Made by a program: the position numbers and the translations under genes. The notes beneath the pieces are model-generated. The model saw only the letters and a list, made by a program, of their open reading frames with translations. It had not been told where the DNA came from and searched no databases. DNA of 64,000 nt. Source: Schmidtea polychroa. Lineage: Eukaryota. Shown here in pieces: positions 1 through 64,000 of the stretch. Positions within the stretch are counted from its first letter, which is position 1. Every line of letters begins with the position of its first letter. The stretch lies in NCBI GenBank assembly GCA_044892525.1, contig CM097885.1, positions 59,396,001-59,460,000 of the forward strand, given 5' to 3'.

Positions 1-98
1 AAATTTAAATTTAAATTAAATTTATTTTTTATATTAATTAAAAAAAAAATTTTGTATGAGAATGTTAACAATTTTGTCCGTTTTTAAAAATTAAAATA

Positions 99-260
99 AT
101 ATTTATTAAAAAGAGCTTGAAGACTATAAATCAGTAAATATATCAAAAACATCGATATATTTACTGATTTGTAGTCTTCAAGCTCCTTTTAATAAATATA
201 ATGGAAAACAAATCAGTGGTGAAATTGAAAAAAAAGTTCTTATAATTATTAAAAAAATGT
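99..260. repeat. Hairpin repeat family A, copy 1
   Basis: 46-bp inverted arms 99-144/154-199 (2 mismatches), 9-nt loop, then tag AATCAGTGGTGAAATT (211-226) shared with copies at 3.7 kb and 15.3 kb. Confidence 0.85.
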
Positions 261-353
261 TTATTAAAATTTTATTAAAATATCTTTTAGTTTGATAGAG
301 TTTCATTACTATTATTAGTTGTTAATTTGTTTGAATATTATTATTTTCATTTC

Positions 354-557
354 NNNNNNNNNNNNNNNNNNNNNNNNNNNNNNNNNNNNNNNNNNNNNNN
401 NNNNNNNNNNNNNNNNNNNNNNNNNNNNNNNNNNNNNNNNNNNNNNNNNNNNNNNNNNNNNNNNNNNNNNNNNNNNNNNNNNNNNNNNNNNNNNNNNNNN
501 NNNNNNNNNNNNNNNNNNNNNNNNNNNNNNNNNNNNNNNNNNNNNNNNNNNNNNNNN
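354..557. other. Assembly gap (204 N)
   Basis: Run of N; the X-filled ORFs at 319-590 are artefacts of it. Confidence 0.99.
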
Positions 558-572
558 TTGGTAGCAGCATTT

Positions 573-749
573 ATTATTAAAAACAATTAAGTGATAATTT
601 AAGCCTTTTGCTGCGAATAATGTATTTAATGAAAATATTTTCGACTATAAGATAGTCCTTGTCAATCTCCGTAATATTCGAAAGGTTTTTCATTAAATAC
701 ATTATTCGCAGCAAATGACTTAAATTATCACTTAATTGTTTTAAATAAT
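573..749. repeat. Long imperfect palindrome (foldback/MITE-like)
   Basis: 72-bp arms 573-644 and 678-749 are reverse complements with a few mismatches; 33-nt spacer. Confidence 0.85.
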
Positions 750-892
750 TATAATAATAATAAATGTTTTACACCATTACTTTATAAAATAAAAATGCTA
801 AACAGTTTCTGATTATCGACTAATTTTTAATCCGCTGGGGTCATTATGATTTTTCATACGCCATGTTTACAAGTTTACAGATTTCCTGTGAC

Positions 893-1080
893 CAAGCTAA
901 TAAGCAAGTGATGTGATTTCCAGTGTACCAGGGAAAGTACGCAATAAAGCAATATTGTATACTTATCTGGCGCAAAGAGAAATCTTCGCGTCTCCATCAT
1001 TGTACTTATGAGAGCCAAAAGCTCGAAACTAGTCTACTATTGGGAATTGCACTGGGTATCACAAAGCTTGTAAGGTTTAT
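893..1080 (+). mobile_element. ~190-bp hammerhead-bearing repeat (retrozyme/Penelope-like), degenerate copy
   Basis: Aligns to the reverse complement of 34434-34630; ribozyme core reads CTTATGA instead of CTGATGA (1005-1011). Confidence 0.7.
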
Positions 1081-3731
1081 ATAATTCAAATGTTAGACAT
1101 CCCTAAAAACATTCTACATCATATATATATATATATATATATAATATAACTGTGCGATGTTTGAACAAGAAAAATCACATCCAAGTAAAGTCATTTCCAA
1201 ATTGAATCAGCTATAAGCAAACTATTTGGACATTATCTTTATGTGACTTTTTTCGATTGCATACGTAATTAACTCAAAATTATGTGTTCAATTTTCATTA
1301 TGATGTTTGTGGATAAAACCGAATGTATTTCATCTATGTCCCGTAATTTTGAATGTATGCTCCTAGAAATTTGTGTACATTCATCTGGCAGTGTATTCAT
1401 TTTTCTGCTTTAGCAGATTAAATTTTGAAATGGTGTATTATTTATTAACAATGGGGTTATAATTTTTTTAAAGAGAAGCCTGTGACAGTATAAGATGAAA
1501 TTTTATATAAAAATAGCTTATATGACTTTTTTTAGTTATAAATATTCAAAAACTTCGCACACCACACTTAAAATATATAGTCACAAATTCAATTATTTTC
1601 AAAAATTCAAACATTTATTAATTACAATGTTTATAAGTCTAAATTTGTATTTACATAAAAACCTGTATTTATATAACCTGACAATGGCGGTATAAACAAG
1701 AGGTTGCTGAATTTCAGGAGATAGACAAATAACGTTTTACTTTAATGACGTACAATTCGCTTTTCCGTCAACTTCGAATACTCGAAAAGAAATATTATTT
1801 ACATTTATGAAGGTTTGGATATGCTACTAAATGGAAAAGCCAAATTCATTGTCATACGAGATGTTGTAAAAACTTCATTTAGTGAAAAATATATAAGATT
1901 CTAAATTCTTACAATAAACTATTTGGCTTTCTGCCTAGCACAAACAAGTAATGAAATCTAAATTCTCTTTTTGGTATTTAAAATTTTAGGGCAGTTTATG
2001 ATATACAAATGTTTATCAATGCATTCACCCTTCTACTGCAAGAACTTGTATAAAACTTTTAATAAAAGGTTCTCATATGAACCAAACCCGTTATTGTTTC
2101 AGGTCTTCATTTATGGCCGATTGAAAAGTTGTTTCTTATTACAGTATTAAAACAATTTTCATTGAAATAAATCTGCTATTGTTTAAAACACATTAATTAT
2201 CAGCCTTCATAACAATGAGTAATTATTGTTTAACTTGTTGTGAATTTGTAAAACTATTGCAAAATTTATTGAAACTAATAAAAGATTTATGATGCAAATG
2301 AAGAATGACGTACTAGAATAATGGAAAATGAAATGAACCGCGAAATGTATCAATATATTTTTATGGTGATGGCTCTTGTCTTTCCGGTGGTGGCATGGTG
2401 GCCATCCTTACTAGAATCACTTGATATTTTAGAATGATTTAAACAAGGTATATATCATCGACTAAAGATTTTTAAACAAAATAGAAGTATTTATAAAAAC
2501 TTGAGAGATTTATTGAAGTAAACATATTATACAAAAGCCAGAATTTATACAAAAACATATTATAAAACATATTATACAAATGCCAGAACTTACATATCCA
2601 AATTTTATTTAGTTATAATGATCATTTATGCTGATCGAATTGATTTGATGTTTTCCTTTTTTCCACATTTTTTTATTTGTTTTGTTTTGATATTTTGGTG
2701 GAAAATGTGTTTTCTTACTTTTTTGAAATATATCCTAAAAAAGATTGTACTGTATATTTATTTTTTACTACCCAATAAGTAATTTGATATTGTATAGAGT
2801 ATCTAATTGGATATTAGATTGTATAAATTTGTTGGATTTTAATTAATAAAGTCTGTTACTCTGACTTCTTGTGTTCTTTGGGAAACAAAATAATAGATAA
2901 CATTTTCAGCGTGAATATTGAATATTAAATATTTACAATTGAAATTTTTAGATAATAAAAGTAACCACTGAATCGATTGGTTTCTGCTACTTTCCACTAT
3001 CAAGGCTTTGAACGATGTAACAACAATCACCTCAAAACAAAACTTGTACTTCTCGGTCAATGGTTTGATATCGTTTATTATCCTTCTAGATTACTTCTCG
3101 GTTCCTTTCAAAGTTTCATATAAATCGTATTTTAGTTTTCTAATCGTCTTTCTCTTTTATTCTACTTTCAGTTTCTCCATAAATGACGCAAAATGCCAGT
3201 TGTTTACGAATTTTTTTCTTTTAAATAGTGAAATAATCCATTTAATTTAATTAGATGTTTTTAACATTATCTGGTTAATCTTCTTTTTACGGCTTCTTTA
3301 CATATTGTTTAAAAAATAAAAAAAACTAATTTGTTCCATGTACAACTTCCTAACAATAACCTGATTTTCACTTACTCTCATCAATAATTGTTTCCCTATT
3401 TCCCTATTGTTTGTTTTCATCATTGTTTACCAAACTTTTGTAACTTTTGTATGCTGTAAAATAATCCTTCTTCAACTTTGTTTTGGATATGTTCTCAACT
3501 ATTTCCTGAATAATTTTCTATTTATGGTGTCTTTGGTCTTTGCTTCCAAATAATCTTTTCAAGTCTAACGTTATTTTTTATTTCCATTTCTATTCTAACT
3601 CTTTTTGGATTATTTTCTTAATTTTGGGGTTTGTAATTTTCTTTTAATTCGTTTAATTCCTTACATCAACTTTTTGTTTATAAATTATCAAATTTTTTAT
3701 CTTTTTAGTAAGCTGGCAACTTACTATAAAG

Positions 3732-3935
3732 TTAATTAAAAAGAGAGTTTGAAGACTATAAATCAGTAATATATCGATGTTTGTTGATACTCACGAATTT
3801 TTGGCACTGCCTTTTTCAAGTGAATCAACAAACATCGATATGTTACTGATTTATAGTCTTCAAACATTCTTTTTAATTAATTTAATGGAAAAAATAATCA
3901 GTGGTGAAATTGGAAGAAATAAAAGTTCTTATAAT
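3732..3935. repeat. Hairpin repeat family A, copy 2
   Basis: 57-bp arms 3732-3788/3824-3880, 35-nt spacer, tag at 3896-3911. Confidence 0.85.
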
Positions 3936-5789
3936 ATTACTATAAAGTATTGACAAAATTTTAATTATAAAATCACATATATCATAATCACATAGTTAAC
4001 AAGAATAAATAAGGTGGGGAGGGGGAGTGTTATACAACAAAAAAGGCAACACTTACATACATAAACCATTCCCTTTAAAAGTATTTTCAATATCATATGT
4101 ACTTTTTAAATATTATTAAAGTCATTCAATTTTAGGATGCTGACATCTGCGGCAATCGTTTGCTTCTTGTTTACTCCACTTATTGTTTTCCTTCGAAATC
4201 CTCCTCCAAAAGTTCATGATTCGGTGAGTATTTTACAATAATTTATTCTTTTATCTATATATTAAACAATATCAGTTGGTTTATTCTGAAATTTTAGTCG
4301 TTTTGTAGGGATTTCTTAATTTTTTAATTTCTTACATTTTTCCAGATGTTTTAATACATTAATTAAATCTTAGTTCGATTTAATAGATAAACTTTAATTA
4401 TTCAAATGATGTTTAAGTAATGTTAATGAGGCAAGTTTATTTTAAAATAAAAAGTATGGCTTACTTTAGAATTTTGAGTAAAGTTAAATCAGCCTTTGTA
4501 AATGAATTTGAGAAAATGCAAAAAAAAATCTATGGTAAATGAATAAAAATATTGAACTATAACGTGAAATGAGGGTAATGGTAAAAATGATAATGGATTT
4601 TACTAATAAGACAGTGTAAACATTTATTTTAACAATAAAACTGCCTCTCCAAAGATTAGGCAAGTACATTCGAAAAAGTTGAAGTATAAGAGCTTAAAAC
4701 TAAAACTATAGAAAATAATGTCTCTTTTAACTTAAAGATTTGGAGACCATTTTATTCATCATAACTATCTATAACTATTCTACACCTATCTGCTTCTATT
4801 TATTTTGTGCTTTTCGTATCTAATTCATTTACCTCTCTCAATAAGCCCAAGAATGAAAGTATTTAAAAAAATTTATGAATTTTAAAGATTGTAATGATGT
4901 TGATAAAAAATAATGCCCCCCCCCCCCAAAGTAAATTTTATTGTAAAAACAATAAGAGTTACTCTAAATTTATAGATTCATAACACAGATTCTTATGAGT
5001 TGAATCAGAAAAATAAAGTTTTTGAAAAACTAAGTTTACATTTGTTAAACGGAAAGAATTTATCGACTCTTAATGAAGGTTTTAATTATAACCATTTAAT
5101 TAGTAAAATATTCAATATTTTTGTTCATCTTTGACCTGTTTTGTTTTCTTTTAACATTTCATTTATTTTCATTACGACTATATGTCAAATTGCTGTCCTT
5201 ATCTATCACAAATTTTCGGTACTACTTTTATCAAGTGCTGCTGAAAATTTGTGTTACAGGAAAGAAAAATTGATGAGAAAAATAATGAAAAAGTGTATAT
5301 TATAACGAATATTTTTGATTAATTTAGGAAAAGTTAAATATAAAAATGAGAACAGGAAAAATTTGCTGATTTAGGACAATGAAATTTGGTCGTAGAGCAG
5401 AAGTATTTAGGTGCTATATTTTAAACAAAACCTAACAAAACAAAATCAAACCTTTCATTAAAGTATGTTAATGGTTTCCAAGTATCAGAACAAGAGAATT
5501 TGAAATATAAAATTAAATTTTGAACTAGTGAACAATCAAACAATAACTGAAGCTCTTGTCGATTGTTAAAAAAGAGCTGTTAATAATTCAAATCTAAACA
5601 AAATTTTTTATTACAAAGTCACATGTAAATTAAATAATTATTTTGCTATGTTCACTCACAAATACTGCTGCTGTATTTCTATCAGAAATTCACTATGAAA
5701 TGCAGCAAGTTGCATTTTATAATCATAATAAGTAGGAAGAGAACTATGAAAATTCCGAAAGACTAATGAGGCTTTCAGAGACATTTAGA

Positions 5790-5890
5790 CTTGGGTTATC
5801 CAACCTTTTAGCTTCCTTGACCACATTGAAAGAAAACCAATTGCTTTGGACCACAAAAAAATATACATAACTTAACAATACCTGATGAAT
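5790..5890 (+). mobile_element. 5' fragment of a hAT (Charlie-group) non-autonomous element
   Basis: CTTGGGTTATCCAACCTTTTAGCTTCCTTGACCACATTGAAAGAA resembles hAT/MER30-type termini as recalled; no matching 3' end found. Confidence 0.45.
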
Positions 5891-6724
5891 CATAATATTA
5901 ATCATAATATTAATGTAATATTTGTGAAACTAATACATCAATGGTCTGGTTGTAATGAACTTGTTACAATTCACAGGAAACTCTCAAGACGTTCATCCGA
6001 TATCCTGCTTCAAATTTGACTCTTAGTGTGCTTCATCCTTGAAAATTTTTGTTCATAACTATAAATGCTTCCATATAATGACATAAACTACGCAGTGATA
6101 GACTTGTCTCTGGTGAGGTATGATTTATAAAAGTCCAAAAAAGACTTGATTAAATTTCTCTTTAAGTTGGATGTTTTCCATTTAAAAATTTGAACATTTT
6201 AGACAGAAAAGATATTTGATGTTTAATTTAGTTAATGATATTTTCTAAATATTCTCAAGTTCATCTTATAATTGTGAATGTATGTATGTATGTATGTATG
6301 TTTGTTACAATTTCTAACTACAGAAATTTTTTAATTGAATCCAATATAAAAATCCTTATAAATCGTTATTATTACAAAAAAACCACTTTACACCATTAAA
6401 ATTCTTAGGTTAAGTCTGTTCAATTCAGATCAGCACTAATGTTGGTGACCATTAAAAAAATCCGGTAATGTAGTATTTTATTTTTTGTCTAATCGTTCAC
6501 CAAATACCTTTATTGCATTGTATAAACATTAAGCATCATGCCTTGAAATATATAAAACGGTATCTGTCTATCTTTTCACTATTATAATCTATAGATATAA
6601 AAAATTAGTTCTTTATTATCATAGATACAAAACCATGAATCATTATATTGTAATAAATTTTATTTCCCTTATAATGTTATCCAAAAGACAAATGTCAATT
6701 GGATCTGTTAATTTTTCCTTTAAA

Positions 6725-6870
6725 AGAGCAGCAAATCGAAGGGCAAATGAAACCCCACAGCAGCAACAAGAAAGACTGACTGGGTTAGAACTCGGGCTGC
6801 TATAGTAAGAGCAAACGAGATGCAAAAACGACAAGCAAGACTTGTGCCCGAGAAACGACGGGTAGCCCAG
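6725..6870 (+). pseudogene. Frameshifted STPR-repeat relic (Helitron-type)
   Basis: Translates RRANETPQQQQERL, then after a frameshift RTRAAIVRANEMQKRQARL. Confidence 0.45.
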
Positions 6871-9800
6871 CTGGATTTTTATAAAAATTTCTTTTCTTAA
6901 AAGTGAATTTATTTTCTTTAATGAATGCATTTTATTTCTTGTTTAAATGATAGTTTTATTTTTACCGTGTTTATATTTCATTTATTTTTTCTACCATATT
7001 TTGAAACCGTAAATTAACTGGTAAATTTAACTACTAATGAATTTTCAACAAAGAAGTATATTTTTTGTTTCCAATAATATAAATTGATTATATTATTATA
7101 TTTATAGGTGACTTTTATCACCTGCAACTCGATGGAACGCATTTGATAGTTGTTGCATTTAATATATATTTAATATATAGTTTTAAATTTTTATTTAAAA
7201 TTAATATCTGAAATCACTGAATAGTATTAAATGTAAAATTGAAACTGACAGTATTCAAAATATGGGGCATTTATGGTACGGATGAATGGACAATAAAATT
7301 GAACTGTCCATCGAAATGTCGAATGAGTCGTCAATTTAGTGTAAGAGCAAATTTTTTATGTTAAATTTCATCAATCTAATATAATCATCACTATTTTTTG
7401 TGACGCCAGATCTCATTGAACTGAAAATTGTCAGTTAAAACAAATTTTTATAATTACTAATTTAATTTTAGGCAACTTTTATAAAAGAGCAGTGCCCAAT
7501 GGACTACCAGAAAAACAAAATAATAGATAATTCGAATCTTGCCAACAATATTTACAAAGATGTCTATGACTATCAATACGATTACAATTAGACAATGAAA
7601 AATAATGAAATTTAGTGAAAGTAGATTTTAGAAAATAAAAATAATTGCAAATATGTAATTTATTTAATGAAAATGTGTTATTTTCTTTTATTTGATCGTT
7701 TTATGACATTGTCTAGTCTATTATATATGGTATAAACAAGGAAATAATTTTGAAAGAGATCAAGACTTATGGATTGAGCATTCAAACGGACAGAGCCTGT
7801 TAAAGCCACTAGGAGGCCCAGGTCTGACATCATATGCCGCCCCTATATAATGGAAAATATAACAAAAATATATACTTTTTACTGATTAAAAATTTATTAT
7901 TTCAAAACTTAAATAAATCTAATTCGAAATAATAATACATATTTGTGCACGTGCAGTAAAAAAATGAAAATCTTAGGAAAAGTGAAAATTACACCAAAAA
8001 TAAGGCCTTCTATAGTTAAAGTAGATTTTATCTTAAGAAAAACTTATTTTTGCCACACGTAAAAGTGCAAAATAAACTTTTTGATCGTTTGGTGTAGTAT
8101 CAAAATAGTGTTGTTTGGGGCCCCCTAAATTAAGAGGCCCATGTCAAAAAACCCTCCTGACTCCCTCTTTTCTGAGGCCTGCAAACGGGTGTTTATATAT
8201 TTTATCAACAAAATGGGGAAAAAGTTTGAAACTTTAAACAATTCGTGAAAAGGATGTTGAGATAGATTTGTTGAGGTTGTAAAAGGAAATTATTAAATTA
8301 TGTTAAATTGAATAGTTTTGAGTAAAAAGAAAACCGAAATTGAACGAAAGAGAATGACGGTCAAGTAGAGAAGTAATGGCAAAGAAAAATATGACAAAAA
8401 CAGAACTATAAAAGTGTTCAATCAGACACAAAATGGAAAAATGCTCAAATCTGAGGAAGTAGAATAAAGTGAAATGTTATCGAAATTGAAGCTGGAAAAC
8501 GGGAGAGGTGTAGATTGTGGAATGGTGAAGAAGACAGTGAGCTAGAAATTGTTAGAAAATGTTTAGAAAGGGTCGAAAAACAGGCAAATATGGAAAAACA
8601 CAAACTATTAATTAATTAATAAATTGGCTAATGGAAAACCCGAGCGCGGCAATTTGGGAGAATAAACATACTGGGAATTTAGAGGGCAATTATCTAGACA
8701 GTCGGATAAACTAGGGTAAACAAAAGAAGCGGAATTACTAAAAGGATCAGCATAAATAACTAATTAGAGAACGATAACTAAGGAAGTCAAGACCAATTAG
8801 GTCAAAAACGGAGCAATTACAACGATTATGGAAGTATATAAGGAAACTCTAAATTCAGATAATCGGCAGTAGCCTCAGGTAGGGAAGAGGAAACCGACAA
8901 TAGGAATTTGAGGAACAAAGTCAAGAACTGAAAAGGGAATTATAAGAGGAACTGAAGAGTTAGAAAAGGAATATTAAAGGAGTTTGGATAAATGGCGGAA
9001 TATCAAATAAAAAGGTGAAACTTATTTTTAAATCGCACAGGGTCAAGACTTTCCAAACGAAGTTAGATCAGGAATTGTGAACAAAATCGTGGTTAACTAA
9101 AAGTTGTTATCATTTATTGAGAATTGTAAATTTACTATAAAAAATATACGTTGGGAGTTTGTGTTTATCAATTTTGGGACACGAGGAGTCAGAGAAACCA
9201 ACGGTCGACTTTTCAGTATCATAAAACCCAACAGATTGAAGTAAGTAAATATTTTTCTATATAATCGAAATTATTCAGAAAAATAATTTATAAATTTTAA
9301 AGAGTTCTTGTAATTGGAAGGCTTTTAAAAATGTACAAAAGGGTTATTCTTCATCTTGAATTTTCGATTAGTTTAAGTTCGTTTTTGCAGAAGTTCAGCA
9401 TAAGAATCAAAGGTAAATGACAGTGACTGGATGATTAAATAATTCACAAAGTGGTAAAGGGACAAGAGGAAATGGGGAACGACACCTTCGGTAGTCCATG
9501 AACCCAGAGGCTCGTCAGGGTATTAGCAGTCTTTGTGATTGGGCTCACCTTTTGCTGACAGACACCAACTAAAACGTATTACCAACGTCGTTTACGACGG
9601 GCGTTTGGCGGCCGAATAAAATAATTATGCACGATTACTATGAATAGAATGAAAGATATGGGCAAATAAGTTTCCCCAGAGAAATGTTTCGCCACTTGTA
9701 ACCCACCACTATATTGAAGCAAAAAGTCAAAACGTTTTATGTTCGTAATTCGAAATTGTGTGCTTCCTAAAGCTTGTCTTCTTTGGCCTTTGATTTTGGT

Positions 9801-10164
9801 AACAGGATGAAGTTATATGAAAACGACACATATGTATTCTTTGCATTGGAATACAATTCGAAATTATTTCAAATTCTCCTTTCATTATATCAATTTCTGG
9901 GTAAATCACAAGTAAATATAATTACTCAAAATAATTCTTAGTTGATCTAAAATGTTTAATTTTATCTTCATTAAAGTTTTATGTATAATTTCTAACTCCA
10001 ACTTCATCATAACCTTTGTGCTTAAATAAAAGAAACTACAGAGAGAAATGCGAATAATTTCAAAAATAATTTTAAATAAAATTCTGGAATTCTTTAAAAA
10101 GGCAAGAAAATTACAATTTTACAAAAAAAAAATTTAAATTAATCTAACAAGCCCTTAATGATTA

Positions 10165-10700
10165 CCGTAAAGTTCTGAATATAGTACCCCCCAATAGAGT
10201 ACCCCGGATACTTTAATAGCAAAATTTGTCCAAATACAGTACAGTAATTGGATTTTTTTGGAAATTAATTTCGAACTTCATATTGGATTTATTTTTCATG
10301 CTTGTTTTATTCTATCTACTACTAAAACCATTATGAAAATGGTGTGAAACTTCATCTATTAATAAATCCATTTATATTTGTTTTTCTATTATCTAGTTTT
10401 TCTATTATTATATACAGTTGAATTAATGTATACAGTTTTTTTTATTATTAATGAATAATCTTATTGTTTTTTGAATTAATAATATAGTTGTTTTGTTTCG
10501 TTAATTATATATTAATTAGTTCTATTTTAATTTTAGATAATACATTCCCTGTGCAGATATATATGTTACGTTCCCAATAGTGTACCTGGGTATAAATAAC
10601 CAATTTGAGTACCCGGGTATACTAATTGGATTTATTATTTTTTCAGAATATTGCCACTTTTCAAATAGAGTACTCGGGTATTATATTCATGACTTTACGG
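10165..10700. mobile_element. Tc1/mariner-pogo type MITE, 536 bp
   Basis: TIRs CCGTAAAGTTCTGAATATAGTACCC and rc CCGTAAAGTCATGAATATAATACCC; TA on both flanks (10163-64, 10701-02); subterminal AATAGAGTACCC-like repeats. Confidence 0.8.
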
Positions 10701-11055
10701 TACATTGTAATTTTTCAGAAGTAATTATCCAATAAATCAAAATTATTTTTTATTATTATCAACTTCAGTTGTTTTTCTAAAAAAAATTTTATTTTTAATT
10801 AATTTAATTTTAATTAAAATAAAAATAAAAAATTTTTAAAAATTTTAAAAATAGTAATATTATACCAAACTCACAATATACAACATGCAGCATTCGATCA
10901 TTTAAATATTTTCAAAATATCCATAGACTTGGTAATTTGAGCAGTAATTTTAGGATTCAAAGATCTTATCAGCACTGACTCACAAGTTATTCGCTTCCAT
11001 TAGTTACTCACATTTTTCGCAATCTTCTTAAAATCAGAGATATCTAATTTTTACT

Positions 11056-11500
11056 TGTGAAGCATTTTGTAATTTGTATTAAAATAATGGTATGATGTTG
11101 TACATGTTTGTTTGTATGTTGAAATCCTTACTTATACATTAATTATTATTTTTTTAGAAACTCCTCAAACAAATTAACGTTATAATTTGTTTTAATAATA
11201 TTTGTATTTTAATAATAAACGTGTTAATATAGTTTAGTTATGGATTCTATTAACCTTTTTATACGGAGTGTACAATATATTGTACACAGTTTTGTGTGCT
11301 GAATATCTGTTGTACCTTTTCGAAAATATAATGTGAGAAGTACTTTTTAAGAAAATTGAAATTTGTTCTAGTACATTTTAATAATTTAATAATAATAATT
11401 AATTTGAGTCCCCTTACTAGGTTTGATGGTCTAGATAATTAATTTACCCAGAGAATTAATTCCCGAATGAAAGGGTTAATACCTGTAGCTCTGTGGCTAA
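11056..11500. repeat. Dispersed repeat, inverted copy of ~21806-22020
   Basis: Matches the reverse complement of 21806-22020 apart from the 222-bp insertion at 11254-11475. Confidence 0.8.
11254..11475. mobile_element. piggyBac-like MITE, 222 bp
   Basis: TTAA duplicated (11250-53, 11476-79); ends CCTTTT...GAAAGGG; empty site visible in the paralogous repeat at TTAA 21832-35. Confidence 0.85.
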
Positions 11501-13142
11501 TATTACTTATATACTTCCTAACATTATCACTCATACATAAATTGTTCAGTTTATGATATTTTGAATGTATTTAATTTTTATTGTTTACTTTATATTTTAA
11601 ATCGTGCTTAAATTGCATAAAAATAAACACTCCAAACTATAATTAATTGTGGGTTGAAATCTATGTAAGAGCATTCTTATGGAAGCATAGTCAAAATTTC
11701 CAAGCTAGAATCACTAAAATTTGGAACAAAATAAAGGAAAGGTTATTTATTATTTGAAAAATGTGCTTCCATTTTACAGAAAAATAATAAAAACTAATGA
11801 GCTTCTGGACAGGTCAGGATTGAATAAAGGAGCTCCTTCACAAAAGTTTGTTGCAGATGTAAGAGTTAAGAAGACATTGTTAAATATCAACCAGAAAGTA
11901 ATTAGAATTACCAATATAAATTCGATTCTAATTGCTGGTTCACGCAAAACACCATTATGAGATATATGGGATATATAAAGCAAAAGCTTCAAAAAAATAT
12001 TTTATTGGTGATTTTTTTGGCCTATATGAGCGAAAGGACGAGAAAACGACTTTAAGTAAAGGTGAACTAGGAAATCAACAGACAAAAGTTAAAAGCAAAG
12101 AAAATTAAAGATCAAAAAAATTTCTTACCGACAAGAGATTGAAGAAAATCACCATTACCTCTTTTATAGCAATTTCTATGTAGACATAGAAAAATATTTG
12201 AATTTCATAAATGTTTAATATTTGATGAGCAAGTTGATGAGTGGAAAACTATATACAATTTGTTAACATAATTAATAAACTCCTCCTAACCTTAACATAC
12301 TTTAAGTATGGAGAGTAGTTTTACCTTCGTGTCTGACTAGTATTTTCATTATGAATGTATTAGAAACGTTTACAAATATGCAATATTAATGTACAACAAT
12401 TGTGTAGTCCTATTCCGCATGAAGTGTTGCAATACACAGTAAAAACTGTTAAATTAATTATTCTTTCTGAGTGCTTGTAATCAGTCAAAGGAGACTAGAC
12501 TGTAATTGTACTGACCAATAAAGTTTATATTGTTCGCAATTCATTATTGTTGATAATTAAAGTACATTTGGAGTCTAATCAATTGTTGTTAATTTTTTAT
12601 TTACCGTATTAACCCAACATAATTTACGATATTTAAATTATTTGTTTTTTGAAAACTTAATTGTATGAATCCTCGCAAATCATACGGCACATTGAGAGCA
12701 ATAAATATTAAAGAATTTAGTACACCAAGGTGCCAAATTGACACATTATGTAGTCATTATCTGGAATATTATTATAGTTATCGGCTACTCCATGACTGTC
12801 AAGGCGCTCAATATTTTATTTTTAAGAATTTAATTCTGTTACGTGGTAAATTTCTATGATTTCGTAGAAATACTTCAATTTTAATTTGTTTACCAGATAA
12901 CTTACATTTTATTCAACACCTACTCATCGGTACCCCTCCAAAGTAAGTTATAGAGTTATTGATTTGTGCACTCTGTGACACTAGATAATTACACATACAC
13001 GCAAACTGATGTAACAATTGAATTTATTGTAAAATAATCTAACAATTGGCAGCAATAAGCCGTGCCAGTTAATTAAATAAATAGATGGTTGTATATATTA
13101 AATACATATACGCGTACTTAAGTTGCTTTGTTACGTATCGCT

Positions 13143-14048
13143 ATGAAACTGAAATTTAACGTTACTATCGAAAAGGAGGAATCGGCAAATGAAATTCTTG
13201 ATGAACCGCAGATTAAAAAAATTCTGACGAGTTCTATCAGCAATCAGAACATATTTCTCGTAAAGAAACCATTCGTGTCTATGAAAGTTTTCGATGGAAA
13301 AATCCAATTGAAGAAAGGAAAATTTTTCAAAAAATACAAATCTATCAAGTTATCAAACATTGAGAAGTCTTTTGTTTTGGAAAATAATCAAGACATCCTT
13401 CTCCTCATTATCAAGATTGGAAATTTCTCCGGTTATGTTGTACTAAAAATAAGTACGGCTTCAAATTTGTTTGAATTCATCAAAGTTCTCGAAGGAACTC
13501 TCAATCACCAGCATCAAGTCATTTCCAAAGGCTCGGTCTTTTACGGGGCAACCTATGACAACATTACTGAAATTCAGAATGTTGAAACGATTTCCTTGAG
13601 AATCGAACCGGAAATTCAATCGGAAGTGAAACCGGATATGACAGAATTGTCAAATGGAACTGTCATTTATGAAACAGAACTTGAAGAATCTTACAATGTT
13701 TTTGATTCAGAAATCATTATTCAACCAGAAAATGAAGAATTTTACGATGTTGTTGATTCAAAAATCATTATTCAACCAGAAAATGAAGAATACGTATTTA
13801 ATGATGACTATAAAGAGAGAAAGAATAAAATTTACCGAGTTCCTGCCAATACAGACGAGTTTACATATTTGAATTACAATTCAGAGAAATTATACATTAA
13901 CGAAACTGGCCCAGTGGCTCTGTTTTCACAAACATTTCCGTCGCCATATTCAGTAAAGAATGATATCAATAATTCGGTGGATGATTCAAATTCCGAATCT
14001 GATTCAGATTCATATTCAAGCCATAGTCGAGAAGAACAATTAATATGA
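13143..14048 (+). CDS. Intronless orphan ORF, 301 aa; possible PH/PTB-like N-terminus and acidic Tyr-containing tail
   Basis: Long ORF in AT-rich DNA; first ATG at 13143 (track starts at TTG 13128); 51-bp/17-aa tandem repeat at 13683-13790. Confidence 0.55.
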   Translation: MKLKFNVTIEKEESANEILDEPQIKKILTSSISNQNIFLVKKPFVSMKVFDGKIQLKKGKFFKKYKSIKLSNIEKSFVLENNQDILLLIIKIGNFSGYVVLKISTASNLFEFIKVLEGTLNHQHQVISKGSVFYGATYDNITEIQNVETISLRIEPEIQSEVKPDMTELSNGTVIYETELEESYNVFDSEIIIQPENEEFYDVVDSKIIIQPENEEYVFNDDYKERKNKIYRVPANTDEFTYLNYNSEKLYINETGPVALFSQTFPSPYSVKNDINNSVDDSNSESDSDSYSSHSREEQLI

Positions 14049-14390
14049 ATCCAAATGAAATTATTGCCAAACTTTTATGTTTATTTATTAATTACAAGTG
14101 TTAACATTGTAAAGATTTCGTTTCAACATTTTTAAGAGTGAGCCTCATTGTTAACCGTTTTCAGAAAAGTATTTGTATTTGAACAAGAAATTTATGAAAT
14201 GTGGTAAAAATAGATTTATTAGTTTCTTTCTTTCGAAATTTTCATAATTTGTTGTTATGTTTTTAAATAAATTACACTCAACCAAATTCCCCAACTTATT
14301 TTGTTTAATAAATATCACTAAGTCTACAACAACTGTGTCAGCCATCCTGCTGTTAAATTCTGAAACTCTGGGATATCAACACTCGTTTAA

Positions 14391-14586
14391 CTCTTTCAAG
14401 CCTAGGACCGTATATTTCTACGCGAAAAAATATTTTGTCATGTCTTTTATTCTAATATTCATTTGTGCATTAAGCAGTAACAGTTCATATATATAATTTA
14501 GCGATGAAGACCGTGCAATTTCGAAAATTTCCGAAGACACCGTCGTATGGGCATTGCTAATAGGAAAATATAGTGGTGTGAAAGGG
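14391..14586. mobile_element. Possible piggyBac-like MITE
   Basis: TTAA|CTCTTTCA ... TGAAAGGG|TTAG; TIR 7/8, TSD 3/4. Confidence 0.45.
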
Positions 14587-15340
14587 TTAGAGTGATTCCT
14601 TAAATTAAGTCAAATTCTGCTTACCTAACTACTCATACTTAAATGATTTACCTCGAACCATATCTGAATTTCTTTTTGCTTCTTACTCGAGTCAAAGTTT
14701 GGTTTGTCTAAAATTTCTTTTTCTTTTTAAACAGAAATTATCAATATGATTAATTGATTTCAGCTGAAAACAATTTCCAAAAATCTCTCCTTTGAATATC
14801 CTCGGATAGCCATTACCTTAATGGTAGTTGAAAAAGCAAGTAAAAAACCCGGATAAAATTTATTTTCATATAGAAGTCAAGTATTTTGAAAATGGCCATC
14901 AAAAATCAATTTTATTTATTTCCCCTTTTTTACACAATTAGACTTCTTTCAGAGTAAAGAATTAATTAGCGATTGCATGTATTTTTACATTTGGGCTTTT
15001 TTGAACCCTTCTATTTATTGTTTGTTTCAATAGACGGCTTTCCATTGTCCATTCTATCCCTAACCCATAAAATAATAAAGACTTTTGTTAGGACGAGAAT
15101 TCATTGCAATCAAAATAGAGATCTAATTTTTCATTTATACTAAATAAGATAGGAAATCAGGAATGCACCAAGACCAATTTTCATAATTTCTGTTTTCGTC
15201 GTTAACTTTTAACTAGATTCCATCATCAAATTTTTCATTTTTGTGGATTTTGACACCCGCGATTTTTATTTGGGTAATTCAAAGATGCTCTAATTCACAA
15301 TAAAATTATATAATAAAAATTTTAAGCTTATTTGATCAAA

Positions 15341-15482
15341 ATCACTTAAAAAACCATTGCCGAAAATTTGTGAATATCAAAAAAACATCGATATATTTAT
15401 TGATTCATAATGAAGCGTTTTAATAAATACTATGTCAATTGAAAAGAAATCAGTGGTGAAATTTGAAAAAAGTTCTTATAAT
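15341..15482. repeat. Hairpin repeat family A, degenerate copy 3
   Basis: Right arm and tag AATCAGTGGTGAAATT (15448-15463) present; spacer inverted relative to copy 2. Confidence 0.65.
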
Positions 15483-18019
15483 CTTAAACTTATTAACTCC
15501 AATGTGACATTATTATTTGTTTAGCATTTCATTTATCTTTATTTATATTTTGAATATAGATCTATGTTTTTTCTATTACCAACAGATTCATGACACTGCC
15601 TTCTCCAAGTGTAAAGATTACACTGATAAAAAGACAGTGTCAAAATTTTATGTGGAATATATACAACATTAATCTATAGTCAAAATGTAATGAAAGTAAA
15701 TAAAATCCTAAATGGAAAAGACAAATCAAGTTAACAAAAGTAAATTATTTTATGTAGTTTTTAATAAATATCCAATAGTTTCCAGTTCTAAGATTACCAT
15801 ATATTGTTATTCTTTTTTGTTGCCTTTTGTGAGTGTTAGCCGCAACAAAATTGTCATTCGGCTCATTTTGTAAATCAAAAGTAATAAGTCTTTTTTGTTA
15901 TAATTTTTATTAATCCAAAATCTGAATTTCTTAATTTCAGTGAATTCCTTTTCTGTGTCGTATCACTATATACATCTATCTAATAACCATAGATGATATT
16001 AAATGTCTAGGAAAGAAATTAAGAGAAAGCAACTTGTTAATAAAGGAAATGAATACCCTCAATCAACGGGATTTAAAAATTAAAATTGAAGTAGATACTC
16101 CAACATACGGGTTCTACAGAATATTAGTTCGGAAAGAAATATTTATTCCTACACAGAAACGGATATCAAGGTAAGGACATTGAAAGAATGAATTCTACCC
16201 CAAAAATAGAAAGGGAAATAACACAAAAAAGAAGAAATATTTTAATCTGAATATCCCATTCATCAGTGGCATACTCAACTTCAAGATCCTGAAAGAACTT
16301 AAACGCACTGGCCTTCCAATTCGGATAATACATAAATCTTGAGATAAGCTATTAAGATATTATTTATTAAAAGCAAATTATTGAAGCTTTAAAACTTAAA
16401 AAAAAATATTTAGTGTTTTGTTTTGAATTTTAGAGATTATTCAATTTAAAAAAATTTTTATTCAAAATTCTTCATTTATTTATATTTTTATTATTAATAT
16501 TTTTATTAATATTTTTAACCAATGAGAAGTAAGAAAAAGAAAATAAAAGAGAAGATCAAAAAGCATTTTGAAAATAAAAGAAACCAAATTACATGAAATT
16601 GATAAGGACTATTGTAGTCACAAAATTTTTTCATATGAATTAAATTTATTATTTGCAGCAAAAGGGTTAAATTATCATTTAATTGTTAAAAATTTAATTA
16701 ATGCTGCAACCAAGAAATCATCACTTTATAAAATGAAATATAACAATGAAAACATTCAAAAAAGAGTTAATTATTAGTTTGACAAGATGCTTCCACTTAG
16801 GTAAGTAAATAAAAGTTTAAAAGTAATATACATGCTGTAGTTAGAAGTTGTAACAATACGCTAATACTAAAATTCAATCTCATATATTTACAATACTTAT
16901 TATCAAGTCTCATAAACCTGGTAAACAATATATTATGAATGGCTTTATATTACTCCCTAGCTTGTTCGTTTCACAAAGTTCTTACCAAACCAGAAGTTTC
17001 AAACCTATTTTGATTTGTCAAATTACAGTTTCTTTTCAAATGTAATCAATCATCTGATTGAAAATTGGAGAATGATGACTATTTCGAGAAATAAATATTT
17101 CAGAAAAATGTACATTTTTTTAATATTTCCTTATCCCCACCCCTGTACATCCAAATAGATGTGATTAGATTAGGTCAATAATGATAAAAAATACTTATGT
17201 TACAGTATTGTAGTGACTTATTTTTACGAAAGACAAATTTTTATTGAAACATGCAGTACTCTCGCTTGAACAAGAGAAATAAAAAATTGTCAATCATTAT
17301 TAATAGCATTGATAATGGCTAGACAGCAACTTCCAGTATTACCAATAAAGACTTAAGAATTTATAACACGATATGATTATATATTTCAAACAAATTTTAA
17401 AGCATACTGAGCACAAAAGATTTTCATTCTTTGATCATGATAGACCAAGTACCTTTCATTTGCAGCTGCCCTTACGGAGCATCCACCTACATCACCGACT
17501 ATTTTGAAGAAACAAATTTATTTAATCCGATACTGAATGATCTTTTGTTTTTACAGAAAAGATGCTTTTTTGAAAGATTTTATTTTTCATTCATAGAAAA
17601 AATAAGATATAAAGTTTATTTTAATACTTGGTTTCCCATGGTGACCAAAAGATATCAAAATCTATAAAAACAGTGACTGCAAAACTAATTGGGTTTCATA
17701 TAATAGGTGGAGTAAGAATGTTTTAATTGGATATTAAATAGATTCTTTTTAAACTTTGATCCCACCCAACTTACCCTTAGTGTCATCCTCCAGCGATAGG
17801 TCCTCACGAGTTACGGATTTCATTTGGTTGTTTATCATCGATTATCATTGAAACAAAATATCGATATTCCACCCAGTGAACCGTTCAAATCAATATAAAT
17901 ATTAGAGAGCGTCTCCTTTAGATATCAAATCAAATTATCTAACTCATTATAAAATCGAAATTCAAAAGTAGAAATGATTATATTTAAAACATAAAAAGCA
18001 ATTAATTATATATTCCACA

Positions 18020-18607
18020 TTACGGATGAGGAACACTGCATTTCAGATTTCGTGAATTCTGGCTTTGCCTCCTAAGCAATTGCCGCTCAGCATTTGACCT
18101 TTTCCTGATTGCGGCTTCCTCTGAGGTTTCATTCTGTCTTCTTCTAAACTGTCTTTCGGCATTCAATCGACGCCGAATTGCCGTTTCTTCGGGAGTTTCA
18201 TTTAATCTCCTTAAATATTGCCTTTCTGCGTTTAGTCGTTTCCTAATTGCCGCTTCATCGGGAGTTTCGTTTTGTCTTCTTAACCACTGCCTTTCTGCGT
18301 TAAGTTTTTTTCGTTCTGCAGCTTCTTCGGGAGTTTCATTGAGTCTTCTAAAATATTGTCGCTGAGAGTTTAAGCGCTTCCTTACTTCGCATTCCTCTGA
18401 TGTTTCATTCTGTCTTCTTTTAGATTGCCTATCAGCATTTAACATTTTTTTAATTGCCTGAGCAACAGATTTATCGTTTTGATTGAATTGCGGATTAGCA
18501 TCAAAATCTATTTGCAATTCATCAGAATTATTGGAAATATCAGTGGAATCAGTTTTCAAGCAATTATCTAAGTTACTGGAGAATGATTGTCCAGCATAAT
18601 TGTTCAT
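18020..18607 (-). CDS. ORF with five 23-aa STPR-type repeats (Helitron RepHel N-terminus or FMBP-1-like DNA-binding domain)
   Basis: RRxNETxEE..R.RLNAERQ repeated 5 times with 69-bp period at 18074-18418. Confidence 0.6.
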   Translation of the reverse strand: MNNYAGQSFSSNLDNCLKTDSTDISNNSDELQIDFDANPQFNQNDKSVAQAIKKMLNADRQSKRRQNETSEECEVRKRLNSQRQYFRRLNETPEEAAERKKLNAERQWLRRQNETPDEAAIRKRLNAERQYLRRLNETPEETAIRRRLNAERQFRRRQNETSEEAAIRKRSNAERQLLRRQSQNSRNLKCSVPHP

Positions 18608-20906
18608 CGTTACTTTTATCGATCAAAAACCTTTGGATAAAAACAAATCAAACAGCATACAATACTTTACCTCTTAGAAAACTTTTCAAAAACAAATTGG
18701 ATTTGAAAGTCTGAAAATAAAAGTATTAATTTTAATCAAATCTAAATATTAATAATAAAAAATTTTATTATTAAATTGAATTTTAAAAACAATTGTGTAA
18801 CTTTCACAATTGTATCATGTTATAATTAACACTGAACTATAAATTTTTAAAATAACAATTATAGCATTTTTCTTTTTAATTAGAAACAAACTGCATTAAT
18901 AAAAATTAAAATACGAATAGAGTTTATAGAAAAAGAAATGAAAATTAATATTTATATGAACACAATGAAAAATAAATAAATATTCAACTTACATTTTATT
19001 TAAAAATTGTAAATTTCAAATGAAAATAATTTGATAAAATAAACAAATCTTTTAAAAGTAATTATTAAAACGAGAAGGAATAATATTAAATTAGATAAAC
19101 CAAAAACAAATACTGAAATCCTTAATTAGCTTATTTCATCTATTACTACATTTATAAACCTATATCATTTTTGATAAATGATGAGAATTACAAACGTTAT
19201 CGATAGAAAATTTCTTTTACGATTTATAGTTTAAGATTTATAAATATTTTGCAATAAAATTCGGTCTTCGCTTATGAGATTTTATATTACTGAATCTTGT
19301 TGATAGACAAAAGATGTTTTCATGTTTATGCTAATCTATAATGAAAATGTCATAATTATCGATTTCGGTGTAGTATTATATGATTTTTTAATATTAAGAT
19401 TAGTGTTTGTAATGCATTTCAAATTTTTGATCTCGTGTTACATGTGGAGGTAGGAAAACAAAATAAAAACTATATAGCGATAATTTACTATAAATTATCG
19501 CTATAAAAAATTGAAAATTAAAAAGTAGACAATATAAAAAGTCATTAAAAAACTAAAAGAATCCCCAAAAGAAATCTGTAAGAGAAATTAAAGAAAATCA
19601 AAGACGACAAACATTCACACTTGGTATATTTGGAATTTGAATCTTTTTTATATTTATGAATCATCTGAACGATTGTGTCTTTTGATTAACATTTGAATAA
19701 AAGTCGTAAATTTATATAATTGTTATAGTTTGATTATTATAAACTTAGTTGTCACAACTTTACATACATTCACCCCAGCTGTCCCAAGACAGTATTTTTA
19801 AAGGAGACTCTTACTATACACAAATAAACAAACATATAAACACAATATACATAGTTATTACAACATACAAATATTTAATTACAACATATATATAGTTACG
19901 AAAGCCGAACTGACCCATCCGTCTTCGATTGTCAAAAGGTGTTAATGAACAAAGTTATTCTAGATAAGTATTCAAAACTTTCATATCGTACGAAACTGGA
20001 GTCTACTCAAATGCGAGTTCATCCACAATATTAGTACAATCGTCAGATCAAGTGCCAATGCTTTCGTGTAAACATTGACTGCTGGAGCAAATATTTGTTC
20101 ATTTTCGTATTCAATAAAAACTTTATAAAAATTTCTTTCGTATCCCTATACCCTATCAATACCATTAGCCTGTCATGAAATAAAAACAATAATTAAATAA
20201 TCTAGCTAAAATTCAAATAAAGAGCTATTAAAAATGAATAAATTTTAATAGATAATGCGTTTAAACTATTTGATAAAATTTAATAACAACTAGTTAAAGA
20301 AAGATTGAAGGTGAAATTCCATTGCAAATAAGTTTCATATACAAATATTCTTTAATAAGATATTCCGTTCCTAAATTATCCAAACTTTGTATTTCAGCTT
20401 TGGCTTGAAGTCTTGAAAAGCATTCAACCTAAACAGTCAATATACAGTAAATATAGCATTCATAAATATGGCATCTATAAAATATTAATAACTAGATAAT
20501 AAATCCGTTTATCAAGTGGGCCACTGTTTATAAATACTCTTAAAATAATTTTATAGACCTTGTTTCGAGTTATATGTTCACTACCAATACCTGCCATATT
20601 GTATTATTGCTCAACAAAATATATAAAATGCTTTAATATTCGTTATTTTTATTCAGCTGCTACTTTGACTTCAATAATTCTTACAAATATTTATATTTAT
20701 ATTCATATAAAGAAATAACTCAATCTAATATTGAAAATATTTCTATAGAACCTTCCACTAATGTTCCTAAAATTAATCTAACATAATATGATGTGCCCCT
20801 CCAGGACAGAACCTTCTCCCTCCTTGACGAGGAAAAGTAATAAGCTGAAAATTTTTGGCTATTAATATGTAGGTCAACTCAAAAATTATGTAAGTCACAC
20901 ATACAC

Positions 20907-20910
20907 ACAT

Positions 20911-20993
<83 letters not shown>
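20907..20993. repeat. (TA)n microsatellite
   Basis: Pure TA run; further runs near 1120-1143 and 21219-21292. Confidence 0.95.
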
Positions 20994-21001
<8 letters not shown>

Positions 21002-21217
21002 GATTCTCCATTTCCGTAAAATGTTGACTTTCGTTTTGTGATGCCATGGTTTTGTCTAACTATATTTATAATTTATATAAAAAAATTAAATAACATAACT
21101 TGTAATATATTCTATAATTTGCTTAGGATTGTAAGATGTATTTTGGATTGTACTATAAAAAATTAATAAATGTTAATAGTAGAAAGAGTATTACTTTTAG
21201 TGATCATACTGCCCTTC

Positions 21218-21297
<80 letters not shown>

Positions 21298-21311
21298 TAG
21301 ATAGATATGTG

Positions 21312-21563
21312 CACTCCAGATCCTATAGGAATTCTCGACTCTCACATATTCTTTTGGTGAATGTAAATGGGGTATTACTTTTTTATTTTTGTACAGGTAC
21401 TTTTTTTGTTTAAAAACTTTTTATATCAATATACTTGAAATTAAATTCTCCATCTAATGACACTATGACCTTTATGGGGGTACCTGTCTAAAAATTAAAA
21501 GTAATACCCCCTTAGATTCACCCAAAAAATGTGAGAGTCAAGGATTCCTGTCGGACTGGAGTG
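21312..21563. mobile_element. MITE with ~70-bp TIRs
   Basis: CACTCCAG..GACTCTCACAT..GGTGAAT..GGGGTATTACTTTT mirrored at 21498-21563; TA on the right flank, TG on the left. Confidence 0.7.
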
Positions 21564-21714
21564 TACATTACTATATACTTTATTTACTCTATCTAAATTT
21601 CGAACACTATTTCCCTCTCGATAGACTGGTTCTATCACAATTTCAGTGAAACCATGTATAGGTAGAATTTAATTTCCTATAAGATGGTTAGATTTTATAT
21701 TTTATATATATGTT

Positions 21715-22205
21715 ACAGTGAATTTGTATTACCAGTGAGAATATATTTTCACTAACGTTTCAGTGAATTTATATCCAAACATTTATTTTGAACTTACACA
21801 TTAAATATTATTAGCCACAGAGCTACGGGTATTAATAGAATCCATAACTAAAACACGTTTATTATAAAAACACAAATATTATTAAAACAAATTATAACGT
21901 TAATTTGTTTGAGGAGTTTCTAAAAAATAATAATTAATGCATAAGTAAAGATTTCAGCATACAATCAAACATGCACAACATCATACCATTATTTAAATAC
22001 AAATTACAAAACGCCTCACAAATATAATTACATATTTAAAAAAATTAAAAAACTTTTAAAAACACTTCGCAGCTAGATGAAAAAAAGGCGACACATCAAT
22101 GAATACAAAATCACTAAATGTAACCAATGAATTTGTATCTTCATTGTTAGATATACATTCACTGCCGGCTTAGCGAAAATATATTTTCACTGGTAATACA
22201 AATAT
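21715..22205. mobile_element. TIR element, ~490 bp
   Basis: ~56-bp inverted repeats TTTGTATTACCAGTGA.AATATATTTTC at 21722-21777 and 22148-22203. Confidence 0.65.
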
Positions 22206-23479
22206 ATTTATATGAAAAATTAATTCTCTCTAAACTGGTTTGATCTAGAATTAAAAATGTTGTATTAATTTATTACTTTGTTGTAATTACACTGATAGAC
22301 TTCATAATTTATTAGAATATTCTTATTAATTTGTTGCCCGTCTTCGAAATAATGTATTACTTTATTGTAATTTACTTACATAATTTTATTACGTTGCAAT
22401 ATTTTTATTATTAGTTAAAATTTGATAAATATTTTACAAATTTGTTGAAATTTTCCGAAATATGTTATTACTTTGTTGTAATTTAATGAAAGGTTTCATA
22501 ATTTTGTGGTAATTAATTTGTGGTTAATTAATTGCGAAAATAATATATTACGATAATATGCTAATAAAAATATTAAATTTCTAAAAACGTGCAGGTAAAA
22601 ATATGAAATTGTGCGCGGCAGCGAATGTTAAAAATAAACTAATTACTTAAGTTGCTGTCAAGTATGTTTTTCAAAACTTACGAAAAGAATAAAACAAATA
22701 TATTTGCCAATTGCGGTGATTAGTACCATATTTAACCACTTTGGATTTATAATAATATATTTTATTAATTAAATTATATTAAGAAATTAACTTTGATATC
22801 ACAAAATGTCATTTAATTATTGTTTTGCCATTAAAGTTGGCCCATAAAATTTAAACTTAATGATTTCGATCATTAACTAAAGATTTTACCTGTAATTTTA
22901 CATCAGAATCAGTCATGTAAAATTTTTCATTTTGTAATCCAATCAAAATTCTTTTATCGGCTGGAGATAGAGCCAATATTTCATTTTTTTGAAATTGTAA
23001 TCTGTAATTATATTACTATTACACTATTAAAACTTATTAAAATATTCAAAATTGTCAAAAGATTTATTGTGAACGTAAAATTAAACTGTAATATACAATA
23101 ATTCGTCTGATATTAAAAATGTTTGTGTGGGTCATAACAAGAGCATTACTTATGACTGAGACAGGAATAAATACACTTTTTTCTGTAAATAACTCGGTAA
23201 CGGCTGGTTTCACACCTAAGACACATATGAGCATTTTGTAAGGGCATGGAATTCTTTACAATTTTCACAAAGTAATTTGTAAGATAATAAATATTTAAAA
23301 CACATTTGTCAGGCAAATGACTGAATGTGCATAACATGGGTAACGGGTAAACTGCGTTTTGAGTGAAAACTCCAATCGTGAGATAAATCACTACATCTAT
23401 TTATTTATTTAAATGTAGTTTGTTGAACTCATCATAAAGTTGCTAAATGAAATGCGAATCAATTTCTTGTAATAATAAC

Positions 23480-23640
23480 AACAGATTTCATTCTAATTAG
23501 AAAAGCATTCACAAAAGGTTTCGAATCCAAATACGAAGGTCCATCCAAACTCCTATCAATCAACAAAAACGTTGCCACAATAATTAAAAATAACAACAAA
23601 ATGAAAATAAACATAAGACGAATAAAACCTTACCACCAGA
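23480..23640 (+). pseudogene. Relic of a Ty3/Gypsy integrase C-terminus (GPY/F module)
   Basis: FILIRKAFTKGFESKYEGPSKLLSINKNVATII...KINIRRIKPY, in frame with the 23601 ORF. Confidence 0.6.
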
Positions 23641-23949
23641 ACCAAAACCCGCAAAACAATCCCCCAAAAGACAAAACACAAACTCAAACACAAACAAAAA
23701 CAAAACCAATTCACAAAAACATCACATCGTTGAAGCATTATCATACGTCTGGCCGCGACAGTCATTCAAATCAAGGTCATCTCGTTCCAATTCCTAATTT
23801 CTTTCGCAATACTTTCAGCACCTTTTTCATGGATTTCGATGAAATCAATAAACACCTGTTTGATGACAGCAGTTTTAGTTTCGTTGTCAACATCAACCAA
23901 CCTGAGGACATGAGACATTTGTTCGTTATGAGACACGTCTTAAGTTGAA

Positions 23950-24315
23950 TCAAACATCATCCCATAGTACTGACCTTTTCACTCTCTGTAAGATAGACTG
24001 ACGATCTTCGTTGCCCAGTATCCCAATAAATTCATTTTGTATTTTTCCAGACAAAAACGTTGCGGTATGTGTGTGAGATTTTACATAATCCAAGTGCCGC
24101 TGCAACAGGAGATCGTACTTGCTAAGTAGATCAACGAGTGCAAGAAAATTGCCATGATTATCAATGGATACAATGACTTCTTGATGTCTACGAAGGGCCA
24201 GATGTTGAGTGGCCAAGAACCTGACACAATCCACAAATCGTCTGAGCAGATCATTCCACAATTGGTTCTGTTCCTCCATATGCTTTAGTGTCATTTTGTC
24301 ATATGTGTTTCTCAT
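23950..24315 (-). pseudogene. hAT transposase fragment (ZMYM1/DUF4371-like)
   Basis: RFVDCVRFLATQHLALRRH...GNFLALVDLLSKYD..LQRHL...SGKIQNEFIGILG matches the family pattern FL..Q.LA.RGH..GNF...S..IQNE. Confidence 0.8.
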
Positions 24316-24858
24316 ATGCGTTTCTCATAATGTACTCTGGTTGACTGGAGCCGTTGAAAACAATAAACAGCAAAGACAATGCACTGCGTCATTTTTAACG
24401 GAGAATAGCAACTATTTCTTTATGTTAAAGAGAAAAAGGATACTTGTTTCCTGTATATTTCCCTATTTCCGCACCTCTAATAGCTCACATAATGCAATAT
24501 TCTTTATTTTGTTGTTCTATTATCTTTTCAAGAACTTCTGTGCTTTGGATGGTATATATAACATACCTTTTAATTTCGACAATCAGCTGCCATTTGTGTA
24601 AAAAGACAAACAATATATGCAAATATTTGTGGTCACCTTTAACTTATTTGGTTTATTTTCATTTTGACGAAAGATCAAATTAAATTCTATGCTTTAGTGT
24701 CTCAGACAAATAAAGGACACATATTTTTCAGTTTTTTCAATAACACACTTTTTATTTCTGAAACAGACAATCACTATTTCTATGATCATCAAAAATTCAA
24801 TCCACAAAAACTTCGATCATTGCGCTTCGGGTACAAAACAGATCGTGTCTCAGTTCTC

Positions 24859-25190
24859 ATAGATTCAACTAACATGTTTTTGAATGTTCATTATCATCGA
24901 GCTGATCTGCTCGATTTTGACGTCATTGAATCCTGTATACTCCACAGACTATCTACGGAAGTTAATCAACTGGCTACCAAAACAGATTACATTTCGTTTC
25001 TATGAAAATGACCTCAAGACATCTACAGATTCAACTAATACATGCTTTGAAATGTTCCTCATCATCAAGCTAATCTGGTGGATTTTCTTGTAAACCAACC
25101 CGTTATACTTCTCAATGCATCCACAGAAGTTAATCAACTCAGTCTGATCAAACTGATCAAATGTGTAAGCGTATTTTCAACTGATCACCA
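24859..25190 (+). repeat. Degenerate tandem duplication, ~167-bp unit
   Basis: AGATTCAACTAA...GCT.ATCTG..GATTTT and C.GAAGTTAATCAACT each occur twice ~167 bp apart. Confidence 0.55.
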
Positions 25191-27129
25191 AGATCCTATC
25201 TGTACAAATAAACTTTGGAGATTTGTTTTATTTATATATCGTCTCGACTACATTATTTTATTGTAGGGATTTTATCATAATTCGATGTCCCTACATATGC
25301 AACACAAATTTTCAGCTTTCCCTTTATCAAGAAATAAAGAATTAATTTTTGATTTTTTGTCAGAATGTTAGTTATTGCAACTGTCGTAATTACCAATAAT
25401 AATTTATTCTATTGTTATAAATCCTTTGTTAAATTATTAAATAAATTGAATACGTTAACTAACAAAGATTCTATGAAATCGGATTTGAATATAAATGAAA
25501 ACGAAAGGGAACTGTGAGAAACCTATGAATTTAACATTAAAATACTAATCAATTACTTTTCAATATCAGTTGCAAGTAAGCCAATAAGTTTCATATTATG
25601 AGATCTAATAATATCTTGATTGGCATCTAGTAGTGACAATTTCTGAATCAGAAGTTTTATACGGTAAATAAAGAAATAATAATAAATATATCCATAATAA
25701 TTAACGAATCTATCGAAATTTAAAATAAAATAAAACGAACAGCACCGGTTTGAACATTTGCGGGGTCATGTGCAAGGGGTCATTTGCAAGGTTAACCACG
25801 TGGCTATTTTTTTATTAATTTGCTTTGCTTTTTTTCAACCTAAGAGATTGGAATCTGCTATAATAAATTACTAATATAAAATATGAATGACATCACAACG
25901 TTGTATATAATATACTATATATATATATATATATATAACATATTTCAATAAGTTATTTACCAACTTGCAAAACTTAAATAAAAATATTCATGTATAACAA
26001 TTTTCTATCAGTATTTTGAAAGCTGCAATGCAATTATAACTTTGGAAAATGCAAATCATTAGTATCTTTATTTTAACTTTTAAAGAAACTGTTTGAATTA
26101 AAGGAAATTTTAATATATTGTGTAAATTTCTAATTTCTTTTTGTATTTAATAATATTATATAAACTTTCCAAAGTGCGGGGCCAGGTGCGGTCGGCCCTT
26201 AAAACGAGTTATGCGCATTTTAATCATAACGATATTCAATAATACAACTTCATAACTTGATACAGTATACAGTAAATATCGATCAGCCGATAATTTTTCA
26301 ATCAGCTTTGAAATTTTTTTTTCAATGAACTTTGAAACCTTTCATTAATAAATATTCTATTCCCTTTGTGAATTTTTGCAGGGGTTTAGCCTTTTATTTT
26401 ACGGACCCATTATTTAAAATTATTATTTTTAACTTTTTAAGTTCTTCAAGCTATGAACCATAATGTTTTTTACAACGGGTGCTAATTTGCACCGAATACA
26501 GATATGCGCATCTATAGGTGCATATACTGAATACCAAAACAAAAATTAGAATACAAGTTGATTGACACAACTTCTCTTGGCTTGATCTAACGATAGAAAC
26601 AAAGCAGGGTGATATATAAGTCCAGCCTTTAGAAATTTACTTAAATTTCTACACTAGGGATATATTTGTTATAATAGGCTAAGGAAATTTTTGAATTAAT
26701 ATCGTTATTTTTTGATTTTTAATCTAGCTAGTATTGGAATTGCTTAAAATAATTAATTCAATTAAAAAAACAAAAAATAAATATTTTTCAAGCAGAAAAG
26801 TTGAAGCATATTCATTGTTAAAATAACTTCGTTTAAAATTTATTAAAATAACAATTGTTACGTAACAGGTATAATTACAAAAAACCAAGTTGATTAATTA
26901 ATTAACATTTTTAGTCTGGAATATTTTTTAATTAGACATGAAATTTTTAAAACTATTTAATGCATTATTAAATCTGACTGGCATGCAAGTTTAAACTTAC
27001 ACCTGCTTGCCTGGAATAAGAATATAAGGTGGTTAGGTAATATTGGAGAAATGAATAGTTTATTGTGTGTGTAACATTCTTTTTATATTATGTAACGGGC
27101 GGATATAACGGGGGGATAAGGTCCGAGAC

Positions 27130-27378
27130 CAGCCATGGCCAACCGGTGGCCAGCGAAGCGTTTTGATGTGGCCCGGACACAATTTTAAAAATCAAATCAA
27201 TAATTGTCTTTTTTAGAATTCATATTCGAATTATGCATGTTTTTAATTTAAAAAATTGATTCTAAGTTTACTTGAATCGTAAAAACGAGTTATATTTATT
27301 TAAATGAATTTATTGTGGCCCGTGATAGTATTTTTCCGAAAATTTGGCCCTTCGATTGATTTGGGTTGACCACCACTG
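27130..27378. mobile_element. hAT MITE, 249 bp
   Basis: TIRs CAGCCATGGCCAACC and rc CAGTGGTGGTCAACC; 8-bp TSD TCCGAGAC/TCCTAGAC (7/8). Confidence 0.75.
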
Positions 27379-28821
27379 TCCTAGACCCTGAGTTTCAGAT
27401 ATTTCTGTTAAAACGCTGCCTTTCTGTGAAGATGAAATTTCAAATATTCTCCCTTTTTTGATTTTGAGAAAAAATCGAAAGTCGTAAATTTTAATAACTT
27501 AATTTATAAATACTAATATTTTGATAAAATCAGAACATGACAAAATTCGATTAATTGATGACTTGGAAAATGGGGAAGATCGCTATGAATTAAGAAGATA
27601 TCTGGGAATCACCAAAAAATAGTTTGGAACAACAATTTACATATACAAGAAATTTGGAGAAATTTCCAAAGGAAAAAGAGGTTGCAGCAAAGAAATCATT
27701 TCAGAAGAACAGTGAAATTAATGTGTGAAGTGTTTTAAAATATAAATTAAATTATTATTGTATGTTACCTGCATGATGAAATTCTTAATTATACATTAAT
27801 TATTGTTATCGAAATTCATCAAACAAATTATGATTTGATTTGTTTAAATGCTATTCGGTATTCGGTATTGATTTTTTCACTAATACCTGTAGTACAGGTA
27901 TTTGCAGAAAACAAAATGGTTCATGAAAAACGAGGCCTCGGCAAAATAAAACCCAATTACAATCTAAAATGTTTCGTGGGTCGAAATAAAAAAAATCAAT
28001 ATTAACAAATTAACACAAATTAACAATAATAAAATGCGAAATATAGATAACTATATAAACTTTAATCAAAACATCAATTATGACAATGAAGATATCTTTT
28101 AGTCACTAATTCCGTTGCAGAAAAATAACCTTTATTAAACTGAAAAACCAAAAAAAAGTTATTAAGGAATAAAAAATTCAATTTTCATAAATGTCTAAAT
28201 GTTAAATATGAAGGCGGGTCGCGCATTGGCCATCTATAAATAACTATATCAATTTGTAACTGTATTTTATCCCGTATAGATAGTTAATATATATATATGT
28301 GTATAATGCAATAAACAATTCGAATTTCGACATATTTTAGTAATTTTTTTGTTACAAAGACTTCAGGTATAAGAATTATGTTTGAACTCCAGAATATTAA
28401 ACTTTTTCGCTTTTTGACTCTAGTTCAAATTTAGATCCGGACTCAGCGAGTTTTCAAAATTTGGGAATCGTATTCGTTGAGTCCTAAAAATCCGAGTCTT
28501 TTGAAACCCTAGTTGTAGGTTTATGCAACCAGATGTTGTCACAACTACCTAGTTCTATTTGGACTAAAACTTTGTCCTTTTGTGATCTTAACTTTATTTT
28601 TTGGAATATTGTTCTATGATTTCTATGATTCTATGATACTTCTAAGTCCTCTTCTTCGAATTTTGGCGTATCATTGAGCATTATGCCACCAGCTAATTTA
28701 AGTTTATTTCAAAATACGAGTTCTGTTGGTTATGATGAGTCACCTGATGTACAACATTTTCAACATGAGTTTTGAGTGAAATGAAGCTTCAATGTCACTC
28801 CAACTTTTCTATTTCTTTGTA

Positions 28822-29029
28822 CAGTAATACCCCGTTTTACGTACACTAAAATAAAAGTATAAAACTACATGCATAATATCCCTCTTTTTCTTTTTCTTTA
28901 TATGTTTATTGTTTTAGTTTATTTCAAACATATTATTCATCAATAAAAGCAGTAGATTCATTTTACGTACATTTTTGCTTTACGTACAGGCTCCGGTCCC
29001 AAAGTGTACGTAAGTGCGGGGTATTACTG
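28822..29029. mobile_element. pogo/Tigger-like MITE, 208 bp
   Basis: TIR CAGTAATACCCCG..TTACGTACACT at both ends; TA TSD at 28820-21 and 29030-31. Confidence 0.85.
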
Positions 29030-30514
29030 TATATGATATGCAATTGTTCTACGATAATCGATATCTATGTTTCAGTAAAAATTGTTGAATAAAACAGATT
29101 CAAATTGTAAATCTTGAAAGCTAATAGAACACTATATCTACTAATCCATTCTATTTTCACCACTCTTGATTTGTCAACAATTTATTAGAATAGCTTCTCC
29201 CTAGGAATCATAATGAGAATGAACATTTTGTTATTCACTGTTGGCAACCGACTATCTAGATCTATATGGATGATTTTAAATTTTATTAAAGTTCATGTCT
29301 CTTAATGTTGTTAATTTTGATTGCTGGCATTTTAAACATACTTCTTTTCATGAATGAATGTCAGATCTTATTCCTGGTCATAAATATATTTCCATTAACA
29401 GGTATAAAGCTCAAGAAGTATTTGAAATTCTGTAAATCTGAACACTTTTGAAGGAAAAACTCCTGGAATTCCTGTGCTAATGTCAACTAGAATTCCTTCT
29501 TTTATTGGTTTCTGTCAGTGAAGCTACTTCAAGATTTTATTTACATTTTACACTTCTATACCACAATTTTAAATTTAAAACGGTTGATTAACATATAATA
29601 TGGTTCTATTGGAGACCACTGCATTTAATAATTCAATATATTGTTTTACATTATTTGAATTAAATGATTAGGAATTTGACCATATAATAAAGAATATTTA
29701 TCTTCGGCAATTTTAACAATCGGTTTTAAGGAATTGTATTTGCCGCATATAAGTTCTCTGAGATGGTCAGTGAGTCTTGTTCTTGGTGCCATTGGGGCTT
29801 AAATATGCTTTATTATATCCTCAAAAATGGCGGGAAATTTAAAGAATTCATAAAATAACATTGATTTTATCTTTGATTTTTCATTAATATTAATATTTCT
29901 ACATTTGAGGTTGAAATTTTGTGGAAAAATATGAAACTTTTTTGAAAAAGGATGAAACTTTTTTGGAAAAGGATGAAACTTTTTTGGAAACCCTGTAAGA
30001 TTTCATTTATTTTAATTACAAATATAGATAAATTTTTCACTATTTAACAAAAATTGATCGATAATTGTAAAGGATAAAATGAGATTTTAAAAGAAAACAG
30101 AAACTGATTCAAGGGTGACATTTGATTCTATTTTCCTTAGTCTATTTTAGTATAACTTTATGAAACAAATATTGCTTACAAGTGTTAAAACCATAATATT
30201 AAAGTTTAAATATTGAATTACTTTAGAACCATATTTGTACGAGCAGTAAATAGATAACCCTAGAATTGAATATAAAACTAATATTTTTGCATCATTTATT
30301 ACCAAATGGATCTGCATCCACCAAACAAAATACAGGGATATTTATAATAGTTGGGTCCCTAGAATTTAACAAATATCTGCAATTCAAGTCAGGAAATCCT
30401 TTTGCCTGTGATAAATAAAATACATGTATATATAGATCTCAACAATATACCAAATGGTACTGAAGTATTTTTTTTCCCAAAACCCAGTTATGACAGAAAC
30501 TTGCATCATACACT

Positions 30515-31420
30515 TATGTGATATGTTCAGTAAGTACTTAGCCTCGACAGGAAATAATCACTTTATAATAGAGATATTACATGTGATATCTTGGTTTTTC
30601 AAAGCTATTTTTGTTTAGAAAAAAATTCTCCATATCATTATTACATCAGAAAATATTAGATGATGTTGGATTTCAAAGCGTTATAAAGTTTCTGCTTTTG
30701 AAGAAAATTAATAGCCAAAACAATGTTGCACAACTGCAGAATGTTTATAAGAGTGAGTGCCCCTGTAAAACTATAATTTACAACTGGATTCGTGATTTTA
30801 AAAGTGGACAAAATAGAGTTTTTGATTTGGAACAAAATGGTAGATCTATGGAAGTTGGAAATGAAAAAAAAATGCTAGAGAAAATCATCATAACAGGTGG
30901 CTCTAACACAACGCCTAAACATCTCCAAAGGTATATTCCATAACTTGCTAAATGAAATGGGTATTTTGGAAACTGTGTTCACGATTTATGCCACCGTTTT
31001 GTTTGTTAACATGCAAGAAAAACTATTTAATTGTTATCAGAAAAACTTGAAATATTTGTTAATATCTTTCTGAAACACTTAATCAGAGAAGATGAGACAC
31101 CTCTAAGCCTTAATACATACATCAAACTAAAAGTGAATCTGCCGAATGAAAGATGCCAGAGGAGAACCATCACTGAAGATGAGAGCTGGTACAACTAACA
31201 AGAAATGTCTGATGTTAACAACCCTCTGGGACATGAAAAGCTTTCTCAAATGGATTTTGTTGCATTTTGGACGTGGTGTGACGTTGGTGAAAATGCGTGG
31301 AAGTTGGCGGAGTTTACATGGAGAAAAAAACCTTTACATGCTGCTTGTTTGTTGCTGAAAGTTTGAATAAAATCGTTTATATTTTGTCGAGTCTAATTAC
31401 TTATTATACGCACCAACTTT
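30515..31420 (+). mobile_element. Decayed mariner element
   Basis: HTH segment VIKFLL..VYKSECPCKTIIYNWIRDFKSGQ..D..NGR (30611 ORF), EDET at ~31088 (GDET motif), MLTTLWD; degenerate TIR cores 30525-30557 and 31377-31409. Confidence 0.75.
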
Positions 31421-34370
31421 TATATTAATGAATATTTATAGAATTAATCATTGTATTTATTGTCATTAATTTACAATCATATAATGATAGTCATTACAAA
31501 GGAATTTAATGTCTATGTGGGAGTCTACAAGCTCATATTTATGAGTGTAATGAGATGAGACCAATATTTATTGTCCAAATATGTGATTTTTTATTTTTGG
31601 AAATTTTATGCATTTTGCTTGTGTGTATAAATTAATTTTTCTATATTGTAGTCTGTTACTTATTGCCAAGGACCTTATTTATTGTCATTAAGGCCAGAGC
31701 CGGCTCAGAGGTCGGGACTTCGGGGATTTTTCGCTAGGCCCTCTGCTTTCATATTTCTAACAATATTTCTATGGCAAGTTTTAGACACCAAATGCAACGT
31801 TTTTACAAGTCGGGTGTTAATGTAGGTCTTTCCCTGAATAAACATCTCTTTCACTATGGCTGTTCTTCAGGGAATAGCCGACTTTTGATCTGGAAATCGG
31901 TTTCTGCCGGATTTTGATCAAACCGATTAATCAGTATCGGCACCAACGCGAAAGACCGATCCAAATAGCAAAAGAACGGGTTTTTAACAATTAAAATGAA
32001 ACATAAAAATATCTGTAAAAAAGTAAGTATTAAAAAATAACAAATACTTGACATTGACAATACATCCATTTAGTCATTATTTTAACTTCTAGACTTCTAT
32101 CTAGCGACCTTTAAACAAAGAAAACATTTACAATTAATATTAAAATACAAATTTATGTGAATATGTTTAACTGGATCTATTCGGAACAATCCGGATTGTA
32201 TCCGGAATCGGCAGGAAATTGACAATCGGCCCTATTGTTCTTTACATGTTTGTACATGTCATGCCATCTGCTACCTCCTTGTCTGCTGCAGCTGCTCCGC
32301 TCTTTTGATAATATTATCTAGGAATTAGCAGTAAAAAAGGTTTGTGCAAATCAATAAATGACTCATCATTTCTGTAATTTCTATTTGATTTATCATGGTC
32401 ACAAAGTCACAGAAAAAAATAGTCTCCCATTAACAACTACATTGAGTGTCACTTTAAAAATCCTTAATCTGTTAATAATCGTAATATTTACATTTTATTG
32501 ATAGTCTCATTTAATAGCTATTTGAAAATTACCGCTCTCGGTTTATTATACCATCTGAAAATGGCTATTATTTGCAAGCAACTCATAACTTACTGTAATC
32601 AATATAGATGGATAGAATAAATTACAAAAATTTCCATCAATCAACTTCTGGAAAGTTGCATCTTTTTCGACGACCAAAATGAATTTAATTAATGCCAAGC
32701 TTTCTAATATCAAAAATCAAAACAGATGACAGATATAAATAAGCATAAGTAATAACTTTGTGAAAACGTAAAGCCACTGGATAAATTAATGCCCTGTAAC
32801 AAATAACATCAATAATATGTTATAATACGCATTAAACATACATTATGTGAGGATAGACAATGAACAGGTTCATTAACTTTATGATTCAACATTACATCTC
32901 CATAAATCAATGATTTACTCGAAGCTTCCTTAAAAGGTTACATAATTAGTTTCCAATCATTATCATCAAAAATAAAAATATTAAACTTTAAAATAAATTC
33001 TCGATGAGGGAATTATATTTTTATAAAAATAATTCAAGTAAATAAATTATTTATAAATAATAATAATAATAAAAATATTATAATAAAAACTTCAGTAATA
33101 AAATAATAATAATAAACTGGGATTTGTTTAATCAAAACAATAACTAGCCCAAACCCAGCACGAAAATTACTCCAAAACTCAATTTGATGTACTACATTGT
33201 TTACACCAAAGCCCAATTGACAATGACTAAAGTGAAATTTAATAAATCCAGCCAATTGCGCTTTGTCTTAATTTTGATATTATACAGTTTTTATACAATT
33301 TAAATATGAAATATACACATTCTTCCAGCGAAGAAATAAAAATAGTGTTCTTGTCACAGTATTCCACAATGCACACGTTATTAGTGTGTATTTGTGCATA
33401 GGTTTAGTATAAAGCGACCCGACGTCCCAGATTATGCGGTTTTAATTTAATAATGTCCCGCATTACAACAAAAAATATCTGGTCACTTTATTTTAATGTG
33501 ATGATAGGATTTTTCTCAAATTACTATAATCTGGTTTTTGGAGTTATTTATTAACTATGCATGACTGATATGTTTCCTTGAAAGAACCAATAATAATTTT
33601 TGATTGGATTGGTCCATGTTTGGAAATTGCCAAAACTAACAAGATATTGGGAGCTCGATATTTTAGCATATTGGAATAACTCCTGTTACTCATTCGTGAT
33701 CTACAAAATCTTTTCTCTCATGTATTGAAAGAACATTCGTCTATATAAATAGATTTCCTGCTTCTCCAAATTTCCTCAACCAGACATTGGACTTATGTGG
33801 CGAAGATTTAAAATTCCCTCTTAATTTCTTTCCTTCACGCAAATACTTATCTTTTTGAATGCAATTAAATTGGTATTTAAATCTTGACATTGTTCTTTTT
33901 GAAATGTGAATGTTTGGTTCTAATTTGGCACAATGTATCATAATAATTTTTCTCGATATAATTTAATAATTTCTTTGCTGGACAATGGCCTCCTCTTGTT
34001 CCTTTTGATAGAGCCCCAGTCTTTTTATATTTGCACTACAATATTTGTGATTGAGTTTCGCTCGATTCCGAGAATACGGTCTACATAGTAATCACGTCAG
34101 TCTTACATTACGCCAATAATCCTTTTTTATCAGCAATGGAAATTCTGCAAAAAATGTATTATAAGTTAACTACATATTTCTATGGATTTGTTGATGCTCT
34201 ATATCAGGGTTTCCGAAACTATGTTCCGAGTAAATTTAGAAAATTGAATATATTCTACTTCATAATGAAAGACGAGCGACGGTTAAACTTCATTGAGTTT
34301 TAAGACGTCAAGAGCAGGCTTGATCAATTAATATTTCAAATGCAAAAAATAGATAATTTCACACAAGTAA

Positions 34371-34431
<61 letters not shown>
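34371..34431. repeat. (AAT)n microsatellite
   Basis: Pure AAT run left of the ribozyme element. Confidence 0.95.
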
Positions 34432-34433
<2 letters not shown>

Positions 34434-34434
<1 letters not shown>

Positions 34435-34630
34435 TAAACATTACAAGCTTTGTGATACCCAGTGCAAATCCCAATAGTAGACTAGTTTCGAGCTTTTGGC
34501 TCTCATCAGTACTATGCAGGCGACGCGAAGATTTCTCTTCGCGCCAGGTAAGTATACAATATTGTGGATTCAACTCTATTGCATACTTTCTCCGGTACAC
34601 TGGAAATCACATCGCTTGCAAAATAGCTTG
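34434..34630 (-). mobile_element. ~190-bp hammerhead-bearing repeat (retrozyme or Penelope-like pLTR fragment)
   Basis: Second copy at 893-1080; contains a hammerhead and a GAAA-capped 8-bp hairpin; flanked by (AAT)n on both sides. Confidence 0.75.
34474..34515 (-). ncRNA. Minimal type I hammerhead ribozyme
   Basis: Minus strand ATAGTA-CTGATGA-GAGC-CAAAA-GCTC-GAAA-CTA-GTC-TACTAT: 6-bp stem I, intact core, 4-bp stem II, palindromic ACTAGT stem III, GUC cleavage triplet at 34482-34480. Confidence 0.88.
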
Positions 34631-34633
34631 CAA

Positions 34634-34690
<57 letters not shown>
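34634..34690. repeat. (AAT)n microsatellite
   Basis: Pure AAT run right of the ribozyme element. Confidence 0.95.
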
Positions 34691-34691
<1 letters not shown>

Positions 34692-35689
34692 TAAAATCTC
34701 ACAATATTCATTTCCATTCGGGACAATCCAATCTTCTTTGAAATAGATTCAATAATAAAATCCAAATATTTTTGATTAACAAATAATTCAATATTCATGT
34801 AGAAAATATTCCTTTAGAATTGCATATCAACACTAAAGACTCAATAAATGGTAAACCTTTTCGTAGATTTCATATTTTTTATCAGTAACTGATGAACGAT
34901 TGACAAAACGTACAATTCTGACGCTAAATTACCTTGGTAATATTTGATAATTATAAAATTTACCAGTTTTTCGTTTTAATAAATGTTTATTGTTTGGAAT
35001 GAGCAAACTAATTGTATATTATTCACATATATCATTTATTAATAAATTAATACTCAATAATAAGGAAATCCAGAAAATATTTTTCAATAGTTGAAATCGC
35101 AGGCGAATTCATGGAGATTGAAAACCTAATTGCACAAATTAATCAAGAATCATATATTTAAAACATTAGGTTCATATAAAGATAATTTCATTTTAATCAC
35201 ATTTCTAATAATATTGAAAATTTAAGTAAAATTTTACACAAAAAAATCATCGAGATATAATTAATAGAATAAGCAACTATTTGAAAGTTAAATGACTTTT
35301 GCAAAATGGTAATTGTGGTTTAATTAAACAAAATACACACTAAAATAAATTAAATATGAAAACAAACTATTCATTAAAATGTTAATTTATTCATATTAAT
35401 AAAAGAAGACCATTTTTAAAATTTATTTTTACAATATATTTTGATAATATTTTAAAAAATATGCAATAAAATAACAAAATTAAGATGCAATAAAAACATG
35501 ATTTTATAATGTAAATTAATGATCTTAATTAACTTTTATGATTATTATTATTAAAAATTTTTATTTGAATAAAGATCTGAAAACATTAATCTACTTGGAG
35601 TAAATGTCTGTCGCTGTTGCGGTATCAAGGATTATTAAAAGATCCAGACTAGTAACTCGTTTAATTTCATAAAATGACTCTCCGGATCA

Positions 35690-36150
35690 CGGATCTTCTT
35701 TCAGTAATTGGAAGGTTATTATGGGATTTCTAATAAGTCTTAGTTATAAAGCCACAGCTATTGAATTGTGAAAATAACTAACACGAATGACGATGTCAAC
35801 CTTCAAAACATATCCACGATCTCTATCAAACTCATCCCAATTAACATATCTTTTAATAATACTATCCATTTAAGTCTGGCCTAATAATCAGAATTCAATA
35901 ACGGGAAGTTGTCTATCCATATAAATTATTAACATCTTAGTACGTCATTTGAGTTGACTTATCTGCCTCAACATGATGGTTGTTGATAAATGTCATTCCA
36001 ATCTGAATACCTACCTCAAACAAGCGATAAAGCTCTCGATTTTGAATAGGTTTTATTTTTTCAACGCTGAGATAGAAACCATAGATAGTGCTTCCAATCC
36101 ATTTTCAACAAATGATTTGTCTCTGAAGGTTTCAAAAACATCAACCAACA
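35690..36150 (-). pseudogene. Relic of a protein-primed DNA polymerase B (Polinton/Maverick type)
   Basis: Manual translation gives LLVDVFETFRD..GLE, LFEVGIQIG, Y*DVNNLYG*, GYVLKVDI and HNNLPI, collinear with pPolB motifs DVFE.FR / E.GIRGG / YLD.NNLYG / GY.LEVD / H.DLP; stops and frameshifts present. Confidence 0.75.
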
Positions 36151-36770
36151 GTCCAAATTAAGGTTTATTAACATATAATCTAACTACGCTCACAGTTGCA
36201 TAGTGTTGGCGGGTGCACTACCCGGATGACCCCCTTCAGTAGCGCGTTTAGTCTAGAGGATGAATGCCCATATCGCTTACACTCGTCTTGTTTTTGGTCA
36301 TCGCCGAGCAGGACCCGTACATAATCTACCCTCCAACATAGCACCCGTGAATCGCTTCACGTTGGAACTGTGCTATGCCGGCGAGACGCCAGTAGGCAGG
36401 TGAGCCACCTCCTTCGGACTACTCCCTACTGAGGCCTCGACTTCCTAACCCTGACGGCCGATAGAAGGACTTACGTCTTTTCATTCTGTCGCCCACCGCA
36501 AGAGTTTCCGCTGGGATTACTAATTGACCGATGCTCCTCATTTTTCCGAAAAATTCTCAATGCTATTTACTAATCCCTTATTATTTCCCAATCACAACAA
36601 ACAGGATAACACATACATAAACGAGAAATTTTTATTATTAAATTTACTATACAAACACCTCGAAAATTTATACACGGAAATTTACACGAACTGAATAACA
36701 CCAAGGTAGAAAACGACATCAGAAAAGTTCAATCCTCTACGGAGAAGGAGGCCATGTTTCGGGAAAATCC

Positions 36771-37514
36771 TCATTTCTCCCACTCCGAGTCGGCGAGTAA
36801 CTCGTCCAGATTAAAGAACTCGGCGGCGTTTTCCTCCCACGTCGCCCCGGCGGCGGAGATGACTCGCCCGGAGATCCCGGTTGTTGGGACGACCACCGTT
36901 AGATCACTATTGTTGCTGACTGGAGCGTTGATTGACGAGGTACACTGCTTGACAGATGCCCGTTCCCGTTGTTTCCGTTTGCGTTCAGCTCGAGACAGCT
37001 GTCGACGCTTAGACTTTGAGGAGGTGATCGTTTGTATGGTTGATGAGGACGCGAGATTTAGCTGGACCTTACTGGTTCCGGTGAATACAATCTCTGGGTC
37101 TTTAGGAGAGAGGTCGGACTCTACACATCCATGGCAAGACTTCGCGAGTGGAGACGAAAACTTAACAGAAGTATCATGGTGCGCTGGGAAGAGATTACCG
37201 GCTTCGTCAATTGGGATCTTCGCTATTTTTCTAGTGGTCGCCGCTTGTATGTATAGTTTATGCAGTGCTTCCGACTGCTCTTTTATCAGGCTCCTCTGTG
37301 CTCGACTTTCGGAAATGAGAGCATCACGACAGTGCTCGCTTCGATACAATTTCTTTTGGGTCTCCTTCATTTGCGTGGGACTAAACCATGTCCCCTCCAA
37401 CTCATCGATCTTCCTTTTGTACTTTCCAATTTGCGCTTGTAGATCCCTGATAACTGAATTCTTGTCCGAGCAAGAAAAGCAAGGTTTAAGAATGTTGTTG
37501 GCACTTGAAGACAT
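36771..37514 (-). CDS. LTR-encoded 247-aa protein (CxxC, coiled coil, basic patch, acidic-hydrophobic C-terminus)
   Basis: ATG ORF in element sense, intact in both LTRs; CFSC, CHGC, KRRQLSRAERKRKQRER, EFFNLDELLADSEW. Confidence 0.65.
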   Translation of the reverse strand: MSSSANNILKPCFSCSDKNSVIRDLQAQIGKYKRKIDELEGTWFSPTQMKETQKKLYRSEHCRDALISESRAQRSLIKEQSEALHKLYIQAATTRKIAKIPIDEAGNLFPAHHDTSVKFSSPLAKSCHGCVESDLSPKDPEIVFTGTSKVQLNLASSSTIQTITSSKSKRRQLSRAERKRKQRERASVKQCTSSINAPVSNNSDLTVVVPTTGISGRVISAAGATWEENAAEFFNLDELLADSEWEK

Positions 37515-39593
37515 CTTGAGTAGCTATGAAGAGGAAATGCGAATAAAATCAAACTAAGTCAAAAGTGAGACATCATCATCTAGTCACACTCATACCATAC
37601 TGATCATAGATTATCATACTGACAAAACGAGTTTATTAGCCTGAAGAGATTTCATTACCCTACAGATCTTGTACGCTTGGGGTCATTATTTATACGAGAG
37701 AGGATCATTCATGCAAGATTTTACCGAAGGAAAGTAAGGTATTATCCTGGATAAGGGAAATTACAGGTTGATGAAATTACAATTTGATCAATTTACCTGA
37801 AAACAGTACCTAACATTTAAAGAGAGTTTAAATTAAATTATAGATTTACCCCAAGACAAATAATTTGGATGTGTAGATCTTATGCATGGATAGGCGATTT
37901 ATCTATAAATTAATTATTCAACATAAATAAGACTCTATCAATTGCTCTGCAATTATTTGTTTGCGATACGTAAAAGTTTGTTAATTAATTTGCACTTGTT
38001 CAGTTGTGAGAAAATCAGAATGATTAAAACAAAGTTGAATATTTAAATGAATTTAACCACGTGTACCCAAAATGTCTGTCTGGCCGCTATCTATCATTTC
38101 TGATCGGTGAGAAAATCGGGTGACTGTCAGTAGTATGTTTCAGTGAATTATGTTTCAGCTGACGCGTCAGGTTGGATTTCCTGTGATTAACAGTCTGTAT
38201 AATCTACATATTGCGAGTAGCCTCTGTGATTATTCTAAAGCGCATGGCGCATGAAAATTTTCTCTCACCTACTTCTACTTAGTCATAATCGCTGACTGAT
38301 GTCTTCATGCTCTATGCTATGCCTGTGTATGCATGCAGATGTATTTTCCCTTATGACATATTACATCACTGACGAACCATGTATCTACCTCTAATGCTGC
38401 CTGCTATCTCTCATGGATATTTTGGAAAAACCGGATTTCTACATCATCAATATTGGAATTAATTCACGATCCCCCAAATATGATTTACCAGCTCGTCTCG
38501 TGGCCCTCTATCACTATCAATGTACGCCGGCTACTGCTGTCAAATTGGAGATTCATTACTTATCCCAATGCTGGATTTTCCACTCGACGGGATGTGGACA
38601 TTTTATGTTTTACTGGGTAAACATTATTCTAATAAATTATTTTTTAGAGAAATACATTTTTACTGATTGGAGTTGTTCGCTTTTATTTTAATGATTATTT
38701 ACACCCATTTAATTATGTGATTTCATACAATTTCATCTCTGAGAGGACATATAGCCGATGGGAATAGCGATTTCGCAAAAATCGTTAGTTGAAAATTTCA
38801 AGATTAAATTTCTAGCGAATTCGAGAACTACGGCAACTATAGCACTACCAAGGTTGGACGGTTTTGTTAACGCAAAACCTGCCTAGATCTACTGGATGAT
38901 AAAGAAGAATTTTAACTTGATCAGACGCTGTTATAATACGCTAGTGCGACACCCTCAATCACTGCGCGAACATATCAAAATTTCTCCTATTGATCGATTC
39001 ATTCTCCTATCCTACTTCCTCGTATGAATTTTCATAGAATTTAGTCACTCCCTCAGCGACGGACCCGTGAGGAAGCCCCCACATTACGGCCCGAATCAGC
39101 TGCGTGATTGAAAAGACCCCATGTCCACCGGCTGAGCTCCCGAAGGCACCTCGCACCATGACATGGAGTATCTCAACACCACGTTTCTCCAAAATTTTAA
39201 ATATCATAAAATCAACAAATAATAAAAATTCTTTTCATTCATAATAAAATATTTATTACCCAATTACTAAAACATTTAATTAAGTAAAACCTTCAAATCA
39301 AACGAAAAGAGAAAAATTATTATTAAATTTAGACTACTATAAATTCATAAATATACATGATCGTTGCATGGTAAACCTAAATAATGGAAAAATCCCTTAC
39401 CAAATTTTCAAATAGGCTGGATCGAAAAGTTCTGAACAGAATTGGTTAATACTAGAATAGGTTATAGAATTGGTTGAGTTTCCTGAATTCCTAGAATAGT
39501 CCTGGCAATGCTTTTAGTAAAACTGTGGCTGTCGCTGTGAATTTTGGTTTCTAATGTAGTGGTTAGATGAACGGTAATGGTTAATTAAAATAC

Positions 39594-39681
39594 ACTTACC
39601 TAATGTAGTGGTTAGATGAACGGTAATTGTTATGATTTTAGTGTCTGCTTATATATTAGTTTTCTATTTATGCGGACCAAT
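39594..39681 (-). promoter_or_regulatory. Candidate LTR promoter (CCAAT, TATA) and splice donor
   Basis: CCAAT 39677-81; TATATAA on minus 39655-49; AG|GTAAGT on minus 39601-39594; 28-bp direct repeat 39551-78/39600-27. Confidence 0.5.
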
Positions 39682-40310
39682 CAGAATGGAGTACCGCTTA
39701 TTTTTATTACTTTAATTTGTTTTCCTTGTTTTTGAGTTATTTCTTCCTATTTTCTTTATTTTTATTGTATTTTTATTTATTTTCTTTAATTTCCTTATTA
39801 TTTACTGCATTTTACGTCATTTTCCGTCATTTTATTGTCCTATTTCAATTTTTCGTGTTTTTATATTTTTTGTTTTAATTCTTATTTTCTAATTATTGTT
39901 TTTCTTATTTCCTTTCTACTTTGTTGCGTAGATTTGTTTATTTTATTTTTATTTTTATTTTTAATTTTTGTTTCGTTATGCTTAACCTAATCTCTCAGAT
40001 ACTCTTCGACTCAGCCCAACAAATCACTCGGGGACCCGACAAAATTGCGTCCCGCAATTACATACTTGAGTTACTCTTATTCTCTCAAAAAAATAAGCAC
40101 ATTCATAAAAAGATAACATAGTGATTAACAAAATTATAAACATCAATAAAAATTTTATTAATAAGATATAGGTCAAATCAAGACCAAGCAGGCATCACTT
40201 ATGGTGATGGTTTATATACACAACAAAGTTTTTCACAACATAGTGTTTTTAGTTCAGTTCTGGCATTGTTTGGTCACTCTGGTGGTTCTGGTTGGGGTTT
40301 GCTGCTACAA

Positions 40311-40922
40311 TTACGAACTGGTGTTATGGTAGATTGGGCGATTGGACGATGGTTGAGGAGATTCTTTATGGTTTAGTCTGGGTGAGCTTGTGGTTTGGAT
40401 AACCTTGGTTATTTCGGCTGGGTTTTGTACGGTGGCTCTGGATTTCGAGCTCTGACATTTTTTCTTAACTTCGAGGATTTTTAGGAAGGTTATGAGGCAT
40501 AACAAGATAGTTTCTGCGATCACTACGTAGAGAAGGTAGTGGGTGTCGCTGTTATTTGAGGGTGTTTCTGTTGTCTCGGCCGGATTTTCGAACACTTCTT
40601 GTTGTATTTGTTGTTCCAACTGATCGAAGTGTTGGACTTGTTCGAGTATTTTTCGGTCCATCATTCGGCATATGGGGTGATTTTTGCACAGACTTCTAAC
40701 GTTATTAACATATGACCGAGTTGACTGGATACTGTGGAGGATGTTGGTTTTTATTGTACTGGGGTATTGGCATTGGCAAGGTTCTGGTTTGGCTTTTTGG
40801 TTTCGATTGCGGTGATCTCGTATGCTTGTCAGTTGAGCGTTTAATTGTTGTTTCTCCATCAGGTGATTTATCAATACCATTACCGTTATCACGATTCCAT
40901 ACCGCATTGTACTAATATACAT
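40311..40922 (-). CDS. Small type I membrane protein, 203 aa
   Basis: N-terminal hydrophobic stretch, 4-Cys ectodomain (CQC, CKNHPIC), TM YLLYVVIAETILLCLITFL followed by KKK. Confidence 0.75.
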   Translation of the reverse strand: MYISTMRYGIVITVMVLINHLMEKQQLNAQLTSIRDHRNRNQKAKPEPCQCQYPSTIKTNILHSIQSTRSYVNNVRSLCKNHPICRMMDRKILEQVQHFDQLEQQIQQEVFENPAETTETPSNNSDTHYLLYVVIAETILLCLITFLKILEVKKKCQSSKSRATVQNPAEITKVIQTTSSPRLNHKESPQPSSNRPIYHNTSS

Positions 40923-40961
40923 CTATTATTATTATATTATTTACACTGGCTTTAATTGCTT

Positions 40962-41666
40962 TTAGTTAGATGGTTCTCCTTTGGGATTATTTTCGGCATT
41001 TCTCATCAGGGTAGATTCCGCTTCAATGACCCGGTGTCTTAATTCCGGCATCATCTCTAATTGCCGATCCTTTTCACGGGCTTCCCTTTTTAGGTGTCTT
41101 ATCTCCCTTTTTAGTTTGCTTATTTCTTCTCGTTTCTTGTCGAGATTTCTTCTTAACTCGATTTGTAGGAAGTCTTGTTCGTTCTCTCGTGGAGGGTTTC
41201 GATGTTGTTGTTGTCTCTCGATTTCTTTGTATTTGCGGATCCATTTTTTCATTTTTTCACTTTCTCTTTGTTTTTCTTCCACTTGTTGATTTAATTTATT
41301 TATAGTTGTTTGGCGTTCTTTCGCCTCTGTTTTCCAGTAGTCTTGGATTACTTCTTCTGCTTTGAAGCTTGCCCTTTCTTGCCATAATTCCTCTGCAATC
41401 CTTTCCCAATTTCTTCCTCGTGTTCGTTGTTCCTGCAGCCATTCATTTCTCTCTTCTGCTTCTCTCTTTACTTTTCCTAGCACTTTGCATTCTTTCTTTA
41501 ATACTTTAATCATTTTCCGGTCTTCCATATATTTGTTCACTAATCTCTCGTTTTCTCGTTTCTCTTCTCGTAATTCGCTCTTTAGTATTTGTGTTTCTGC
41601 GACTTCCATTACAATCTCTCCTTCTTCTATTTCACTCATGGGTTCAACTATCTCTTCAATCTTCAT
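40962..41666 (-). CDS. Coiled-coil protein, 234 aa
   Basis: ATG ORF, E/K/R-rich heptads. Confidence 0.8.
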   Translation of the reverse strand: MKIEEIVEPMSEIEEGEIVMEVAETQILKSELREEKRENERLVNKYMEDRKMIKVLKKECKVLGKVKREAEERNEWLQEQRTRGRNWERIAEELWQERASFKAEEVIQDYWKTEAKERQTTINKLNQQVEEKQRESEKMKKWIRKYKEIERQQQHRNPPRENEQDFLQIELRRNLDKKREEISKLKREIRHLKREAREKDRQLEMMPELRHRVIEAESTLMRNAENNPKGEPSN

Positions 41667-41838
41667 ATCTATAATATTTACAATTAATCATGCGCTACAG
41701 TGCGACTTATACTTATACATTTATATCGTTTTTATTTACACAGGGTTACAGTCCCTCAAATACTTTTACTGTACTATTAATTTTTTTTGTTTGGGATATA
41801 GTCCCAATTTTTTTGAATTTTGAATTTTTTATTAGCCC

Positions 41839-42894
41839 TTATACAAAGGTTTCCTCCTGACCCCCGTATCCTTCATCGCTCTCGCCCGCTGCCTGTAGTT
41901 GGATGGCAATAGGGTCATATGGTATGTAATATTGGGGAATTTGAGCTCTTAATTCATTAACTTCGTCTCTTAGAGCTCGAGTGATATTCAGCTCTTCGTC
42001 GAGCAGATAAGTGAGATACCTTGTCTCTTCGTCTTTCGCCTCTACTTGTCTATCTAAGGCCTTGATTTTCTCGTCACCCTTCCATTTTTCAATTTCTATT
42101 TCCAAGTTTTTGATATTTTCGGTATACATTTTCCTCTCATTTTCTAATTTTCTGTTTTTTCCCGCTAGGACCATGTTTCTTTGTTCTAACGATCCTTGTA
42201 GTCCATTAAGGTCTCTTTTCATCTCTTCGACCTGATTTACTAATTCCACAACCCGTCCTGCTTGTTGGGTTATCATCTCTTCCATTGCGGCATTCTCGTG
42301 CTCTCTTATGTCGCATTTTATTGCCAAATGTCGCTCAAACTCCATAGCCTTTGTTTGCCAGGTTTGGCTTCGGGCTGCGACCTTTTTCAACCGTTTCAGT
42401 TCTTCCTTTATTATTAAATTTTCCTCCCATTTACCCTGTTCGCTCTCATATCCGAGTCTCATGGGCAATTCTTTCATCTCTTTTTTCATTTCACTATTTT
42501 GTCTTTTCCATTTTCTCGCTTCTGCTACTAAGTGCATCATTTTCCTTCCTTCTATTTGCCTTTCCGCTTCGCGCTTGGTGTTCTCATCGGTAAGTCTCTT
42601 TCTCGCTTCCTGCACTAGCTGCTTTAAGTAGTGGCTGTGCGCTTCTTGGCGGGTATTTTCTAGTGACGCCCATTTTGATGCTCTTTTGCATGCTTCTGCT
42701 TCCGCTCTTAAGTTGTGTATTAACCATTGGTATTGACTATTCTCATCCTCTCTAGCTCCTTCGATGTGATTTCGGGTGAGATTAGTTAGTTGGAACATTA
42801 CTTTGTTCCATTTTTTGTTATGTTCTCGGGGAATTTGTGTTTTGTTGACATTGGTTGGGGCTATCGCAGTTTCGGTTAGTTTCTCTTGTGTCAT
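41839..42894 (-). CDS. Coiled-coil protein, 351 aa
   Basis: ATG ORF, long heptad stretches, short Tyr/Pro and acidic tail. Confidence 0.85.
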   Translation of the reverse strand: MTQEKLTETAIAPTNVNKTQIPREHNKKWNKVMFQLTNLTRNHIEGAREDENSQYQWLIHNLRAEAEACKRASKWASLENTRQEAHSHYLKQLVQEARKRLTDENTKREAERQIEGRKMMHLVAEARKWKRQNSEMKKEMKELPMRLGYESEQGKWEENLIIKEELKRLKKVAARSQTWQTKAMEFERHLAIKCDIREHENAAMEEMITQQAGRVVELVNQVEEMKRDLNGLQGSLEQRNMVLAGKNRKLENERKMYTENIKNLEIEIEKWKGDEKIKALDRQVEAKDEETRYLTYLLDEELNITRALRDEVNELRAQIPQYYIPYDPIAIQLQAAGESDEGYGGQEETFV

Positions 42895-43088
42895 CTCTAA
42901 ATCATAGACATCGATTAATCTTTTTATTATGAAAAAGGAATTTATTCATTATTTGCTGTTCCTTTGGAAATTTTCGCATCATTTTTGGGTTTACGTATTT
43001 AGGGTTTTTCATACTATTATTATATAATATTTTATTGGTTATATACGCCGATATATACAGATTATTATATACAACATTATTCGATTGG

Positions 43089-44477
43089 TTACTCCGTTCT
43101 ACCCTTCTCCTCTTTCCTCACGGTCATCTTGATATACACCGTGTCATTTCTTGCCATATCTTCTACTTTTTGTTGTAGGATGAACGTAGGTGCTCCTGTT
43201 GCTGATCCTTCTTCTTCCGTAGGTCTCTGGTAACACATTTGGTTTCCAGTTGTCTTGAAGCTTTGTTCGTGGATGCTTCGGTCATTCATTAGTGCAATAT
43301 CGATTTTTGCCTGGAACGGCCACTCTATTATTTCGTCGTATTCCCCTTTACATAACAGAAAGAAAATCGAAAAGTGCGTATCTAATCCGGTTCCGTCCCC
43401 GTTGGGATATATCTTCATTTTCATTTTGTACCCATTCTTCCAAAAATGGAATGCAGGACTTGTTATTCTTGTCTCTTCTCCGGTTTTTGCTTTTCGTATT
43501 CTTTCTTTTACTCCCGTTATTTTCCATATGTAGGGTGCCGTTGGGGTTATCTCATTTAGATTTATTTCCCGTATTTTCTGATGTAGCTCCTTGGCCTGAT
43601 CATTACTGATTTCTATTCGGTTTATTTGCATCTTTATGTTTGCTCGGGCTTCCTCGAACGCTTCCCTTTCTTCTAGTAGTTCTTTGACTAACACTTTCAA
43701 CGATGTTATCTCTATCTCCATTTGTTTTACTTTCCCTTCGCTTTCTTGTAACGCAGTCGACCACATTTCTGCGTGGGTGGAAGCATTTTCTACTAAATGG
43801 TGTGGTAACTCCCCTCGGTGTAATAGTTTCTGACAACCCCATTTACCTAGTACACATGTCATTCTTTTCCTTTCACATTCCCTTAGATGCTGTGCCACCT
43901 TCATTATTTCCCCTTGGTTACATCCGTTTGGGCATTCTCCACTGAACTCTGCACATACTCTCTCCTCTTGGACATTGTGATGTTTGAGGGTGAGATTTTT
44001 CCACGTATCTATTTCTCCACAGTGTTCACATCTTTCCAATCTCTCTTCACACTGCCTTTGATGTTCTTTTTCTTCGCTTGCTCGAATGGTTTTATGGCAC
44101 CTTTCACACTGGCCGATTCTGTACATACATTCTCCCATATGTTGTACTACCTTCCAGATTACTCCTTTCCATTCGCATGGGGCATTTTTGCATCCCAGGT
44201 TGGTGTTTAACATGTCTTTCACTGCGGCTTTATCTTCGTTAGTGTCTTCTAAACTCGATATTCGTGTTTCTTTACACACCGGGCACCACTGTGGTCTATT
44301 TTTTATTGCTTCACTGATACATTCTTTACATACTCTGCATCCACATTGAGTTTGGTGAGGTTCCTTTAACAACTTTTCACATATTCCGCACATAACATGT
44401 TTGTGTATTCTGATCGTTGTAGATTTTCGGACTTGCTCGACAATCTCTCTGAACTCTTCTCTTTGTCGTTTATCCAT
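43089..44477 (-). CDS. Full-length TRAF-family protein (RING, TRAF zinc fingers, coiled coil, MATH)
   Basis: CGIC..CGC..CKEC..CPVC RING; several CxxC..H..C fingers; MATH motifs YIWKI, SPAF, GYKM..IYPNGDG, HFSIFF, EWPF. Confidence 0.93.
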   Translation of the reverse strand: MDKRQREEFREIVEQVRKSTTIRIHKHVMCGICEKLLKEPHQTQCGCRVCKECISEAIKNRPQWCPVCKETRISSLEDTNEDKAAVKDMLNTNLGCKNAPCEWKGVIWKVVQHMGECMYRIGQCERCHKTIRASEEKEHQRQCEERLERCEHCGEIDTWKNLTLKHHNVQEERVCAEFSGECPNGCNQGEIMKVAQHLRECERKRMTCVLGKWGCQKLLHRGELPHHLVENASTHAEMWSTALQESEGKVKQMEIEITSLKVLVKELLEEREAFEEARANIKMQINRIEISNDQAKELHQKIREINLNEITPTAPYIWKITGVKERIRKAKTGEETRITSPAFHFWKNGYKMKMKIYPNGDGTGLDTHFSIFFLLCKGEYDEIIEWPFQAKIDIALMNDRSIHEQSFKTTGNQMCYQRPTEEEGSATGAPTFILQQKVEDMARNDTVYIKMTVRKEEKGRTE

Positions 44478-44561
44478 TCTATAATTATATGTACATATAG
44501 TTCCTATCGATACAGGTTCGATATTTTATTTACAATTATTTACATTTAAGCTAGGTTTGGT

Positions 44562-44921
44562 TTAGGGTTCGGAAGAGTCGGCTTCGTGTCCGCTCTCCTC
44601 TCTATTCATTAGCCATTCCGACCAGTCTTCTATTTCTATCTGTTCTGCTTCCTCCATCATTCGGTCTAGTTCAATTTCCTGTCTACGGCTATATTGGGTT
44701 ATCCTCTCTATCTCTCTTTGCATTTGTTCGATTTTCAACCTCTGGTCTTCAATTATCTTCAAATAACTAAATCCTCTATTCATACTCTCAATTAGGTTTC
44801 TGTGCATCGTTAATCCTTGTTCTTGCAAATTGGACACTAATTGTGCTAATACGGCACATTGTTGCTTCCATAATTCTTCAGTTACTGTATTGTGGTTCAT
44901 TTCGTTATTTCCTTGATCCAT
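44562..44921 (-). CDS. Short coiled-coil protein, 119 aa
   Basis: First ATG at 44921 (track starts at TTG 44945); helical, acidic tail. Confidence 0.65.
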   Translation of the reverse strand: MDQGNNEMNHNTVTEELWKQQCAVLAQLVSNLQEQGLTMHRNLIESMNRGFSYLKIIEDQRLKIEQMQREIERITQYSRRQEIELDRMMEEAEQIEIEDWSEWLMNREESGHEADSSEP

Positions 44922-45081
44922 TCTTAATTTATATACACTTTTCAACTCTTATTTAAATTTAATTTTATTTTATGATTCCCGTTATTGTATAATATTGATA
45001 CCGCGCTTATATAAAGATATAGTACTGTTATATACATAAGATATACTTACTTTTTACAATTATATACAGTCATATTCCTTC

Positions 45082-46806
45082 CTATATACGTGAGTTTGGA
45101 GGGCGCTGAGCGTTCCAGGCCTCCACCCACTGTTCTTGTTTGATATCACTTGGTCGTTTCACTCGATGTTGGAAATTTCTGATTCGGGTCATCTCTAGTT
45201 CTCCGCGATGTCGTTTATCTTTAATTATTTTTATTGTTCCCCCCGTTATGATTAGGAATGCCCCTGTTATTATTATCCCACTGATCCACATCATCTGCTT
45301 CACGCTTATACTCTCTGGTTTTTCCTTGTTTGTTAATGTTACTATTGCTTCTGTACTTTTCTCGTTTCCTCTTTTGCCATTTCCTTTCATCATTTCCCGT
45401 ATTCTTGCTATTTCCTCGTTCATACCCTCCTTTGCCATCTTTTGTATTTTTTCCATCTCTTCCTCCGAAACATAGTTGTCCTGAGCTTCCTCACCGGTTT
45501 TCTTGTGCTTTCCGCCTTCGTCCTTTTCGTCGTGGTTTTTTCTTTTCTTTCCTCTTTTCCCCGGGTATCGTCGGCATTCTCTTTTTGATTCGTTCCTCCA
45601 GATGCAAACCGTGTATTCTTTCGGCGGCTGCTGCTGCGTCACATATTGATGGCATCTCTCACCTGGTCCTAATCTTGAAATACAGACTTTGTGCTCTTTT
45701 CTAGGTTGGAGCTGCGTTATTACTACTTCACCACCTTTTCCTAGGTGTACCTCTTTTCCTTTAACGTTCGTTATTCTCTTCCCGTCCCGATTTCGGTATG
45801 CTTCTTGTATTCTTACTTCTGTTATTGGTTCTGTGTCCTCATTTATCAGTACTAGTTTTTGATACGCTCTAGACATGCATCTTCCTAGTATGCACCTTTC
45901 CTTTAAGTCCCATTCTTCCTTTAAATCCCACTGCTGCTCTTGTGCTTGCTTTTTCTTTTCTTGTTTTAGTTCATCCTCTTTGCTATCTTGATTCTCCGCT
46001 TCTTTGGTTTCTTTTATCGTTCTCGTCCCTCCATGAGCTGTTACTAACTCTATCATGGTGAGCATAATTATCATTAATATCATATTTGTCTCTATTTCTT
46101 TGTTAGTGAAAGGTAGGCATACCTTCTGTTTTCCATTATTCGGTTTTTCCTCCTCTTTGGTCTTGGTTCCCGGGCTGTTTCCCTCTCTTTTCGTATCCAA
46201 ATCCTTGTTTTCCGGTTTATCCTCTTCCGGTTCTCTTTTCCCTTTATCCTCTTTTCGGCCTTTTCCGTCATTGTCATCGTGTTTATCTCCCCCGCTGTCG
46301 TTTAAAATGTCGTCCTCGACATTTATATCGTTCAATAATCTGCGATATGCTGTTAGCACTCTGTTTCTTGCTAATTTTGCTTCGAATTCAAACTCTTTTC
46401 TACCCGTTGCAGCATGTCTCTTTCTATTCCATTCTTTAACTAACTCTCTTAATTGAATACGACGATGTTTTCCAATTCGTTGTTGCTCGTTCTGATTTTG
46501 CGTGAATTTTAGGTCTTCTCTATTTAATATTATTAAAATAATTTTAGGCGTCCCCCCTTTAGTTAGGGTATTCCTTACCATTGCGTTTTCTCCGTTTTCG
46601 TAAAATTCGTTTATATTTATCGCATATTTATTACTTTGTGGTATTCTCCATGTTACTAATAATTTCATTGCTTCTAGATTTTTCCGTATCGTATTCCATT
46701 GAAATTGAGATGTGTTTCTGCATATATTTTCAACTTCTTCTTTTGTCGCATTTTTGCAAATAAATCTGATCATTTCTAAGTTCGGCTGTATGGTTGCCCA
46801 GTCCAT
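45082..46806 (-). CDS. Ankyrin-end / internal signal peptide / FN3-like ectodomain / TM protein
   Basis: Frame is open upstream of the ATG as an ankyrin repeat (LHILHQSGSRLDEKSNEGNSTMDWAT); MILMIIMLTMIELVTA signal-like; VVITQLQPRKEHKVCI FN3-like; TM MMWISGIIITGAFLIITGG. Confidence 0.8.
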   Translation of the reverse strand: MDWATIQPNLEMIRFICKNATKEEVENICRNTSQFQWNTIRKNLEAMKLLVTWRIPQSNKYAININEFYENGENAMVRNTLTKGGTPKIILIILNREDLKFTQNQNEQQRIGKHRRIQLRELVKEWNRKRHAATGRKEFEFEAKLARNRVLTAYRRLLNDINVEDDILNDSGGDKHDDNDGKGRKEDKGKREPEEDKPENKDLDTKREGNSPGTKTKEEEKPNNGKQKVCLPFTNKEIETNMILMIIMLTMIELVTAHGGTRTIKETKEAENQDSKEDELKQEKKKQAQEQQWDLKEEWDLKERCILGRCMSRAYQKLVLINEDTEPITEVRIQEAYRNRDGKRITNVKGKEVHLGKGGEVVITQLQPRKEHKVCISRLGPGERCHQYVTQQQPPKEYTVCIWRNESKRECRRYPGKRGKKRKNHDEKDEGGKHKKTGEEAQDNYVSEEEMEKIQKMAKEGMNEEIARIREMMKGNGKRGNEKSTEAIVTLTNKEKPESISVKQMMWISGIIITGAFLIITGGTIKIIKDKRHRGELEMTRIRNFQHRVKRPSDIKQEQWVEAWNAQRPPNSRI

Positions 46807-46835
46807 TGTGGAGTTCCCTTCGTTTGACTTTTCGT

Positions 46836-47285
46836 CTAGTCTCGATCCTGATTGATGTAGTATGTGGAGTGTTTTGGGTGTATTTTCGTTATAGCTGCAT
46901 ACATCATGGCGGTTTCGCCTTGTTCATTTTTCGTGTTGGTTTCCTCGCCCATCTCCCCAAGGATTCTCATGATCGTTATTGCTCGATTCTCTTTTGCAGC
47001 TAGTATTGCTTGTTGTAGAGGTGTTCTGGAATCCTTTGTTACCATCGTAAATGCTCGAGGCAAGAAGGTTTTGATTTTCCCGATATCTAAACCCGTGGTT
47101 TGATCCCTTGCGTATGTGTGTACGGCTTTTATTATTTTGGACAATATTATTTCGTCTGGCAGCTCTAGCATTTCCTCAAAGAATACTTCTTTTGCTTTGC
47201 GTATTATTGCCTCTTGATTTGGTTTCGATGACGTTGTTTGTGACCGTTTGGTTCGTTGTTGACTTTGGTTCCTTGGATTTCTCAT
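46836..47285 (-). CDS. Ankyrin-repeat segment in a shifted frame
   Basis: TPLQQAI...EMG..TNTKNEQGETAMMYAA; overlaps the 47176 ORF and the upstream in-frame extension of the 45082 ORF. Confidence 0.7.
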   Translation of the reverse strand: MRNPRNQSQQRTKRSQTTSSKPNQEAIIRKAKEVFFEEMLELPDEIILSKIIKAVHTYARDQTTGLDIGKIKTFLPRAFTMVTKDSRTPLQQAILAAKENRAITIMRILGEMGEETNTKNEQGETAMMYAAITKIHPKHSTYYINQDRD

Positions 47286-48084
47286 ACCTTATTTTCGTTT
47301 TCTTTCCGTTTGGATTATTGATTCGTTCCTCTGCTGTAAGTATTTGGATAATATCCAGGTAATTCTCGCGGATGTTATTCATTGTGTCCATCATATATAA
47401 CACACTTACCGTTTCCCAATATTTATTTCGTACTTGGCTAGTAAATTGGAATATTGATTTTTCGAATGTGTCGATTCGCTTTTTTGCTAACTGTTCATCT
47501 TTATGATTTGTGAATTTTATCCCTCGTTCTAGTAATTGATTCGGAATTTCGAATAAATGATGTCCTTTCATAGCTTCTCTCATCAGCGTGTTCTCTCCTT
47601 TGGTAAACGTTTCGTTTATATCTACCATATAATCGTTTCTGATCGGGTTCCTCCATGCAATTAGTATTCCAGCAATTGTTATTAATTTCTCTTTGATTGC
47701 AGTTAGTAACCCGTCGTACATGTTTCCTATCTCCCTATTATCCTCGTACGATAATAGATCTACTAAGGTTATGAAGGCTTCCGCACTTTTCCCTTCGATT
47801 GCATGATGCAGTGCGTTTTTCTGATTGCGATCTTGTGTGGTTATTTTTGATCCAGTTTCAAGTAATGCGATAATAATATCTTTAGCTTTATCCCGATTGG
47901 CTGCTATCATTAGTGGAGTGTAACCTTGGTTGTTTTCTTGATCTGTCGAAATGTTACAGTCGCGAAATGCTTCAATTGTCTCTAGTATTTGTTCATTATT
48001 ACCAACCTTTAAAAGTTTGTGTAGTGGTGTATCTCCGTAGTGATCTGTGATTGTGAATAATATAGGCCATTGACTTTTAACCAC
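47176..48084 (-). CDS. Ankyrin-repeat segment in frame with the polyprotein, after its TGA
   Basis: GDTPLH, GYTPLMIAA, KNALHHAI, GENTLM; track start is GTG and the first ATG is at residue 59. Confidence 0.85.
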   Translation of the reverse strand: MVKSQWPILFTITDHYGDTPLHKLLKVGNNEQILETIEAFRDCNISTDQENNQGYTPLMIAANRDKAKDIIIALLETGSKITTQDRNQKNALHHAIEGKSAEAFITLVDLLSYEDNREIGNMYDGLLTAIKEKLITIAGILIAWRNPIRNDYMVDINETFTKGENTLMREAMKGHHLFEIPNQLLERGIKFTNHKDEQLAKKRIDTFEKSIFQFTSQVRNKYWETVSVLYMMDTMNNIRENYLDIIQILTAEERINNPNGKKTKIRYEKSKEPKSTTNQTVTNNVIETKSRGNNTQSKRSIL

Positions 48085-48102
48085 TCTGAGTAATGGGTGT
48101 GT

Positions 48103-51100
48103 TCATTCTCTGTTCGCATAATTTTCGATCATCGTCAATAATCCTCCTAATATTTCGAAATCTAATCGATCTTTTGCCCATCCGGGTAGTTTTATCTTTA
48201 CCTCTCGTACGATTTTTTCCGCTTCCGATGGTTGTATGCCCGATCGTCCAGTGATCGGTTCTGCGAGTTGTTGCATCATATTCATTCTGTAAGTTTGCGA
48301 ACGTGTGGTTAATGTTCGACCTTCCGGTTGACTGGTGGCGGTTTTTGGAATTGATTTACATCGTGCCACGTTTACGTATATTGGCCTGGTGAATGGATTA
48401 TTTACCAATTTCACTCTTACATTGGTTTCGCCTACAAATAGAATCTCATATGGTCCTTTTCCGTTGCGTTGTAACTTTTTTGTGGTTCCTGGAATTAATT
48501 CCGGGGTTTCTATCATTACCCAATCACCTGTTTGAAACGTATGTTGCTTCACGTTTTTCTTTCGATCGTGTAAATCTTTATAACTTTCCTGGTAGAACTT
48601 GATATTTAATCCCGCAGTTTCCCAAATTTCTTGCATCCTTTCCTTGAATTTCGTAACATAATCATCGATCTCCATATACTGCGATATCGGTGGTTGGTAT
48701 TCCAGGTCCATTGGCATATTACATTCTCTTCCGTACATTAATTTGAATGGGCTCATTTTTGTTGATGCGTGAATCGACATTCTGTACGCCATAAGACATA
48801 GGTTTATATATTCGTCCCAATCTCGTTGGTGACGGTCGACGTAGTTTGATAACATTTGTATAAGCGTTCCATTAAATCTTTCCGTCATCCCATTGGTTTG
48901 AGGGTGATATGGAGATGTTCTTAGTTTTGCTATTTTGAAGTAATTTGTTACTTCGCTCATTATCTCACTCATAAAATTAGTTCCCTGATCGGTTAATATT
49001 TGTTTTGGTGTTCCATATCGGCAACATATCTCTTCTACCAAAATTTTTGCGATTGTTTTAGCTTTTTGGTCTGGCATCGCGAATGCTTCTGGGAATTTCG
49101 TAAGAAAGTCTGTAATCACTAGAATGTAAACGTTTCCTTTATCTGACTCTGGTAGTGGACCAACTACGTCCATGGATATCATTGTCATTGGTTCTATTGG
49201 TACTGGCATTGGCGTTAGAGGTGCTTTCCATTTCGATCCAGTATTCTTCCTGGTTGCACAAGTTAGACAATTTTTCACCCATTCGGTTACATCTTCAGTT
49301 AACGTAGGCCAAAAATATTTCTGTTTCATTCTTGCTAACGTCTTTTTCGATGACATATGTCCTCCCAATCTCCCATCGTGATATTGCGTTAGTAACTCTT
49401 TTCGTCGGTTTTCCGGTATACACATTAATCGTTTTTCCCCATCCATTATCAGCAGCCAATCTTTCTCTATAATATATCGGTGTCGGTGTTTATCCATATG
49501 TTCTTTTAATTTTTGGTCTTTCGCATATACATCTGTCTTTCCGGTTTTTACATACTCGATAATTTGTTTTAATTCCGCGTCCTCTTGTTGGTCCTTTCGC
49601 AATTGACAGAAATCCAAATCTTCCGCTACCATTAAGCATATGCGTTGCATTTCTGAATCCACCAAATCTGGGAAAATAAATCTTGACATACAATCGGCGT
49701 TGGCATTTGCTCTTCCTGCTTTGAATTTTATAAATGGGGAGTATTCTTGCAATTGCATAGCCCATCTCATTAGTCTACTGGACGCTTCTTTATGTTGCCC
49801 TAACCACACTAATGGTTGATGATCTGTGGTTATGCATATCTCATGTCCCCATAGTAAATATCGGAAGTGTTTGATAGCTTGTATTATAGCCAATGCTTCT
49901 CGTTCTGTTACCGAATAGTTCTTTTCGTGCTTTTTGAATGTTCGACTGTAATACCCGATTACTCTCTCTTTTCCTTCATCGTCTAATTGTCCCAGAATCG
50001 CGCCTGCCGCGTACCCGCTTGCATCCGTTGCCAATAGAAATGGCTTCTTAAAATCTGGGTGTACGAGGATAGGTGCTTCGATTAGTTTATCTCTCAGCGT
50101 TTCGAACGCCTGTTGTTGTTCTTTTTCCCAAATGAACGAAATATCCTTCTTTACTAATTCCTGGATTGGTTTTGCAATTCCTGCATAATTTTTGATAAAT
50201 TTGCGATAGTATCCGCATAATCCTAGAAATTCCTGAACTTGGGTGACAGTTTTCGGTGCTGGACATGTTTTTATTTTCTCAATGTTTCTTGGATCTGGCT
50301 CCTTTCCTTTAGCTGACACTATGTGTCCTAAAAACGTGACTTTTTCCTTTGCCCAATCGCATTTTGAAGGTTTGAGCTTGAGTTTCCATTGTCTTAATCT
50401 AATAAATACATTTCGGATATCCTCCAGATGTTGTTCGAATGTCGCTGAATAGATTAGCAAATCATCAATATATACCATACATTGTTTGATTCCATGAGTG
50501 ACAAAGTTCATACACCGTTGAAATGATGCTGGTGCATTGGTCAGTCCGAATGGCATCTTCCGGAATTGATATAGATCTCGTCCCAGCGTGAAAGCTGTTT
50601 TCTCTTTGTCCTCATCTTTGACTTTAATCTGCCAGTATCCACTTTTTAGATCTAAAGAAGTAAAATATGCTGCCCCTTCCAACATCAATAACATCTCATT
50701 GATGTCCGGCAATGGATAGGTATCTCTCTTGGTTACTGCGTTTAACTTCCGATAATCGATACAGAATCGTTGGGTGCCATCTTTCTTTTTTACCATGACC
50801 ACTGGGAATTGCCAGGGTGAGCAACTCGGTTCGATTACTTTTGCGTCTAGCATCTTTTGTACTTCTGCTTCAGCTATTTCTTTTTGCATTTCTGCTAGCT
50901 TGTATGGTCTTAATGCAATTGGAGTTTCATCTATGAGGGGTATTGCATGTAGGGTAACATCGCATGTACCCAAGTCTAAATCTGAGATGGCGAATATATC
51001 TTTATATTCTACCAACAATCGGTGCAATTTTTTCTTTTCATCATTCGTCAACAACATACTATCTATTGTCCATAATTCATCATCTTTGATCATTTCGTGG

Positions 51101-54100
51101 GTCACTTTCGGTAATTCTATGTCTATCATTGGGGTCAATCTTCCCAATTTTTCGTTCTCATAAATGATTTTGTCTTCCTCTTCGAAATTCGTGATGTTGA
51201 GCGGTATCACTCCTTCTTGGTTTATTGTGATTATTTCCCTTGCGAGTGGTAACTCTCGTCGCTTTTCAAATGACTTGCTTGGTTCAAAGATAACTTCTCC
51301 TTCCATACCCGTATCCACTTTTATCTGACAAATCATCTGCGATTTTGCTGGTACTATTATTTTTTCTGGACATCTGATTACTGCATTCATTTTGCATATT
51401 CTACCGGTTTTGTCTTTTAAACACATGGTTGTTAAATCGATCACCACTTCTTTTAATAATTCCGGCATCAGGTCCGTTCCGATTATGCATGGTACGCTAA
51501 GTTTTGGTATTACTGCCAAATACGTTTCAATTTCGTTGTCCTGGTATCTCAATGTAGTCCACCATCTTCCGACCACGTCCACCGTTTCTTTACTACATGC
51601 TATGATGTAAATTGTTGTTGATTCGATATCTTTCCAGTGCTTACTGGGGATTTGATTAATCGCTATCGCTGATACATTAGCTCCGGTGTCTATCATAGCA
51701 TTGGTCTCTTTACCATTGATTTGAATCATGACTGTCACTGCTGGACCTCCAGGTAAACTCATCGCTGCTATTGTTCTTACGTCATCTGCTTGATCTACAC
51801 TTTTGGTACGTCGTGTTGGCATATAATGCATACCGGGTTGACTCGGTAATTGCGGATACATGTTTTGTGTCATGGTCAAAGCTGCTTGTGGTCCCACGAT
51901 ATCCGGTGGTATATAGCTTCCATTGGCGATCCAGGTGTTTGTCTTTTCCTTTTCCCAATATGGTGCTGTTTCCATTGGTTTTTCGTTTGGGTTTCTGGTT
52001 GGATATAGACATTTATCGTTCCCGTTATCATCGTCGTCACTATCGCTGTTAGATGATTGACTTCTAAATCGGTCCAAAAATTTTGGCTTATTCTTTTTCA
52101 ATTGTCGTCTTGTTACTTCATCGTACATTACTTTCCGGAATCGTCTGCCCACTTCCTCGTCGGTTCCTTTAATCTTTGTTAGAATTTTAATCAATCGCTT
52201 TATCCGATGGATGTCTTTTGAGTGACCATGTAATACCATGGTTTTAGCTAAAAATGGTAGAAAGCCTACTATCATTTTCCAGTTAACTTTCTTTTCCCGC
52301 TTGTATATATCAAAACAAGCTAACATTTGTGTTAATATTACCCTGACTATCTGAATTATGAGTATGATCCCTAATATCCCGGCCATCATTTGTCCAAAAA
52401 CTAAGAATCTTCCCCACATTGCTTTCATCATGTTTGATGTGGCTTGTTGAAAATGGTCTGGCGATAGTAGCAGCTCGTAATTCGGGCCTGATTGATAATT
52501 TGTTCCCCCCGTTATTGTAACCATATTTGACAAAATGGATTCTCGTCTGGCTGGGAAGAGTACGTTAAGTCGTGCTGTTTCTAGATCTTCTGGGGAATAC
52601 ATACCACCGTTTGACACGTCTATAGGTTTGAAATCCAGCTCTGTGGCGAGTTCTATTAATCCAAATTTCTTGGGTTCCTCGGATATGGTTTTTCCCGGTA
52701 GCATCATCCATTTCCCATCGGGTCTTTCATATAAAGGTCCGTATGCATTAGAACAGTTAAAGAGATTTGGGTAGAAACCCACTGGATTCATAATTCTCGT
52801 GACTGGTTGGACGAATCGATTTTGTCCCTTATAACGGATTTCTAATTCGTTTGCACATCTCTTTTCGGGTAGTATGGATTTTTCTGGCATTCGTGCATAC
52901 GTCTTGGTACACTGGTATGTGTACATCACTTCTCCTACCATTCTACCAAAATGTCCGTCTGGTAATGGGAGTGATGGCATCGTGTTATCTGGGTGTGTTA
53001 TCGCAATAGCTAGCTTTGTTTTCAATATTTCTTTATTCAATGAACAATCGTTTTGTATCAGATCGTAATATACTTTTTGCAAGGTCGTTTGTCCGCGATG
53101 AAATAGAAAATCCATTTTATTATTTGCATATAAGTATAGTTTTACGTCCTCCGTTGCTATCTTTCCCACTGCTCTATCGATTATTTGTCTCGACATATAG
53201 ATACCTGCGTAATTGGTTTTATATACTATACTGTCACATTTGGTAGTTTCTTTCTCTTTGATAAATCTCATACCTAGATCTGGATCGTCCGTGATTAATG
53301 CTGTTGGTGTCTTCTGCGTTGAGAGTCTCTTTTCTCTGGGAGATGGTGGCATTGGTTTTCCATTTCGCATTCTCACTCTGTCGTTTCCATCCTCGTCGTT
53401 CTCGTTCTCATAAATTTCTCCTTTTACTTCATTGAACAAAGCACTTTTTAACAGTTGGAGTCGGCATTTTTGGGTATTAGCTTCATAGATTATAGTTGAT
53501 ACTCCTGTCCTGCATACGTTTTCTGTAGCTCTACACGCTGGGTTGGTCTTCATTTGGTAATTATTTGCGTCAAATTGCGCTTCGTATTCCTTTAGTTCAA
53601 CCGTATAGGACTCAATCACTACTACCCCCGATATTACCTCGCCTCGGATCGTATACGTACCTCCGTTACATGACCCATCTGATGATTTTACTTTTCCGGA
53701 TACGTAAACGCTTTCGGTTTTAATCATTCCAGTTTGTCCGTGAATCGTCACTCCGTTATGCATTTTTAGCGCTCCGGTTCTAAATAGCTCTTTACAGTCC
53801 TCTCGTTGTATTGATACGATTTCTTTATCCAGACCGGGTAGTATAAGAGTCGAATACGAATATTGTCCACAGTAATATGCGAGTACCTTTTTTGATACTA
53901 CGCATTCCCTTGCTTGCGTTCTGATGAAATCTGATTCTTGATATACATGGTAAGTAACTTTTGTTCTTACTATGTCTAATTTGTTGGGTGATGCTTGTCT
54001 GCATTCTTCTATGTCTCTCAATGAGTATTTATCTCTCATTATCATATTATCACAATCGTAGATGGTAAAACCCGTTGCTCCACTTGTGCACAACATCCAT

Positions 54101-57100
54101 ATCATCATAGTCATCATTAACGAATTTATCGATGCTTTTCGGCTTGCTGGGTCTTTCATGGGTAGTTCCCATTCTAGTTCATTCAACAACTTCTTCAATC
54201 TAACTTGCATCGACCTTTCTTGCTCATTTTTTCGTGGCGCTTGTATCAGTCTTTTCCATCCTCCGGCACGAATAATATGTGGTTCAATAGTATTCTCTAT
54301 GATTGAAACAGTTATTTCCACGTGATTTGCAAATTGTTTATTTGGTATTTTCCTCGCAGCTAGTCCCATCAAATTATACATCAAATAAGTGATTACCACT
54401 AGATGATGTTCGTCATCATTTGCATTTGTCGTGAGCTGTTCGATCACTCTCTTCGTTTCGTCCCAATCTGTTTTGGTGGTTTTCGTTTTCTCTTTGATTA
54501 ACTTTGGGATTATCCCCGAAACGATGTGCCATAATTGTCTAGCTTCCGTACTGGCTACTTTCCGTTGCCACAAACGTCTAAGTTGTGGGTTTGTTATTAT
54601 TAACATATCTTTGATCAATTCTCGTATCCATTTTTCTCCTCTTTCAATCGTTGGTTGGGCTTCCTTTAGATCCCATACTATTTTATCCAATTTTTCTAAT
54701 CGAACTTGCCCTTGTTCTTGCTTTAATTGTTCTTTGGTTTTAAACTCAGACTTTTCTCCTTGTTTCTTAGGTCTTCCTTTTGCCCGTTTTTCCATCATCG
54801 TTCCGGCTTCTCTGGTATTTTCGTAATTCGGATTTCTTTCGTTATCCGTTCTGGGTAATGAGCTATCGTTATTTCTTAGCCACTCATTCCATTCATCTAT
54901 TATTTTATCGGTTTGACCTTCTGGTGTTACTTTCGTTGGTTCTCTTTGTTTCTGGAATTGTTCATCCGTTTCGGTTTCCGTAGTATTGTCGATGATTTCT
55001 TTGATGTTTAGTTTCGTTGGTTGTTGATAACTCGTTGAAGGCTGGTTATTAGTCCACATTTCGGCTCCTGTCGGCCATCTCACTAATAGCGGTGATCTTT
55101 CTCCTGGTTCATCGTCACTATCTTCCAGGATTATCTCTTCAACTTCTTCAGTTTCATTAGATTTACTTGGTGGTTTGTTCGGACTTGGAGTACTCAAACT
55201 GCCTTTTGTTGGTTTAGTAATTTTACTTTTCCTTTTTAACGGTTTCCCCAACGTTTCTGCCATTGTTAATACATTTGTCTCTTCCAATCTCATGGGTGTT
55301 ATTCCGACGTCTGCATTATCGTCTAGTGATTTTCCGAACAGTTGCAGATGGAATGGAGTTTCATATGCTAATTTCTTTTTTAATTCTCTAATTTTTGTTG
55401 TTGGATGCACCTCTAGTTCCTCGATGCTCTTGTCTGGATACTTGACTCGGATGTGATACCTCTCCTGAGTGTCTTGTGCCCATTCCTGATTTCTCCATTT
55501 TCGAATAATTTGTTCCAGCTGTTCTGGATACCATTCATTATATTGCCGGTATTCCTCTATTGTTTTCGCCATTTCTCTCAGATTGTGGATGTTCTCTGAT
55601 GTCTTTAAGATGATGTTAGCCAACGCTACTACTTGGCGTTTTTGGTTTTTCGCTCCCATTGCTAAGATATCGCCTAATTGTTTATATCTTTCTTTCTCTT
55701 CTCGTTCTCTTGCTTCCGTCGCTTCCTCGCCGTCCATATCAGCATATTCACGTTCCTTTTTTCTCATTGCATGAATATGTCTCGCTTCATTTTCGCTTTC
55801 TGATGTGACATCCGTCTCGCCTTCGTCATCTGATGTCTGTTCCCTTGCTTCCTCTTCATATTCTGGAGGTTCCTCTTCTTCTTCCTCCGATTCACTTTCT
55901 GTCTCACCAATGTCTGTTTCTACGAAGATTCCTTTCTGGATTTCCCATTCCTTATTTTCTGCATTCCACACTCTTTCCCATGGGGTTCGTCTGCAGGATC
56001 TGGTATTTAGTTTCGTGATTTTTCCTTGTAGTTCTTTTTCTTTTAACCATTGTTGGTGGATTTCAATTATTTCTGTAGATTTTTGATATAACGTTTTCAT
56101 CCGGTCTCGTATTTCTTTTTGATAGGTTACATCTCTTGTTCGAAATTCATCCATTGGTACTATCCTGATTATCTGATGATTGTCCCACATACCCATTTCG
56201 CTTAACGAGGTGTCGTCCTCCGCTCGTAATATTATTTTATCGTACATCATGACTACATCATCCACCATACCATCACTACTTTCGCTACGTACCTTTTCCG
56301 TTATCTCTTGGTTTATTTTTGATACCAAGTCATCTACTGTACTCTGATTGCTCATTTTTATTCGTCGTTTTTCTTCGTTCGGTAACCATATAGTTATTTC
56401 CAACCTCTGTGGCTGGGTTTCTTTTAACCTTCCATATTTGTGGATTAAATTTATGGTTCTCCAATCACTCATCCGGAGCATTTCTGTATCTCGCAATCGG
56501 CTCATTAGTTCGTACATGGCTGGGGCTCGTCTGGTGATGAGTAAATCCCAGTTGTCTTCTACTTGTTCTTGAATTTGTTTGATCAGCTTATCCAGGTTTC
56601 GTCTCAAAGTACATTGTTTTATTTGTTCTAATTTCAATTTAATATTAAAATCATATTCTGCCTTGGCATCTTTAGCCCAATCGTAAAGGTTGGCTGGTTG
56701 TTTTTCTTTATGCAACTTCAGTATTTGCGTTTCTCCTGGCCATATTAGTGCATCTACTAAGTGCATATCTGGTTTGATCTGTTCTCCTTGGTATTGATAC
56801 AGATATTCTTTCTTTCTCGAACTTCCCAAATGTTCCCGTATCCAATCGAAAAGTTCGTCGGTGACTGTATTTTTTATCCACATTCTTTCAAGTCCTCTAC
56901 TCGTTCCGATTTTTATTACATACCGCGTGGTATCGGCCTGCTTCATTTTTTCCATATACTTTTTTATAATTGATTTTTCCTCGTTTGGTATTAAATCTTT
57001 CTCGTTTCTTTCCAATTTCATCACTTTTTGTACGAATCGCCTGAATGGTATTACATCGATGAACTCTTGGTTCCTCACTACTACTGGGAGTATTTCGGCT

Positions 57101-58920
57101 ACCTGTTTTATCGCTTCCTCCCTTGCTTTTCTCAACTCCAATTCGATATCCTCGTCTTCACTTCCACTGGTTATCTCGCTTTCGCTTTCTTCCTCTTTGA
57201 TTTCCCCTTTTGGAGGTTCGCTTATTTCATTTAGCTGTAGTATTTCTCCACCTAAACTACTTACATAGTCTTCTTCTTCGTCTGACGATGCTACATCTTT
57301 TGTCCTTTTCATCATATTGATTTGCAAATTTCTCATCCTTGGTACTCTCTTTAGTTTCTTTCTTTCAAATATCGTTGTTTCTTCTGATTCTAATTCTTGT
57401 AGCATCTGGTGGTTTAGTTGACTGGTTTGTTCCTTGCTCTTGTTATTTTCGTCTTCTGTCTCAGTTTTCGCTGTATTATGTTCTTTTTCGATTTTATCTT
57501 TTATCTTTTTCCAGAATATTTTCTGAATTCTCTGGTTTCCTTTTAAAATCGTGGTTGAATTCTCTGTTTTCATTTCCGTTGTTGTTTCTTTTACCTTTTC
57601 TGGTTCCGTCATGGGTACTACCCTTGGGTTTTTCCCGTAATTGTAACAATACTGGCTCTTCATGTCTTTTACTAACTTCATCATATTTATTCGCAATGGT
57701 TGTTCTTGTCGTTGTTGGTTGCGTTCTTGTTTTATCCTCTCTTCCTCGGCCTGTAGTCTTTGCCATTCTTGTACATGTTGATGTACTTCATAATTGTTGA
57801 GATTTTCGGTACTCCTCATCATACGTATATTCTGGGTTTGTTGTGGTGCTGGTTCTTGTCTTGGTCTCATCATTTGTTGCATCATCTGTTTCATCTGCGA
57901 GATTTCCTGCATAACGTTCATTTGTTTTCCTTCGATGGGGTTACTTTGTCGTTGCGGATTCGCCATATAATTATTATTTCGCTGTGGTGGTCGTTGTTGT
58001 TGGCCCCTTTCTCGGCAATCTCTGGAGATGTGACCTGGCTGACCACAGTTAAAACAGCCTCTCAATTGGCATACATTTTCGGTATGTCCACGCCGTCCGC
58101 AACGATTACAATTTGAATTTCTATAACAATCTCTGTCCCAGTGTCCTGGTTTACCGCATGTTCGGCACTGCTTATTATCGTTCATATTTCGTCGATTATT
58201 AAAATTGTTCTCATTATTCAGGTTGCTACGATTACCATTATTCCCATTTGGTCGTCCTTGTGGTGGTTTAAAAATTTGATGCGCTCCTGGTATAAATTGA
58301 TTCATTTTCGGTTCTTGATTGTTGTTATCTCCGTTATCTGCTTTCGCTATTGCTGTCGCTATCCTTCCCTCCTCTTGCATGATGTTCATTTGGGCTGGAA
58401 GGTGGAGCTCGCATCTTGTAGCCCAATCTATGGCTTCCTCTAATGTTTTGCACATTTGACAACCTACTGAGGCTCTTACCTCTTCTCGGCGTAATCCCTC
58501 TATGAAATAGCCAATCAGGTTTTCCTCGGGTAATTTTCCATTCATTGCTTTTTTCGCTAATCTCCGCAATTCACTGGCATATAATGTTATCGATTCGTTC
58601 GCTCTTTGTTTCCTAGTTGCTAGTTCGCCCAACGCCTGGTTGATTGGCTTACTGGCTCCGAAGGTTTTCTTCAGGAATGTTTTGATATCTTCCCATTTTT
58701 CTAATTTCGTATCTCTCTCTTTAGCTTCTAAATAAACTTCTAATGCGCTATCGCACAAAAACAACGGCATCCTTTTACTAATTGCTTCGGGTGTCCATCC
58801 ACACACAGTGATATAAACTTCAAAATTAGTTATGAACGTTGCTAACTTGTTTGCGTTTCCGTTGAATGGTTCTCCTCTGAACTTCTCTTTATACTCGTCG
58901 GTTTTTACGATATTCGTCAT
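48103..58920 (-). CDS. gag-pol: 3605-aa Gag-UBL-Bcl2-Env-Pol polyprotein
   Basis: Capsid motif (Q..ESI..Y, FIEGL); 3 CCHC knuckles 58167-58015; PR DTG 51690; RT YIDD 50472-61; RNase H TDAS ~50025; IN HHCC 49380-49258, D49170-D48990-E48882 (DD35E); GPY 48456. Confidence 0.97.
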   Translation of the reverse strand: MTNIVKTDEYKEKFRGEPFNGNANKLATFITNFEVYITVCGWTPEAISKRMPLFLCDSALEVYLEAKERDTKLEKWEDIKTFLKKTFGASKPINQALGELATRKQRANESITLYASELRRLAKKAMNGKLPEENLIGYFIEGLRREEVRASVGCQMCKTLEEAIDWATRCELHLPAQMNIMQEEGRIATAIAKADNGDNNNQEPKMNQFIPGAHQIFKPPQGRPNGNNGNRSNLNNENNFNNRRNMNDNKQCRTCGKPGHWDRDCYRNSNCNRCGRRGHTENVCQLRGCFNCGQPGHISRDCRERGQQQRPPQRNNNYMANPQRQSNPIEGKQMNVMQEISQMKQMMQQMMRPRQEPAPQQTQNIRMMRSTENLNNYEVHQHVQEWQRLQAEEERIKQERNQQRQEQPLRINMMKLVKDMKSQYCYNYGKNPRVVPMTEPEKVKETTTEMKTENSTTILKGNQRIQKIFWKKIKDKIEKEHNTAKTETEDENNKSKEQTSQLNHQMLQELESEETTIFERKKLKRVPRMRNLQINMMKRTKDVASSDEEEDYVSSLGGEILQLNEISEPPKGEIKEEESESEITSGSEDEDIELELRKAREEAIKQVAEILPVVVRNQEFIDVIPFRRFVQKVMKLERNEKDLIPNEEKSIIKKYMEKMKQADTTRYVIKIGTSRGLERMWIKNTVTDELFDWIREHLGSSRKKEYLYQYQGEQIKPDMHLVDALIWPGETQILKLHKEKQPANLYDWAKDAKAEYDFNIKLKLEQIKQCTLRRNLDKLIKQIQEQVEDNWDLLITRRAPAMYELMSRLRDTEMLRMSDWRTINLIHKYGRLKETQPQRLEITIWLPNEEKRRIKMSNQSTVDDLVSKINQEITEKVRSESSDGMVDDVVMMYDKIILRAEDDTSLSEMGMWDNHQIIRIVPMDEFRTRDVTYQKEIRDRMKTLYQKSTEIIEIHQQWLKEKELQGKITKLNTRSCRRTPWERVWNAENKEWEIQKGIFVETDIGETESESEEEEEEPPEYEEEAREQTSDDEGETDVTSESENEARHIHAMRKKEREYADMDGEEATEAREREEKERYKQLGDILAMGAKNQKRQVVALANIILKTSENIHNLREMAKTIEEYRQYNEWYPEQLEQIIRKWRNQEWAQDTQERYHIRVKYPDKSIEELEVHPTTKIRELKKKLAYETPFHLQLFGKSLDDNADVGITPMRLEETNVLTMAETLGKPLKRKSKITKPTKGSLSTPSPNKPPSKSNETEEVEEIILEDSDDEPGERSPLLVRWPTGAEMWTNNQPSTSYQQPTKLNIKEIIDNTTETETDEQFQKQREPTKVTPEGQTDKIIDEWNEWLRNNDSSLPRTDNERNPNYENTREAGTMMEKRAKGRPKKQGEKSEFKTKEQLKQEQGQVRLEKLDKIVWDLKEAQPTIERGEKWIRELIKDMLIITNPQLRRLWQRKVASTEARQLWHIVSGIIPKLIKEKTKTTKTDWDETKRVIEQLTTNANDDEHHLVVITYLMYNLMGLAARKIPNKQFANHVEITVSIIENTIEPHIIRAGGWKRLIQAPRKNEQERSMQVRLKKLLNELEWELPMKDPASRKASINSLMMTMMIWMLCTSGATGFTIYDCDNMIMRDKYSLRDIEECRQASPNKLDIVRTKVTYHVYQESDFIRTQARECVVSKKVLAYYCGQYSYSTLILPGLDKEIVSIQREDCKELFRTGALKMHNGVTIHGQTGMIKTESVYVSGKVKSSDGSCNGGTYTIRGEVISGVVVIESYTVELKEYEAQFDANNYQMKTNPACRATENVCRTGVSTIIYEANTQKCRLQLLKSALFNEVKGEIYENENDEDGNDRVRMRNGKPMPPSPREKRLSTQKTPTALITDDPDLGMRFIKEKETTKCDSIVYKTNYAGIYMSRQIIDRAVGKIATEDVKLYLYANNKMDFLFHRGQTTLQKVYYDLIQNDCSLNKEILKTKLAIAITHPDNTMPSLPLPDGHFGRMVGEVMYTYQCTKTYARMPEKSILPEKRCANELEIRYKGQNRFVQPVTRIMNPVGFYPNLFNCSNAYGPLYERPDGKWMMLPGKTISEEPKKFGLIELATELDFKPIDVSNGGMYSPEDLETARLNVLFPARRESILSNMVTITGGTNYQSGPNYELLLSPDHFQQATSNMMKAMWGRFLVFGQMMAGILGIILIIQIVRVILTQMLACFDIYKREKKVNWKMIVGFLPFLAKTMVLHGHSKDIHRIKRLIKILTKIKGTDEEVGRRFRKVMYDEVTRRQLKKNKPKFLDRFRSQSSNSDSDDDDNGNDKCLYPTRNPNEKPMETAPYWEKEKTNTWIANGSYIPPDIVGPQAALTMTQNMYPQLPSQPGMHYMPTRRTKSVDQADDVRTIAAMSLPGGPAVTVMIQINGKETNAMIDTGANVSAIAINQIPSKHWKDIESTTIYIIACSKETVDVVGRWWTTLRYQDNEIETYLAVIPKLSVPCIIGTDLMPELLKEVVIDLTTMCLKDKTGRICKMNAVIRCPEKIIVPAKSQMICQIKVDTGMEGEVIFEPSKSFEKRRELPLAREIITINQEGVIPLNITNFEEEDKIIYENEKLGRLTPMIDIELPKVTHEMIKDDELWTIDSMLLTNDEKKKLHRLLVEYKDIFAISDLDLGTCDVTLHAIPLIDETPIALRPYKLAEMQKEIAEAEVQKMLDAKVIEPSCSPWQFPVVMVKKKDGTQRFCIDYRKLNAVTKRDTYPLPDINEMLLMLEGAAYFTSLDLKSGYWQIKVKDEDKEKTAFTLGRDLYQFRKMPFGLTNAPASFQRCMNFVTHGIKQCMVYIDDLLIYSATFEQHLEDIRNVFIRLRQWKLKLKPSKCDWAKEKVTFLGHIVSAKGKEPDPRNIEKIKTCPAPKTVTQVQEFLGLCGYYRKFIKNYAGIAKPIQELVKKDISFIWEKEQQQAFETLRDKLIEAPILVHPDFKKPFLLATDASGYAAGAILGQLDDEGKERVIGYYSRTFKKHEKNYSVTEREALAIIQAIKHFRYLLWGHEICITTDHQPLVWLGQHKEASSRLMRWAMQLQEYSPFIKFKAGRANANADCMSRFIFPDLVDSEMQRICLMVAEDLDFCQLRKDQQEDAELKQIIEYVKTGKTDVYAKDQKLKEHMDKHRHRYIIEKDWLLIMDGEKRLMCIPENRRKELLTQYHDGRLGGHMSSKKTLARMKQKYFWPTLTEDVTEWVKNCLTCATRKNTGSKWKAPLTPMPVPIEPMTMISMDVVGPLPESDKGNVYILVITDFLTKFPEAFAMPDQKAKTIAKILVEEICCRYGTPKQILTDQGTNFMSEIMSEVTNYFKIAKLRTSPYHPQTNGMTERFNGTLIQMLSNYVDRHQRDWDEYINLCLMAYRMSIHASTKMSPFKLMYGRECNMPMDLEYQPPISQYMEIDDYVTKFKERMQEIWETAGLNIKFYQESYKDLHDRKKNVKQHTFQTGDWVMIETPELIPGTTKKLQRNGKGPYEILFVGETNVRVKLVNNPFTRPIYVNVARCKSIPKTATSQPEGRTLTTRSQTYRMNMMQQLAEPITGRSGIQPSEAEKIVREVKIKLPGWAKDRLDFEILGGLLTMIENYANRE
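52312..54120 (-). other. Env-like glycoprotein domain inside the polyprotein
   Basis: Signal-like MMTMMIWMLCTSGATG|FTIYDC, ~550-aa Cys-patterned ectodomain (aa 1618-2168), TM FLVFGQMMAGILGIILIIQIV. Confidence 0.85.
54240..54640 (-). other. Bcl-2-like domain inside the polyprotein
   Basis: BH2-like IEPHIIRAGGWKRL (GGW 54264-56) after amphipathic helices; BH1 NWGR absent. Confidence 0.6.
55260..56930 (-). other. Up to three ubiquitin-like domains inside the polyprotein
   Basis: Clearest at 55461-55260 (IRVK..LEVHPTTKIRELKKKL..FGKSLDD); weaker at 56406-56155 and 56930-56705. Confidence 0.6.
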
Positions 58921-60286
58921 GATTGGTGTTCTAGATTCGTCTGTTTCTTTTAAATTGTCTAACGATGTGACTAAACTTTGGGCTGATAATTCTTCGGTTG
59001 ACGTTGCTAAACTATTAGTGATGTCGGACAGACTTTCTCTGCTTCGAGATCGACTAGGGGTGTATCCGAGATTTTCTTGGTCAAATATAGGTACTTGATT
59101 GGTTCTTCTTGGTCCTTGTGATATTCCTCTTTGATGTTTAATAGATCGTCCTCTTTTGAGTTGTTGTAATTCGTCTCCTGAAAATAATACGTCTCCCGGC
59201 TTACTTGAAGATCTAAGATTGGGTTTAACCGTGATTCCTTTCTTACGCTTCTTGGTAATTAGCGGCTACTGAATTGGACGAGTTCGGTTCTGATGGTGTT
59301 TCCTTCGATAAGTATTCTGTATGAATCTGCTACTGTGATTCTGAGGAGATTTACTAGTCCTTGACAGATGGCTGCTAATACTATGAGGTTGAGTATATCG
59401 ATGATTCGTTCGAAGTTGAAGATGTCGCTATCTGTATCTTCTTCCGTTCTGGAGTCTTCCGGTTGTTGGGTCTCTCGGTGTGGGTTCTGAATGGATTTAT
59501 TCTTGGTTGATTGTCGATTTCTTCGAATTCCTTTTGTGCAGGTTCTGGATTGGCTTGATTGGCTGGCTTGATTTGATATCTAAAATGAAAAAATGATCTC
59601 GTGTTGCATCTGCTTACACGACTTCATCATTCTTTCTGCAACATTCAAACACAGACACCTTTTAGGTTCTGTTTATGCTTCCCCTATTTTTTATGCAATT
59701 ACTTCCGCGGGTTATAATCTCCCATCAGCCCGAATTTTTCGTCGATTTTAAATTATCTATATGGGGTAGTAACAATTATCTATAAAGTCGTAATAATTAT
59801 CTATTCGTTATCAATTATAGTAAAAATAGGTCGTTGTCGGTCTCTGCTTATTACCTCCCTTCGTTTTCCTATTCCTTTTGCGCTGTTGTCGCCATTTTAC
59901 TTTTCATATTTACTATTATTCCACTCGGTTCTACTCTGGAACCAATAAAATGCATTTTCCCGGTTTAACCAAAAAAAAAATATTCCGTAGAGTTTCTCTA
60001 CTTCACTGGGATCCCTTTAATTAGTTGGTTACTTTCCTCTTTACTCATTATCATCGTTTCGCCTATTCTTTATTTTCCATTATCTCTTTAATTCGGTTCC
60101 TTCTTCCCTTTCCTTTTTCATCATAATCTTATTATCTTTTCCACGAGCTCGTTTATTTCCTCTCTAAACTCAAATTTTCGTAATTACATTCAATTTGTTT
60201 CTAGCTAGCTTTAATATTCCCTTTCTCTATTAATCCAGATATTAGCTCATTGTAGCTTAACTGCTATCTCTCGCTTTTCTAGGCCT

Positions 60287-60508
60287 TTACGACTGGCTGG
60301 CACTATTCAACAGCTCAATCTTCTTCCTTCTGACCGGTTGGACTATTCAACAACTCGATCTTACGACTGGCTGGCACTATTCAACAGCTCAATCTTCCTC
60401 CTTCTGATCGGTTGAACTATTCGACAACTCAATCTTACGACTGGCTGGCACTATTCAACAGCTCAGTTTTCGTTTCCCTTGACCGGCTGGACTATTTACA
60501 GCTCGGCT
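60287..60508. repeat. 3 x 74-bp tandem repeat in the 5' leader
   Basis: TTACGACTGGCTGGCACTATTCAACAGCTC at 60287, 60361 and 60435; each unit holds two related sub-units. Confidence 0.92.
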
Positions 60509-60991
60509 TTAACATTCTTTACTCTGCATGCTTCTACTTCTCTTTTCTTCTTTTACTCAAGATTACTATTTTCTCGGTCTACTTTTAATTTGTTGACTTA
60601 ATCTTTACCGCTCGGGAGTGTGTCCCCTTTCCCCCCTTGCTCGAAACGCACGACGATCGCGATGATCCATTTCTACATTGGCATGGTGATCAGTCATGCC
60701 GCAGAAACTTCTCATCATTTGCGATGGTACCCCGCCCTACGCTCCTCACTTAGGTTGATCGGTTATCCCCTCCCAATTGGTTTTATCGTATGATAGAACG
60801 TACCGCCCTAAGGTGGCTCGGTTTGTACCCTTACAGCCTATATTGGGACTAATTCCACGTTAGTTTAGTTCTCTTTTCGTTTGATTTAAAAAAATATAAA
60901 ATTGATAATCCCGGTGAATTCGCACTATTCGACAAAATTTAATAATAAATCCCGGTCAAGCTTACTCTAGTTAACGGATATTTCACTCTAG

Positions 60992-61009
60992 ATCCCGGCT
61001 GAGCCCCCA
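60992..61009 (-). promoter_or_regulatory. Primer binding site, tRNA-Pro type
   Basis: Minus TGGGGGCTCAGCCGGGAT, 16/18 to the MLV tRNA-Pro PBS TGGGGGCTCGTCCGGGAT; 7 nt from the LTR. Confidence 0.85.
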
Positions 61010-61016
61010 AAAATTA

Positions 61017-64000
61017 TGTTGGCGGGTGCACTACCCGGATGACCCCCTTCAGTAGCGCGTTTAGTCTAGAGGATGAATGCCCATATCGCTTACACTCGTC
61101 TTGTTTTTGGTCATCGCCGAGCAGGACCCGTACATAATCTACCCTCCAACATAGCACCCGTGAATCGCTTCACGTTGGAACTGTGCTATGCCGGCGAGAC
61201 GCCAGTAGGCAGGTGAGCCACCTCCTTCGGACTACTCCCTACTGAGGCCTCGACTTCCTAACCCTGACGGCCGATAGAAGGACTTACGTCTTTTCATTCT
61301 GTCGCCCACCGCAAGAGTTTCCGCTGGGATTACTAATTGACCGATGCTCCTCATTTTTCCGAAAAATTCTCAATGCTATTTACTAATCCCTTATTATTTC
61401 CCAATCACAACAAACAGGATAACACATACATAAACGAGAAATTTTTATTATTAAATTTACTATACAAACACCTCGAAAATTTATACACGGAAATTTACAC
61501 GAACTGAATAACACCAAGGTAGAAAACGACATCAGAAAAGTTCAATCCTCTACGGAGAAGGAGGCCATGTTTCGGGAAAATCCTCATTTCTCCCACTCCG
61601 AGTCGGCGAGTAACTCGTCCAGATTAAAGAACTCGGCGGCGTTTTCCTCCCACGTCGCCCCGGCGGCGGAGATGACTCGCCCGGAGATCCCGGTTGTTGG
61701 GACGACCACCGTTAGATCACTATTGTTGCTGACTGGAGCGTTGATTGACGAGGTACACTGCTTGACAGATGCCCGTTCCCGTTGTTTCCGTTTGCGTTCA
61801 GCTCGAGACAGCTGTCGACGCTTAGGCTTTGAGGAGGTGATCGTTTGTATGGTTGATGAGGACGCGAGATTTAGCTGGACCTTACTGGTTCCGGTGAATA
61901 CAATCTCTGGGTCTTTAGGAGAGAGCTCGGACTCTACACATCCATGGCAAGACTTCGCGAGTGGAGACGAAAACTTAACAGAAGTATCATGGTGCGCTGG
62001 GAAGAGATTACCGGCTTCGTCAATTGGGATCTTCGCTATTTTTCTAGTGGTCGCCGCTTGTATGTATAGTTTATGCAGTGCTTCCGACTGCTCTTTTATC
62101 AGGCTCCTCTGTGCTCGACTTTCGGAAATGAGAGCATCACGACAGTGCTCGCTTCGATACAATTTCTTTTGGGTCTCCTTCATTTGCGTGGGACTAAACC
62201 ATGTCCCCTCCAACTCATCGATCTTCCTTTTGTACTTTCCAATTTGCGCTTGTAGATCCCTGATAACTGAATTCTTGTCCGAGCAAGAAAAGCAAGGTTT
62301 AAGAATGTTGTTGGCACTTGAAGACATCTTGAGTAGCTATGAAGAGGAAATGCGAATAAAATCAAACTAAGTCAAAAGTGAGACATCATCATCTAGTCAC
62401 ACTCATACCATACTGATCATAGATTATCATACTGACAAAACGAGTTTATTAGCCTGAAGAGATTTCATTACCCTACAGATCTTGTACGCTTGGGGTCATT
62501 ATTTATACGAGAGAGGATCATTCATGCAAGATTTTACCGAAGGAAAGTAAGGTATTATCCTGGATAAGGGAAATTACAGGTTGATGAAATTACAATTTGA
62601 TCAATTTACCTGAAAACAGTACCTAACATTTAAAGAGAGTTTAAATTAAATTATAGATTTACCCCAAGACAAATAATTTGGATGTGTAGATCTTATGCAT
62701 GGATAGGCGATTTATCTATAAATTAATTATTCAACATAAATAAGACTCTATCAATTGCTCTGCAATTATTTGTTTGCGATACGTAAAAGTTTGTTAATTA
62801 ATTTGCACTTGTTCAGTTGTGAGAAAATCAGAATGATTAAAACAAAGTTGAATATTTAAATGAATTTAACCACGTGTACCCAAAATGTCTGTCTGGCCGC
62901 TATCTATCATTTCTGATCGGTGAGAAAATCGGGTGACTGTCAGTAGTATGTTTCAGTGAATTATGTTTCAGCTGACGCGTCAGGTTGGATTTCCTGTGAT
63001 TAACAGTCTGTATAATCTACATATTGCGAGTAGCCTCTGTGATTATTCTAAAGCGCATGGCGCATGAAAGTTTTCTCTCACCTACTTCTACTTAGTCATA
63101 ATCGCTGACTGATGTCTTCATGCTCTATGCTATGCCTGTGTATGCATGCAGATGTATTTTCCCTTATGACATATTACATCACTGACGAACCATGTATCTA
63201 CCTCTAATGCTGCCTGCTATCTCTCATGGATATTTTGGAAAAACCGGATTTCTACATCATCAATATTGGAATTAATTCACGATCCCCCAAATATGATTTA
63301 CCAGCTCGTCTCGTGGCCCTCTATCACTATCAATGTACGCCGGCTACTGCTGTCAAATTGGAGATTCATTACTTATCCCAATGCTGGATTTTCCACTCGA
63401 CGGGATGTGGACATTTTATGTTTTACTGGGTAAACATTATTCTAATAAATTATTTTTTAGAGAAATACATTTTTACTGATTGGAGTTGTTCGCTTTTATT
63501 TTAATGATTATTTACACCCATTTAATTATGTGATTTCATACAATTTCATCTCTGAGAGGACATATAGCCGATGGGAATAGCGATTTCGCAAAAATCGTTA
63601 GTTGAAAATTTCAAGATTAAATTTCTAGCGAATTCGAGAACTACGGCAACTATAGCACTACCAAGGTTGGACGGTTTTGTTAACGCAAAACCTGCCTAGA
63701 TCTACTGGATGATAAAGAAGAATTTTAACTTGATCAGACGCTGTTATAATACGCTAGTGCGACACCCTCAATCACTGCGCGAACATATCAAAATTTCTCC
63801 TATTGATCGATTCATTCTCCTATCCTACTTCCTCGTATGAATTTTCATAGAATTTAGTCACTCCCTCAGCGACGGACCCGTGAGGAAGCCCCCACATTAC
63901 GGCCCGAATCAGCTGCGTGATTGAAAAGACCCCATGTCCACCGGCTGAGCTCCCGAAGGCACCTCGCACCATGACATGGAGTATCTCAACACCACGTTTC
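61017..64000 (-). repeat. 5' LTR (right copy), truncated by the window end
   Basis: Matches 36204-39187; three substitutions noticed by eye and no net indel. Confidence 0.97.
61584..62327 (-). CDS. LTR-encoded 247-aa protein, 5' LTR copy
   Basis: Same ORF as 36771-37514 with two substitutions (D/E, S/P). Confidence 0.65.
   Translation of the reverse strand: MSSSANNILKPCFSCSDKNSVIRDLQAQIGKYKRKIDELEGTWFSPTQMKETQKKLYRSEHCRDALISESRAQRSLIKEQSEALHKLYIQAATTRKIAKIPIDEAGNLFPAHHDTSVKFSSPLAKSCHGCVESELSPKDPEIVFTGTSKVQLNLASSSTIQTITSSKPKRRQLSRAERKRKQRERASVKQCTSSINAPVSNNSDLTVVVPTTGISGRVISAAGATWEENAAEFFNLDELLADSEWEK

What the first reader, a model, noticed from the sequence alone, without database searches (positions are those of the whole stretch)
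34474..34515. Intact minimal hammerhead ribozyme with palindromic stem III
Seen: all core nucleotides, a perfect 6-bp stem I, 4-bp stem II, and stem III reduced to ACTAGT. Established: minimal type I hammerheads with palindromic stem III occur in Penelope-like elements and retrozymes and cleave as dimers. Invisible to ORF-based annotation.
Basis: partly seen in the sequence, partly recalled or inferred. Interest (0 to 1): 0.72.

Follow-up and report, generated by a model that had tools for sequence, protein, structure and literature searches.

The report
U1-headed hammerhead retroelement in planarian spo11
A real self-cleaving hammerhead RNA motif sits inside a 200-base mobile element in an intron of a flatworm meiosis gene, and the element unexpectedly carries the first 16 bases of the U1 splicing RNA just ahead of the ribozyme, which may mean it borrowed a U1 gene start.

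Summary
The hammerhead is real: type I, minus strand 34515-34474, predicted cut after 34480. It is the only descriptor hit in the window, with 0 hits in 300 shuffles; Rfam Hammerhead_1 gives 27.4 bits, below its cut-off. Its 6-bp/4-bp/palindrome shape is the canonical metazoan (retrozyme, newt-like) form, not the Penelope minimal form.

It lies in a ~200-bp dispersed element that folds strongly on the ribozyme strand (z -6.3). A second, core-mutated copy lies at 892-1082. Copy A is flanked by (ATT)19 and (ATT)20 and a 7-bp direct repeat. It sits in sense in intron 4 of an intact spo11 gene of a Schmidtea-like planarian. No tandem copy or Penelope RT was found in the window.

Best reading: a solo copy of a non-LTR retrozyme family, likely a poor cutter as a monomer, that captured a U1 gene start and perhaps its promoter, as newt satellite 2 uses an snRNA-type promoter. 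Cleavage, promoter, circles and mobilising enzyme are untested.

The parts
34474..34515 (-). Type I hammerhead ribozyme, all core nucleotides present; predicted cut between 34480 and 34479
34481..34486 (-). Palindromic stem III (ACUAGU): one A-U pair plus a 4-nt palindrome; dimerisation element
34470..34520 (-). Predicted extension of stem I (4 further pairs after a 1-nt bulge); not kept in copy B
34432..34631 (-). Copy A of a ~200-bp dispersed element; branched fold, -75.5 kcal/mol and z -6.3 on this strand (208-nt stretch)
34540..34555 (-). U1 snRNA head: 16 of 16 identical to nt 1-16 of S. mediterranea U1A1; 18 of 19 to U1B1 (to 34537)
34521..34546 (-). GAAA-capped hairpin between the U1 head and the ribozyme, in the place of U1 stem-loop I
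34547..34594 (-). Hairpin whose 3' strand holds the start of the U1 head, so that the head is paired in the full-length RNA
34596..34621 (-). 5' arm of the closing stem; lies 41-66 nt upstream of U1 +1 (candidate snRNA promoter position, untested)
34441..34466 (-). 3' arm of the closing stem (26 positions: 20 Watson-Crick, 3 G-U, 0 A-C, 3 other mismatches)
34462..34468 (-). One-mismatch match to the U1 stem-loop II loop heptamer (exact in copy B at 1046-1052); weak
34634..34690 (-). (ATT)19 array on the 5' side
34371..34430 (-). (ATT)20 array on the 3' side
34691..34697 (-). 7-bp direct repeat, candidate target-site duplication (intron positions +6 to +12)
34367..34373 (-). Second copy of the 7-bp direct repeat (overlaps the last array unit by 3 nt)
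32929..34702 (-). Intron 4 (1774 nt, GT-AG, phase 0) of spo11; hosts copy A in sense, with the cut site 223 nt from the donor
20294..35112 (-). Intact spo11 gene, 12 exons, 328 aa, 299 of 328 residues identical to S. mediterranea Spo11
892..1082 (+). Copy B, 86% identical; ribozyme at 999-1040 with G5 changed to U and a stem I mismatch; U1 head at 959-974 with 2 mismatches; no ATT arrays

Best explanation
This is a solo, retrotransposed monomer of a planarian non-LTR retrozyme-type family. SHOWN in sequence: an intact type I hammerhead in the middle of a 200-bp repeat with shared ends in two dispersed copies, a strand-biased RNA fold, a U1 snRNA 5' head 76 nt upstream of the cut site, microsatellite arms with a 7-bp direct repeat, and a sense position in spo11 intron 4. 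INFERRED: (1) An ancestral hammerhead unit fused with the start of a U1 gene, keeping U1 nt 1 to about 19 and 76 nt upstream, which may hold the Pol II snRNA promoter (about 45% likely). (2) Tandem source copies elsewhere are transcribed, pair through the palindrome, cut as double hammerheads and are ligated into ~200-nt circles. Cut-to-cut monomers would carry the upstream promoter inside the RNA, which solves the external-promoter problem. (3) An RT in trans, most plausibly of a Penelope-like element, copies the RNA from the tip of the closing stem and inserts it at AT-rich or microsatellite sites. This explains copies that begin and end at the stem tip with the ribozyme intact. (4) A solo copy has no partner and prefers a core-sequestering misfold, so it cuts the spo11 pre-mRNA rarely and is tolerated.
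For: Architecture matches the canonical metazoan form (a single pair capped by a palindromic tetraloop in axolotl HHR_Amex1, weak as monomer, efficient as dimer). Unit size is within the 150-400 nt range of non-LTR retrozymes, which are reported for platyhelminths. Dispersed monomers of such families are common. There are two copies in 64 kb, 33 kb apart and inverted. Fold z is -6.3 on the ribozyme strand against -4.3 opposite. Arm mismatches are 3 G-U and 0 A-C on the ribozyme strand. Monomer and dimer energies favour the dimer. The U1 match has a chance of about 4e-8 per element; the best of 100,000 shuffles reached 13 nt once and the rest of the window 8 nt. Newt satellite 2 is cited as using an snRNA promoter. 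spo11 is intact.
Against: No tandem copy, circle, transcript or RT partner was seen; only 64 kb could be examined. The two copies give no covariation: 13 of 65 pairs differ, 11 break, 2 become G-U and 0 are compensatory. The G-U bias rests on 3 positions. Copy B has no ATT arrays and no flanking repeat longer than 5 nt. The 7-bp repeat has a chance of 3.5e-4 if exact and 1.5% with +-4 nt slack. Copy B lacks 9 nt between the candidate promoter and the U1 head. No planarian promoter consensus was available. A review states that retrozymes seem to lack promoters and that most invertebrate type I ribozymes cleave well as monomers. In one preprint 8 of 9 predicted Xenopus dimers did not cleave. The U1 match was noticed first and tested afterwards.
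Confidence: 0.68

Rival explanations
1. It is the terminal repeat (pLTR) or a truncated end of an autonomous Penelope-like element, the ribozyme being the usual pLTR motif.
For: Penelope pLTRs carry palindromic type I hammerheads. Several clades show an insertion bias for microsatellites. Xenopus retrozymes resemble pLTRs. S. mediterranea has Penelope-linked motifs.
Against: Helix sizes and the missing extra nucleotide do not fit the min-HHR. Both copies share both ends rather than showing variable truncation. No RT or GIY-YIG sequence lies next to either copy.
Confidence: 0.12
2. The U1 head is not a promoter relic but a working mimic: the RNA pairs with 5' splice sites of nascent pre-mRNA and so is held near, or inserted next to, splice donors.
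For: The head includes the whole splice-site-pairing segment. Copy A's insert begins at intron position +13. A transcript starting at 34555 leaves the first five bases unpaired. A U1 loop II heptamer follows the ribozyme (exact in B).
Against: There is only one such insertion, and no gene was found near copy B. The intron 4 donor pairs no better than others (-4.4 kcal/mol; range -1.6 to -9.6 over 11 donors), while the element's own hairpin arm pairs at -11.9. There is no U1-70K loop in either copy and no Sm-like site shared by both.
Confidence: 0.08
3. It is a MITE-like DNA transposon with ~26-bp imperfect terminal inverted repeats that carries the ribozyme and the U1 piece passively.
For: The ends are self-complementary, the size is 200 bp, there is a candidate target duplication, and many fold-back elements lie in the window.
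Against: Only 20 of 26 arm positions are complementary at DNA level, the arms do not reach the element ends, and the asymmetries are shared by both copies and favour G-U on one strand.
Confidence: 0.05
4. The host has domesticated it as an intronic ribozyme that tunes spo11 expression.
For: It is in sense, near a donor, with an intact core in a meiotic gene, whereas the other copy is mutated.
Against: Near-perfect arrays and an intact direct repeat point to a young insertion, which explains the intact core. No orthologous intron could be checked.
Confidence: 0.03
5. It is a chance arrangement of letters.
For: The score is below the Rfam gathering cut-off.
Against: 0 of 300 shuffles gave a hit, and the motif is repeated in a second copy.
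Confidence: 0.01

Closest known systems
Metazoan non-LTR retrozymes (Cervera and de la Pena 2020, PMC7229834; Li, Clavereau and Pollet preprint 10.64898/2026.07.22.740005)
   Same: Canonical type I hammerhead, ~200-nt non-coding unit below 50% GC, strong self-pairing, dispersed monomers, candidate target duplication longer than 4 bp.
   Different: No tandem copy in the window. It carries a U1 snRNA head, not mentioned in the parts of these papers that I read, and has microsatellite arms on both sides of one copy.
Newt and axolotl satellite 2 (HHR_Amex1 type)
   Same: One-pair stem III with a palindromic tetraloop and dimer dependence. Newt satellite 2 is reported to use an snRNA-type Pol II promoter (Coats 1994, seen only as cited in PMC2220036).
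   Different: Different phylum and a shorter unit (200 vs ~330 nt). Here the evidence is a literal U1 5' end, not a tested promoter. Whether satellite 2 also holds a U1 5' end could not be checked (paper not held).
SINEU of crocodilians (Kojima 2015, PMC4494074)
   Same: Short retroposon with U1-derived sequence.
   Different: In SINEU the U1 or U2 part is the 5' head, no promoter-like sequence was found and no ribozyme came up in the passages I saw. Here the U1 piece is internal, preceded by 76 conserved bases and followed by a hammerhead.
Penelope-like element min-HHRs (PMC4209133)
   Same: Type I, palindromic stem III, probable dimer action.
   Different: Min-HHRs have helix II of 7-8 bp, helix I of 4-5 bp and an extra base after A9 (S. 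mansoni families), and some lie in pLTRs beside an RT-endonuclease ORF. None of this holds here.
Schistosoma Sm-alpha and Sj-alpha
   Same: Flatworm short repeats with a canonical type I hammerhead and a small-RNA-gene-derived part.
   Different: These are tRNA-derived with a Pol III promoter. ARAGORN finds no tRNA here, and the borrowed part is from U1.

Membership tests
Type I hammerhead ribozyme | Core CUGANGA, GAAA and UH in a three-way junction open at stem I | tested here: met
Type I hammerhead ribozyme | Rfam RF00163 gathering score (34 bits) | tested here: not met
   27.4 bits; none at gathering score
Type I hammerhead ribozyme | Site-specific self-cleavage | not testable with these tools
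   needs transcription assay
Canonical metazoan HHR | Helix I 6 bp, helix II 4 bp, helix III 1-2 bp with palindromic loop | tested here: met
Canonical metazoan HHR | Conserved loop 1 / loop 2 tertiary contact | tested here: inconclusive
   Loop 2 resembles the Rfam consensus loops; the stem I extension is predicted in A but broken in B
Penelope min-HHR | [quoted passage not shown] | tested here: not met
Penelope-like element | Flanks an RT (plus GIY-YIG) ORF as a pLTR | tested here: not met
   Pfam scans; the only RT found is Ty3/gypsy type
Non-LTR retrozyme | Non-coding repeat of 150-450 bp with a type I HHR and a strong fold | tested here: met
Non-LTR retrozyme | Tandem copies in the genome | tested here: inconclusive
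   None in 64 kb; the rest of the genome was not available
Non-LTR retrozyme | Expressed as linear and circular monomer RNA | not testable with these tools
   no transcript data
Non-LTR retrozyme | Target-site duplication longer than 4 bp | tested here: inconclusive
   7-bp repeat around copy A with its arrays; none above 5 nt at copy B
U1 snRNA gene | 5' splice-site-pairing end | tested here: met
U1 snRNA gene | U1-70K loop, Sm site and four stem-loops (motifs partly recalled, partly) | tested here: not met
   (no U1 match)
snRNA-promoter-driven repeat (newt satellite 2 type) | Proximal sequence element upstream and Pol II start at the snRNA +1 | not testable with these tools
   no planarian U1 upstream sequence or PSE consensus found
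SINEU | snRNA-derived sequence at the 5' end of the element | tested here: not met
   76 conserved bases precede the U1 head
tRNA-derived SINE (Sm-alpha type) | tRNA-like head | tested here: not met
   ARAGORN 0 genes, (decayed heads could be missed)
MITE | Near-perfect terminal inverted repeats at the very ends | tested here: not met

The most novel reading that the evidence does not exclude
A natural U1-hammerhead chimera. A planarian retrozyme fused with a U1 gene start, carries the normally external U1 promoter through a self-cleaved circular intermediate, and makes capped RNAs that begin exactly like U1. In the boldest form the U1 end pairs with 5' splice sites and steers new insertions next to donors, as at spo11 intron 4 (+13). 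Antisense insertions would plant a perfect cryptic donor.
Probability: 0.3. Interest if true: 0.78.

Novelty: new variant of a known kind. Interest (0 to 1): 0.55.

Why it matters
How animal retrozymes are transcribed is open: a 2020 review says they seem to lack promoters, and how U1-headed SINEs are transcribed is also open. An element with a literal U1 start, conserved upstream bases and a ribozyme makes one solution directly testable in a tractable animal: an external snRNA promoter carried inside a cut-and-circularised RNA. If it holds, planarians and salamanders reached similar designs independently. It also gives a natural case of a dimer-gated ribozyme tolerated in sense in an intron of a meiotic gene. 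The hammerhead alone is ordinary.

Tried and rejected
Plus-strand decayed ORF around the insert: rejected.

Penelope RT or endonuclease nearby: none in the Pfam scans. These covered 17 long ORFs, six frames of 33100-35350 (plus frames from about 33570), minus frames of 22000-36200, six frames of 1-7000 and 62 of 62 ORFs of at least 62 aa in 7000-36300. Short or heavily decayed fragments could be missed.

Further copies or tandem units: a profile from the two copies found only these two. tRNA head: none. Box C/D snoRNA, since the core overlaps a C-box-like word (motif recalled): no Rfam match and no CUGA downstream within the element. Relatives in bacterial and archaeal genomes: 0 exact matches to a 27-nt conserved stretch. 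PDB sequence search of the exon piece: 0.

Covariation: none between the two copies. The first arm comparison was off by two bases and was redone.

Prior record of this family: not found in the 11 supplementary files of Perreault 2011 or in 1 of 2 files of Cervera 2014. The supplement of Cervera 2020 could not be read and bioRxiv supplements are closed; both may list planarian retrozymes. Coats 1994 is not held.

Full report
OBSERVATION. The motif is present as described on the minus strand, 34515 to 34474. It has a 6-bp stem I, CUGAUGA, a 4-bp stem II that starts with the usual G-C pair and closes a CAAAA loop, GAAA, the palindrome ACUAGU and a GUC triplet. The predicted cut is between 34480 and 34479. 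It is the only hit of my descriptor in the window. Shuffles gave 0 hits in 300 at that stringency, 5 at 5/3 bp and 31 at 4/2 bp. Rfam finds nothing at gathering score. In E-value mode it aligns the whole Hammerhead_1 model at 27.4 bits, E 5.8e-5 in 216 nt, with a cut-off of 34.

TYPE OF RIBOZYME. In Cervera and de la Pena 2014 (parts 1-2 of 4 read), helices of 6 and 4 bp with a 1-2 bp palindromic helix III define the canonical metazoan hammerhead. The Penelope minimal form has a longer helix II, a shorter helix I and an extra base after A9. This motif is canonical. The S. mediterranea Penelope motif in their supplement is a different sequence (1 of 2 files searched). Stem III is effectively one pair plus a palindromic tetraloop, like axolotl HHR_Amex1, which cleaved 6% in an hour as a monomer and much better as a dimer (PMC7229834, parts 2-4 of 6). 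Folding agrees. The monomer minimum (-8.2 kcal/mol) mispairs the start of the core with the palindrome. The open core scores -6.1 and a 1-bp stem III -0.4. A strand-swapped double hammerhead scores -17.6 against -16.4 for two monomers. These are nearest-neighbour estimates without tertiary contacts. Against dimer dependence, a review says most invertebrate type I motifs cleave well as monomers (passages).

THE ELEMENT. The ribozyme lies in a repeat of about 200 bp (34432-34631). A second copy lies at 892-1082 on the plus strand, 86% identical, with the same ends to within a few bases. A profile of the two finds no third copy. Copy B has G5 changed to U and a mismatch in stem I, so it is probably dead. 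Copy A folds into a long closing stem, two hairpins and the ribozyme arm: -75.5 kcal/mol, z -6.3, 0 of 200 shuffles as good. The opposite strand gives -59 and z -4.3; copy B gives z -4.6. Of 26 positions in the closing stem, 20 are Watson-Crick, 3 G-U, 0 A-C and 3 other. This favours an RNA helix over DNA inverted repeats but rests on few positions. The copies give no covariation: 13 of 65 pairs differ, 11 break and none is compensatory, as expected if B decays neutrally.

FLANKS. Copy A is flanked by (ATT)19 and (ATT)20, the only arrays of six or more such units in the window. Outside both arrays lies a 7-bp direct repeat (34691-34697 and 34367-34373); its chance is 3.5e-4 if exactly abutting and 1.5% with slack. 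Either the arrays arrived with the element, or it entered an existing array. Copy B has neither arrays nor a flanking repeat above 5 nt.

HOST CONTEXT. The minus strand next to the element matches Pfam TP6A_N and the Spo11 Toprim domain. The only database hit was a UniRef S. mediterranea topoisomerase-type protein (1 of 30 candidates); the name Spo11 is my reading of the domains. A 12-exon model (35112-20294), all 11 introns GT-AG, gives 328 aa with 299 identical. The host is therefore a planarian close to S. mediterranea but probably not that species (inference). A neighbouring giant LTR element fits the planarian Burro description. The element is in intron 4 (34702-32929), in sense. The insert starts at intron position +13, and the cut site is 223 nt from the donor.

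THE U1 HEAD. Bases 34555-34540, on the ribozyme strand, are identical to nucleotides 1-16 of S. mediterranea U1A1 and match U1B1 at 18 of the first 19 (supplementary table of PMC6312358; 12 of 14 files searched, part 2 of 3 of the table read). I first recognised the motif from memory and then checked it, so the statistics are after the fact. They are still strong: about 4e-8 per element from composition; a best prefix of 13 nt once in 100,000 shuffles and 8 nt elsewhere in the window. At up to 3 mismatches only the two copies match, with 0.16 expected. After the head comes a GAAA-capped hairpin where U1 has stem-loop I, then the ribozyme. Just after the ribozyme, copy B has the 7-nt loop of U1 stem-loop II exactly and copy A has it with one mismatch; a 7-mer is weak evidence. 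There is no U1-70K loop and no shared Sm-like site, and Rfam does not call U1, so this is not a U1 gene. The head is preceded by 76 bases conserved in both copies. Vertebrate snRNA core promoters lie about 60 bp upstream of the start, which here falls on the 5' arm of the closing stem. I could not test this: no planarian promoter consensus was found, and schistosome snRNA promoters are described as highly derived. Copy B lacks 9 nt in this interval.

MECHANISM. The most economical model is a non-LTR retrozyme monomer. A transcript starting at the U1 position would lose its upstream bases on retrotransposition, and a linear cut-to-cut monomer would insert with the ribozyme split. The copies keep the upstream bases and an intact central ribozyme, and they end at the tip of the closing stem. 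That fits a circular or multimeric template made from tandem source copies by dimer cleavage and ligation, copied by an RT in trans. An uncleaved read-through monomer would fit too. Penelope-like elements are the proposed helpers in the literature and several clades prefer microsatellites (passages), but none was found in the window. Without a partner, the solo copy should cut the spo11 pre-mRNA rarely, consistent with the intact gene. All these steps are inferred. The bolder reading, that the U1 end guides the RNA to splice donors, has one suggestive position for it. Against it, the intron 4 donor pairs no better than the others (-4.4 kcal/mol, range -1.6 to -9.6 over 11) and the head is paired within the element at -11.9.

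COMPARISON. It works like a non-LTR retrozyme. Membership is not proven, because tandem copies and circles could not be tested. The nearest design is newt satellite 2, reported to use an snRNA-type promoter (seen only as a citation; the paper is not held). SINEU shares a U1-derived part but has it at the 5' end (passages). Sm-alpha is the flatworm precedent, with a tRNA-derived part (passages). PMC6155905, PMC6765202 and PMC5680766 were seen as passages, and the 2026 preprint as parts 1-3 of 5.

NOVELTY. Searches for hammerhead with Schmidtea (7 papers), U1 snRNA with hammerhead and satellite DNA (0 papers), U1, hammerhead, retrotransposon and SINE (25 of 95 listed), and related terms showed no description of this family or of a U1-headed retrozyme in their listings. 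The supplements of Perreault 2011 lack it. The library omits most subscription papers and repeat databases, and the supplements of Cervera 2020 and of the preprint could not be read.

VERDICT. The ribozyme is real and of a known kind. The U1 head makes the element a new variant worth a genome-wide look. Interest 0.55.

Noticed in passing
window 36204-64000: Giant Ty3/gypsy LTR element (LTR starts 24,813 bp apart, 99.9% identical over the 2,984 bp visible). One 3720-codon stop-to-stop frame holds gag, a viral fusion glycoprotein domain, protease, RT, RNase H and integrase, with separate ankyrin and RING-MATH ORFs downstream. It fits the planarian Burro elements, though there the MATH domain is described as inside or upstream of the polyprotein.
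   Followed up: partly
window 35112-36204: The downstream LTR of that young element ends 1.1 kb upstream of the spo11 start codon on the same strand and could affect spo11 transcription.
   Followed up: no
window 35760-36180, minus strand: Broken reading frames with words that recall a family B DNA polymerase of Polinton type (seen in the translation; label recalled, no Pfam hit).
   Followed up: no
window 33550-34000 (minus) and 30590-31200 (plus): Decayed pieces that recall Tc1/mariner-type transposases inside spo11 introns (labels recalled, no Pfam hit).
   Followed up: no
window 23450-25200: hAT-like remnant in spo11 intron 10 (weak DUF4371 match, E 0.005, below cut-off).
   Followed up: no
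window 34540-34555, plus strand: The antisense strand of the element carries a 5' splice site fully complementary to U1, so antisense intronic copies could act as strong cryptic donors.
   Followed up: partly
window 96-202, 573-749, 3726-3886, 21289-21586; 11040-11253 with 21832-22035: Several fold-back, MITE-like elements and an inverted pair of a 214-bp repeat.
   Followed up: no
window 20915-21294 and 1090-1143: A 220-bp stretch enclosed by two long (AT)n arrays; a short (AT)n run also lies 40 bp after copy B. No hammerhead there.
   Followed up: partly
window 13122-14048 (+) and 18020-18622 (-): A 308-codon frame without a Pfam match, and a 200-codon frame with 23-aa repeats and a weak STPRs match.
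   Followed up: no
window 354-557: Assembly gap of 204 N, about 330 bp from copy B.
   Followed up: no
window 34622-34645: A 12-bp tandem duplication at the 5' junction of copy A; copy B has a diverged version of the same two-part motif.
   Followed up: partly

Follow-up and report, generated by a model that had tools for sequence, protein, structure and literature searches.

We found a complete TRAF gene between the two LTRs of a giant Burro-type retrotransposon in the window, by which we mean the whole 64-kb stretch of DNA that was analysed. All four modules of the encoded protein are intact, it groups with planarian-type TRAFs, its silent sites have the composition of the element's own polyprotein gene, and its all-cysteine RING is inherited. 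Our preferred reading, which we hold to be rather probable, is that this is an old accessory gene through which the element acts on host TRAF survival and immune signalling, by means of a trimeric adaptor that is perhaps also a ligase.

Table 1 Coordinates of the TRAF-bearing element and its parts within the window.
Feature	Position	Strand	Basis
5' LTR, cut by the window end	61017..64000	-	direct repeat
PBS-like 18-mer starting TGG, 7 nt from LTR end	60992..61009	-	
Polyprotein, Gag-(UBL-like, Bcl-2-like)-Env-PR-RT-RH-IN, 3720 codons, first Met 58920	48103..59265	-	Pfam
Ankyrin-repeat region after pol, in frame beyond stop, then other frame	46836..48102	-	
ORF without family match, containing two hydrophobic segments	45082..46923	-	Pfam
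Accessory ORF, 119 aa, no family match	44562..44921	-	
Spacer before TRAF, 84 nt; TGTA[ACT]ATA at 44544, 44534, 44495; one AATAAA	44478..44561	-	
Full-length TRAF ORF P0001, 462 aa	43089..44477	-	frame translation, Pfam, PDB matches, model, Foldseek
C4C4 RING, ligands C30, 33, 45, 47, 50, 53, 65, 68	44274..44390	-	Pfam and alignment
Cys47 codon	44337-44339	-	alignment
Five TRAF-type zinc fingers, aa 96-235, 20/20 ligand positions	43773..44192	-	alignment
Coiled coil (TRAF-N), helix aa 232-303	43569..43784	-	AlphaFold model
TRAF-C/MATH domain, aa 316-453	43119..43532	-	Pfam, PDB matches, Foldseek
Spacer after TRAF; TGTA[ACT]ATA at 43073, 43059; three AATAAA	42895..43088	-	
Charged, probably coiled-coil accessory ORF (351 aa), without family match above cut-off	41839..42894	-	
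Charged, probably coiled-coil accessory ORF (234 aa), without family match above cut-off	40962..41666	-	
Accessory ORF of 203 aa with a single strong transmembrane segment (aa 127-145)	40311..40922	-	
3' LTR; 36204-39187 by identity to 5' LTR, end 40062 candidate	36204..40062	-	direct repeat, terminal TG

The frame at 43089-44477(-) runs from ATG to TAA over 462 codons with zero internal stops, and its product is confirmed as a TRAF2/3/5-type protein. The initial annotation had described it as a complete TRAF captured by a retroelement, with all four modules intact and CGC where C3HC4 RINGs have CGH, and this description was borne out: RING, five zinc fingers, coiled coil and TRAF-C are all present, the fourth RING ligand is Cys47 at a position held by His in TRAF2, TRAF5 and TRAF6, and the ORF lies between LTRs in the accessory cassette of a Burro-type element. 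Pfam recognised the RING as zf-C3HC4 (aa 30-68, 21.4 bits, cut-off 21); its fourth zinc ligand is not the His of C3HC4 RINGs, which makes it C4C4. Pfam zf-TRAF gave no match on the protein; in the alignment the fingers have TRAF2/3/5-type spacing, and none of the 28 zinc-ligand positions (8 in the RING and 20 in the fingers) is empty. The RING-finger region aligned to solved fragments of TRAF5 and TRAF6 (E 4.8e-14 and 9.4e-14, respectively). The AlphaFold model (mean pLDDT 80.9) shows a continuous helix of 72 residues at aa 232-303 (pLDDT 89-96) and a beta-sandwich at aa 316-455. Over aa 316-453 the TRAF-C domain matched PF21355 (E 7.8e-26) and PF22486 (E 2e-25) in Pfam, and solved TRAF1, TRAF3 and TRAF2 domains in the PDB comparison (E ~1e-27). 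Foldseek with the model returned TRAF1 (E 2.8e-14) and the N-terminal domain of TRAF6 (E 4.8e-12), and the Atlas search also gave TRAFs (0.98). No other TRAF copy or host remnant was found elsewhere within the 64-kb window, and the protein had no match among phage records.

The element that carries this gene is a very young copy: its direct repeats (36204-39187 and 61017-64000) are 99.9% identical, with 3 mismatches in 2984 nt, so that the intactness of the TRAF ORF in one copy proves nothing alone. The candidate 3' LTR start at 40062 has a terminal TG and a purine run (40074-40086) 11 nt away, and 7 nt separate the 5' LTR from the PBS-like 18-mer, which we take to be tRNA-Pro-like; such gaps are usually shorter than these two. 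The PBS is echoed in part at about 60908-60960, and the leader holds a 74-nt tandem repeat in 2.8 copies (60287-60496). A Met-less frame of 106 codons with a hydrophobic segment (59259-59579(-)) begins directly after an acceptor-like site in the leader (59580) and extends into the beginning of the polyprotein frame.

LTRs, a PBS, gag and the PR-RT-RH-IN order are those of a Ty3/gypsy LTR retrotransposon. The size, 24,813 nt from LTR start to LTR start and ~28.7 kb in total if the candidate LTR end at 40062 holds, is that of the giant class (internal region up to 25 kb, total ~30 kb). The polyprotein contains gag at aa 167-260, env in frame at aa 1983-2322 and the protease at aa 2512-2603, together with CCHC knuckles (Pfam); the env match is to a mononegavirus-type fusion protein (PF24664, E 3.6e-70). 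Before env there are a ubiquitin-like match (E 0.003) and a Bcl-2-like match (E 0.04), both below the Pfam cut-off. By eye, up to three ubiquitin-like segments can be made out at 55186-56928(-), of which only the third has the weak Pfam match, and the Bcl-2-like stretch (54166-54708(-)) stands directly before env; it had no PDB match. The polyprotein also gave no match to dUTPase, to BIR (Pfam) or to MATH. An in-frame stop after the integrase leads into the ankyrin region, which changes frame twice towards the 45082-46923 ORF; in the relatives P0204 and P0194 the ankyrins lie inside the polyprotein, in P0204 after the integrase and in one frame. The stop and the frame changes of the present copy may be recoding sites, lesions or errors of sequencing. 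The ankyrins are followed by the membrane-protein-like ORF, for whose C-terminal part (45082-46806) the Atlas search gave no usable match, and then by five accessory ORFs, with TRAF as the second. Both 45082-46923 and 40311-40922(-) look like membrane proteins with cysteine-containing segments and have no family match. The TRAF ORF itself is on the polyprotein strand, downstream of pol and ~16 kb from the 5' LTR. The PxQxT/S/D motif, which we take to be LMP1-like, occurred in 0 of 10 ORFs of the element's own proteins. Neither tRNA genes nor Rfam families were found. The AT-rich flank contains hairpin and dispersed inverted repeats (573-749, 3727-3884, 893-1086 with 34434-34630, and 11040-11253 with 21832-22035), which are probably small DNA transposons. 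Two further frames are repetitive: one has 23-residue repeats with a 69-nt period and a weak STPRs match (18020-18622(-)), and the other, of 308 codons, has a 17-residue repeat and drew no match in Pfam (13122-14048(+)).

An env between gag and protease, together with MATH_TRAF_C and ankyrin cargo (Pfam), is the Burro arrangement, and by this layout we class the element as Burro-type, env-bearing Ty3/gypsy; its host is presumably a planarian. The closest env-bearing polyproteins are 42-53% identical in pol. The env-between-gag-and-pol layout (PF24664) recurs in at least 20 polyproteins (P0194-P0213 and others; from ENA, JGI, Logan and NCBI), so the group of such elements extends beyond the named Burro families; for one of them, P0210, the label of a Flavobacteriaceae protein is probably wrong. 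A TRAF piece was present in 0 of 120 related polyproteins, a comparison confined to the polyproteins themselves. This rules out a TRAF fused into these polyproteins and shows that TRAF is dispensable in the polyprotein of the wider group.

The homologue search, with one representative per 50% cluster, gave 156 proteins at E<=1e-30, and the best 150 of 156 were used. Among the matches listed, the best relatives with a single domain set are only 35-40% identical to the TRAF ORF; many proteins (P0003-P0013 and others) have TRAF-C in 2-13 tandem copies, in some cases together with RING or zinc fingers. A single-sequence word search matched 1 of 3520 candidates and a profile search 4 of 5773, so few relatives carry names. 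P0031 is the UniRef TRAF-5 of the planarian Dendrocoelum lacteum (T1D122), with Cys as the fourth RING ligand. Trees were built from 33, then 28, of 152 TRAF proteins picked by score, non-His RING, composition or outgroup role, a biased sample in which 55 lower-scoring His-RING matches stayed outside the tree, except for composition picks (P0044). The 28-protein tree puts the query and 16 compact TRAFs on one side of a branch supported at 100/100, and at 100 under two recodings, which places the query among planarian-type TRAFs. The stem common to element-like and host-like compact TRAFs is long (0.55, 100/100).

Five homologues among the matches listed have an A-rich amino-acid index of 3.3-4.7, compared with 1.49+/-0.25 (sd) in 145 other matches and with one more at 2.32, which groups outside the element-like clade. 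Together with the query, these five form a clade (99.4/100; 96 and 100 after recoding), and we infer that they are element-borne from a composition that can itself pull branches together. P0005 is complete, 33% identical to the query, and has 28 of 28 ligands, while 3-4 of the five are truncated or have deletions (P0002, P0017, P0022, P0148), so that some copies decay. The clade is sister to the group with the Dendrocoelum protein, weakly (81/73). In AU tests its placement as sister to all host-like relatives was not rejected (p 0.134) and its placement with TRAF2-like outgroups was rejected (p 0.001). Since TRAFs are pan-animal, host-to-element transfer is the simplest reading of the tree. 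Any reverse-transcribed gene ends intronless, and the intronless ORF therefore cannot tell mRNA capture from later intron loss.

At four-fold sites the TRAF ORF has A 0.51 and T 0.10 (n=140) and the polyprotein A 0.53 and T 0.12 (chi2 p 0.78 between them); three flank ORFs, a weak baseline because their nature is unsettled, have A 0.35-0.39 and T 0.27-0.33. The silent sites of the TRAF ORF have thus come to follow the bias of the element, with no loss of the frame or of any ligand. Element-type silent sites, an intact protein and the A-rich clade together point to an old capture kept by selection, and with the planarian-type grouping (100/100) they uphold the proposal of the initial annotation that this is host cargo kept under selection. 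The opposite view takes the ORF as a recent or neutral capture that rides without function in a young copy. It would fit with LTRs so alike that the copy has had no time to decay, with the several broken homologues, and with the stop and frame changes in the ankyrin region of the same copy. However, a gene of this kind should not have silent sites fully at the element's bias with its frame and all ligands intact, the low identity even of the closest matches listed argues that the capture was not recent, and the signals at the TRAF start codon are the same as those of the other cassette genes. We therefore consider a functionless passenger highly improbable.

The CGC motif had also been taken as a hint of lost E3 activity, with the protein as a possible decoy, and this interpretation did not hold. 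Of 15 proteins fetched by score, 10 have Cys as the fourth RING ligand, one has Phe, two have His (both fish-like TRAF2) and two lack the ligand. In the query's clade minus the query this ligand is Cys in 13/14, Phe in 1/14 and His in 0/14, and two clade members do not have the position; these counts were taken from alignments because a RING regex misreads CCG-x-H RINGs and misses some. CGC was also seen in five matches outside this clade. As it is common to host-like relatives, including the D. lacteum TRAF-5, the motif is inherited and not element-specific damage. In the accessible accounts of TMEM129 and CNOT4/Not4, C4C4 RINGs with eight Cys and two zincs belong to working E3 ligases, so that a His-to-Cys change is compatible with activity, and nothing more. 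CGC as a sign of lost activity is ruled out by the host-like relatives that share it and by these existing ligases.

In the alignment to solved TRAFs the RING has Ile32, Pro66 and Lys69, presumably in keeping with a normal E2 face. Glu34 comes directly after the second RING Cys, at a position that we take to be tied to E2 binding; TRAF6 has Leu there, and TRAF2 and TRAF5, which bind Ubc13 weakly, have polar residues. The serine-rich stretch of the TRAF-C groove, presumably tied to receptor binding, is altered relative to solved TRAF domains. Judged from these residues, E2 and receptor binding may differ from those of known TRAFs. Both changes could be claimed for a dominant-negative decoy that joins host TRAFs or fills receptor tails and, having no ligase activity, blocks signalling, as could the polar residues that the weak Ubc13 binders TRAF2 and TRAF5 have at the position of Glu34; a RING-less E3 can indeed act as a dominant negative, according to the accessible account of TMEM129. 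A decoy, however, needs neither RING nor five fingers, yet all 28 ligands persist in both the query and P0005, whose identity is 33%. Moreover, the inherited CGC still provides a zinc ligand, and the three E2-face residues suit normal binding. On balance, we regard the decoy as unlikely and retain the accessory gene with an intact adaptor.

The spacers of the cassette, 39-194 nt in length, fit the flatworm operon criterion of <=300 nt that the available text of PMC12582326 gives for parasitic flatworms. An acceptor-like AG ends 0-2 nt before 5 of 5 cassette ATGs, as TAG in 4 of 5, with a chance probability of about 2e-5, and of about 5e-6 to 4e-5 when each spacer serves as its own background. 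In the spacer 44478..44561 the TAG ends 1 nt before the TRAF ATG, and in 42895..43088, which also encloses a 36-codon ORF (42902-43012), it stands 2 nt before the next ATG. The six cassette spacers (897 nt) contain TGTA[ACT]ATA 12 times in sense and once in antisense orientation; in the region 40063-45081(-) the sense sites are at 45068, 45036, 44937, 44544, 44534, 44495, 43073, 43059, 41740, 41682, 40945 and 40220. Shuffled spacers gave 0.6+/-0.75 occurrences and reached 12 in 0 of 5000 cases. It is the commonest degenerate 8-mer of the spacers; 12 occurrences of any pattern were reached in 3 of 500 shuffles, and of patterns with G or C in 0 of 500. Elsewhere the motif was absent from the upstream coding sequence (14,184 nt) and had a density of 0.21 per kb in the flank. 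It often lies 13-17 nt past a stop or 16-23 nt ahead of an ATG, a weak tie to starts and stops (P ~0.01) for windows picked after data inspection. The motifs and AGs of the spacers are possibly the most surprising feature of the locus.

The PUF consensus is UGUANAUA, and Pumilio is required in planarian stem cells (PMC5855632, accessible text). On the RNA strand and in the putative untranslated regions the spacer motif equals UGUANAUA, which makes it a candidate Pumilio response element. We found no literature joining Pumilio, UGUAHAUA and retrotransposons, in a search with thin coverage of subscription journals. Most probably the spacer signals would serve single-gene RNAs that are processed and controlled post-transcriptionally; TGTA[ACT]ATA may also be read as a TATA-like promoter, as a 3'-end signal of the CFIm type or as a branch point. 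The signals offer a first concrete model of how a 29-kb retroelement could express genes 15-20 kb from its promoter.

For the role of the protein, we propose that an ancestor of the element acquired a TRAF2/3/5-type gene, its RING already all-cysteine, from the triclad TRAF pool, and that selection on the element has since kept it whole. The protein would be made from a processed subgenomic RNA, using the AG before its ATG in leader cis-splicing or spliced-leader trans-splicing, and this RNA may be under Pumilio control. With its RING zinc-loaded, it would trimerise by coiled coil and TRAF-C and act on the TRAF survival and innate-immune signalling of the host as an adaptor and perhaps also as a ubiquitin ligase. 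Beside the Bcl-2-like, ubiquitin-like and ankyrin cargo, it might help element-expressing cells to stay alive. Such a role is in line with the many apoptosis and ubiquitin domains in Burro cargo (PMC6431247), the requirement of planarian TRAFs for cell survival (PMC7586133) and the precedent of a viral RING-TRAF, megalocytivirus ISKNV ORF111L, which acts on TRADD (PMC3352826), each as given in the accessible text. The published idea that Burro elements interfere with planarian apoptosis and ubiquitin signalling is thereby narrowed to one complete, testable protein. A bolder version would liken Burro elements to complex viruses, with an operon-like cassette cut at splice acceptors to give single-gene RNAs, gating by the stem-cell protein Pumilio, an active TRAF ligase of ancient capture that is produced in chosen cell states alone and steers survival signalling there, and a two-way TRAF exchange that feeds the planarian expansion; we rate it as a long shot.

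The initial annotation had further suggested that mobile copies feed the TRAF expansion of planarians. Element TRAFs would then re-seed the host genome and form a real part of the TRAF/MATH expansion. Burro copies in the thousands (PMC6431247) would provide the source; the expansion was counted by MATH-bearing transcripts, 121 to 282, many of them partial (PMC7586133), and in a planarian RING-gene supplementary table 'TRAF' occurs 100 times, all as far as the available text of these sources goes. The long stem shared by element-like and host-like compact TRAFs, on which their order is unsettled, would also allow it. Against this, the element-like clade includes none of the 11 host-like compact TRAFs, and none of the 11 has its composition, in a sample of 50%-cluster representatives. 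The suggestion thus found no support, and we think a two-way shuttle decidedly improbable. Element genes may still swell planarian TRAF/MATH transcript counts, and the 'expanded' counts may include element-borne genes that can be sorted out by their A-rich composition.

TRAF-domain cargo in Burro elements is already published: MATH_TRAF_C is reported in Burro1 to -4 of Schmidtea mediterranea and, in a separate, upstream accessory ORF, in a Burro-like element of Dugesia tigrina (PMC6431247, accessible text). What is new, although primary Burro descriptions may show a full TRAF, is the complete gene with its inherited C4C4 RING, together with the element-like clade and the signals of the cassette. 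For a full-length retroelement TRAF or for cassette spacers we found no literature, with coverage thin in subscription journals, and the accessible parts of PMC8532177, PMC11410931 and PMC13238120 hold no relevant TRAF mention. As described in the available text, Burro1/GYPSM1, Burro-2 to -4 and the D. tigrina element are, like ours, giant gypsy-like LTR elements that have env set in frame between gag and the protease, ankyrin repeats, a leader tandem repeat and MATH_TRAF_C cargo. Of the ubiquitin-like and Bcl-2-like regions that precede env in Burro elements we see matches below the Pfam cut-off, and of their dUTPase-like and BIR regions no match. The likeness to Burro elements is one of layout in PMC6431247 and not a sequence match to a named consensus. 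The TRAF cargo differs in place, being within ORF1 in Burro1 or in an upstream ORF in D. tigrina but downstream of pol here. It also differs in extent, since the accessible text of PMC6431247 names the MATH_TRAF_C domain only, whereas we see a whole RING-5ZF-coiled coil-MATH gene, and the polyprotein is about 3600 aa here versus 4873 and 5140 in Burro elements.

The D. lacteum TRAF-5 has the same compact architecture and CGC RING and falls in the same clade, but is only 24% identical, and the A-rich retroelement composition and LTR setting belong to the TRAF ORF only. Smed-TRAF-2A/B were compared by primers only, the four published ones having 7-8 mismatches to the ORF. CNOT4/Not4 and TMEM129 share the C4C4 RING but are unrelated proteins. 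Viral TRAF-like proteins are among the BFVD fold matches of the TRAF ORF; those genes, including the ones of giant DNA viruses, are independent captures, with iridovirus matches at 16-21% identity. The nearest parallel in design is ISKNV ORF111L, likewise a host-derived RING, coiled coil and MATH protein in a mobile genome; unlike the 462-aa TRAF ORF it has 296 aa, is pro-apoptotic and has no finger array in its accessible description (PMC3352826).
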